From an uncultured virus (IMG/VR IMGVR_UViG_3300021400_003815) (Duplodnaviria; Heunggongvirae; Uroviricota; Caudoviricetes), in IMG/VR virus record IMGVR_UViG_3300021400_003815: a stretch of DNA of 43,290 bases; one strand, 5' to 3'. Both the position numbers and the translations under genes were made by a program. Position 1 is the stretch's first letter. Every line of letters starts with the position of its first letter. This document shows positions 1-43,290 of this stretch, piece by piece. The notes under the pieces are model-generated. The model made no database searches. It was not told the DNA's origin and saw only the letters and a list, made by a program, of their open reading frames with translations.

Positions 1-58
1 GACTATTACACCAATTTAGGTGCTCTTGAAACTCCCTTTGTGCCTTCTCTCTGTCCAT
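1..58 (-). CDS. 5' end of a hypothetical protein running off the window (MDREKAQREFQEHLNWCNS...)
   Basis: ATG at 58 on the minus strand, AAGGAA RBS at 65-70, open to position 1. Confidence 0.55.
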   Translation of the reverse strand, partial: MDREKAQREFQEHLNWCNS

Positions 59-123
59 GACTATTTCCTTATATTAGTTGCTACATTATCTTTTTATATA
101 TAGTTTCATTAAACTCTAATCTA

Positions 124-2130
124 TCAATTCATAGGCTTTATTGTCTTTTCTATATATGCTATCTCTTCATCTGAAAGGTTGTATTTTTTATAAAGCTGTT
201 TATCAATATCTGCTATTGACTGTGACCAATCTATTTCAGTTTGATTTATAATATCTGGTACAAAACAAAATTTGTCACTAGAAATATGAATGCTACTTAA
301 CGCTGAAAATAATAGAAACCTTGTGAATCTTGTCTTTAAATATTTTTCGCATATTAATGCTGGCTCCTCTTTATCCCAGCCACCAATCTGAATATATGCT
401 TGAGTACTAACCTCTCTAGGTTTTTTTACTGTACAAATAGTTAGTACTTTTTGACCATAAGGTTTTTCTAGATTTCCGGATATTGCTGCACCTATCATTG
501 TACAAAATTTATCAATATACTCCCTGCCTTTCTCAATTTGATAATCTGCAATATACCCTATTTTTCCAGATGAATACAGTTTTATATTATGCTTATCATC
601 TGGTAAATCATAATAAAATGTGGTGGTAGGTAAGTTAAATAATGATATTGCATGAACCCATTTCTCCATGGTGCTCTTATCAATATTCTTAATCTTTTCT
701 ATTATTCCAAATGATTGATTATCAGATACAATGATTGGGTATGTACTTAATTGTCTTTTACTAATTGTCTCAGTTCCATCTCTATTACATATGAAATCAA
801 CAATTATATCTGTCTTATTTTTTTCCATAAGATAATACCCCACGCCGCCTGCAATTTTAACTCCATTAAAAATATCTGATGAGTCTATATACTGCTTGTA
901 TATTTTAAGATGCTTACAATTCATCATATATTGTCTAAATTGGTTAAGTCCTATGCCACCACCAAGCCATTTATTAGGAATAATCATTATTGAACACACG
1001 TTAGATATTCTGTCACCCATAATTACAAAGTCATTATATAATGGACGCTGTTGATTTCCATTCCCAGTGGATTCATTATAAGGTGGGTTACCAATTACAA
1101 CGTCTATATTCATTTCTTTTCCAAACTCCTTATTTAATATATTAATAAAATATTCGCGTTTATCAGCCTCACTTATATCACCAATAAACTTAGTCTTTAA
1201 TACCTGAATGTAATTTGGAATAACTCTGATGTTCATACCAAAGCCCATGAGCTTTTTAGTTGTTCTCTCTAGTGATACTTGACTTAATGCTATGCCATAT
1301 AATTGCTCTGAAAGAATATGATTAGACCTTTCGATATCATTTGGATATTTTGACTGCATAACTTCATTTTCCATTAAACGGTCATATATTTCTCTTAAGT
1401 ACTTGCCACCTTTACAAGCAGGGTCCAGGAATTTTGTTTTACTATTCCACACATCAGATGGAAGCATATCTACCATCTGCTTTACTACTTGGTCAGGAGT
1501 TACAATCTCTGGAATACGAGCCATTCCATTCTGTAAATCTTCTACTATACTAAACTCATTAGTCTCTGATATTACTTGTATGTTCTCTGTTTGTACTTTC
1601 TCTGCAAATATACTAAATCCAATAGTTGTAACTAAGGCTTTAATCTGCTCAATTTTATCTATATAACTGTCAAAATCTGCGCCACCAGCATTAGGATTAT
1701 TACCATTTAAGTTTTGCTCTGCTGGTATCTCTGCATAGAAAGTATGCTCTAATGCGTTCAAATCATCTAAAGTCCAAGAACCATTTTTATTAGTGACTAC
1801 AACAGCCCATTTCCATATGTCACGGTATTTTTCAGTTGTTGATTTATCATGCTCTCTAAGTCTTGCTAATACTGACTCACCATCATTCCTTATTTTTGCC
1901 TGCCCTACATAGCACATCTCCATGTTATTTTCATAACCAAAGAGGAAGTATATACAGTTATATCTAAGTTCTTTGTCAGCAAACTTATTCTGTATTTCTC
2001 GTCTATCAATGATGTATGCAATCGTTCCCCAGTCATCATTTTCAAACTTCTGAGAACCTATGTGCATTTGTACTGGATATGAATGAATGTTTATTGTATT
2101 ATCCTTTTGCTTAGATGCTTTACTTGTCAT
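124..2130 (-). CDS. GIY-YIG nuclease fused to an Eco57I-type N6-adenine methyltransferase (single-chain Type IIG-like restriction-modification protein)
   Basis: N-terminal CIYFLFG...CYVGQA...RLREH (GIY-YIG pattern); FLDPACKGGKYL (SAM-binding motif I); VIGNPPY (motif IV); C-terminal IDKQLYKKYNLSDEEIAYIE typical of Eco57I-domain MTases. Confidence 0.8.
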   Translation of the reverse strand: MTSKASKQKDNTINIHSYPVQMHIGSQKFENDDWGTIAYIIDRREIQNKFADKELRYNCIYFLFGYENNMEMCYVGQAKIRNDGESVLARLREHDKSTTEKYRDIWKWAVVVTNKNGSWTLDDLNALEHTFYAEIPAEQNLNGNNPNAGGADFDSYIDKIEQIKALVTTIGFSIFAEKVQTENIQVISETNEFSIVEDLQNGMARIPEIVTPDQVVKQMVDMLPSDVWNSKTKFLDPACKGGKYLREIYDRLMENEVMQSKYPNDIERSNHILSEQLYGIALSQVSLERTTKKLMGFGMNIRVIPNYIQVLKTKFIGDISEADKREYFINILNKEFGKEMNIDVVIGNPPYNESTGNGNQQRPLYNDFVIMGDRISNVCSIMIIPNKWLGGGIGLNQFRQYMMNCKHLKIYKQYIDSSDIFNGVKIAGGVGYYLMEKNKTDIIVDFICNRDGTETISKRQLSTYPIIVSDNQSFGIIEKIKNIDKSTMEKWVHAISLFNLPTTTFYYDLPDDKHNIKLYSSGKIGYIADYQIEKGREYIDKFCTMIGAAISGNLEKPYGQKVLTICTVKKPREVSTQAYIQIGGWDKEEPALICEKYLKTRFTRFLLFSALSSIHISSDKFCFVPDIINQTEIDWSQSIADIDKQLYKKYNLSDEEIAYIEKTIKPMN

Positions 2131-2272
2131 AATGCAAACTCTCCTGAATATAAATTATTTTATATTCTTTTAACAAAGCTAAGCTCTTATTATGTAAGCA
2201 AACTTTAAATTTCATACTACATATTATTTAGCTGTCAAAATTAATCATATATGATACATAAAAATTTATAAT

Positions 2273-2300
2273 AAAAAAGCCAGACTCTTATTAGTCTGGC
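2273..2300 (-). terminator. Rho-independent terminator after the DUF285 array
   Basis: GCCAGACT-N6-AGTCTGGC stem followed by a U6 tract on the minus strand. Confidence 0.8.
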
Positions 2301-2316
2301 CTTTAATTTCTGAATC

Positions 2317-2955
2317 TTATTTAAGTCTATTATTGTATTCTTCTAAAATTCTACTGTCTGTTGCTTTTATAGTTGAGTTACAGTACTTAAACATGCTATG
2401 TATGTTTGTTGCACTTGATATTTTAAAAGAAGTTAAATCTATGTTTGTTTTAATAAATTCTAAAGAATCTAAATCTAATAATCTTGCACCACAACTATTA
2501 AACATATATCCCATATTATTCACATTTGATGTATCAAAATAGTGCAAATCTAGTGACTTTGCTACACAATAGCTAAACATGTACCTCATATCTGTTACTT
2601 TTGATGTATCAAAATGACTTAGGTCTATTGATTTTGCTTCACAAGCAGAGAACATAGCTTTCATGCTCTTTATATTTGATGTGTTAAAAGAACTTAAGTC
2701 TAACGACTTTGCCTTACAGTATTCGAACATTCTGCTAGCTTCAATTAAGTTCTTCCCACCAATTACTTTAAGATTAGTTCCTTCATATTCAGGTCCTTTA
2801 AATACAAATGAAGGTGCTTTCGTCATTGAATCAGGAATCACTAATATATAATTGTTATCTGGTCTTTTTATTAAAGGACACCCTTTGTAGTTTTCATAAT
2901 CCCCAAATGCTATAGCTGTCTCTATGAAATATGAATCTATTGATTCTTTATCCAT
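2317..2955 (-). CDS. DUF285/BspA-type leucine-rich repeat protein (paralogue 3)
   Basis: 25-aa repeats MFxxCxAKSLDLSxFDTSxVxxM; N- and C-terminal caps shared with neighbours. Confidence 0.85.
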   Translation of the reverse strand: MDKESIDSYFIETAIAFGDYENYKGCPLIKRPDNNYILVIPDSMTKAPSFVFKGPEYEGTNLKVIGGKNLIEASRMFEYCKAKSLDLSSFNTSNIKSMKAMFSACEAKSIDLSHFDTSKVTDMRYMFSYCVAKSLDLHYFDTSNVNNMGYMFNSCGARLLDLDSLEFIKTNIDLTSFKISSATNIHSMFKYCNSTIKATDSRILEEYNNRLK

Positions 2956-4690
2956 TGTATTTACCTTACTCTTATTTTATATTCTTCTAAAATTCCACTG
3001 TCTGTTGCTTTTATAGCTGAGTTACAACATTCAAATGTATTACCAATATACTGTACATTTGATGTATCAAATGTACTTAGGTCTATTGATTTTGCTTCAC
3101 AAAATGCAAATATATTTCTCATATCCTGTACTTTTGATGTATCAAAAGAAGTTAAATCCAGATATTCTGCCCTACTAAAGGCAAACATGTGACTCATTCT
3201 TTTTACATTCGATGTATCGAATGTACTTACGTCTATTGATTCTGCTTTACATTTGCTAAACATACTAGCCATGTTTATTACTTTTGATGTGTTAAATGAC
3301 CTTAGGTCTAATTCTTTTACCCCACATGCCTTAAACATACCTCCCATGTCATCTACATTTGAAGTATTAAAGGAACTCAGGTCTAATGATTTTGTCTGGC
3401 ATCCATTAAACATATTAGACATATTTTCCACTTTAGATGTATCAAAAGTACTTAAGTCTATTGATTCTGCATAGCAATCAAAGAACATACAATCCATATA
3501 CTCAACCTTTGATGTATCAAATGATCTTAAGTCCAAATATCTTGCCTTACAACTCTCAAACATACAATCCATAGTTGTTACCATAGATGTGTTAAAAGAA
3601 CTTAAGTCCAGCAACTCTACCTCGCAGCCCATGAACATACTTTGAGTTGTATATAAATTTTTACCACCTATTACTTTAAGATTAGCTCCACTGTACACAG
3701 TCTCTGAAAGTACCTTAGAAGGTGCTTTCTCTCTTGAGTCAGGAATAACTAGAATATAGTTTTTGTCTTGCCTTTTTATTAAAGGACAACCTTTATAATT
3801 AATATAGTCACCAAAGGCTAGTGCTGTCTCTATAAAGTACATATCTATTGGTTCTTTATGTTTACCCATTGTATTACCTTAATCTTATTTTATATTGGTG
3901 TATAATCTTACTGTCTGTTCCTGTTATATTCGAGTCACAATTATCAAACATACCTGTCATATTATTTACTTTTGAAGTATCAAAAGAGCTTAAGTCTATA
4001 TATTTTGCTTTACAATGTGTAAACATGTACTTCATATCAGTTACATTATATGTATTGAAATATCTTAAGTCTAGATATTTTGCTCTACAGTATCCAAACA
4101 TATATCTCATATCAGTTACATTTGATGTATTAAATGAACTTAAATATAAATATTCATCAGACATAATACCTGTATTCTTTACATTAGATGTGTCTAAAGA
4201 ACTTAAGTCTTTTGACCTTTTCCTAAATTCTTTAGCCAATATTTTTACTTTTATTGGGTCTGATGTATCAAAAGATCTCAAATCTAGTGACTTTGCATCA
4301 CAGCCTGCAAATATATTTTCTATACTCTTTGCATTGGATGTATCAAAAGAGCTTATGTCTATTGATGATACATCACAATCACTAAACATATCTTTCATAT
4401 TAGGCATCTTTGACCTATAAAAAGAACTTGAGTCTATATGCTGTGCTTCACAATCATCAAACATGTTCTCTATACTCTTTGTATTGGATGTATCAAAATT
4501 ACTTATGTCTAGTGATTTTTCCTTACAACCTGCAAACATGTTTCTCATGTCCTCTGATTTTTCTTTGAAAGAACCTAAGTCTATTGATTCTGCCTCGCAT
4601 TCATAAAACATACTTTTCATATTTTTCACATTAGATGTATCAAAAGAACTTAAGTCTAATGATTTTGCTCTACAGCCCTGAAACATTGAA
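2380..4690. repeat. Degenerate 75-bp coding tandem repeats within the three DUF285 genes
   Basis: Recurring GATGTATCAAAAGAACTTAAGTCTA-like units at ~75-bp spacing inside each gene. Confidence 0.8.
2961..3869 (-). CDS. DUF285/BspA-type leucine-rich repeat protein (paralogue 2)
   Basis: About 8 regular 25-aa repeats (LDLSSFNTSxVxxMxxMF). Confidence 0.88.
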   Translation of the reverse strand: MGKHKEPIDMYFIETALAFGDYINYKGCPLIKRQDKNYILVIPDSREKAPSKVLSETVYSGANLKVIGGKNLYTTQSMFMGCEVELLDLSSFNTSMVTTMDCMFESCKARYLDLRSFDTSKVEYMDCMFFDCYAESIDLSTFDTSKVENMSNMFNGCQTKSLDLSSFNTSNVDDMGGMFKACGVKELDLRSFNTSKVINMASMFSKCKAESIDVSTFDTSNVKRMSHMFAFSRAEYLDLTSFDTSKVQDMRNIFAFCEAKSIDLSTFDTSNVQYIGNTFECCNSAIKATDSGILEEYKIRVR

Positions 4691-4908
4691 ATAGCTGTAT
4701 TTAAACTTCTTCCCCCAATTACCTTGAGATTAGTTCCTTTGTATTCAGGTTCTGAAAATACATTATGCAGTCTTTCTGCTCTTAAATTAGGAATATATAA
4801 AACATAGTCGTTGTCTTTCCTTTTAATCAAAAAGCATCCCTGATATTTTTCATAATCTCCAAATGCTAATGCTGTCTCTATGAAATATGAATCTACTTGC
4901 CTATTCAT
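3874..4908 (-). CDS. DUF285/BspA-type leucine-rich repeat protein (paralogue 1)
   Basis: About 10 repeats, some degenerate; AGGGGG RBS at 4914-4919. Confidence 0.85.
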   Translation of the reverse strand: MNRQVDSYFIETALAFGDYEKYQGCFLIKRKDNDYVLYIPNLRAERLHNVFSEPEYKGTNLKVIGGRSLNTAISMFQGCRAKSLDLSSFDTSNVKNMKSMFYECEAESIDLGSFKEKSEDMRNMFAGCKEKSLDISNFDTSNTKSIENMFDDCEAQHIDSSSFYRSKMPNMKDMFSDCDVSSIDISSFDTSNAKSIENIFAGCDAKSLDLRSFDTSDPIKVKILAKEFRKRSKDLSSLDTSNVKNTGIMSDEYLYLSSFNTSNVTDMRYMFGYCRAKYLDLRYFNTYNVTDMKYMFTHCKAKYIDLSSFDTSKVNNMTGMFDNCDSNITGTDSKIIHQYKIRLR

Positions 4909-4919
4909 TATTACCCCCT

Positions 4920-4950
4920 AAAAAAGGTCAGACTATAATGTCTGACCTTT
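4920..4950 (-). terminator. Rho-independent terminator-like hairpin abutting the RBS of the first DUF285 gene
   Basis: AAGGTCAGAC-N6-GTCTGACCTT stem with a U-tract at 4920-4925 on the minus strand. Confidence 0.75.
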
Positions 4951-4979
4951 AAAAACCTTAAATTTCTTTTTCTTATATC

Positions 4980-6032
4980 TTACTTATTATTTCCACCTAC
5001 ATACTTAATTCCGTAAGCATATCTCATTCTATCTGCTACATTTGCATTTTTCCTAAGATCTGGTTCCATAGGTATATAACCATCCCAGTCTAATCTTAAC
5101 CAGTCTGCATCATCACAACGAAATCCTTCTTCTGCAGGAACAGTATCACCTTTTCTACCCTCCTGATAGTCTACTACATCTCTATCATAGTCAATACTTA
5201 TTACTTCACTGCCGTGATAATTTACTCCTCCTACATCAGCATTAATTGAACGAGGATAGTCTATATCATAATATGATATATTTTCTGCATCAGCATGCTT
5301 TCTATAATACAACCAGCGTGTTTCCTTATGATCTACAGGCACCGTTGCTGCCTCATCATTGTAATAAAATAGCATTTTTCTTGACTCTCTACTATACAGT
5401 CTTGTTGTTAACTTCGTAGGATTTGATATGTCTACACCTGCTGCTGCAAGCTGCTGTAAACATTCATCTGTTAATTCTGAGTCCCTGCCAAAGAACAATC
5501 TACCTGTTGTCTGAATCGTTACTCCATTATAAACCTCTCCCTTTTCCATTAGATGCCCATAATTATTATTCCAGTCAGGACAGAACATTACATTCTTTCC
5601 ATGTAATGTTCCTATACCTGATATTCTGCCACAATCCATTCCACAGAAGTATACATAATCACCACCTGCTCTAAGGTCTCCATCTCTTACAAATGCATTG
5701 GTAGCATATCTCATATAATAGTCATTTCCAATATACTTGATTAGATTTGTCTGGTCTTTAGCTCCATTTAAGTCAACAACTTTGGCTTTCATTTTTCCGC
5801 CCTCATTAACCCAGACCTCAGGTCTATTTTCATTCTCAGTAACTACAATGGAGTTTGGATCTTCCTGCTCCAAACTTACATCAACATAGTAGTAATCAGC
5901 CGCCAACGACACAGCCGTATCATTTGTTAGCTCTATTCCATAAGCCATCATTAACATTACTAATGTTATTCCTGCAATCTTTATTGTCTTTTTTACTGTT
6001 TTCTTAATTGAATTTAAAAATTTTATTGGCAT
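4980..6032 (-). CDS. Secreted/surface hypothetical protein, possibly with a degenerate cell-wall-binding repeat
   Basis: Basic N-terminus plus hydrophobic stretch IAGITLVMLMMAYGI; YVYFC...LHGKNVMFCPDWNNNYGHL resembles clostridial cell-wall-binding repeats. Confidence 0.5.
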   Translation of the reverse strand: MPIKFLNSIKKTVKKTIKIAGITLVMLMMAYGIELTNDTAVSLAADYYYVDVSLEQEDPNSIVVTENENRPEVWVNEGGKMKAKVVDLNGAKDQTNLIKYIGNDYYMRYATNAFVRDGDLRAGGDYVYFCGMDCGRISGIGTLHGKNVMFCPDWNNNYGHLMEKGEVYNGVTIQTTGRLFFGRDSELTDECLQQLAAAGVDISNPTKLTTRLYSRESRKMLFYYNDEAATVPVDHKETRWLYYRKHADAENISYYDIDYPRSINADVGGVNYHGSEVISIDYDRDVVDYQEGRKGDTVPAEEGFRCDDADWLRLDWDGYIPMEPDLRKNANVADRMRYAYGIKYVGGNNK

Positions 6033-6125
6033 AATATTTCTCCTTAGTAAATTTAAACTTTCATATAAATTTTACTCTATACTGTATATTAATTTTTTCA
6101 TTTTATACCTAAAATGTATGTGAAT

Positions 6126-6153
6126 AAAAAGACCAATACTGATGTATTGGTCT
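6126..6153 (-). terminator. Rho-independent terminator after the polymerase gene
   Basis: AGACCAATAC-N4-GTATTGGTCT with a U-tract. Confidence 0.8.
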
Positions 6154-6168
6154 CATAAATACTAATGA

Positions 6169-7395
6169 TTATTCATCTAAATCATCATCTTCTTCTACAG
6201 AATCACTACTTACTACTGATACTTCAATATTAAATGGCTCCCAATCATCTACCTGATGTTCTGCTAAATCTCTAACAAGATTTATTGCACTCTCTGTTCC
6301 GTTTTTCTCAATATAGTTCTTACTTACTTCAAATATAAGCTCATCATGTCTTGAATAGTATATAGAAATATCATCTAAAATATTTCTAGCTTCTCTTTCT
6401 TCTTCTATATGCTCAACAAGTAAACTTAAAATATCTGAACCTGTTCCCTGTATTGGAAAATCCATTAACTGTCTCTGTAATGCACTTGAAAATCTAGCAT
6501 CTGGATGTAACTCAGTACCAAAGTATGTGTATGTTTTTCTTACCTTACCATTAGCAAGCTTATAACTCTCACTCTTGAACTTCTTTAAACCTTCAATGCT
6601 ATTGAAATATTTATAGATAGCTTCTCCATCTATATTCTTGCATATTCTCTTTAAACCAAACTTAGAAGCTCCATATGTTAGTGCGTTCCATGCTGTCTTA
6701 CATTCTTTTCTCTGAAGCTCATTAGGCTCTGAGCCAAAGACCTTTACATAAATAGCATTATATAATCCATTTGGATTGCTCTTAATAACCTCTTTAAGTT
6801 CATCTATACCTTTCCAATTAATAAGAATCCAAGGCTCCTGATTCTTTATATCAGCACTAATGAGTACTCCACCATCTTCCATTGGTCTTACAACATCCCA
6901 TAAGATACTCTTAGGTATATTCATAAGAGCAGGATTTGTATAATTGATTCTATTTGTATTTCCAAGTGATACTGTAGGTCTAATTATACCAAACTTATCA
7001 CTTGCCTTGAGCAATGACTCTATAGCTTCAAGCTTCTTCTTAGTTTTTCTGTATGTAAGAAGATTAATAGCAAATTCATTTCCCATATGAGCAAGTTCAA
7101 CCATAAACTCTTTCTTACTAGAAATATTTCCAGAATCATCACTACATACTGCAAGTTCATCTTCACTTAGATACTGTCCTAACCAATCCTTTACCTGAGC
7201 AGAACTATTAGGATTAGAAATCCCATATCTGCTATTCATATCCTCTATCTGCTCATTTACATCAGCGCTTAGCTGTTTTCTAAGCTCAAAAATCTTGTTT
7301 CCAAGCCTAATTCCTCTCTTATTAGCAGCCTCATTTATAATATAATGTAAGTATTCTGCATTAGGTGTATCAGTATCACTATTAATCTTAAACAT
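6169..7395 (-). CDS. polA: Minimal family-A DNA polymerase (polymerase domain only)
   Basis: TNRINYTNPALMNIPK, motif A ISADIKNQE, motif B RKECKTAWNALTYG, FPIQGTGSD, motif C RHDELIFE; 408 aa, no exonuclease domains visible. Confidence 0.88.
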   Translation of the reverse strand: MFKINSDTDTPNAEYLHYIINEAANKRGIRLGNKIFELRKQLSADVNEQIEDMNSRYGISNPNSSAQVKDWLGQYLSEDELAVCSDDSGNISSKKEFMVELAHMGNEFAINLLTYRKTKKKLEAIESLLKASDKFGIIRPTVSLGNTNRINYTNPALMNIPKSILWDVVRPMEDGGVLISADIKNQEPWILINWKGIDELKEVIKSNPNGLYNAIYVKVFGSEPNELQRKECKTAWNALTYGASKFGLKRICKNIDGEAIYKYFNSIEGLKKFKSESYKLANGKVRKTYTYFGTELHPDARFSSALQRQLMDFPIQGTGSDILSLLVEHIEEEREARNILDDISIYYSRHDELIFEVSKNYIEKNGTESAINLVRDLAEHQVDDWEPFNIEVSVVSSDSVEEDDDLDE

Positions 7396-7410
7396 ATTTT
7401 CTCCTTATAT

Positions 7411-8145
7411 CTAGTATTTAATATTATTAAAGTTACCTAGCATTGCAACTAAGTCATTTGTTTCAGATATCTGCTCCTTAGTTATATTCAGACCAGAATA
7501 TAATTCCTTTACTGTGGTTATATACTTTTTGTTATCAAGAACAAACTTAATAATAACAGAATTAGAATATAAGTCAGCTTTTATACTTTCAATCTTTCTA
7601 ACTAATCCCCTAAACTTAATGCAATCACCAGGATGTATATCACCATAAATAGTATGTATACTACCATTTATTAGCTGTTCTTTATCCAAAAATAATATGT
7701 TAAGTTCTGTTACTATGTCCATAAGTAAACCAAAATAGTTATAAAAGCAACCATTTAGCTTATTCATTACCTCTTGAACACCAAAGTTATTCTCTTTAGT
7801 ACAATTATCTAACTCAACTGAATTAAATAATATTACTCTATTTGCTCTTACAGTTACAAAGTCACTCTTAAAATCATACACTGCCCCCAGCTCACTCATT
7901 AAAGAGTACATCCAACATATAAATATAACAGATATTCTTTTACAAACTTCATACTCAGTCAAATTTGTACTATTACTTACCTCTACTATACAGCCCTTAA
8001 TTATCTCAATAGTATCATCCAAATGTCTACTTTTTCCATAATTATAGACTGTACCATTAACCATAATGTTTCTTATACATCTATTATCTTTAATCTCAAT
8101 GTACTCGTCCTTGTATACTGTTACATACTCATTCAATATGCTCAC
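7411..8145 (-). CDS. Hypothetical protein
   Basis: 244-aa ORF with a GGGGTG RBS, 15 bp upstream of the polymerase gene; no recognisable motif. Confidence 0.7.
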   Translation of the reverse strand: MSILNEYVTVYKDEYIEIKDNRCIRNIMVNGTVYNYGKSRHLDDTIEIIKGCIVEVSNSTNLTEYEVCKRISVIFICWMYSLMSELGAVYDFKSDFVTVRANRVILFNSVELDNCTKENNFGVQEVMNKLNGCFYNYFGLLMDIVTELNILFLDKEQLINGSIHTIYGDIHPGDCIKFRGLVRKIESIKADLYSNSVIIKFVLDNKKYITTVKELYSGLNITKEQISETNDLVAMLGNFNNIKY

Positions 8146-8235
8146 CCCTTATGTTGTCAGTTATTTATATTTTATGTCATGCATATTCTTCATTTTATAG
8201 TCTGCCCTATCTGCTCTACCCTATTTCTTTCTGCT

Positions 8236-9078
8236 CTATTTAGTACCCTTTATCTCGTTTATGAACTCAGTGTATTTATCTTTCACATCATGTTCATCAG
8301 GAACATCACTAGCTTCCTTTATCTCACTACCTGTAGCTATCTCACTTTCAGATGCTACACTCACTTCATGGTCATGCTCAGGGTCAATTTCCACTCTTTC
8401 TGTATCCTCATTCCTAATTATGGTTACATCATCACCCTCAGTCTCACCATTAGCATAATAAACCTTTATTATCTTATAATCCGACAGTATATCTCCAGTA
8501 TTATATGTACTCTTATCATATACAATGTCAAATCCGCTAATCATTTTAGATTCATAGTTACTAATCTCTGAGTTTGCATCAAACTTAATCCCACCAAAAC
8601 CATAATACTCTACCACTTTATCATCTACAAGATTAGATGTTTTTTCTACTGACTCATATCCAAATGATGATGTACTTCTTACCTTTATTATGTCTGTACA
8701 AAAGTCTACATTTGTAGCTTTCAAACTGACCTTATTTATTACCTGCTCTTTAGGGTCTAGTGTTAGCTTAAATTTATTATTACTGTCACTTACTGTAAAA
8801 TTAAGTCTATCATAATAAATACTATTCTTATCTAATGACTCAAAATCAGACCCATATGCTTCTTCTATAACTTCATCAATACCCTCTATATTAGTAAAGT
8901 ACTTGTAATCATCAGAACCCATATAAATATACTTGTTATTCAATTCATTTATAATGCTATCTCTTGAACTTGATTGTCTACTATTAACTCCTGCAAGTAC
9001 TAATGTAACAATAATAGCAATAATAGTAAAAGTAGCTAGTCCATATATCTTAAAATCTGTCTTATTAATCTTTTTCAT
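8236..9078 (-). CDS. Membrane-anchored hypothetical protein with acidic tail
   Basis: N-terminal TM helix GLATFTIIAIIVTLVLAGV; probable start MKKINK at 9078 behind GGGGA (ORF track starts at 9099). Confidence 0.7.
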   Translation of the reverse strand: MKKINKTDFKIYGLATFTIIAIIVTLVLAGVNSRQSSSRDSIINELNNKYIYMGSDDYKYFTNIEGIDEVIEEAYGSDFESLDKNSIYYDRLNFTVSDSNNKFKLTLDPKEQVINKVSLKATNVDFCTDIIKVRSTSSFGYESVEKTSNLVDDKVVEYYGFGGIKFDANSEISNYESKMISGFDIVYDKSTYNTGDILSDYKIIKVYYANGETEGDDVTIIRNEDTERVEIDPEHDHEVSVASESEIATGSEIKEASDVPDEHDVKDKYTEFINEIKGTK

Positions 9079-9167
9079 TAGCATCCCCAAAATCCCCAAA
9101 ATCCAAAAATTTAATTTTTTAATTTAATATATAATATTTTACAGCTAGCTACTATATACTACTGACT

Positions 9168-9315
9168 TATTGCACATGTATCATTTATATTTCACTTATA
9201 CACACTCTCTCTTATCTTATACACACTCTATTATAACTTATCCACATTTCCACATAACTTATCCACTTATCAACATTTCCACATTAGTTGTACACATTTC
9301 CACACTCTATCCACA
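9168..9315 (+). promoter_or_regulatory. Cluster of co-oriented DnaA boxes
   Basis: Perfect TTWTNCACA at 9196, 9217 and 9238; one-mismatch boxes at 9168, 9246, 9259, 9267, 9275, 9288, 9296 and 9307. Confidence 0.8.
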
Positions 9316-9408
9316 CTCTATCTCACACCTATCAAACCTAAACTTTCCCAACCTAAAATTCAAAACCTTTATTTTTGGCAAATAATTTTTAAATTTTGGA
9401 AATCAGCC

Positions 9409-9594
9409 ACTGCTCATCAAAATTTTCAATACTGATACTCAAATTTTAACCCAACTGCCCCTCAAATTTTTTCAAGTCTGATATAATTTTTCAACCTTAC
9501 CTTCAACTTTAAATAACCAATTTTAATTTTTCAATATAGTTGAAATAGCACTTACTGCTACCAATTTTTAACCCTACTGATTCAATTTTAAATT
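9409..9594. repeat. Degenerate ~22-bp iteron-like direct repeats (ACTG-N3-6-CAA(A)TTTT)
   Basis: Units start at 9409, 9431, 9454, 9477 and at 9554, 9576 (22-23 bp period). Confidence 0.6.
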
Positions 9595-9648
9595 CCCTTA
9601 ACAATTATTCAATGCTTATCACATTTTCCATAACTGCTTTAATCTCTT

Positions 9649-10956
9649 TTAATAAACATCCTCATCATTTTGTTTCATTATATCAGCTCTTACAGCATCT
9701 TGCTTACCCTGTATTGGTATTAACTTTGTCTTAAAATGCTCTATAGGTTTAAACCTAACATACATTATTCCACCATACTGTTTATTAACACCATTATAAA
9801 CCTTAGCTAGTTTATTCAACAGGTCTTTTTCAAAATAGCCGTAATCATATACTCTAGCACCTGTCTCACTCTTATTTATCATATCTCTATCATTAAATAT
9901 ATCTGCATACACATAAATTCTAGTGCCACCAGCACATATAATTTCAACCATACCGCAATGACTTCCAGGCTTACGTGTACTTACAAAGATTGCAAATCTA
10001 TTTAACATACGAACATATTTATTATTAATAGCTACAACCCTAGTACTCTCTGTCTGTAACTCTCCAGCATCATTGTATCTATTAATATTTATAGTCTTTA
10101 CTTCTCCTACACCATCTACCTTAGGTTTAACTCCATAAGGTACAACAGGCATCCTATTAGTCTTTATAGTAGTATTAGTACCATTATTATCTACCATGAT
10201 ATAACATTTGTCTTTAAGCTCCATATATCTACTACTATTGTATATAGAAAATAACTTATCTGTTATACCATCAACCATAACAAGCTTGTTCAATCTACTC
10301 ATATTGACAGGCTTAAACAACTCTCTGTTACTAATCTTATTTCTACCAACACCAAAGTGCTTATAAATATAATTATAATGCCTAACTAAAACATCAACAC
10401 TGTGCAATACCTCACTATCATATGAGTCAAATTCTTTTGCACTTCTAACCTTATTTAAAGCTACTGATAGTTCTTTGTTAGCTTGTGTTCTTTTTACTTT
10501 AATTAAGTACATTACAAAACCAACAAGATTTACCTGAGTGTTTACATCAATTCCATACAGATTATGAAGACTTATACCTATTGTATTAAAATCAAACTTA
10601 TTGACTCCATGTTTAGCCAGATATCCTATAACATTATCAGCAGCTGATATTATGTTATTATTAAAGCCTAATACTATAAGGTCATTAACAGACAATGTGT
10701 TACCACTTACACTCTGAATGACTGCTTGACCTTTCTCTTGTCTCTTTTGCTCAGCCTTATTATATCTGTTTACTTCTCTCTCATATTCTTTCTGCTGCCT
10801 ATTAACTTCCCTAATGTATGCCTTTTGTTGTCTGTTATCTTCTCTCTGAATCTCACGCTGCTGCCTGTTATATTCTCTCACTTGTGCTTTCTGCATACGC
10901 TCTAATTCTTTTTGTTGTCTATTCATTTCTTTCATATAGTAACTATTCTGATTCAT
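9649..10956 (-). CDS. Hypothetical protein with N-terminal 11-aa coiled-coil repeats
   Basis: NRQQREIQRED/NRQQKAYIREV/NRQQKEYEREV repeats; GAGG RBS; remainder unrecognised. Confidence 0.75.
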   Translation of the reverse strand: MNQNSYYMKEMNRQQKELERMQKAQVREYNRQQREIQREDNRQQKAYIREVNRQQKEYEREVNRYNKAEQKRQEKGQAVIQSVSGNTLSVNDLIVLGFNNNIISAADNVIGYLAKHGVNKFDFNTIGISLHNLYGIDVNTQVNLVGFVMYLIKVKRTQANKELSVALNKVRSAKEFDSYDSEVLHSVDVLVRHYNYIYKHFGVGRNKISNRELFKPVNMSRLNKLVMVDGITDKLFSIYNSSRYMELKDKCYIMVDNNGTNTTIKTNRMPVVPYGVKPKVDGVGEVKTININRYNDAGELQTESTRVVAINNKYVRMLNRFAIFVSTRKPGSHCGMVEIICAGGTRIYVYADIFNDRDMINKSETGARVYDYGYFEKDLLNKLAKVYNGVNKQYGGIMYVRFKPIEHFKTKLIPIQGKQDAVRADIMKQNDEDVY

Positions 10957-11045
10957 AGCATCAACCTCTATATAAACTCAAACTAAGTTCTTTTTAATTT
11001 TATACTTTAAATACTAAATCAAGCTCTTTAAAAATCTTGATAAAT

Positions 11046-11073
11046 AAAAATACACACCCGAAGGTGTGTATTT
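11046..11073 (-). terminator. Rho-independent terminator with C(UUCG)G tetraloop
   Basis: Minus strand reads AAATACACACC-TTCG-GGTGTGTATTT followed by further Ts. Confidence 0.88.
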
Positions 11074-11084
11074 AAGTTCACTAG

Positions 11085-12017
11085 TTACTTTACAAGACTA
11101 TTCATTTTATACTTAGAATACATTTCATTTCTTGACTCTTTAGTATCCTTCTTAACTGGCTTTTCAACATCAAACTCACGATACTCAGCCATCTTTAAGC
11201 TCTTTAAAGCCTGCTCTAATGCTTCTTCATTCTTTTTCTTATAGACATCTACATACTTCTCAAGCACTTCCTTAACAACATCTTTATTAGCAAGTGTCTT
11301 AAAATCAAAACCATCAGAATCAAGTTTCTTAACAAATGTATCAAATGCTTTATGTCCAAAACCTTTTATACCACTGATTCCATCTACTTTATCTCCGACC
11401 ATAGACAGATATAATAAGATGCTATTATAAGGAACTCTGCACTTAAACTTCTCAGTTAAGTAACCTTCATAATTCTTTATGTTTACTTCCTCGTAACCTG
11501 ACTTATATGTACTGCTTCTCATAACACATGCATTGTCACATACATTAATCATAAGGTCTTTATCAGGTGTATAAATGACATTGTAATCAAACTCTGATTT
11601 ATATTTATTCACTAAGTTATAAACAAGATCATCAGCTTCCTTACCATCTATCTTATATGTATTATAACCTATCTTCTCATAGAACTCTTTAAGTTTTCTA
11701 TGATTATCAAAATCATCTTCACTGAGCTTACTTACTCTATCTGCTTTATAATCAGTATCCTCTTCTTTTCTATCTGACTTACTATCAAAACAAATAGATA
11801 CTGTTATCTCACCAGAAGGGTCATGCTTAAGTATATTCTCTCTGAAACCCTCAATTTCCTTGCTTATGTAGAATAGATAAGTTGTATCTACTGTAGTTCC
11901 ATCTACTTCAGCACTGAGTCTCTGTAAGTACCCTCTACCATTATCTGCACTCTGAAGTCTAAAGAAATACTTATAATACAAATAGCTAAAATCTACAATT
12001 ATGTGATACTTTCCCAT
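11085..12017 (-). CDS. Stand-alone 5'-3' exonuclease/flap endonuclease (Pol I N-terminal-like, PIN + H3TH)
   Basis: IVDFSYLYY, CFDS...R...YKADR, EADDL, TPDKDL, GDKVDGISGIKGFGHK. Confidence 0.9.
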   Translation of the reverse strand: MGKYHIIVDFSYLYYKYFFRLQSADNGRGYLQRLSAEVDGTTVDTTYLFYISKEIEGFRENILKHDPSGEITVSICFDSKSDRKEEDTDYKADRVSKLSEDDFDNHRKLKEFYEKIGYNTYKIDGKEADDLVYNLVNKYKSEFDYNVIYTPDKDLMINVCDNACVMRSSTYKSGYEEVNIKNYEGYLTEKFKCRVPYNSILLYLSMVGDKVDGISGIKGFGHKAFDTFVKKLDSDGFDFKTLANKDVVKEVLEKYVDVYKKKNEEALEQALKSLKMAEYREFDVEKPVKKDTKESRNEMYSKYKMNSLVK

Positions 12018-12042
12018 TACATTTGCTCCTTAAACTAAGTTA

Positions 12043-13119
12043 TTATAAATTAATTAAATTACACTTAGTACTACCTAAAGGGGCAATATAATCTTTACAG
12101 GTACCAACATATAAACACAAATCATTAATATATTTTTTATAGTAGCTATCTACCTTAAGCTCTGAAATCTCCTTATTAATCTTAATGTATAATCCGTTCC
12201 ACTCACCTGCTAAATGTATATCTCTTAAATCAGTAACCTCATCACCTTTATATACATATAATCCGTCGCAATCAATAACAAATGTCGTGTCTGCTACTTT
12301 AACAGCTATTGGTTTAAAAAATCCATAAGGTGTCATTTCTAATATTGTATGTCTAGCAAATCCTCTAGGCTTAGCTAAAATTACATCTGCTAAATTATAT
12401 GTCTTACCATATTCCTCAATGTTAACTCTATATTTCTTATTGGTCTTTCCATCTTCTATACGAGTTACTAACTCTTGATACTCAATTACATTTGTATTCT
12501 CAGTGCCCTCTTCAACTTTAACTTCTGCTTTCTTTCTTCCTCTCTTATGCTTTTTAACCTCTTCAGTGCTCTCTTCATTTAAACTCTCTGAGTTATTTTC
12601 ATCACTTGCTACTTTTCTTCTTCTCTTAGGTGTCTTATTATCATCTCCTAATCTAACACCCCATCTAATTGCACTGACCTCAGTTTTCTCTACCTTGCCT
12701 CTACCTTTACTTCCATCATCCCAGTTAACTCTAACCTCAAGCTTAGTATTAGGTCTAAATGGTATAATCTGATATCTTCTGTTATTAATATCTTCTAATG
12801 TTATATCATCCTTTCTATCAGCATCACTTAAACCTGCTCTGTAGTTATCTACAGCCTCACTAACATTTATTCCAAAATCACCCTCAAATACTTGCTTATT
12901 TACATCAATTTTTTTAGTCTTATAAATTTTAGCTACTGACCCATCTAAATACATTTCATCAGCCACACAATATATAGTCTCACCATAAGACTCACTTGTT
13001 CGCCCTAAATAGGAACAAGATTTACTAACATTATTAATGAATCTATAGGTCTTTTCTCCTATAGCCATCTTACAAAATCCGTTACAATACTTGCTGCCAC
13101 AACTCTTACAAATGCCCAT
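12043..13119 (-). CDS. Hypothetical protein with N-terminal Cys4 cluster
   Basis: CKSC...CNGFC at the N-terminus; charged low-complexity insert; GGAG RBS. Confidence 0.7.
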   Translation of the reverse strand: MGICKSCGSKYCNGFCKMAIGEKTYRFINNVSKSCSYLGRTSESYGETIYCVADEMYLDGSVAKIYKTKKIDVNKQVFEGDFGINVSEAVDNYRAGLSDADRKDDITLEDINNRRYQIIPFRPNTKLEVRVNWDDGSKGRGKVEKTEVSAIRWGVRLGDDNKTPKRRRKVASDENNSESLNEESTEEVKKHKRGRKKAEVKVEEGTENTNVIEYQELVTRIEDGKTNKKYRVNIEEYGKTYNLADVILAKPRGFARHTILEMTPYGFFKPIAVKVADTTFVIDCDGLYVYKGDEVTDLRDIHLAGEWNGLYIKINKEISELKVDSYYKKYINDLCLYVGTCKDYIAPLGSTKCNLINL

Positions 13120-13142
13120 ATATACTCTCCTAAGTTTATATT

Positions 13143-13174
13143 AAAAATGCAGAGGCTTTTTACACCCCTGCATT
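13143..13174 (-). terminator. Rho-independent terminator
   Basis: AATGCAGGGG...CCTCTGCATT plus U-tract on the minus strand. Confidence 0.7.
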
Positions 13175-13197
13175 AAATACTTAAGATGAAAAGCCTT

Positions 13198-13824
13198 CTA
13201 CTTAAATTCGAGTATGCCCTTAACTTCACACATACCACTTAATTCTTTATACAAACTTTTCAAATCAATGACACTATTTAAGTTTATCTTATTTAGCGAT
13301 TGCACTGTGTTAAAATCTACAGCAACTTGCTCACCATTTATAAATGTATAATCTATACTAAATATAGGTAATCTTATCAAACTATTGTATTTACTCTCCA
13401 ACTCCTGTATACTATACAAGTAACTCTCTACCAAACCTGTATTCTTTATGATAACCCAGAATCTTCTCTTTCCAACCTGCACATATTTATATGTGTATCC
13501 ATCATATTGAGGACTAAGTACGCTACACAATTTATTCTGATACATCATATTAGCTTCAGCATATGTTGTAATCACCTTTCCTAGACCATTATGCTTAGTT
13601 ATATCGCTATAAACAACTAATAATTGGTTATTAGGAACATATATACTTGATACAGGAACTATATCTATAGTCTTTATGCCTAGTTGTTTAAGTTTTTTAA
13701 TCTCTTCAACTTTATTATTGTATAACCTTGTCCTTTTATATTCTATATTCTTTCCTGATGTATCATTAAAGTTTGATACATATGTATCATAAAAATCAAC
13801 AAAGTCTGATTTTATACTAATCAT
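13198..13824 (-). CDS. Hypothetical protein, possible divergent ATP-grasp fold
   Basis: C-terminal IFSIDY...VAVDFN resembles the ATP-grasp D...(E/D)xN pattern. Confidence 0.45.
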   Translation of the reverse strand: MISIKSDFVDFYDTYVSNFNDTSGKNIEYKRTRLYNNKVEEIKKLKQLGIKTIDIVPVSSIYVPNNQLLVVYSDITKHNGLGKVITTYAEANMMYQNKLCSVLSPQYDGYTYKYVQVGKRRFWVIIKNTGLVESYLYSIQELESKYNSLIRLPIFSIDYTFINGEQVAVDFNTVQSLNKINLNSVIDLKSLYKELSGMCEVKGILEFK

Positions 13825-14030
13825 ATTTTCTCACTAAGTAATTCAATGTCATTCTCAAGTTCTTCTATGTCAACCCCAGGCTCTAGATGCTTAATTTCAA
13901 ACTTACCTTTATCCTTAGATGTTTCATTAAGCATCTCAAGTAAAGGTTTAAGCTCCTCTTCACTACCTGAAGTTACATAAACAACTTTATCATCACTCAT
14001 CCTCAATACTATTGCATAATCAGCTACCAT
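13821..14030 (-). CDS. Small acidic hypothetical protein
   Basis: 69 aa; abuts the upstream gene and overlaps the downstream one by 4 bp; GAGG RBS. Confidence 0.7.
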   Translation of the reverse strand: MVADYAIVLRMSDDKVVYVTSGSEEELKPLLEMLNETSKDKGKFEIKHLEPGVDIEELENDIELLSEKI

Positions 14031-15611
14031 TTATATAGTTACCTCACTTGCAGTAAATATACTACCTATGTTTTCAAAAAGCTTAGGAGTCTGTTTACTA
14101 TTATCACTTGCAACATCAAACATATTTTCTATGTTCATATCATCTGTCTCTGAATCAGTTCCAATAACATCAATCTTATTCATAGCTTCTTCTAATTTAC
14201 TCTTGTTAACCTCAACATCATTGCTGTATATCTTTTCTATTATTGAAGCCTGCTTTTCAGAACAAACTTTATTTTTCTTTATTCTATTGCATATGTCAAT
14301 AACCATACTGTAAAAGCTATTATTCTTATAGCCTTTCTTATTTGTAACAAACTTCTTTACTTCAACTGACTTCTTAAGTAACTCATCTGAATATTTATTA
14401 TAATCATCTGCTACTTGAACTGCATTTGAAGTAGTCTTAAACTTGCTTGCATCCTTATCACCAGTAATCTTCTTATTGTTAACAATCTTATTATAATTGT
14501 CCTCAATAATTTTATACTGCTTCTCACTTAACTCATACTTTTTCTTTCTTATACAATCAGATGCTATCTTCCATGCAAGCTTAGAATACCAATCACCATA
14601 ATCAGGGTCAAGCTCTTTCTTAACAAGCTTTAACATATTTACTATCTTAATATCTTCTTCAAGCTCATCATCAGCACTGTCAAGATACTCTATAGGAGCA
14701 TTGCCTGCCAGTATCTTCTTCTGGTCACTCCCTAAAAAATCACCGTCTACTACATATGTTAGAGCTGATATAATCTCATTTACATTAGACTCTATCATAT
14801 CCTCAGTGCTTTTACACTCAACTAACTTAGCTCTCTTATAATAATTATTGTTATTTGTTAAAACCCAAGTAGCTATATAAATGTTTCTCTCAGCCTCTTC
14901 TGATATTAACAATTCTTTTTTCTTAACTACACCAGCTGGCATTTTCCTAACTTCACGCTTAGTAGCTAATCTCTCACCGTACTCTCCATAAACTACAAGA
15001 GTTTCTTTATATAACTTATTTGCTATTGTTTCCATTAAAGAGATTTTATGCTTACCATTACCAGTCACTACATCATATGCTTCAAGTATCTTACAAATAA
15101 TAATGAAACTATTCTCAACTAACTCATTGTTTCCACTGTCTCTTATTATATTTAATAAGTACTTTATAAATTCTACTTTATTAGCATTGATATTCTGAAT
15201 GTTAATATGATATTTAGAAGCTAGCTTATTAAGCTTGCTCTTAAGAATACTACTCTTTATATTAAAGTTATATTCTGATATAAGAGACTCACTTAAAGGT
15301 AACTTCTTCTCTACTAGCTCCTTAAACTCATCAGCTAGCTTTCCATCATAACTCTTAAGAGTTTCCTCAATATCAGGATAGTTCTCACTCGCATAAGTTG
15401 GAAGCTTAGAGTTTAATCTTACATAAGCACATATATTTAGCTCTGACTGTAACTTACTTTTTCTAAAAGCTCTTTTACTAGCTGGACCCTCATCACCAAT
15501 CAATATATCAAAAGCTTTATCATAAATCTCAAACTCTTCTGAACTAAAAGCTGCCTTTATCATTTCATCATCAGAGCTATATTGTGCTCTAAGTCTACTA
15601 TAATCAATCAT
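14031..15611 (-). CDS. Hypothetical helical protein
   Basis: 526-aa ORF with RBS; two SEKQxxII motifs in the C-terminal part. Confidence 0.75.
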   Translation of the reverse strand: MIDYSRLRAQYSSDDEMIKAAFSSEEFEIYDKAFDILIGDEGPASKRAFRKSKLQSELNICAYVRLNSKLPTYASENYPDIEETLKSYDGKLADEFKELVEKKLPLSESLISEYNFNIKSSILKSKLNKLASKYHINIQNINANKVEFIKYLLNIIRDSGNNELVENSFIIICKILEAYDVVTGNGKHKISLMETIANKLYKETLVVYGEYGERLATKREVRKMPAGVVKKKELLISEEAERNIYIATWVLTNNNNYYKRAKLVECKSTEDMIESNVNEIISALTYVVDGDFLGSDQKKILAGNAPIEYLDSADDELEEDIKIVNMLKLVKKELDPDYGDWYSKLAWKIASDCIRKKKYELSEKQYKIIEDNYNKIVNNKKITGDKDASKFKTTSNAVQVADDYNKYSDELLKKSVEVKKFVTNKKGYKNNSFYSMVIDICNRIKKNKVCSEKQASIIEKIYSNDVEVNKSKLEEAMNKIDVIGTDSETDDMNIENMFDVASDNSKQTPKLFENIGSIFTASEVTI

Positions 15612-15641
15612 ACTGTCTCACCTATATAATAAATTTGACAT

Positions 15642-16412
15642 TTACAATAACATACTTGACATACTTGCTAATCCATCAAGATCAGCCTGAACTTCTTCCT
15701 CACTGTTATCATTAATATCATCCTCTACTACAAATGAGCTATCTGTTTTTATACTGCTAGCAAACTTATTTATCTTTTCATTTCCCTTAAGATAATCACT
15801 TTTCTCTAATTTGTCTATTGACTTCTTAGCCTGTCTTACATTTTCTTTCGTAGCTTCTAAGTCTACTTTATTAACCTGCTGTGATGACTCATAATTTTCT
15901 TTTATTTCATTTACTATACCATCATAGTAATTAATTATAAACTCAAGCATCTCATCTACATTCTTATTTACTTCATTTATCTTTTCAGAAGTATATTTAG
16001 ACTCAAGATTGCCTATACCTAATATTCTACAAAGGTCATCTGTTTGTTTCCTAAGCATGAACTGAGCCATCATAAGATTCTTAGCCCTATCCTCAATGCC
16101 TATCTTCTTTCCAAATAAGGTCAACATATATAACTTATTTGTCATTTCGTAGATAGAATCTATTTTAGACTTAAGTTCATCAACCTTAGCTGTTGTCTCT
16201 GCAAAAAACTTTTTTCTATCCCCAGCTATGTTATCTGCAACTCCAAATTCCTTTCTGAATTGCTCATTATACTTATAGGCGAACCTTATAGTGTTATTGA
16301 TAAACCCACCAAGCTTGTGCTGGGCACGAAGTTTATCAACTTCTTCTACTATGTCCTTTTCTTGCTCTGAATCAAAAAATAAGGTTGCCCCTAATTTAAC
16401 TTTAGAAATCAT
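15642..16412 (-). CDS. Putative ParR-like ribbon-helix-helix DNA-binding protein with coiled coil and acidic tail
   Basis: N-terminal strand-helix-helix pattern KLGATLFFDSEQEKDIVEEVDKL...LGGFINNTIRFAY; two genes downstream of ParM; start reassigned to ATG 16412 behind GAGGT. Confidence 0.5.
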   Translation of the reverse strand: MISKVKLGATLFFDSEQEKDIVEEVDKLRAQHKLGGFINNTIRFAYKYNEQFRKEFGVADNIAGDRKKFFAETTAKVDELKSKIDSIYEMTNKLYMLTLFGKKIGIEDRAKNLMMAQFMLRKQTDDLCRILGIGNLESKYTSEKINEVNKNVDEMLEFIINYYDGIVNEIKENYESSQQVNKVDLEATKENVRQAKKSIDKLEKSDYLKGNEKINKFASSIKTDSSFVVEDDINDNSEEEVQADLDGLASMSSMLL

Positions 16413-16419
16413 AATATTT

Positions 16420-18924
16420 TTAAATACCTCTCGCCACAAGCTTGTTAAGTTCATCAAGCTTACTGTTCATTACTCTTACTTTATCAAAAGTAATACTCTT
16501 ACCAAATATAACATCAGTATAAGGGAATATGATATATGGCGCCTTGCTTAAACACTTATTCATCAATGTTGTCATCTCATTACTACGAGATAAATTCAAC
16601 AACCATATAGCCTTACTCTTACTTAACTTCTCAGAACTAAGTCTAAGAGTTAAACTTCTCATGTCATTTCCATCATGTCTTGCTACAAGTATCTTCTTGA
16701 AGCATATACCATCTAACATTCTCTGTATAGCACTCTGAACTTCAGAACCTCCAACTCTTCCACAATCACATACAATGTAATCATATTTATTTCCTAAGTA
16801 TGTAAGGAACTGAGTAAAGTCAGCCGCCATTAACATATTGATACTAGGTTTAGCATATACTCCACTTATATAGTCAAGAACCTTTCCATCCCTAGTTCTT
16901 AATACATTTTTAATAAGCAACTTCTCATTATCTATAAAGTAATCTATATCTTTATATAAGAATGTTCCTAAACCTGTCATGTATATAGCTGATTCAGCTG
17001 TAAAATCAGGTAATGTCTTTGACATAGGTGACAAATTGGTTTCTACACCAGCCATTTTACTAAGATACTCATTAGCCTTAGGTGATACAATATCTAAATC
17101 TAATAGTAATATCTTACCTTTTAATATGCTGCATAAACTAGCTGCTGTATTAGTTACTCCAACCGAACCGCTACCACATACATATAATATACTAGCCCTA
17201 CCTGTATAATCACACTCAAATGTAATCTCTGAATTAAACCTTGATGCTCTCATTATAGACTCATTGGTTCTTTTTAACTCTTCAACTTGACTTGACAGAT
17301 TACCAATTCTACTCTCCTGAGAATTTATCTTAACTTGAGCGTCATTCAATCTCTTCTGATAAACTCCAATCTCTCCTAACATAGCATCATTTGTTTTTCC
17401 AAGTATATTATTTTCTGTATCCAATGATGCTAAATCAAGTGACTGCAAATCAGTTAGCTTTTTATTAGCCTCTATAAGCTTAGAAGATACTTCCCTAAAC
17501 TTACCCTGCAACTGTACAAACTTACTCGATATTTCATTTTTCTCAGTCTCTAACTTATTAATCGTATTGTTAGAAGTTGCAACCATCTGCTCTATCTTCT
17601 TTTCATACTTCCTTGCAACTTCTTTTATTTTTCCATCTTTTTCAGCTAATGTACCTTGAAGTTCAACCATCTCACCTTGAAGTGATGTATAGTTATCTTG
17701 CAAAGCCATTGACTCTTTCAGTAAGTTATTGTACTCAGTTACTTTGCTATCAAGTAACTCCTTATTCTTAATTGCTTTATTACTAACTTCAACAAGAATA
17801 CTTGCAAATTTCTTACGAGCTTCATTCTCATCCTTAAACTTACTCTTATACTTATTAAGTTCAGAGTCATTGTTCTCAAGAACCTCAATCTTCTTTTCAA
17901 GCTCTTTCTGTTCTGACTCCTTCTTCTTAATTACCTCACTTAACTGATTTATTCTTTGATTAAGCTGTTCAATATCTGATACCTGAATATTTAACTCATC
18001 AATGGTCTTATTAAGTTCTGCTATACGAGCTTCATATTCATCCTTGCTACTATCACCGAATGTAACTTCAGTAACATCTTTATCAAGAGCAATTTTCTCT
18101 AACCTTGATACTAATTCATTCTTCTCAGCTTCAATTACACTCTTTAAATTATTGACTATCTTTAATCTATTAAGTGTATTCTCTAACCTATTAGATGTAT
18201 CTTCAATTATCTTATCTTTTTCTTCAAGTTCCTTTTGAATATCCTCAGATAATACTACAGTATCTTTATCCTTATTATCTGACTCAGTATCTTCAAATAA
18301 ACTCTCAATATTGAAACTCTCAATGTCATGCTTTGACTTAATAGTCTCGCTTATTTCAATATCTTCCTCTTCTTCATCTTCATTAGAGGCTGCATCTTCA
18401 TTAGCAGAGATTGCTTTTATGATATCAGCAATATCTTTATTTGCTTGCTCATTTTTCTCAGTATCTATGCTTTCTACAACAGTACTTTCTTCTTCTGTAC
18501 TACTCTCATCAAACAAATCCATAGAAACATCATTGTTTTCCTCAATGACTTTATTCTCTGTATGAAGTAATCCAGATGTCAGAACATCTACACTGAACTT
18601 GTTAGCCAGCAACTCTTGCAAGTTATTTAAACCAACAGCTGTATCAATATTATTTTCAGAGCAAACAGAACTTAGCTTTTCATCTATCTGCTGCTCTTCT
18701 GAGTAAACCACTACTGGTATATTAAACTCTTTACTTCTTGAGTTTATATCCAGTAGCTTATCATACTCATCATCAGCTAACCCATCTATTATAATGGTAT
18801 TTATATTTTCGTTGAGATTATCAACGAAGTAATTAAGTTCATTCCATGAAATTGCTCTGTATGCTTTAGTGTTTCTAAGTCTTATCTTAGACCTAGATGA
18901 TACTTTAATTACTGTTGATAACAT
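16420..18924 (-). CDS. Receiver-like / long coiled-coil / MinD-ParA(CpaE)-like ATPase fusion
   Basis: Heptad-rich region at about aa 225-560; C-terminal VCGSGSVGVT (deviant Walker A), LLLDLD, YDYIVCDCG; N-terminal IIIDG...IPVVVYS is receiver-like. Confidence 0.7.
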   Translation of the reverse strand: MLSTVIKVSSRSKIRLRNTKAYRAISWNELNYFVDNLNENINTIIIDGLADDEYDKLLDINSRSKEFNIPVVVYSEEQQIDEKLSSVCSENNIDTAVGLNNLQELLANKFSVDVLTSGLLHTENKVIEENNDVSMDLFDESSTEEESTVVESIDTEKNEQANKDIADIIKAISANEDAASNEDEEEEDIEISETIKSKHDIESFNIESLFEDTESDNKDKDTVVLSEDIQKELEEKDKIIEDTSNRLENTLNRLKIVNNLKSVIEAEKNELVSRLEKIALDKDVTEVTFGDSSKDEYEARIAELNKTIDELNIQVSDIEQLNQRINQLSEVIKKKESEQKELEKKIEVLENNDSELNKYKSKFKDENEARKKFASILVEVSNKAIKNKELLDSKVTEYNNLLKESMALQDNYTSLQGEMVELQGTLAEKDGKIKEVARKYEKKIEQMVATSNNTINKLETEKNEISSKFVQLQGKFREVSSKLIEANKKLTDLQSLDLASLDTENNILGKTNDAMLGEIGVYQKRLNDAQVKINSQESRIGNLSSQVEELKRTNESIMRASRFNSEITFECDYTGRASILYVCGSGSVGVTNTAASLCSILKGKILLLDLDIVSPKANEYLSKMAGVETNLSPMSKTLPDFTAESAIYMTGLGTFLYKDIDYFIDNEKLLIKNVLRTRDGKVLDYISGVYAKPSINMLMAADFTQFLTYLGNKYDYIVCDCGRVGGSEVQSAIQRMLDGICFKKILVARHDGNDMRSLTLRLSSEKLSKSKAIWLLNLSRSNEMTTLMNKCLSKAPYIIFPYTDVIFGKSITFDKVRVMNSKLDELNKLVARGI

Positions 18925-18951
18925 TTATTCTTACTCCTATAACTTAAACTC

Positions 18952-20079
18952 TTACATTCTAAGAGGCTTAGTTGAAAGCATTGTTCCAACAATATTAGCC
19001 ATTCTAGGATTATCATCAGGATATCCTACAACATCAATACCGTCACAGATATTTCTTAATGCCTCTGTAAGATATTCACTTACTGGCTCAGAGGTAACTA
19101 CTTCCTGATTAGTCTCTGTATCAAAATAGCTACTCTTCATTGAACCACCACCACTTACAAATATTGCCTTAATACCCATAAGAGGTACTCCAACAGTACC
19201 AAAATAGCTATCTATATTCTGAGCAAGCATTTCAGCAAACTCTTTCTTAGCTGAAATAAGTTCCTTACTCATATCCTTATAGGTACTTCCATAAGGAAGT
19301 CTACCCTCAGTAATGACTACCTCAGCATTCTCATCTGTAAGTTCTGAACCATAGATAGTCCTAACTCTATTTTTAATAATCTCCTTGATGACATTTCCAC
19401 CAATCTTATATGTCTGACCTGTTCTCTCCTGGAACCTTCTATCCTTAATAAGTACAAAATCAGATGTACTTGCTCCAATATCACAGCTTAATACATAACC
19501 TCTATTGTACTTAGCTGTCTCTACTCTAGGTACACCCTTTTCATTAAAGAAGAAAGCAACTGAAGCCTGCTCACTCTCTGAAACAATCTTAGCATCTTTA
19601 ATCTCAAAGATAATCTCTCTATTAAATGTGTTAAATTTAACCTTAAATGTTCCAATAAGCTGACTTCTAATATAATCTGCTGTCATCTTATTAGCCTCAA
19701 GAGGAGGAAAATCAATTATTACAGCAACAGTAGGGTCAATACCTGAACTCATAATTCCAGATGCTACAGCTGTAATAATAGACACATAATTAACTCTCTG
19801 CTTACTCTTATTTGAGTTCATTGAAGGTCTAAGATTAGTAGGCTTATATCTCTCAGCCAGAGTACCAATAAGTGCTCTTACTGGGAAATAAGCTGTTTCT
19901 CCCTCAATCTTATTGATTGTAATATCAAAGTTGTCAAACAAATCATTGCTATTAGGAACCAAGTATGTATCAACATCCTCATCAATAAACACCATATTAT
20001 TAGGATTGACCCAAATTGGCCCCTCATTAACAACATATCTAGTACTAGATGCTCCCTGATCAACACAAATAGTATTCAT
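18952..20079 (-). CDS. parM: Actin-like ParM/StbA family ATPase
   Basis: CVDQGASST (phosphate 1), CDIGASTSD (phosphate 2), VSGGGS (adenosine), PRMANIVG (connect 2). Confidence 0.85.
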   Translation of the reverse strand: MNTICVDQGASSTRYVVNEGPIWVNPNNMVFIDEDVDTYLVPNSNDLFDNFDITINKIEGETAYFPVRALIGTLAERYKPTNLRPSMNSNKSKQRVNYVSIITAVASGIMSSGIDPTVAVIIDFPPLEANKMTADYIRSQLIGTFKVKFNTFNREIIFEIKDAKIVSESEQASVAFFFNEKGVPRVETAKYNRGYVLSCDIGASTSDFVLIKDRRFQERTGQTYKIGGNVIKEIIKNRVRTIYGSELTDENAEVVITEGRLPYGSTYKDMSKELISAKKEFAEMLAQNIDSYFGTVGVPLMGIKAIFVSGGGSMKSSYFDTETNQEVVTSEPVSEYLTEALRNICDGIDVVGYPDDNPRMANIVGTMLSTKPLRM

Positions 20080-20133
20080 TTTACTCTCCTTAAATCTTTA
20101 ATCTTAACTTCTGAATCTACTACTCTCATATGC

Positions 20134-20184
20134 AATAAAAAAGTAGCAATTATTATATTTTTTAAATATAACAACTACTACTTT
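20134..20184 (-). terminator. Long AT-rich terminator hairpin between the Tad locus and parM
   Basis: About 20-bp inverted repeat whose mismatches all become G-U pairs in the minus-strand RNA, followed by Us. Confidence 0.65.
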
Positions 20185-20208
20185 ACAGCCTCTATGAACT
20201 TACTTTCC

Positions 20209-20844
20209 TTATATCTTTATTTTATACTGTATAAGAGAAACTTCCTTTCCATCATCTCCAACATCAAAATCATTTAATATTGAAGCATCTTTAAAATCTC
20301 TAGCATAATAATTTTTCTTAACTTCTACTTTAGGAGCTACAAAATTCATAGCATCAGCTTCTGCTTCATCATCAGCACCAGATACTATATAATTCTCATT
20401 GTATCCACTTAATACCTTATAAACAGACATCATATTTTCAAATGGTACATAATCAATTTTAGATAGCTCTGAACTTGACTCTTTAGCTATTGCTTTCATT
20501 CTCTTACGAATATACTCAGCCATACCAGAATCAGTATAAACTACTGTAGCATCCAAAGCTATATTATTAACTAACCCTAGTATATCAATTAAAGACTCTC
20601 TATTTTCTGTCTTAGAGAATATACCAAGCCCATTCTCTACTATAACTAATCTTCTATGATACTCACATATATCCATAAGAGCATATCTTAAATCATCTAT
20701 GTTATATATCAAAGCTTCAACTTTAATTCCCATTGAATTAAAGTATCTGACTACTCCACTTTTAGGAGCCTCCATTAGAATAATTAGAGATGAGTCTATT
20801 TTTACAACTTCAGCTTTATTCTTTTTATTTCCAAATAATCCCAT
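20209..20844 (-). CDS. Hypothetical protein, possibly receiver-like alpha/beta fold; last gene of the Tad cluster
   Basis: Probable start MGLFGNKK at 20844; alternating strand/helix pattern. Confidence 0.6.
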   Translation of the reverse strand: MGLFGNKKNKAEVVKIDSSLIILMEAPKSGVVRYFNSMGIKVEALIYNIDDLRYALMDICEYHRRLVIVENGLGIFSKTENRESLIDILGLVNNIALDATVVYTDSGMAEYIRKRMKAIAKESSSELSKIDYVPFENMMSVYKVLSGYNENYIVSGADDEAEADAMNFVAPKVEVKKNYYARDFKDASILNDFDVGDDGKEVSLIQYKIKI

Positions 20845-20854
20845 GCTACACACC

Positions 20855-21886
20855 TTATCTTATAATGTAATAAATTATACTATTCTTTACACCATATCCT
20901 ACATTAGATGACTGGAAGTTATCACCTGACAGTACACTAATATCTTCATTACGTCCACCATATGTTGATAATGTTGTTTCACCTTCAAATTCAGGACCAT
21001 CAGCTTCCAATCTTCTGTATTGAACTAAATCAGCATCTGCACCACTATTTCTTGATGTATTTAACACCCAAGCAAATATCCTCTTTATTGGAGTTAATCC
21101 CTCATATCCAACACGCATTGAAAACTCCGGCTCTGCTATCATAACTGTAGCTCTTTCATCATCAGATTCTATACCGCTTTGACTTAAGTAATTATCAACA
21201 TCAATATTAGTTAATCTCTCAAACTTCTGTGCATCTGCACTGTCAAATAGGTTATACACAGTGTACTTTATATCTGTGATATGTAATGTGTTATAATATA
21301 CTCTGAAACCCTTAAACACTACATAGTCACCATCAACACTATTACTAACTACCATATCATTGGAGCCATTCATAAGAGCTAATACAAGCTCCCATCTGAA
21401 TATCTTCTCTAATGCTGTCTTGTCTAAGTAGCATATACCCATATTTAAGGGAGTTATCATATCATTCACATAGTATCTAGCTAAAACATCTTCACCTTCA
21501 GAAACTCCACCACCGTATCCTAATCCATATCCAAGTATGTTTAATCTTCTCCAATAGCCTCTATAATTATTTATAAACACTTGAAAATCTCTACTGTTAG
21601 CATATAAATTTCTATATACATCCTTATCATTATTTCCAATGTAAAATCTTCCATTTATAGAGGATGGAGCTGCACCATCTTTTCCAACTATCTGGTATGC
21701 GTTTCCACTATGATTCTTATATGATTCCTGTGCAAAATACTGACAAGACTGTTGAAGTGTTAGCCTAGCCATTGAGCTTAGAACTGGAGTATTAGTACTT
21801 ACATTAAATATCTCTATCATTAGAGATGTCAATACCATAAATGTTATTGTGCCTATTATAGCTTTAAATATAGTCTTTACACCCAT
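20855..21886 (-). CDS. Putative TadG/TadE-like minor pilin
   Basis: N-terminal MGVKTIF plus one hydrophobic helix, then a soluble domain; position after the pilin in a Tad locus. Confidence 0.5.
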   Translation of the reverse strand: MGVKTIFKAIIGTITFMVLTSLMIEIFNVSTNTPVLSSMARLTLQQSCQYFAQESYKNHSGNAYQIVGKDGAAPSSINGRFYIGNNDKDVYRNLYANSRDFQVFINNYRGYWRRLNILGYGLGYGGGVSEGEDVLARYYVNDMITPLNMGICYLDKTALEKIFRWELVLALMNGSNDMVVSNSVDGDYVVFKGFRVYYNTLHITDIKYTVYNLFDSADAQKFERLTNIDVDNYLSQSGIESDDERATVMIAEPEFSMRVGYEGLTPIKRIFAWVLNTSRNSGADADLVQYRRLEADGPEFEGETTLSTYGGRNEDISVLSGDNFQSSNVGYGVKNSIIYYIIR

Positions 21887-21898
21887 TTTAATTCCTAC

Positions 21899-22474
21899 TC
21901 AATCCAAATCTGCATAATACTGTAAACCAGGTACTGTATAATAAATATCAAAAGGTAATACTCTCTTTTTAGATTCCCTTAACGAATTTAGTGTACCATC
22001 ATTGTAAATAGTTGAGTTATTACTGAGATTACCTATATCATCACCTGCATGTACTTCAGTAGCATGTACTCCATATTCCTGAGGCATAAGAGGCCAAATC
22101 CAAGTGTAATCATAATGAATACCTATTGTCTTACTTGAACCGTACTGAGTTCTTCTATTATTAGAAGCATTAGGTCTAGTTGGTACATAAGCATTATTAC
22201 TTCCTCTTCTAGATGTATCATATACTGCTACATATGCATTACTTATTAAATTACTGTTATTACATATATCATCAAGACCACTTTGAATTGCAACTCTTTC
22301 TCTTTCTGGTATGAAATTACTTTCCATACAGGTCTGCATTACAGTGTATGATAAACCTAAAAATTTAAAATAAAATACCAACATAAATATAATATTGAAT
22401 ATTATATAGGATACAGCTATAATAGCTGGTATCTTCAATAATGTTTTAAATATCATTTTTACGCCATCAGACAT
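21899..22474 (-). CDS. Putative TadE-like minor pilin
   Basis: N-terminal MSDGVKMIF plus hydrophobic helix; directly downstream of the pilin. Confidence 0.5.
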   Translation of the reverse strand: MSDGVKMIFKTLLKIPAIIAVSYIIFNIIFMLVFYFKFLGLSYTVMQTCMESNFIPERERVAIQSGLDDICNNSNLISNAYVAVYDTSRRGSNNAYVPTRPNASNNRRTQYGSSKTIGIHYDYTWIWPLMPQEYGVHATEVHAGDDIGNLSNNSTIYNDGTLNSLRESKKRVLPFDIYYTVPGLQYYADLD

Positions 22475-22491
22475 TACAAACTCCTTATATT

Positions 22492-22530
22492 AAATAAAGG
22501 GCACCTATTTGCTTTAAATAGATGCCCTTT
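22492..22530 (-). terminator. Terminator/stabilising hairpin after the pilin gene
   Basis: AAAGGGCATCTATTT-N5-AAATAGGTGCCCTTT on the minus strand. Confidence 0.75.
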
Positions 22531-22561
22531 AGTCTTTAGTTTTTATTTAATGATTTAATCA

Positions 22562-22828
22562 TTAGTTCGTTGAGCTATCAAAACCCTGAACTGCGTTACC
22601 ATTACCCATAGCAACTGAGTTATCTGTCTTAGCTGAACCCTGACCAATACTACCATCACCATTGATCTCAAGATCCATACCTGTACCAGCCTTGATGCTC
22701 TTCTCAACAGCACCGCTTGCACCAGTAATAACATTAGGTAATGCAGTATTAAGGAACCAACCACCTGCTATCAGAATAGCTACAACTAAGATAAGTAACA
22801 AGAAAATTTTCTTAACTCCACTGCTCAT
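22562..22828 (-). CDS. Putative major Flp-like pilin
   Basis: 88 aa, MSSGVKKIF plus a 20-aa hydrophobic helix and Gly-rich tail; strong AAGGAG RBS; own downstream hairpin; follows tadC. Confidence 0.65.
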   Translation of the reverse strand: MSSGVKKIFLLLILVVAILIAGGWFLNTALPNVITGASGAVEKSIKAGTGMDLEINGDGSIGQGSAKTDNSVAMGNGNAVQGFDSSTN

Positions 22829-22926
22829 TTCTTTCTTTACTCCTTTATTAATATTAATAAAAATTACAATGTATTATTTTTAATACACATCCTTACAAGT
22901 TACTGACTATTAAAATCTACATTATT

Positions 22927-24018
22927 TTATATAATGCCTAATTTTAGGTCAGGTACATATATCAGCATTGCAGATAATATAACCTGAACAAGAACCAAAG
23001 TAGTTAAACCAAAGGAAGCTCTTGCCCTTGCTACTAGCTTATCTACATGTTTCTCAAGTCTATATCTCTTATCCTCAATAATCTGCTTTCTAAAACCTAC
23101 TAGCTCAGACTTAATGTCACCGCCTTCATTCTGCTGTCTTATAAGTCTCATTAATCTGGTTACTTCAGGAATTTCTCTGTACTTATGAGCTATATAAGTT
23201 GTTGCTCCTAATTCACCATAAGTATCTATAAGATTTATAGACTCATCAACAAATCTTTCCATTTCTTTAGACCTGTTAATTCTACTATAGCTCTTAAATG
23301 TAGTTGCTATAGGTGTACCACTATCAGACATAAGTTCATAATGAAGCATTAAGTATAAGTCAGGAAAATTATCAACTATTTCGTTATCTTTATCAGCTAC
23401 AATTCCTCTTATAAAGACTATTGGAACATTGTTACAAAGTATAAATGATATTATACAGAACATTACACCAACTATTGCATTTACAAATAAAATTATAAAT
23501 GCGCCTATAAAAAAACCTATAGATGTACCAAGCTTACATAATGAATCAAACTCATCTGGAGTTAAATATCTAAAGCCACCAAATGTTCTTATATTGGCTC
23601 TCTCAATGTTATACTTTAAATATTCTCTCTGCTGAACTGATAACTTAAGACCACTAATCTTTACTATACCTACTACCTTATCCATTAACCTGTTCATGTT
23701 TAAGATAGCTGTGTCTCTTCGCTTAATTGAATCAGCTACTGTTCTTTCTCCCTGTATAGCTTTACCAGTAAATATACTTCTTACACCCAATACCCTGAAT
23801 ATCATTATTATAGCCATAATAGCTAAAAGGGCAATAGCTAATATTCTTACATAAGGCAGATACTCAAACTGTTTAATTACTCCTTCATTGTACCAGGTAT
23901 ACTTAAAAGCTTCATCCTGAGCTACTAGTACATCACCACCCCCTACTGTACCTTTTACATTTCTTATTGATTCATTTTGACCAAGAGCATAAACCTTATT
24001 TATAAATCCAATGTTCAT
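22927..24018 (-). CDS. tadC: TadC-like pilus assembly membrane protein (T2SS F domain)
   Basis: TM pattern; NFPDLYLML...SGTPI, QQNEGGDIKSEL, C-terminal TM; follows TadB. Confidence 0.7.
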   Translation of the reverse strand: MNIGFINKVYALGQNESIRNVKGTVGGGDVLVAQDEAFKYTWYNEGVIKQFEYLPYVRILAIALLAIMAIIMIFRVLGVRSIFTGKAIQGERTVADSIKRRDTAILNMNRLMDKVVGIVKISGLKLSVQQREYLKYNIERANIRTFGGFRYLTPDEFDSLCKLGTSIGFFIGAFIILFVNAIVGVMFCIISFILCNNVPIVFIRGIVADKDNEIVDNFPDLYLMLHYELMSDSGTPIATTFKSYSRINRSKEMERFVDESINLIDTYGELGATTYIAHKYREIPEVTRLMRLIRQQNEGGDIKSELVGFRKQIIEDKRYRLEKHVDKLVARARASFGLTTLVLVQVILSAMLIYVPDLKLGII

Positions 24019-24019
24019 A

Positions 24020-25018
24020 TTAAATCTCCTCTGCTCTAAGTGCTGTTATAATAACAAATTCTGATATAATCAGAATAAAATCAATCAACAGTATTATTTG
24101 ACCAACTAGAGTTGTTAGATATAAATTTCTAATATAAGGATACATTAGAAATAGTCCACCTAAGAAACCAAATATCATTAATATACCAATTATAAAATCT
24201 GCAACTACAGCATCAAATTTTCTTTTCATGCTTATTCTCAGTTCAGACTTTATATTATTTACTTCTACTACGTCTTTAAATATTCCTACCAGACCAACTT
24301 CTTCTTCAAGTTCAAGTGTTATACACTTCTGAATAAAGTCTTTAGATATAGACCCTAAATTGTCCTGTAATCTCAGTAATGCTACCTCTATATGTGAGTT
24401 TGTTTCCTCAACATCATCTATAAAGTCTCTAAAAGCATTAAACAGTGACCTTGGCATACTATCTAAGTTAGACTTAACAGCAACTACAACACCCTTATCT
24501 ATATTATTTGATATAATATTTTCTGCTAGTATTACATCCTCAATTCGATTGTCATGACTAACATTAGCTTTTGTATATAACAAACATAATACTGCAATCA
24601 ACAGAGGTATATAAGCTAGTATTGAAAATACTAAACTTCCAAATAACAATGTTCCCATCAGCAACGATATGATTAAGGAAGCCATATTAGCAAAGAATAA
24701 CAATTCATAAGGAGTAACACCTTTCTTCTTAAGGTCCAAGTCAATGATTAAATCATTTAACCACTGATGAAGTTTAACTTTAAAAGAGTTATCATTAATT
24801 CTACCAATCTGAACTCCTCTCTCATAGTCAGACTCCATATGACTTATTCTTTTACCTACAAGTCTAGTCAGAAATCTTAAGACCGCATACAATACATCTT
24901 TTGGCTTAATCTTAAATATATAGATTAAAGTAAATAATGCTATTGTTATTAAAATTACAATAACAGTCTCTGTAATGCTATGAGATGTTATTGTCATGGT
25001 ACTTGTACTTTCACCCAT
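24020..25018 (-). CDS. tadB: TadB-like pilus assembly membrane protein
   Basis: TM pattern; C-terminal PYIRNLYLTTLVGQIIL typical of TadB; follows TadA. Confidence 0.72.
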   Translation of the reverse strand: MGESTSTMTITSHSITETVIVILITIALFTLIYIFKIKPKDVLYAVLRFLTRLVGKRISHMESDYERGVQIGRINDNSFKVKLHQWLNDLIIDLDLKKKGVTPYELLFFANMASLIISLLMGTLLFGSLVFSILAYIPLLIAVLCLLYTKANVSHDNRIEDVILAENIISNNIDKGVVVAVKSNLDSMPRSLFNAFRDFIDDVEETNSHIEVALLRLQDNLGSISKDFIQKCITLELEEEVGLVGIFKDVVEVNNIKSELRISMKRKFDAVVADFIIGILMIFGFLGGLFLMYPYIRNLYLTTLVGQIILLIDFILIISEFVIITALRAEEI

Positions 25019-25025
25019 AGCTACC

Positions 25026-26528
25026 TCACTTTCTCAAATGATAATAAACTATGTCGTCATTGTTACCATCATATGTTTCAGTTTCTGGATTATCAGCATC
25101 AACATCATTAAGCATAAAATCAAATCTATCAGAGTTAATACCTTCAAGCTTTAGCTTATTAATGGTTCTCTCTGAGAGCTTTCCAACTCTCTCATGGTGT
25201 CCATACATATTTATTACGTTACCATATTCATCATTCTCTGAATAATCTGTCTTAAATACATATAAATCATTTACCTTAGGATTTCCATTATCATCCAATC
25301 CAGTTACTTCACTCACCTGAATGACCTTACGAGTACCATCTTTAAGTATCTTCTGGAATATTACAAGATTTAACATACTTGTTAATGTCTTATAAATACT
25401 TTCCTTACCCTCTTTTGTTTCACCCTGAACAGCCTGAGCAAATCTATCAATTGCTCCTAGAGCACTCTCAGCATGGAATGTACAGTTAAATGGGTGTCCA
25501 GCCTGTCCAATCTGTAAACCTCTTACAAACTCCAAATTAGAACGAAGCTCTCCAAAACATACAAAGGTAGGAGACAGTCTCAATATATGGTTCATAAGAT
25601 TTTCCATAGTAGGAGATGTACTTAAAGGATTTTCAATTTCCTGTGCCTCCAAATGAAGTACGTCATTATAAATTCTACCACTAGAATCTCTCATTCTCAA
25701 ATCAATCTCAGAAGGATTCTGAGCAAGTACAACTCTAGTTGTAGGAGGTACAGCTTGTAATATACCCTGATTAGTTGTTGTCTTACCAGATGCTGTAGGA
25801 CCTACCGTGAAAAATGTTAAACCACCAGCCATTGCTAATGCTAACAGTCTAGCCATATTATCACTTAATGTACCATACTTAACTATATCACCTAAGTTCA
25901 TCTTTGACTTCTTAAACTTACGAAGTACAAAAGCTGCATAATCATTATTTGAAGGGTCTATAGGGTCATCTGCAAGAGCTGTACTATGTAAAGCTGCTAT
26001 ACGGAAACCCTCAATAGTTCTTGCATTTACTACAGCGTCCTTAGGAGTTAATCTTACATCTCCTAATAACTTTCTCATGACTATCTGCTGTTGCTGAGGA
26101 GATTCAAACCTTATTATTCTACCCTCTTCATCTGTATAGTCCTTAATTCTACCCTTAGTCTCTATCTTAATTTCCTTACCATTACATCTGATTTCATAAA
26201 CATCATCATTTCTCATTGCTAGAGTCAGTATACCGTAATCAGTGATATCCTGAACAAGTCTCTGTATCAATCCAGATGTATCTGACTTTCCCTCAGCATC
26301 TATATAACCTTCAGCTAATGGTCTTGTATCCATTATAAATCTTACTATAAGATTTGTAATAGCTTTTGTTTTCTCTTCACCTGATTTACTCTTATAGTAA
26401 TCAGCATTTGTTTGAATAAAACGTCTACACTCATTAACTACAAAGTCAATAGGCTTTGGAGCACCTGCTCCTTTCTTACCTTGAGCACTTCTTTTAGTCT
26501 GAAGCTCTATCAATCTTTCATTTGTCAT
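25026..26528 (-). CDS. tadA: TadA/CpaF pilus assembly ATPase
   Basis: DYGILT...DDVYEI, LRKF, Walker A GPTASGKTT, LRLSPTFVCFGELR, GH...TFHAES, DGTRKVIQVSEV. Confidence 0.9.
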   Translation of the reverse strand: MTNERLIELQTKRSAQGKKGAGAPKPIDFVVNECRRFIQTNADYYKSKSGEEKTKAITNLIVRFIMDTRPLAEGYIDAEGKSDTSGLIQRLVQDITDYGILTLAMRNDDVYEIRCNGKEIKIETKGRIKDYTDEEGRIIRFESPQQQQIVMRKLLGDVRLTPKDAVVNARTIEGFRIAALHSTALADDPIDPSNNDYAAFVLRKFKKSKMNLGDIVKYGTLSDNMARLLALAMAGGLTFFTVGPTASGKTTTNQGILQAVPPTTRVVLAQNPSEIDLRMRDSSGRIYNDVLHLEAQEIENPLSTSPTMENLMNHILRLSPTFVCFGELRSNLEFVRGLQIGQAGHPFNCTFHAESALGAIDRFAQAVQGETKEGKESIYKTLTSMLNLVIFQKILKDGTRKVIQVSEVTGLDDNGNPKVNDLYVFKTDYSENDEYGNVINMYGHHERVGKLSERTINKLKLEGINSDRFDFMLNDVDADNPETETYDGNNDDIVYYHLRK

Positions 26529-26552
26529 TCTTAATTTACCTTCTTACTCACT

Positions 26553-27437
26553 TTATACAACACCACCAGCATCTTCAATTAATGCTGTCTTTAGCTTGTT
26601 TATCTCACTCATATAGTAGTTAGAACTCTTGCTAGTTGCTTTACCACTAACTGTATAGAGCTGACCCTTTAACCCGCATTCTATAACACCAATTTCAAAA
26701 GGTATTATTGCTTCAAGATTAATACCCATCTTAGTTAAGTTACTTTCAGGATAAAAGAAGTTAGTTCTCTTATTCATTATGTATTTAACTTTCTTAGTAT
26801 GAATACCTGTTACTTCACAGTTATTTAAAAACTTCTCTGTATTTATAATACTCTTAACTCCATCATCCAAAATACAATAGATAGTATCAGACTTATACAG
26901 TGCTGTATTTACTAAATCAAACTCTACTTTAGAACTAGGACAGTCTATAAGAATAACATCAAATGAACTTGTCATTCCATCAAGCAATCTCTCAAATTCC
27001 TTAGACATTTCTCCATTATCAAGACCTATATATTCCTGTAATGTTCTATTATTAGCAACTAAGACTCCAATGTTATTTGAGTACTGTATACTCTCACCAG
27101 CTCTATTTAAACCCTGCATATAAGTTACAAAGTCTTTAGCCTTAACATCATAATCTCTGTATAGATTAAAGAATATATGCTGACTTGGATACATAATATC
27201 CAAGTCAATAACTAGCACTGACAGACCAGCATTTTTTAATTCTACTGCTAATGTAGCAACTAATGTACTACTTCCTACACCACCAGATAAACCTATAAAT
27301 GCCATTACTTTATTTAGAGTTCTACTTCTAAATTCCTTACGCCCTGCCATATCTAATATAGCAGAATCTATTTTCTTACCAACAGCATCTATATCAAGTA
27401 TTCCGCTACTCTTTACCTGCTCTTCATTATTTTCCAT
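26553..27437 (-). CDS. cpaE: CpaE/TadZ-like MinD/ParA family ATPase
   Basis: GLSGGVGSST deviant Walker A, VLVIDLD, FDVILIDCP, IMNK; between cpaB and tadA. Confidence 0.78.
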   Translation of the reverse strand: MENNEEQVKSSGILDIDAVGKKIDSAILDMAGRKEFRSRTLNKVMAFIGLSGGVGSSTLVATLAVELKNAGLSVLVIDLDIMYPSQHIFFNLYRDYDVKAKDFVTYMQGLNRAGESIQYSNNIGVLVANNRTLQEYIGLDNGEMSKEFERLLDGMTSSFDVILIDCPSSKVEFDLVNTALYKSDTIYCILDDGVKSIINTEKFLNNCEVTGIHTKKVKYIMNKRTNFFYPESNLTKMGINLEAIIPFEIGVIECGLKGQLYTVSGKATSKSSNYYMSEINKLKTALIEDAGGVV

Positions 27438-27457
27438 TGATACATACCCCTTACTTA

Positions 27458-28324
27458 TTATGCCATTCTCTGAGGAAGTGAAACCTTAAATGTTATGTTG
27501 CTCTTAGAAAGGAACTTATTGTATCTTTCTTTTTCATCAGGGCTAAGTGCTACAAGTAATGACTTAGGCTCTGTCTTTGTTTTCCACTCTTCAGAATTAT
27601 CTAAGTTTGCCTGCTCAAATGTAGTTAAATTATTGTAGTTAGCAAACATATCAAGTACACTCTCACCACTATTATTTATCATATCTGCAATCAGAATATT
27701 TGTAAATAATGGCTCACTCTTATAAACTTCAACTTCTTCAACAGTAGTTCCACCATATCCATCAGCTACCTGTACTTTATCTTTCTCAGAATATATAGCG
27801 TCTACATTTATCTTATCACCAGGCTGTATAAGAGCTTTAAATGCTGTTAAATCCTGAGCTGATACATTTAACTGTACAATCTCTTTACCAGGGAAGTTAT
27901 ACAATACACTATCACTGTTATCTGTTCTCTCTTTTACAAGACTTCTATACTCTAACAGTGTTTCACCCATTATAGGATAAGCTGCAAAATATCCAATTAC
28001 TTTACTATGATCATCCCAAAGTACCAATCTCTGAGTTACAGTACCATTTTTATTTCTTATGCTATACTTATCAAACTCACCTTTTAGCATATCATAAGGC
28101 ATAAGGTCATCCTCTGTAAATATCTGATTCCTATACATCGGACTCTTTAACATGGTGACTGTTACTGTCTCTTCAGCTTTCTTACCTGTAAACCAAACCC
28201 AATATATAAGTCCACCAGTTATTAATAATATGAAAAATATGGTTAATCCACTGCGTACCTTATTTACTCCAAGTCTATTCAGGCTAGACGCTGACTCACT
28301 TTTCTTTTTTCTTCCAACTAACAT
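27458..28324 (-). CDS. cpaB: CpaB/RcpC-like SAF-domain pilus assembly protein
   Basis: N-terminal TM, SAF-like VTMLKSPMYRNQIFTEDDL, IQPGDKINV, LLVALSPDE. Confidence 0.75.
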   Translation of the reverse strand: MLVGRKKKSESASSLNRLGVNKVRSGLTIFFILLITGGLIYWVWFTGKKAEETVTVTMLKSPMYRNQIFTEDDLMPYDMLKGEFDKYSIRNKNGTVTQRLVLWDDHSKVIGYFAAYPIMGETLLEYRSLVKERTDNSDSVLYNFPGKEIVQLNVSAQDLTAFKALIQPGDKINVDAIYSEKDKVQVADGYGGTTVEEVEVYKSEPLFTNILIADMINNSGESVLDMFANYNNLTTFEQANLDNSEEWKTKTEPKSLLVALSPDEKERYNKFLSKSNITFKVSLPQRMA

Positions 28325-28386
28325 TTAAAAAACCTCCGTTCTAAATTTTATATCTAAATACCTAACTACAATTAGATACATTTAAA

Positions 28387-29940
28387 CTAACCAAGTTGTT
28401 TAATGTCTCTAACAAATATATCCATAGTATTCGTATACTCTGGATATATATTAACATATTTATGACCAAGGGTATCAAAAGTTTTACCTGTCACACCCAA
28501 TACATTTACTTCCGAATATTTTTCATACTTGTTTATTACATTAACATCAGAAGTATTAGCCAAAATCTGCATTTGCTCCCTTGTACTCAAATATGTATTT
28601 GCCATTGATAAGTCCATCAACTTACCTGAGCTTCTAAACTCATCAAAATTAGATATATGATGTATACCTATCAAATTAACTGGCACATTTCCAACACTCA
28701 AGTAAGGTCTATAAACATAATCTTTCTCAGCTTCAGCTATTATGTTTTGTAACAAGCCTAAATCTTTCTTATCAATTTCTACACCAAAAGCACTTTCATG
28801 CCCCTGTGCTTTTATACCATGTTTAGCAAGTAACTCTCTGTAATCTAATCCTTCAAGTCTGCCCCTAAAGGAACCCTTAATGTAACTTCCTTTATCTTGA
28901 TATGCTATAGCAGTTTTATCTGTTTCATTCAATATCTTAGTAGCTACAATACCTGAGTAAGATGCTGGAATCTCATCTATATCTAAGCATCTCAAATTTA
29001 CTCCACTACCACACTCAACATTATTTAATGCTCTATCAGATATTTCATTCTGTATAGCAATAAATTGATTGAGTTGACCTACTTCTTCAGGACAATGTAA
29101 TGCTATAGCTAAAGCCATCTTACTATTACCTGCTCTAATAGCTTTATTAAACAAGGGAACTAAGGAAAAACCAACGAATGTCTTTGTAATATAATAGTTA
29201 TACTTATTAACATTCTTGAGTAACACTTTTAAATTATATTCCATATTATAATTCAAAAGTGTATTATGCATATACCACTGGTTTCTATTACTCCCAGTCT
29301 TGATAAGGTCACTTATTAATGTAGTACCAACCCACTGATATAACATTGCACCCTCTAGTATAGAAGGCTTTATACCTATAACTTCCTCAAACAATCTGAA
29401 AGTTTCATAAACTACTTCAGCACCACTCATATCTGATGTAGCTACATATCCTTCCTCAGTGTTATCAATCATATTATTAATTATGACATAATGTCCACCA
29501 ACTGTATTGCCTACAATCTCATTATGGTTTACAAAATGATGGTCCATAACTACAACGTCACAATTCATTTGCTTAATATAATCAATATCATTAGAACTAG
29601 AATCTACAATTATAAATAGTCCTACATTTAATTTATTTACATGGTTTACAACGTTCATATTCATTCCATGCTCTTTTACCTTATTTATAATTGTATATAC
29701 TCTATCTTGTCTTAAGGCATAATCTATAAACCTTTTGGTTACATAAGCTGCACCAAGTCCATCCCAATCTACATCAGCATGCAACATTATTAGGCTATTC
29801 TTATTCAGCATATGCTTTTTAATAATATCTATAGCCACTCTCCAATTCTTAAATTTAGCAAATGGAGGCTTAGGTACTTCAACAGTACCTACACAATAAT
29901 TCAAGTTCTCAACTCTATCTGAAATGATTCCACTACCCAT
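28387..29940 (-). CDS. recJ: RecJ-like DHH/DHHA1 ssDNA exonuclease
   Basis: HADVDWDG, IIVDS, VMDHH, SGAEVVY, LISDL, PLFNKAIR, KGSFR, QGHESAFG. Confidence 0.82.
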   Translation of the reverse strand: MGSGIISDRVENLNYCVGTVEVPKPPFAKFKNWRVAIDIIKKHMLNKNSLIMLHADVDWDGLGAAYVTKRFIDYALRQDRVYTIINKVKEHGMNMNVVNHVNKLNVGLFIIVDSSSNDIDYIKQMNCDVVVMDHHFVNHNEIVGNTVGGHYVIINNMIDNTEEGYVATSDMSGAEVVYETFRLFEEVIGIKPSILEGAMLYQWVGTTLISDLIKTGSNRNQWYMHNTLLNYNMEYNLKVLLKNVNKYNYYITKTFVGFSLVPLFNKAIRAGNSKMALAIALHCPEEVGQLNQFIAIQNEISDRALNNVECGSGVNLRCLDIDEIPASYSGIVATKILNETDKTAIAYQDKGSYIKGSFRGRLEGLDYRELLAKHGIKAQGHESAFGVEIDKKDLGLLQNIIAEAEKDYVYRPYLSVGNVPVNLIGIHHISNFDEFRSSGKLMDLSMANTYLSTREQMQILANTSDVNVINKYEKYSEVNVLGVTGKTFDTLGHKYVNIYPEYTNTMDIFVRDIKQLG

Positions 29941-29976
29941 TAAAAATCTCCAAAATTATATCTTTTTATACCCACT

Positions 29977-30004
29977 ACTATATCACTGCATACTTAATTT
30001 TCAA
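29977..30004 (-). promoter_or_regulatory. Putative sigma-A promoter upstream of recJ
   Basis: TTGAAA-N16-TATAGT with extended TG. Confidence 0.5.
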
Positions 30005-30016
30005 AACTCCATACAC

Positions 30017-30060
30017 AAAAATACCGTAGCTTACACCCCTAATATAAGCTACGGTATTTT
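30017..30060 (-). terminator. Rho-independent terminator after the PC4-like gene
   Basis: 16-bp perfect inverted repeat AAAATACCGTAGCTTA/TAAGCTACGGTATTTT. Confidence 0.8.
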
Positions 30061-30111
30061 CTCTATATGTATATACTCTATACTTTATGTTAACCTTTAC
30101 AGGTTATCACC

Positions 30112-30441
30112 TTAATCAATCTCTTCTTCCTCTTTTTCTGATGACAACTTATCATCAGCAGCAAGACACTCATTAAACTTCTCTCTTTCATCCTCTGGCA
30201 TCTGAGATACAATAACAGCCAGTAGAGCTGGAAGATGCTCTGAAGGTATTCTTACACCCTTCTGTGTAAGAACTAACTCACCAGACTTACTGTCTGTATA
30301 CATATTTCTAATGTCTACAGACTGACTCTTAGTTGTATCCTCAGGAATAACTCTTGCTGCTCTGATAAAATCCCCTCTATCATTCTTAGCTACTGTAATT
30401 AATTCTACCTGCTTCTCTTTAGCCTTATAAGCCATAAACAT
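30112..30441 (-). CDS. PC4/YdbC-like single-stranded DNA-binding protein
   Basis: VDIRNMY...GELVLTQKGVRI matches the PC4 fold signature; acidic C-terminal tail. Confidence 0.75.
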   Translation of the reverse strand: MFMAYKAKEKQVELITVAKNDRGDFIRAARVIPEDTTKSQSVDIRNMYTDSKSGELVLTQKGVRIPSEHLPALLAVIVSQMPEDEREKFNECLAADDKLSSEKEEEEID

Positions 30442-30505
30442 TACCTAACCTTTCATCTAGTAAAAATTTTAAATTTATTATAAATTATTTCAGAGCTAAA
30501 ACTAC

Positions 30506-31912
30506 TTAACTAAGCTCGAAATAAATAGTAACAACATTTTCTTTAACTAAACCTTCCAAACCACTTGTGATATTAACATCGCCATTTTTATCATAATATC
30601 CCATAAATGTTACATCATCACCATTTGAGTCTACACATCTAACTTTAAATGAATTATCATCCCAGTAAATGTAATCTTTTACACTATCATATTTATTTAC
30701 TTTATATACTGTTTCCTCTACATAAAGTACTAATCCATCACCAAACTTTATAGTGCATATATGATTTTCATTATCAAGAGCTTTCCTATCAAGTACTAGT
30801 CCGTTTTCATCTACCCTTAGATACTCATTTAAACTAGCTATATCCTCATATAACTTCTTTGTATCAATTTCAACATCAAATGGTCCATTATCAATAACAT
30901 CATCTAACCAACTCTCAGGTATTATCTTTAAATAATCTAAATAGCCATTACTATTAGACTCTGCTAGCTCACTCTCTAATGTCTCAGCTTCACTTTCAGT
31001 ATTCTCTGACTCACCATCAACACTTTCTGCTTCATTCTCAACTTCTGATGCTTCACTCTCTAATGTTTCATCTTCACTCTCAACTTCTGATGATTCACTT
31101 AAACTATCTTCAACATTACCAACTGTTTCTAAGCTACTTACATCAGCTGTCTCTGTTTCTAACTCAGTTGTCTCTTCTATACTTTCAGATGTTTCTAACT
31201 CAGCTTCAGTTGTCTCACTAACTACTTCAGATGTCTCTTCAACAGCTTCAGATGTACCATCTGCACCCTCAGATGTTTCTTCTGATGTTTCAGCACTTAA
31301 TGATGCTTTTAAACTCTTAACCTCTTCTAATGCTTCAAATAATTTGCTCTTATTTAATACATTAGGTCTGTAGTATTCAGGTAAAGTATTAAATACATTA
31401 TTTATATCCTCAACCTCACCTATATACTCATCTATGTTACCTTTATCAAGAGAATCAATCTCATTAATTCTGTCAGTTAATTCTTTAATAAGAGCATTGT
31501 ACTTACTAGATTCCTCTATTCTCTCATTTTCTTTCTGTATATCTTCTTCAGACAGTACTGTTTCTTCCTCATCCAGATTATATTCATCAGAATAATGGTC
31601 ATTACAATATTTATCAATGATTGCCTGAGATATTTGATATACCATATCATTAAACTCTTCATCATTTGTTAGTATAACATCTGATATATCACTATTACTC
31701 TTTAATTCCAAGAGCTTATCTATATTCTTAATAACAGCATCATTAATATTAGATGCATCTGTTTCAACTCCGCTCTCTTTATTACTAGAGTAATTAGATA
31801 TCTCTAACACTGTCTTATTCAAATCCTCAGTGTTCACACTCTTTTTAGAGCATGAACACATTAATGAACTTATTAATAATATAGGTATTACTACTTTCTT
31901 TTTAGTAATCAT
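30506..31912 (-). CDS. Acidic lipoprotein with E/S/T-rich stalk
   Basis: KKK + hydrophobic segment + LMCSC lipobox; ~115-aa low-complexity acidic region. Confidence 0.75.
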   Translation of the reverse strand: MITKKKVVIPILLISSLMCSCSKKSVNTEDLNKTVLEISNYSSNKESGVETDASNINDAVIKNIDKLLELKSNSDISDVILTNDEEFNDMVYQISQAIIDKYCNDHYSDEYNLDEEETVLSEEDIQKENERIEESSKYNALIKELTDRINEIDSLDKGNIDEYIGEVEDINNVFNTLPEYYRPNVLNKSKLFEALEEVKSLKASLSAETSEETSEGADGTSEAVEETSEVVSETTEAELETSESIEETTELETETADVSSLETVGNVEDSLSESSEVESEDETLESEASEVENEAESVDGESENTESEAETLESELAESNSNGYLDYLKIIPESWLDDVIDNGPFDVEIDTKKLYEDIASLNEYLRVDENGLVLDRKALDNENHICTIKFGDGLVLYVEETVYKVNKYDSVKDYIYWDDNSFKVRCVDSNGDDVTFMGYYDKNGDVNITSGLEGLVKENVVTIYFELS

Positions 31913-31932
31913 CTTCTTTACCTCTTTACTAT

Positions 31933-31960
31933 ATTATATAACTTTAATTAATTTTGTCAA
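31933..31960 (-). promoter_or_regulatory. Consensus sigma-A promoter for the lipoprotein gene
   Basis: TTGACA (31955-31960)-N16-TATAAT (31933-31938). Confidence 0.7.
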
Positions 31961-31969
31961 TATCTTTTT

Positions 31970-34900
31970 CTAAATATCTTTTCCAAAAACATCTTTTATG
32001 TATTCTGCATACCCAGGACCAGGAGTTACATATGTAAATTGGTCGAATGTCTTACCAGAACGAGTATGCCTCTTCTGCCATTCAGCTAATGTATGTCCTT
32101 TAAACATTGATGTATTATCATTTGGATTTTTTCTTCTTGCCTTAGCACTACTGTCAGCTTCTCTATACAACCCATTACTATCTTTGCCTGTTATTACTAT
32201 ATAATGTCCGCTTCCACACCATCCATCAGCATTATTATGGGTTACTCCTATAACCATACCACCTTTACCTAGTACTTCATTTATCTTAGCTTCATCTGTG
32301 CTTCCTCCATATTCAAGACTGAATAAGTTTTTACCTTTATAAACAAAAGAATCAAATATTACAGCACTATCAGTATGCAGAAATGCATTAGAATCTCCAG
32401 ATGCATGATAATTACCCTTATACCCTGAACTGCTTAAAGTTGGACTTAATGCTATTGCCATCAGACATTCTGTTGGAGTTACAATCCTATGTAGCATAGT
32501 ACTTACAACAATTGCTCTAGAACATAATCCACAAGCATTACTACCAAATCTACCTCCTACAGTACTATCTAAATATCTGTTACTTCCTAATCCTATATGC
32601 CACTGCTGTTCTTGCCATTGACCTGAACCATTATTCTCAGCTTGGTCATATGGTATAATTCCTATTTCTCCAAATAGCTCTGTCCATCTATCTCCATCAT
32701 ATGTTGCCTTTGTCTCACTAGTATCATAATAATGCCACCACCCAAATGTAGGCTGATATTTAGCAAATAAATTAGGAAATTGAGTTTTAAACAGATTATA
32801 CATCTCATCAGATGTATATTGTCTCTGCTCAGCCCAGTTATAATAGATGCCCTGAGGAACTCCTGGAGTTGATTCAAGTGACTTACTTATAGTAGCTGAA
32901 CCACTTGAACCTGCACTTTCACTTGCATTACCTGTACTACCAGCTCTTGCACTATGACACTTACAATCACCCTCACAAGTACAATTAATACAAATTGTTC
33001 CATCACTATTAAACTTAAGTGCTCCATTTGTACCTGTTAAAGCTGTTCCGGTACTTCCAGTTGAACCAACACTACCTATACCTGCCCAATCTGCATTACC
33101 AGAAGCTGAACCACCTGTGAGACCAAATGAACTATCTGTACCACTTGAAAACCAATCTGTATATACATCTTTAGATTGTTTTCTATACATATTCTTGTAG
33201 ACTCTTATACTTACTACCTTTTTACCCTTTAAAAATTTACCTTTGAGTAAATTAGCAGCTTGTTTACCTCCAGCATTGCTATTACCACAAACTTCAAATA
33301 TACATTGATTATAAAATACGTCTTTCTGATGTGGCTTAGCTACTACATGTGCATAACCTAAAGACTTATCACACCTATAAAAGCTCTCATTTCCTGTACT
33401 TCTAGGATAATCTCCATAATGCATAGCCTTTGCATCACCACTTATCATAGGTAATACAGACCCATCATCTAATACAACATCATAATAAACACCTTGACTA
33501 TATCCTATATATTTCACAGGATCTCCTAATACAGGAGGGTCACTATTATTTCCATTTGGTTTAGTATAATTTGAAGGGTCCTTAGACCTTTCCCAATATG
33601 CATCATTAGCAGGATCATCAAGAGCTAATATTCTCATAGGAGATGCCATTACCCATCTACCATCTTCTATTATCTCTCCATTCTTTACCTCTCTTTTTCT
33701 AACAGTAGCATCTCTAGTTTCATATGTTACTGCATTTGTACCATATGCATCAGCAAAGTTTCCTAAATTATATAACCAATCATCTTGAGGTGTAGTTCCA
33801 TCCCAGAACTGCTTATAATTCAAATCAAAATATTCAACCTTACTACTATCAAACGTATACCCATCATATAAAGGCATTCCATCAGTATTTTCAATGTACT
33901 TACCTAATTTATTACTAGTTGAGCTACTTAAACCTCCTGTACTACCTGTACTACCTGTACTTGTATTAAGATTTAAACTTATCTTATTACTGGTAGCATT
34001 ATTTCCTATGATACCAGCACCTATACCTGTATTAGTACTTGTATTATTATTTCCTATAATACCATTTCCTATACCTGTAGCTGTACTACTTCCACCATCA
34101 CTTGTTCCTAACCAAGGAGCAAGAGCATCTGATGACTTAGGTAAAATAATATTATTTGATGCTTTATACTTATCATATACAGAGTCATGATAACCAAAAC
34201 CATCTGTATAAGAATTTCCTATCTTGCCTACCCAGGCTATTCTGTAAGGTGAACCAGAAAACTTAACATAAACAACCTTACCTGCATAAAGAGCATTATA
34301 CATAGCTGTTTTGTCCTTAGCTACTGCAACACCATCAATAGTCATGCTCTTTATATCATTTATGCTGTCATGCTCATCTATATAATTAGGTAATGCTCTA
34401 TTACCATTCACAAGTACATTCCTAACAGCTTCAATCATTGTACTTGTTACTTCTGAGTCAGGAACTGCATTTCTAGCATTTCCTTTCTTACTATAAACCT
34501 TTCCACTTGAGACATCCATAATAGATGTCTTTCCACCATTGCTACCAGATGTAAAACCAAACCAACCACAGTTATTAGCCCAATCATCAAGGTCATTATA
34601 GTTTCCAGAAGCACCCATTTTTCCAGAACCACCAACATTTAAGTCATAAAGATTAGCTATTAAACTAGCCTCAGCTCTTACACCATCTAATACTGATTGC
34701 TCTGCTATACATAATCTTGTTAGTCTTATTAACTGATTATCATTTAATGTAAACTTCTTAAAATTACCACTTGACTGATTAGCTCCATTATTTCCGCTGC
34801 TTGCAACTGTAACATCAGTTGCAAATCTTCTGATTGTTACAACCTTATTTTTATAATAATCAGCTTTAATTATCTTACTATGGTCACCTGAACCTCCTGA

Positions 34901-35590
34901 GTTCCAAATCTCATTATTTCCAATGTATGTACATACATGACCTGGAGCACATATTACATCACCAGGTAGCATCTCATCCCAACTTGCTACCTCTGTACCA
35001 AGAGACCTAAATGTATATGATGTAGGAACTCCACTGCTACCTACATTTATTCCAGCTTCTTTTAAATTATAATATGTCTCTGAACTACAATCTGCTCCAT
35101 TCTTCCAAGTATTTTCACAACCTAAACTGTGTGAACCGCCATAAACATAAGGTATTGGAGGCTGATTTCTAGCTGTTTGAGCTATCTTTTCACCCATAGC
35201 TGTACTCTCACCTTTATTATTGGTCATTCCAGCTCCACCAGATGCTCCACTAACACTACTTCCTGTACTACCTGAATTTATGTTAGCTCCAGTTCCATTT
35301 AAAATACTGCTATCATATCCATTTACAAATTGTTTCCCATCATAAACCAATGTACAATTACAATCTATATCAGATGCTGAGGCTACTCTAGCTGAGTCAT
35401 CTTCCTCTTCTTCTTTTTTATCATCAAAACTTGTAACATAATATCCAATGGCACCAAATAAGGCTAATCCAATACTTACTGTTACTATAGTTGGTATCAT
35501 AGACATTATCATCATACCTGCTAGTATTCCGCTTAATGCCTTTTTCTTCTTACCTAAAAACTTTTTTAATGTCTTAAAGAACTCTATCAT
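31970..35590 (-). CDS. Multi-domain peptidoglycan hydrolase (NlpC/P60 + hydrolase_2-like + unassigned domain + C39-like peptidase)
   Basis: N-terminal TM; PYVYGG...DCSS...PGDV...GHV (NlpC/P60); LTRLCIAEQ...EASLIAN; YDQ...ACGLCS...GHYIVI...ADS (C39-like); G/S/T linkers. Confidence 0.8.
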   Translation of the reverse strand: MIEFFKTLKKFLGKKKKALSGILAGMMIMSMIPTIVTVSIGLALFGAIGYYVTSFDDKKEEEEDDSARVASASDIDCNCTLVYDGKQFVNGYDSSILNGTGANINSGSTGSSVSGASGGAGMTNNKGESTAMGEKIAQTARNQPPIPYVYGGSHSLGCENTWKNGADCSSETYYNLKEAGINVGSSGVPTSYTFRSLGTEVASWDEMLPGDVICAPGHVCTYIGNNEIWNSGGSGDHSKIIKADYYKNKVVTIRRFATDVTVASSGNNGANQSSGNFKKFTLNDNQLIRLTRLCIAEQSVLDGVRAEASLIANLYDLNVGGSGKMGASGNYNDLDDWANNCGWFGFTSGSNGGKTSIMDVSSGKVYSKKGNARNAVPDSEVTSTMIEAVRNVLVNGNRALPNYIDEHDSINDIKSMTIDGVAVAKDKTAMYNALYAGKVVYVKFSGSPYRIAWVGKIGNSYTDGFGYHDSVYDKYKASNNIILPKSSDALAPWLGTSDGGSSTATGIGNGIIGNNNTSTNTGIGAGIIGNNATSNKISLNLNTSTGSTGSTGGLSSSTSNKLGKYIENTDGMPLYDGYTFDSSKVEYFDLNYKQFWDGTTPQDDWLYNLGNFADAYGTNAVTYETRDATVRKREVKNGEIIEDGRWVMASPMRILALDDPANDAYWERSKDPSNYTKPNGNNSDPPVLGDPVKYIGYSQGVYYDVVLDDGSVLPMISGDAKAMHYGDYPRSTGNESFYRCDKSLGYAHVVAKPHQKDVFYNQCIFEVCGNSNAGGKQAANLLKGKFLKGKKVVSIRVYKNMYRKQSKDVYTDWFSSGTDSSFGLTGGSASGNADWAGIGSVGSTGSTGTALTGTNGALKFNSDGTICINCTCEGDCKCHSARAGSTGNASESAGSSGSATISKSLESTPGVPQGIYYNWAEQRQYTSDEMYNLFKTQFPNLFAKYQPTFGWWHYYDTSETKATYDGDRWTELFGEIGIIPYDQAENNGSGQWQEQQWHIGLGSNRYLDSTVGGRFGSNACGLCSRAIVVSTMLHRIVTPTECLMAIALSPTLSSSGYKGNYHASGDSNAFLHTDSAVIFDSFVYKGKNLFSLEYGGSTDEAKINEVLGKGGMVIGVTHNNADGWCGSGHYIVITGKDSNGLYREADSSAKARRKNPNDNTSMFKGHTLAEWQKRHTRSGKTFDQFTYVTPGPGYAEYIKDVFGKDI

Positions 35591-36081
35591 ACGCTTATCT
35601 CATTTATCACATGCTTATATATAACACCATTATTATTTAATTCAAATATAATCTCAAATGAAATAATATCATCTTTATACTTTAAACTACAATCAGCCTT
35701 GTACATATCAGATAATACACTGTTACTGTTTATATCACTATATATAACCTTATATATTGTGAGCTTTCTATTCAAATCATCTTCAGTAAGCTCTCCATTA
35801 CCAGAAATTGTAAATAAACTTTCAACCTCTTCCTGTGTCATTATATTATTTTCATAATAGTATGCTGCTCTATTTTTAAAGTAATCCATACTACTAGGTG
35901 TATAAATATCTTTTAATATATTCTCTATCACTTCTTTATTAACAGCTTTATTTTTATTTATAAGTAAATCCTTATATTTACCACTGATAATAAAATATCC
36001 AAATAGCACTAAAAGTAGCACCATAGGTACTACTTTTAAAACAACACTGAATATATTCTTATTTTTCTCGTTCATATTCAA
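35587..36081 (-). CDS. Single-pass membrane hypothetical protein
   Basis: N-terminal TM; 4-bp overlaps with both the helicase and hydrolase genes. Confidence 0.7.
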   Translation of the reverse strand: MNMNEKNKNIFSVVLKVVPMVLLLVLFGYFIISGKYKDLLINKNKAVNKEVIENILKDIYTPSSMDYFKNRAAYYYENNIMTQEEVESLFTISGNGELTEDDLNRKLTIYKVIYSDINSNSVLSDMYKADCSLKYKDDIISFEIIFELNNNGVIYKHVINEISV

Positions 36082-38252
36082 TTATAAGACTCCTCTCTAA
36101 TTCTCTTAAACTCTTTTACAAGTTCCAAATGCTTTCTCAAGAAGCTCTCATCCCAACCTTTACGGCTACTACTTAAACCTAATTTTAAGGCTAAATTTAC
36201 ATCTGTACCAATATCTTTAGTTGTAGCTCCAACTGACTCTAACAAGAATGGACTAGGAGTATCTAAGTTTCCTACTATATATAAATTGCTCTTTGCTCTT
36301 GTGCAACCTACATAATATAATCTTCTCTCGCAATCTATATACTCTTCTATATCTTTCATACTGTATCCATTATCAAACATAACAGATATATCAGAAATAG
36401 AAGGAATACATAAACTATCACAGCAAAGCATGAATACATACTTCCACTCCAATCCCTTAGAACCATGAAGTGTACTTATTCTTACTTTTGCCCCTAATAA
36501 TCCACCATCATTATTATCAATAGCTTCACAATTTCTTAGCTTGTCCTTAATTTCCTCCAAACTGTACTTATCTAATAAACTTAAGAAATACTTTCTATAT
36601 CCTATGAGTATTCTCTTTTTCTCAGGACTCCTATATAAAAACTCAATAGAACTTATAAGGTCACCCATCAGCTCTCTTACTCTATCCTTTGTATCTCTCT
36701 CTTCATCTACAAGATTCTTATAAAACTCATATAAACTTGTAGCTGATTCACCCTTTAACATTCTATAGCGATACATAATATTTGCTTCGACCTTAGGATT
36801 ATCTTTCATGTAACTAAAATCATCCTTAATGTATTCCTTAATGGCACCATTACTCTTATAAAAGATGTACCCAATAGCTCTTCTTAATGATAATCCCATA
36901 TCATTCATCACATCACTAACTAACTTAGCCCCAGCTGTACCTAAAAATGGTATAAACTTCCATAAGTTACTCTTAACCATACTTTTATCAAGAGTATCAT
37001 TACAAAAATCAAATGCGCATAAGAAATCACTATACAGCTGACTCTTTGTAAATTTCTGATTGTCAGACATACACTCAGTATATATGCCATCAATTGTCAA
37101 CATATTCTGAATAATACATGCCTGTATATTATTTCTGACCAGAATACTTATTTCATTTGCAGGTACACCATTTAAAATCAAATCTTTAATTTTATCAGCT
37201 GTATCCCTACTCATCTCATATAAACCATTACCAGAACTCTTAACTATCTTTACCTCACCACCATTATTAAAAGCTCTTAAATCTTTATACTGTCTCTTAC
37301 TATTATGTCTGATACTACTATCAGCAAACTTTACTATCTCAGACCCACATCTATAGTTAGTAGGCAATACCAACTTATCAACATTATAATCAATACTTAT
37401 ATCCTCAAGTATAATATTAGGATCTGTACCTCTCCATGTATAAATAGCCTGGTCATCATCACCAATGACTATTAATCTATCTGAATTAGCATTATCAACC
37501 ATCTTCTTAAGTATCATATACTGAACTTTGGATGTATCCTGAAACTCATCAATAATAAAGAAATCCCAATTATTTCTTATATACTGAACAATCATATCAC
37601 TGTACTGACCATTGAACCCATACAGAAGATTATATACTTGAAGCTGTAAATCATCAAAATCAATTACATTGTTCTCTCTTTTTAACTCATAGAACCTATT
37701 TCTAACTTGAGTATAATCAGAAATTTTAATCTCTCCATCACTAAATACAATAGATTGAGCTAATTTATTATCATCTATTACTCTATTTACCTGATATGAT
37801 ATTAAACTCCTTACTTTATCTACAAGCTCAGAATCCTTAGGGTCAAGATTACCATTTTCTTTAAAAGCCTGCTTAATAAATCTAATTGAATCACCTTCAC
37901 TTATCATATTCAAATTATATCCAAAGGCTTTTAATATCTGATAATATACAGCATGTAATGTCTTAACTGTTACATTATACTGAGTTGAACCCATTTTCTT
38001 ACACAAACTTCTAAACTTATCATTCATCTCAGTTGCTCCACTCTTACTATAAGTGGTACACAACATTCTGCTAGGATCCACCTCACCATTACTTATTAAT
38101 ACATAAATTAAATCTGTTATTGTACTTGTCTTACCTGAGCCTGCACCAGCTACAACAACCATACCACCTGTGTGATTTAGAATTGCTAATTGTTCATCAC
38201 TATAATTTATTCCCTTTACCTTAGCTATTCTATTTATAATATCAGACCTCAT
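36078..38252 (-). CDS. pcrA: UvrD/PcrA family superfamily-1 helicase
   Basis: AGAGSGKT, TLH, DFDDL, DEFQD, GDDDQAIYTWRG, NYR, STLHGSKGLEW, ERRLYYVGCTRAK. Confidence 0.93.
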   Translation of the reverse strand: MRSDIINRIAKVKGINYSDEQLAILNHTGGMVVVAGAGSGKTSTITDLIYVLISNGEVDPSRMLCTTYSKSGATEMNDKFRSLCKKMGSTQYNVTVKTLHAVYYQILKAFGYNLNMISEGDSIRFIKQAFKENGNLDPKDSELVDKVRSLISYQVNRVIDDNKLAQSIVFSDGEIKISDYTQVRNRFYELKRENNVIDFDDLQLQVYNLLYGFNGQYSDMIVQYIRNNWDFFIIDEFQDTSKVQYMILKKMVDNANSDRLIVIGDDDQAIYTWRGTDPNIILEDISIDYNVDKLVLPTNYRCGSEIVKFADSSIRHNSKRQYKDLRAFNNGGEVKIVKSSGNGLYEMSRDTADKIKDLILNGVPANEISILVRNNIQACIIQNMLTIDGIYTECMSDNQKFTKSQLYSDFLCAFDFCNDTLDKSMVKSNLWKFIPFLGTAGAKLVSDVMNDMGLSLRRAIGYIFYKSNGAIKEYIKDDFSYMKDNPKVEANIMYRYRMLKGESATSLYEFYKNLVDEERDTKDRVRELMGDLISSIEFLYRSPEKKRILIGYRKYFLSLLDKYSLEEIKDKLRNCEAIDNNDGGLLGAKVRISTLHGSKGLEWKYVFMLCCDSLCIPSISDISVMFDNGYSMKDIEEYIDCERRLYYVGCTRAKSNLYIVGNLDTPSPFLLESVGATTKDIGTDVNLALKLGLSSSRKGWDESFLRKHLELVKEFKRIREESYN

Positions 38253-38318
38253 AATAAATCCCTTAGCTCCCTTTTCTATCCAAACTTTTAAACTTCAAAA
38301 ATTTCTATTTTCCAATTA

Positions 38319-39533
38319 CTATTTCTTAGCTTTAACAACCTTTAGAGTGTCCACCTTATTATCATCCATCTTTAATACAGATATCATTAAATTATTATAT
38401 CTTATTTTATCTCCAACCTTAGGTATCTTATCCAATAGCTGCATGACCCAACCACCTATAGTAGTCACACTAACTTCTTCTTCATTCTCTATATTTAAAC
38501 TATCAAATACCTCTTCAATATTAGCTGAACCTCTTATTCTGTACTCATAGTCATTAATCTTTTCTATATCACCTATAACTTCCTCATGCTCATCCCATAT
38601 ATCTCCAACAATCTCTTCAACTATATCTTCAAGTGTAACCATACCTATTACAGCCCCAAACTCATCAACTATAATAGCTATATGTCTCTTATTGTCCTGT
38701 AACTCTCTAAGCATATTACTTATTAACTTATGCTCAGGAACAAATATAACAGGCCTTATTATTTCTTCTATATTTTTATTCTTATTAAAATCTTTTAAAT
38801 TAACTACACCCTTTATATTGTCTAAATCACCATCATAAATGGGTAATCTACTATAACCTGTATTAATAAATGTATCTCTTATTACATCCACAGAACTATT
38901 TTTATCTACTCCTACTATATCCAATCTAGGAGTCATTATATCTCTAACCTCAATGTCATTAAACTCAATAACATTGTGTAGCATTACTCTCTCATCTTTA
39001 TCTATTTCTCCATCCTGAGCTGCACTATCTATAACAGCTATAACTTCTTCTTCAGTTGTATTATCATCATCGCTAGGCTTAATTAATTTAGATAATACAA
39101 ATTTCCAAAGTCCAAATATAAAATTAAGAGGCATCATTACTTTTATAATAATACTCAATAATGGTGCTGTAATTAAACAAAAGTCCTCACTTTTCTCTTT
39201 TGCTATACTTTTAGGAGATATCTCACCAAATATTAGTAACAATATTGTAATTATACAGGTACTCAACATTGCACCCAAATCTTCACCAAAATTATTTACA
39301 AAGTATATTGTAGCTGCTGATGATGCAAGTATATTAACTATATTGTTACCAATTAATATACTGGACAACATATCATCATAATTATCAAGTAACTTCAAAA
39401 CCAATACTGCTCGTTTATTTCCATTATCCGCTTTACTCTTTATTTTTATCTTATTAACTGAATTAAAAGCTGTTTCTGTAGCAGAAAAATATGCACTTAT
39501 TATAATACATAATGTTATAATAACTAAATACAT
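38319..39533 (-). CDS. HlyC/CorC (CNNM/DUF21 + CBS + CorC) hemolysin-family transporter protein
   Basis: SAYFSATETA, ILIGNNIVNI, FGEISPKS, IMTPR, GYSRLP, VDEFG, TLEDIVEEIVGDIWDE; probable ATG at 39533 behind GAGGAA. Confidence 0.93.
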   Translation of the reverse strand: MYLVIITLCIIISAYFSATETAFNSVNKIKIKSKADNGNKRAVLVLKLLDNYDDMLSSILIGNNIVNILASSAATIYFVNNFGEDLGAMLSTCIITILLLIFGEISPKSIAKEKSEDFCLITAPLLSIIIKVMMPLNFIFGLWKFVLSKLIKPSDDDNTTEEEVIAVIDSAAQDGEIDKDERVMLHNVIEFNDIEVRDIMTPRLDIVGVDKNSSVDVIRDTFINTGYSRLPIYDGDLDNIKGVVNLKDFNKNKNIEEIIRPVIFVPEHKLISNMLRELQDNKRHIAIIVDEFGAVIGMVTLEDIVEEIVGDIWDEHEEVIGDIEKINDYEYRIRGSANIEEVFDSLNIENEEEVSVTTIGGWVMQLLDKIPKVGDKIRYNNLMISVLKMDDNKVDTLKVVKAKK

Positions 39534-39534
39534 T

Positions 39535-39735
39535 TTATTTATGTTCCTCACTTAAACTAGACAGAATATAATTATACTTTATAATACTATCATCCAATTC
39601 ATTATAGTATTCTTTTATTATAATATCACCTTTAGATGCATGAAATAATTTTCTAGCCCTATTTCTCTCTTTCTCTAAAGACTCTATAATATTACTTACT
39701 GATTCCTTTAATATCTCTTTATTACTCATAATCAA
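39535..39735 (-). CDS. Small hypothetical protein
   Basis: 66-aa ORF with AAGGGA RBS, ending next to the CorC start. Confidence 0.55.
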   Translation of the reverse strand: MIMSNKEILKESVSNIIESLEKERNRARKLFHASKGDIIIKEYYNELDDSIIKYNYILSSLSEEHK

Positions 39736-39782
39736 AACCTATTCCCTTAAATCTTTACTCTTTTACCCTTACTCTTTATACT

Positions 39783-39823
39783 AAAATACACACTGTAAAT
39801 ACTATTCAATATCTACAGTGTGT
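39783..39823 (-). terminator. Rho-independent terminator
   Basis: ACACACTGTA...TACAGTGTGT with a U-tract. Confidence 0.72.
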
Positions 39824-39844
39824 TAATAAGTTCAATATTGTATT

Positions 39845-41068
39845 TTAATCTTCATCTATGCCTAACCACTTATTCGTCATATTAATACAAATATCTAACT
39901 TGTCCTTATCATACCTCACTTCATTATCATCAAACACTTCCTTAATATATTCAGGAAGTGTCAGACTCTTCTTAACAGCTGCCCCACCTTCATTTACATA
40001 TGACTCAATCATATCTTCTTTATCAAACTGAAGAGGAAGATGAAAATGACCTCTACGACCTGTAAATTTCTCACTGTATCCAATCTCATTTAACTTAATA
40101 TTATAGGTTTTTGTCTCAAGACCCTCTAATTCATCCTCTGTACCATTCTCAATATAGTAACCAATTTTTGTAAAGAATGTGTTCTTTAAATAAGACCTGA
40201 AACTTAATACTACATTATTACCATCTTTCTTATATCCCAAGAAAATAGCTGGTCTGGAAATTGTATACTGTCCATCATTCATCTGTCCGAACTCATTAAC
40301 TGACTTAGTTTCCTTAAACATATGCAACATTACAACTGTACCAGGCGTAATGTCATTTTTAATAATATTATACTTATCTATCTCAGATAACTTCATGCTA
40401 TCAAGAAGTAATCTATACTTAGCCAGCTTCTTAATCTTATCATAGGATGTATCTAATTCCTCATACATTAGACCCTTATTAATAAAATCACAAGCCATTT
40501 TAGCTAGATACTTAAAACAATGCTGCCCTATAATAACATCAGTAAAATTAACCTCAATCTTCTTTATCTTACCATTGTAAGTATCTATAAAACTCTCTAA
40601 GGCTTTTCTAATTGCTTCAACAGCCTCATTACCCTCAATCTGAGTTATATCTTTTCCTACATCAAATCTTACAACTCCAACACCATTATCATCTCTATAG
40701 ACTAACCTATCTAAAAATCTGCTAGTTAAATTCTTAATCTGCTTTGTCTTAGCTGACTCAACAGAATCATCAACCTCTACAATATTCTCAACTTTTCCAT
40801 CAATATCATTATTACTAAAAATAATAAGAGCATCAATATTCTTCTTGAGCTTATCATTATTATAAACTCTCATACAAACTCTTTTGTCTGTAATAAACAT
40901 CTTAAAGTAATCATTTTTCCAAGGCTGATTCAACTTCACATCCTTAAAGTCAAATATTACCTTATCATCATTATTATCTATAACATTCTTGAGCATACCT
41001 CTCCAAAGCTGACTGTTTGCTCCTATTGTAGATATTCCATACTCATTACTAACATTGACTACTCTCAT
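39845..41068 (-). CDS. Hypothetical protein (possible STAS-like N-terminal segment)
   Basis: 407-aa ORF, AGGAG RBS; VIFDFKDV and IEVNFTDV strands are STAS-like (weak). Confidence 0.65.
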   Translation of the reverse strand: MRVVNVSNEYGISTIGANSQLWRGMLKNVIDNNDDKVIFDFKDVKLNQPWKNDYFKMFITDKRVCMRVYNNDKLKKNIDALIIFSNNDIDGKVENIVEVDDSVESAKTKQIKNLTSRFLDRLVYRDDNGVGVVRFDVGKDITQIEGNEAVEAIRKALESFIDTYNGKIKKIEVNFTDVIIGQHCFKYLAKMACDFINKGLMYEELDTSYDKIKKLAKYRLLLDSMKLSEIDKYNIIKNDITPGTVVMLHMFKETKSVNEFGQMNDGQYTISRPAIFLGYKKDGNNVVLSFRSYLKNTFFTKIGYYIENGTEDELEGLETKTYNIKLNEIGYSEKFTGRRGHFHLPLQFDKEDMIESYVNEGGAAVKKSLTLPEYIKEVFDDNEVRYDKDKLDICINMTNKWLGIDED

Positions 41069-41733
41069 TTCGATATGCTCCTTAAATAATTCTTTACTTT
41101 AATCTCATCTTCATCAGATGTATTACTTATACTTAAATACTTAATATATCCTAAAATCTTTTTCTCATCATCATTTAATAGAGAATTTACACTTTTTCTA
41201 GAATATACATCTAACTTATCAAGTACCTTCTTAATATCTTCATAAGGCACTTTATTTATATTAGGCTGTATCATATCTAAATCAATTGCATATACTTCAT
41301 TTAAACTAAAATCCATATATTTTATCCTGATATTTGCAACCTTTTCAATGTACTCACTTAAATCTGGAAGTCTCTTATCCAAAATCTTTATTATTATATC
41401 ACTTCCCAAATCATTTGTCAACTTCTTTTTACAATAACTTACTTTATTACGACAGGTCATATCATTAACTACCTGTCCAGTCTTATTAAATATAACCTCA
41501 CTTAAATTTCCCAGAATAACACCAGGAGATGTAAGATAATACTTACATTCCATATTAGTATACTTTGTATATAAACATAACTCAATTACATCTCTTAAAA
41601 GCATACTTCTATCAGATGGGAGAACATCACCATTTCTTCCCTTATCTAACATACATTTATTCTCAAGGTCATAATAATTATTTATAGCACCCTTAATATT
41701 ATAAATAATATTACTCTTGTATACTCTTTCCAT
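41065..41733 (-). CDS. Hypothetical protein, possible helix-turn-helix
   Basis: 222 aa; LSEVIF...MTCRNKVSYCKKKL is weakly HTH-like; GAGG RBS. Confidence 0.6.
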   Translation of the reverse strand: MERVYKSNIIYNIKGAINNYYDLENKCMLDKGRNGDVLPSDRSMLLRDVIELCLYTKYTNMECKYYLTSPGVILGNLSEVIFNKTGQVVNDMTCRNKVSYCKKKLTNDLGSDIIIKILDKRLPDLSEYIEKVANIRIKYMDFSLNEVYAIDLDMIQPNINKVPYEDIKKVLDKLDVYSRKSVNSLLNDDEKKILGYIKYLSISNTSDEDEIKVKNYLRSISK

Positions 41734-41764
41734 TAATATATCCTCAACAAATTTTTATATTAAC

Positions 41765-41793
41765 ACTATACCATAAAATTAACCAAAAGTCAA
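41765..41793 (-). promoter_or_regulatory. Sigma-A promoter
   Basis: TTGACT-N17-TATAGT with extended TG. Confidence 0.7.
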
Positions 41794-41825
41794 GACAATA
41801 TTTTTAGTTAATTTTATTTCTTTTA

Positions 41826-42482
41826 TCACTTCTTTAAATCAATGTAAGTACTTAATTCTCTAACTTTATTAATAGTTCTATTAATCTTTTTCAATTCCTT
41901 TTCAATTTCTTCTACTGTACTATTATCTACTTCACTAGACTCTCTTAATTTACTTAATTCATCTTTCAAATCAGTATAATTATTACAAATATCCCCAACT
42001 CTATTATTAATATTACCTATTAAACACACAGCTTTAGATCTATTACTATCCATTTTATCTAAATATTCTTTACTGTATATTAATTTATTCAACTTGAAAT
42101 AACAATTTTCTTCACTGTACTCTTTCTTATTATCTTTTCTAACTAAATTTAACCAAGGCTTATATCCATTACTATATGCCCAATCACTAAATCTATCAAA
42201 ACTCTCCTTCCAATCAGAGCACATATCATTATATAATCTTTTCCATGTACGCTTCAACTTAAAATCTACATTACTATCTAATTTTATATGAGACTCTTTA
42301 TAATTCTCACATTCACACTTCACTTTATTATTAATGTTATCTTTTATATCTAAACGTACATCAATAATTCTACCACAATTCTTACACTCCAAAACATAAA
42401 ATACCTGATTATAAGCGAAATCACTACGCTTACTACTTATTATATTAAACTTACACTCATTATTTGATGTACTCTCACTCAT
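41826..42482 (-). CDS. Degenerate phage-type HNH endonuclease-like protein with C-terminal coiled coil
   Basis: CKNCG...CEC, CSDWKESFDRFSDWAYSNGY, LVRKDNKKEYSEENC (family pattern IDRIDNxxxYxPxNC). Confidence 0.65.
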   Translation of the reverse strand: MSESTSNNECKFNIISSKRSDFAYNQVFYVLECKNCGRIIDVRLDIKDNINNKVKCECENYKESHIKLDSNVDFKLKRTWKRLYNDMCSDWKESFDRFSDWAYSNGYKPWLNLVRKDNKKEYSEENCYFKLNKLIYSKEYLDKMDSNRSKAVCLIGNINNRVGDICNNYTDLKDELSKLRESSEVDNSTVEEIEKELKKINRTINKVRELSTYIDLKK

Positions 42483-42497
42483 ATCAATAGCCTCAAC

Positions 42498-42785
42498 TTA
42501 AATTTTACTTAAAATTTTATTTTTCTTATTAACTATCTTAAAGCCACAATCTTTACTTGCCTGCACCAAATCATCATTTAAAACATTAAAACAAACCTTA
42601 TTGTCACAACCAATTAACTCAACTCTACTATATTTTTTATCAGGTACTTCATCTATCTTTAAACTCTCATATCTCTTTATAACTGCACCATCTATCCTAT
42701 TCACAATACCCTCTAAAATATTAATGTCTACTAACCTATACTTACTGTATATATTTTCTTTTATATTATCATTATCAGCTTCCAT
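42498..42785 (-). CDS. Hypothetical protein
   Basis: 95-aa ORF with AAGGAG RBS. Confidence 0.65.
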   Translation of the reverse strand: MEADNDNIKENIYSKYRLVDINILEGIVNRIDGAVIKRYESLKIDEVPDKKYSRVELIGCDNKVCFNVLNDDLVQASKDCGFKIVNKKNKILSKI

Positions 42786-43290
42786 ATAAAAGTGTCTCCT
42801 TATAAAATAAATATATATTTATTAACTAGACCTTTATTAGAGACTATTTTAAATTTATAACTTTTTACATACAGAATACTTATAAACTACCACACAATCT
42901 ATAATGATACTCATTCTTATATCAGATTATATTATACTCAAAAACTCCATTTATTTTACTAAAAATAACACTCTTATAATAGTATATTAACTAAAAATCC
43001 AATACTCACCAACTTTAAATATTAATTTTTAATTCAACAAAATAGATACTAAAAATTTAACAAAAAGTCAATAATAAAATCTAACCTTAATATTAACTAA
43101 CAGAATACCTAATTTCTATATCATTTAACAACCTAAATACTAAATGTACCTATCACACCCAAAATACCTATTATATCTATACTGATTATAAATATAATAA
43201 CTAGATTACATATATTAACTTCAATTAACCTAAATATTTATAATCAAATCATACCTAAATATTAATTATATCTTTTAAACTCTAATGTAT

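Follow-up and report, generated by a model that had tools for sequence, protein, structure and literature searches.

A ParM-type gene, a giant coiled-coil protein with a lysine-less MinD-fold domain and a candidate adaptor on a very large plasmid-like element

In the window analyzed here (the whole stretch of DNA, 43,290 nucleotides), a gene for a ParM-type actin-like ATPase and a gene for a small, candidate ParR-like adaptor lie on either side of a gene for a giant, 834-aa protein. Our preferred reading, to which we assign a probability of about 0.55, is that the three genes form the front of a type II-like partition operon on a very large element, and that the giant protein is a conserved, non-catalytic coiled-coil scaffold. 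We found no description of this layout in the literature that we searched, in agreement with a sequence-only reading that had called it undescribed.

The locus, the actin-like ATPase and the candidate adaptor

The three ORFs, their placement and the 27-bp gap between the first two (18,925-18,951), all given by the sequence-only reading, were verified on the sequence; the genes are all on the reverse strand (Table 1), and the second gap, between the giant gene and the third gene, is 7 bp. The ORF lister starts the third gene at a TTG (16,457), while the protein record (P0011) and the homologues start at the ATG at 16,412 (256 aa), which on this comparison of sequences is the likelier start. Three more genes, encoding proteins of 526, 69, and 208 aa, probably share the transcription unit, up to a consensus terminator; the 526- and 208-aa proteins share 33-42% identity with proteins of three related loci (L001-L003), in which the order is kept, and none of the three proteins matched a family in profile searches.

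Table 1. Features of the ParM-giant-adaptor locus, in positions of the window.
Feature	Positions	Strand	Basis or remark
ParM/Alp-type actin-like ATPase, 375 aa	18952..20079	-	Pfam, phrog, PDB matches
834-aa four-part protein	16420..18924	-	Receiver-like head, acidic linker, coiled coil, lysine-less MinD-fold domain
N-terminal pseudo-receiver domain, residues 1-110	18595..18924	-	AF2 pLDDT > 90, Atlas alignment
Disordered acidic linker, residues 111-225, LF motif L137 F138	18250..18594	-	AF2, composition
Coiled-coil region, residues 226-562	17239..18249	-	AF2 helices, heptad periodicity
C-terminal MinD/ParA-fold domain, residues 570-834	16423..17217	-	Foldseek, VIA
P-loop-like GSGSVGVT, residues 584-591	17152..17175	-	Without signature lysine and Walker A lysine
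256-aa ParR-like candidate adaptor	15642..16412	-	Homologues, alignment, low-confidence AF2
Three more co-oriented conserved genes, 526 + 69 + 208 aa	13198..15611	-	ORFs, L001-L003 order
Consensus intrinsic terminator, 3′ of 208-aa gene	13146..13174	-	11 pairs (5 GC), then T run
AT-rich 21-nt inverted repeat + T run	20140..20184		Between Tad-like block and parM

By its sequence, the product of the first gene is a ParM/Alp-family actin-like ATPase whose nucleotide motifs are intact: it matches Pfam MreB-like_C (30.5 bits, E 6e-7; cut-off 27.8) and the phrog_691 "partition protein" (1e-23); its sequence matches in the PDB are the C. botulinum pCBH ParM (6izr/6ixw, 3.6e-6) and Alp7A (5.6e-3); and the nucleotide motifs of the actin fold (D7 G9 S11, D200 G202 T205, and G310-G312) are invariant in 50 sequences. 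ALP_N and/or MreB-like_C domains are present in 188 homologues. The locus thus resembles the ParMRC systems (R1, pSK41, pCBH, and Alp7A/Alp7R) in having a ParM/Alp-family actin-fold ATPase first in the operon, although the identity of the window ParM to the solved ParMs is very low (E 4e-6). Unlike in ParMRC, no upstream repeat-array centromere was found; the 129 bp upstream of parM, in which we looked for a parC-like site, contain no direct-repeat array and only one 21-nt inverted repeat.

The actin-like gene adjoins pilus-like genes, and 2 of the 120 homologues listed (P0196 and P0279) have precomputed PilM_2 matches, as might be expected if the protein were a PilM-type assembly component of a Tad-like machine and no motor of DNA segregation. 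But the window protein itself has no match to a PilM family at E ≤ 0.01; partition proteins of phages or plasmids and ParM/Alp structures match it best, and a hairpin and T run separate its gene from the pilus block; we consider a PilM-type role very improbable.

The third protein has 18 homologues that we could find. The alignment of the 19 sequences shows an N-terminal KLGATLxF..HKLGEFI..IR with a beta-alpha-alpha-like pattern and, following a variable acidic stretch, a conserved C-terminal DLxxLxxF; the tail of the window protein is acidic (..VVEDDINDNSEEEVQADLDGLASMSSMLL). In a poor AF2 monomer model (pLDDT 56), residues 1-18 are unstructured, and helices are predicted at 19-31, 35-47, and, at the terminus, 246-255. 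The protein would run from an RHH-like N-terminus through a helical middle and an acidic linker to a conserved C-terminal helix. The protein had been described earlier as a probable RHH protein with an acidic tail: the tail is confirmed, but the RHH fold is not, as none of the 19 family members matches a Pfam RHH family even at E ≤ 5; nor does the third protein have a sequence match in the PDB. It looks ParR-like, with RHH as a candidate fold suggested by the sequence pattern and two predicted helices. Like ParR in ParMRC, it is a small protein encoded downstream that starts with an RHH-like region and ends in a conserved helix, whereas the adaptor here is longer (about 256 aa), with a large helical middle. 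ParR binds ParM through the ParR C-terminus. In our model, the adaptor would bind a centromere with its RHH-like N-terminus, and the conserved helix at its other end, carried on an acidic tether, would be the docking site for a partner, ParM being the likeliest.

A four-part giant protein and its family

The AF2 model of the 834-aa protein has a mean pLDDT of 78, with both terminal domains above 90, and together with the Atlas, Foldseek and VIA comparisons it bears out the domain reading made from sequence alone. The N-terminal domain has five strands (2-7, 19-24, 43-47, 71-75, and 94-97) and four helices, and the ESM Atlas model of residues 1-120 aligns with Response_reg clusters at TM 0.66-0.72. 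This receiver-like head has no phospho-acceptor pocket, as strand 1 is not followed by an acidic pair; at position 47 the window protein has D and most family members have E, and the motif VKVGxxSxIxFxNxKAYRAIT is found family-wide (118 of 137 members). The linker contains 37 D/E against 8 K/R, is predicted to be disordered (pLDDT < 50 for residues 120-225), and includes L137 and F138, which are invariant in 5 homologues; an acidic window with a net charge of -15 or more is present in 108 of the 137 family members. The coiled-coil region comprises four AF2 helices (226-278, 294-350, 353-487, and 504-562; 304 aa, with breaks at 279-293, 351-352, and 488-503), and in each helix the 3.5-residue hydrophobic periodicity was matched by at most 9 of 1000 shuffles.

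The C-terminal domain has the same fold as MinD, ParA and FlhG over 213-226 residues (Z 19-21). Foldseek gave FlhG 4rz2 (2.7e-8) and MinD 4v02 (7e-7), and VIA gave MinD 3r9j (Z 20.8, rmsd 2.9, 221 aa) and ParA 3ea0 (Z 20.6); the Pfam CbiA match (2e-3) is below the cut-off. Like those ATPases, the domain keeps the Walker A′ (DxD) and Walker B aspartates, and nucleotide binding by the giant protein is therefore possible. Unlike in MinD, ParA and FlhG, both P-loop lysines are absent family-wide: the motif shared by the family reads GSGS[YF]G[IV]T, and 1 of 151 members has GK[ST], with the Walker A lysine. We suggest that the giant protein burns no ATP and that its coiled coil stands in for ATP-driven dimerization.

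The four-part build defines a large, unnamed protein family. At E ≤ 1e-3, a profile search against 1.84 billion representatives found at least 253 clusters, of which 242 also pass E ≤ 1e-10 and 204 pass E ≤ 1e-30, and among the 150 matches listed nearly all are 560-1178 aa long, with the domain at the C-terminus. The family profile found no MinD or ParA in the PDB below E 0.1.

Conservation of the gene set and the neighboring Tad-like block

The parM, giant, and third genes are collinear in related sequences (G001, G002, and L003; identity 53% / 27% / about 40%), and L001-L003 all show the same succession of ParM, giant, and third genes followed by those for the 526-, 69-, and 208-aa proteins. 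The synteny check proposed with the sequence-only reading thus found the three genes conserved together, with the order kept in a second lineage. DNA-level synteny covers two lineages only, in which the collinear stretch extends over about 22 kb, so conserved order alone cannot separate a functional module from vertical inheritance. Beyond these lineages we used identical contig sizes, a proxy for a shared contig that is silent on gene order: in 9 of the 20 giant clusters checked, the longest contig is identical in bp to one with a ParM homologue (sizes include 6589, 6890, and 7127 bp), and in one more a 74012-bp contig is matched with a third-gene homologue. The ParM P0189 and the third-gene homologue P0025 likewise both list a contig of 43537 bp. 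The ParM-giant link holds even where the giant proteins are only about 24% identical, and we take the joint occurrence of the two genes in distant lineages as shown.

This link bears on whether the giant protein is connected to ParM at all. It could share the operon by descent and serve transfer, aggregation, or envelope organization, as the collinearity of the whole region between the lineages and the three additional uncharacterized genes in the operon would allow. ParM and the third protein would then be an ordinary two-protein system. However, parM and the adaptor gene flank the giant gene at distances of only 27 and 7 bp, and the link with ParM persists to about 24% identity and on contigs under 7.2 kb, which argues against such independence; we regard it as quite unlikely.

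In both lineages a Tad-like block is directly upstream of parM, and a terminator-like hairpin divides the two. In the window, the arms of the hairpin (20,140-20,160 and 20,164-20,184) are 86% complementary and are followed by a T run; the equivalent site in L001 and L002 has a GC-rich hairpin (GGGCGAGGG/CCCTCGCCC), also followed by a T run. The terminator previously placed at 20,134-20,184 is thus present as a hairpin and T run, but it is AT-rich and was not called by a scan for consensus terminators; the repeat is either a terminator or an operator.

The sequence-only reading had also proposed that the giant protein is derived from TadZ and ties the segregation of DNA by the actin-like motor to the pole or the neighboring Tad pilus. 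As in TadZ/CpaE (fold example 3fkq), in which the N-domain is described as an ARD (bioRxiv 10.64898/2026.07.08.737194), a receiver-like N-domain is paired with an atypical, lysine-less MinD/ParA-fold C-domain; the Tad-like block is directly upstream in both lineages, and the 294-aa MinD-like protein of that block is likewise without the two lysines (GLSGGVGSST); and the ParM and ParR of R1 have been reported to bind conjugation proteins and to enhance transfer (PMC4949242). Several observations are against this descent. The TadZ-like 3fkq ranks only 40-42 among the structural matches (Z 17.9), after MinD, ParA, and FleN (Z 20-21; 20.8 for the best); the giant-family HMM scores the MinD-like protein of the Tad block at 15.7 bits, its L001 homologue at 2.9, and FlhG at 14.9, and profile comparisons showed no specific sequence kinship with TadZ/CpaE; the two domains are separated by an insert of about 450 residues (acidic linker plus coiled coil) that TadZ/CpaE lacks; and the giant gene is outside the tadZ slot, which is occupied by the 294-aa gene, directly before the secretion ATPase. 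As for the link to the pole or pilus, a hairpin and T run stand between the blocks in both lineages, the collinearity spans about 22 kb of unrelated genes, so that adjacency to tad carries no special weight, and the short ParM-giant contigs carry no information on tad. Neither proposal is supported, and we consider a TadZ-descended tether to the pole or the Tad-like machine unlikely.

The element and the place of the giant protein among partition systems

The element is very large, low in GC, and extrachromosomal, with its genes all in one direction, and comes from animal-gut metagenomes. Its complete relative in IMG/VR (G001; 264.6 kb, direct terminal repeats, CheckV 100% complete) has 222 ORFs, including a replisome, an FtsK/SpoIIIE-like ATPase, and an NlpC/P60 hydrolase; the window and this relative carry PolA, RecJ-like, UvrD, 5′-3′ exonuclease, primase, clamp loader, and topoisomerase II genes.

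Actin- and tubulin-like systems such as AlpC/AlpA of prophage CGP3 and PhuZ organize or move replicating phage DNA inside the cell. The actin-like, adaptor and coiled-coil proteins could do the same for a very divergent jumbo phage or phage-plasmid, instead of segregating a plasmid when the cell divides: relatives are filed as viral in IMG/VR, one of them with terminal repeats and full CheckV completeness; the Atlas labels a giant-family cluster Viruses/Uroviricota; the replication set is large; AlpAC is a phage actin-adaptor pair (PMC5539076); and, as a lead only, some giant-family contigs (348-370 kb) are about as large as the gut "Jug" phages, and the preprint on these phages cites a ParMRC review (PMC12363816). 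However, the 222 ORFs of the complete relative yielded no capsid, portal, sheath, or baseplate match, no tail match beyond the NlpC/P60-type hydrolase, and a single terminase match of 47 residues (3.5e-6); Pfam Terminase_6N, Phage_capsid, and Gp23 had no match, with the Gp23 control also matching nowhere; and neither the window ParM nor the giant family has a tblastn match in 50,697 GenBank phage records. We consider a phage unlikely, and describe the element as plasmid-like.

An analogous layout is that of B. thuringiensis pXO16 (pAM65-52-2-350K), a conjugative plasmid of 350 kb and low copy number, with every CDS oriented the same way and with few homologues (PMC6199540). There, a 430-aa ParM/StbA (26% identity with the window ParM, E 2e-13) is followed first by a 583-aa protein, in which an N-domain, an acidic linker containing GDLFEEF and a coiled coil precede a C-terminal alpha/beta region, and then by a 269-aa protein that begins in an RHH-like way and has a hydrophobic helix at the end of its acidic tail. 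Neither of these two proteins is significantly similar to its window counterpart: in hhalign the 583-aa protein aligns with the giant protein in the coiled coil only (C-domain probability 0.7%; N-domain BLAST E 26), the third proteins align with a probability of 3.9%, and the 583-aa protein, unlike the giant protein, shows no P-loop-like motif.

A conserved 834-aa gene between motor and adaptor sets the locus apart from ParMRC, but accessory coiled-coil proteins have precedents in other partition systems. TubY, of type III TubZRC, is likewise a third, coiled-coil protein of a cytoskeletal partition operon; it is described as joining the segrosome, binding the membrane, and being needed for stable maintenance, though motor and adaptor suffice for transport in vitro (PMC7762940). 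It has no sequence or domain relation to the giant protein: it belongs with the MerR-like HTH proteins, its coiled coil is short and tetrameric, it carries a lysine tail, and it works with a tubulin-like motor. KfrA of IncP-1 and IncU plasmids is another accessory coiled-coil partition protein (PMC7821693, PMC7783346); it too has a globular head and a long alpha-helical tail and is found on large low-copy conjugative plasmids, but its head binds DNA, it has no MinD-fold or receiver-like domain, and its partner is a type I ParA.

Under the preferred reading of a partition operon with a scaffold, the giant protein would be a structural accessory of the segrosome, in which the end domains and linker motifs bind partners and the rod reaches up to about 45 nm if fully extended. 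It may anchor the ParM-ParR-DNA complex to a landmark, which could be the membrane, the nucleoid, or the envelope machines of the element, or, alternatively, may tune the dynamics of ParM filaments; its role would be comparable to that of TubY for TubZ-TubR and of KfrA for IncC-KorB. Such a layout may point to the way in which cells position very large replicons.

Gene layout, actin-like motor and candidate adaptor

In the usual teaching, an actin-type system for plasmid partition needs only three parts: motor, adaptor and centromere. The window (GC ~31%, with all sizeable ORFs on the minus strand) contains a ParM-like gene, a giant coiled-coil gene and a third, adaptor-like gene, and the ORF coordinates and spacing confirm the three tightly packed genes that the sequence-only reading had described (see the feature table). 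For the third gene, the ORF listing gives a start at TTG 16457, which overlaps the giant gene; the protein-collection record P0011 and all homologues begin at ATG 16412. The arrangement is not a two-gene operon of motor and adaptor: the 834-aa gene intervenes, and three further genes precede the terminator. The transcription unit is likely to run from parM through the 208-aa gene, with six genes in all, and to be apart from the Tad-like genes upstream, because of the terminators called by the consensus scan and the hairpins with T runs between the Tad-like block and parM. The terminator proposed earlier at this latter place is present as a hairpin with a T run, but was not called by the consensus scan; at the equivalent place, two trio-region loci of a second lineage, L001 and L002 (see below), show a GC-rich hairpin with a T run after it. 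Two metatranscriptome runs of the same sample yielded no contigs matching 13000-22600. The C-terminal tail of the 526-aa protein is acidic and motif-like.

Features of the window (positions in the window; genes by length of product)
Feature	Coordinates	Strand	Remarks
DUF285 (BspA-like repeat) genes, three adjacent	2317-4908	minus	internal 75-bp tandem repeats
Family A DNA polymerase, 408 aa	6169-7395	minus	polymerase domain only; 51% in relatives
Intergenic region, 549 bp	9100-9648		packed with repeats; ~6 kb downstream
21-bp iteron array	9194-9293		four copies of a 21-29-nt unit
11-nt repeats	9299-9333		within 9100-9648
Intrinsic terminator	13146-13174		after 208-aa gene; consensus scan
Three conserved genes, 526/69/208 aa	13198-15611	minus	downstream of third gene, same unit
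Third gene, 256 aa	15642-16412	minus	ATG 16412; 7-bp gap after giant gene
Giant gene, 834 aa	16420-18924	minus	27-bp gap after ParM-like gene
ParM-like gene, 375 aa	18952-20079	minus	ORF listing and family matches
AT-rich 21-nt inverted repeat, then T run	20140-20184		between Tad-like block and parM
Tad/type IV-like block	20209-28324	minus	upstream of parM
Intrinsic terminator, strong	22495-22531		after 88-aa pilin-like gene; consensus scan
T2SSE/FlaI/TadA-like ATPase, 500 aa	25026-26528	minus	best match archaellum FlaI, 2e-27
MinD-like protein, 294 aa	26553-27437	minus	also lacks both P-loop lysines (GLSGGVGSST)
Membrane protein, 288 aa		minus	in Tad-like block
Two polytopic membrane proteins		minus	in Tad-like block
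88-, 191- and 343-aa proteins		minus	in Tad-like block; common GVKxIF hydrophobic N-terminus, prepilin-like
CNNM/CorC-type transporter gene	38319-39551	minus	CNNM, CBS, CorC_HlyC domains; phrog_10948, 4e-76

Judged by its sequence, the first gene encodes a ParM/Alp-type actin-like ATPase. Its product scores 30.5 bits against Pfam MreB-like_C (cut-off 27.8) and matches the PHROG family phrog_691 ('partition protein') at 1e-23; the only solved relatives found by a PDB sequence search are ParM of C. botulinum pCBH (6izr, 3.6e-6; 6ixw) and Alp7A; and the phosphate and adenosine motifs of the actin fold are invariant in an alignment of 50 ParM sequences, all of which agrees with the actin-like ParM first proposed. 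A tblastn search with this protein retrieved ParM/StbA genes on large Bacillus plasmids, and many of its 188 homologues carry ALP_N. Predicted complexes of the ParM-like protein with residues 196-256 of the third protein reached 0.30 and 0.24, below the mark of 0.32, in runs without controls, and weigh neither way on binding.

In type II systems the adaptor downstream of the motor gene is ParR, a ribbon-helix-helix (RHH) DNA-binding protein whose C-terminus binds the motor. The layout of the third protein follows the logic of a ParR-type adaptor, and we consider it a candidate adaptor. Its 18 homologues share an N-terminal block (KLGATLxF...E.D...L..L...HKLGEFI...IR) with a beta-helix-helix pattern, followed in their alignment by helical middle, acidic and C-terminal DLxxLxxF (motif or helix) segments, of which the acidic one varies and the other two are conserved. 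The protein had been described as a probable RHH protein with an acidic tail; the RHH-like pattern and the acidic stretch are there, and the predicted helices (19-31 and 35-47 after an unstructured 1-18, at low confidence) fit; the fold itself is putative, with none of the 19 members matching Pfam RHH families and a monomer model at pLDDT 56. Searching the PDB by sequence and profile with the alignment of the homologues gave nothing relevant, and an Atlas feature search with residues 1-60 returned only unnamed clusters, at 0.85.

A parC centromere of repeats usually lies upstream of parM. We found no direct-repeat array upstream of parM in 20075-20215 of the window or in 8600-8830 of L001, only inverted repeats. 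The repeats in the 549-bp intergenic region downstream, with several AAAATT-rich ones upstream among them, are a candidate replication origin or centromere; they have no clear counterpart in L001 19900-20330.

Four-part build of the giant protein

At full length the giant protein matches no Pfam or NCBIfam family. Its domains had been read from the sequence as a receiver-like domain, an acidic linker, a coiled coil of more than 300 aa and a lysine-less MinD-like domain, and this reading is upheld by an AlphaFold2 model (60 family members as input; mean pLDDT 78, both terminal domains >90), by Foldseek and VIA comparisons and by heptad periodicity. Residues 1-110 are modeled as an alpha/beta domain of five strands and four helices; in the ESM Atlas's own model, residues 1-120 have TM 0.66-0.72 to Response_reg clusters, a likeness between predicted models only, and the domain has no Pfam Response_reg match. 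A receiver pocket consists of an acidic pair after strand 1, an Asp after strand 3 and a conserved Lys (CheY positions). In the giant protein the phospho-acceptor pocket is missing, as strand 1 ends with K7-V8-S9 and the acidic pair is absent; position 47 is Asp in the window protein and Glu in at least 90% of the 60 members. The N-domain is a pseudo-receiver, because the acidic pair is lost and most members have Glu at position 47.

Residues 120-225 are predicted to be disordered, and the linker (residues 111-225) has 37 D/E versus 8 K/R and a conserved LF motif. Four helices follow, 304 residues in total, each with significant heptad periodicity and with breaks at 279-293, 351-352 and 488-503; in the model, the coiled coil would measure ~45 nm if fully extended, and the breaks could allow it to fold back. 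Residues 570-834 are predicted to form a MinD/ParA (SIMIBI) fold, with FlhG at 2.7e-8 in Foldseek and, in VIA, MinD 3r9j at Z 20.8 (rmsd 2.9 over 221 residues), and ParA, FleN and Soj no more than one Z unit away. The giant protein stays outside the MinD/ParA sequence profiles (Pfam CbiA, AAA_31, ParA): the isolated C-terminal 275 residues reach 18.5 bits for CbiA (cut-off 25.4) and 11.7 bits for AAA_31 (cut-off 27), and a BY-kinase match is likewise below threshold. The deviant Walker A motif, KGGxxK[ST], has a signature lysine and a P-loop lysine; the P-loop position here reads GSGSVGVT, with neither lysine, and the DxD and Walker B aspartates are kept.

A profile of the C-domain, searched against 1.84 billion cluster representatives, recovered 253 proteins at E <= 1e-3, 242 at <= 1e-10 and 204 at <= 1e-30. 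Since the matches spread so narrowly and no PDB MinD or ParA falls below E 0.1, canonical MinD/ParA proteins seem to lie beyond the reach of the profile. Among the 150 matches listed, nearly all are 560-1178 aa long with the domain at the C-terminus. The P-loop-like motif has the consensus GSGS[YF]G[IV]T, with GK[ST] in one of 151 members; a pattern search found a VKVG..YRAIT-type N-terminal motif in 118 of the 137 long members, and a strongly acidic window just after it in 108. The N-terminal motif, acidic window and C-terminal domain recur family-wide; therefore, the four-part build is a family signature and not a one-off fusion. The family comprises at least 253 clusters, has no Pfam model and is nameless in the sources searched. 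Its members are found on contigs of up to 453 kb. Those of P0097, P0112 and their relatives measure 208-453 kb, and some of them, at 348-370 kb, fall within the size range reported for the gut 'Jug' huge phages, in a preprint whose references include a ParMRC review (PMC12363816).

The block upstream of parM is a real Tad/type IV-like set, and the giant protein had been proposed to derive from TadZ and to tether the partition machine to the pole or to the pilus. It resembles TadZ/CpaE in its N-terminal atypical-receiver-type domain, a similarity between predicted models only, but in tad loci the TadZ/CpaE gene sits directly before that of the TadA/CpaF ATPase, and this slot is occupied here by the gene of the 294-aa MinD-like protein; the giant gene is located beyond the entire block and the hairpin. 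In VIA, the TadZ-like structure 3fkq ranks 40th against the giant C-domain (Z 17.9), and NCBIfam CpaE_hom_Actino appears, at 0.11, only in the L001 homologue. Scored with the family HMM in one search space, the 294-aa protein has 15.7 bits, its L001 homologue 2.9 and FlhG 14.9. Because of these FlhG-like scores and the rank of 3fkq, the resemblance to TadZ is one of domain types, and descent from TadZ is not demonstrated; apart from adjacency, no functional connection of the giant protein with the pilus genes emerged. Two suspected kinships within the block were rejected: that of the giant C-domain to the 294-aa protein, suggested by the loss of both lysines in each and by hhalign (92%, E 5.7e-7), as the latter protein scores like FlhG, and that of the giant's head to a 214-aa protein (hhalign probability 0.3%).

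Linkage beyond the window and nature of the element

We found the same arrangement in a second lineage, consisting of the IMG/VR records G001 (264.6 kb, with terminal repeats and judged complete) and G002, and one metagenome contig. The order of ParM, giant, third, 526-, 69- and 208-aa proteins in the window corresponds to ParM, giant, third, 482-, 87- and 200-aa proteins there, with identities of 53% (ParM), 27% (giant), ~40% (third), 33% (526-aa) and 41% (208-aa); the 69-aa protein had no match in this comparison. The synteny asked for at the outset thus holds for the trio in this one further lineage. Collinearity extends over ~22 kb, from the Tad-like block to the PolA-like gene; therefore, gene order alone singles out no module. 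In L001, the trio-region locus of G001, the giant and third genes are separated by the gene of a 395-aa IS transposase (12432-13619; phrog_506, 1e-98); neither L002 nor L003, the latter being on the metagenome contig, has this gene.

Linkage in other lineages was approached by a proxy, the identical bp size of the longest contig reported per protein cluster, for 20 giant clusters. Nine of them share a size with a ParM homologue (37301, 6890, 46637, 126432, 7127, 6589, 52786, 152899, and 46543 bp), and one more with a third-gene homologue (74012 bp), so that ten of the 20 are linked by this proxy; the remaining ten have no size match among the best 120 ParM and 18 third-gene matches. Where the matching contigs are shorter than 7.2 kb, no more than a few kb can separate ParM from the giant gene, in lineages whose giant protein is only 24-26% identical to that of the window. 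Searches for further loci were negative: blastn with window 15000-21000, and tblastn with the giant protein, P0097 and P0038, found no match in phages or plasmids; genome contigs had no trio locus, viral contigs only those of G001 and G002, and metagenome contigs one; and viral-contig searches with A5, P0097, P0031 and P0112 gave no locus.

Besides these genes, the window encodes PolA-like, 5'-3' exonuclease, RecJ-like, UvrD, a giant NlpC/P60 protein, DUF285 proteins and a methylase, and has no tRNA. G001 has 222 ORFs that reach 90 aa or more, almost all on the same strand; they include a full replisome, topoisomerase II, ligase, an FtsK/SpoIIIE-like ATPase, NlpC/P60 hydrolases and transposases; a separate 1168-aa PolA is also encoded there. 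Fragments 90-99% alike occur in a gut metagenome run of a second study. We lean towards a plasmid-like element rather than a very divergent phage. No capsid, portal, sheath or baseplate was found among the 222 ORFs of G001, where the sole terminase match covers 47 residues; Pfam Terminase_6N and Phage_capsid had no match in the relatives, and neither did Gp23, but the Gp23 control was matchless as well. For conjugation genes, G001 and G002 showed no Relaxase and no clear VirB4, with AAA_10 giving only sub-threshold P-loop matches. The virus record G001, listed as complete, may represent a plasmid-like element.

Reading of the trio

A parallel in layout is found on pXO16 of B. thuringiensis. 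This low-copy conjugative plasmid of 350 kb carries all its CDS in one orientation, has few homologues and is suspected to be phage-like (PMC6199540). The element studied here is similar in style, and in pXO16 a ParM/StbA gene is followed by genes for a 583-aa protein (N-domain, acidic linker with GDLFEEF, coiled coil, C-terminal alpha/beta region) and a 269-aa protein (RHH-like start, acidic tail ending in a hydrophobic helix). The two ParM proteins share 26% identity (E 2e-13), but the 583- and 269-aa proteins have no significant similarity to the giant and third proteins; the parallel is one of layout only. Full-text literature searches turned up no ParM operon described as having such a third gene. 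KfrA and AlpAC are among the closest concepts. The others are TubY (PMC7762940) and the link of R1 ParM/ParR to conjugation (PMC4949242).

We favour reading the trio as a type II-like partition cassette that includes a conserved coiled-coil accessory protein, probably non-catalytic, from a large unnamed family. A more far-reaching reading, which we hold to be unlikely, is that the giant protein acts as a kinetochore-like coupler for very large replicons, in a type I/type II hybrid, a three-protein actin machine. There, the rod, a coiled coil that is always dimeric, would bear a dead ParA/MinD domain, which would keep the partner-binding surface of ParA-type motors and hold the adaptor tail or the DNA complex. 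The ParM filament or an envelope machine, e.g., the neighbouring Tad-like apparatus, would be bound by the pseudo-receiver head and the linker motifs, and such a machine may also link vertical inheritance with transfer from cell to cell.

In the cassette as we read it, the motor and candidate adaptor genes are parted by a conserved gene, unlike in the minimal machine as taught. If the giant protein belongs to the machine, it would be a type II counterpart of TubY and KfrA, in which the ParA/MinD fold is reused as a non-catalytic module, and it could account for the way in which replicons hundreds of kilobases in size are moved or kept in place in the cell. The giant-protein family is in addition a marker for poorly known giant gut elements that are filed as viruses and have no detected capsid genes.
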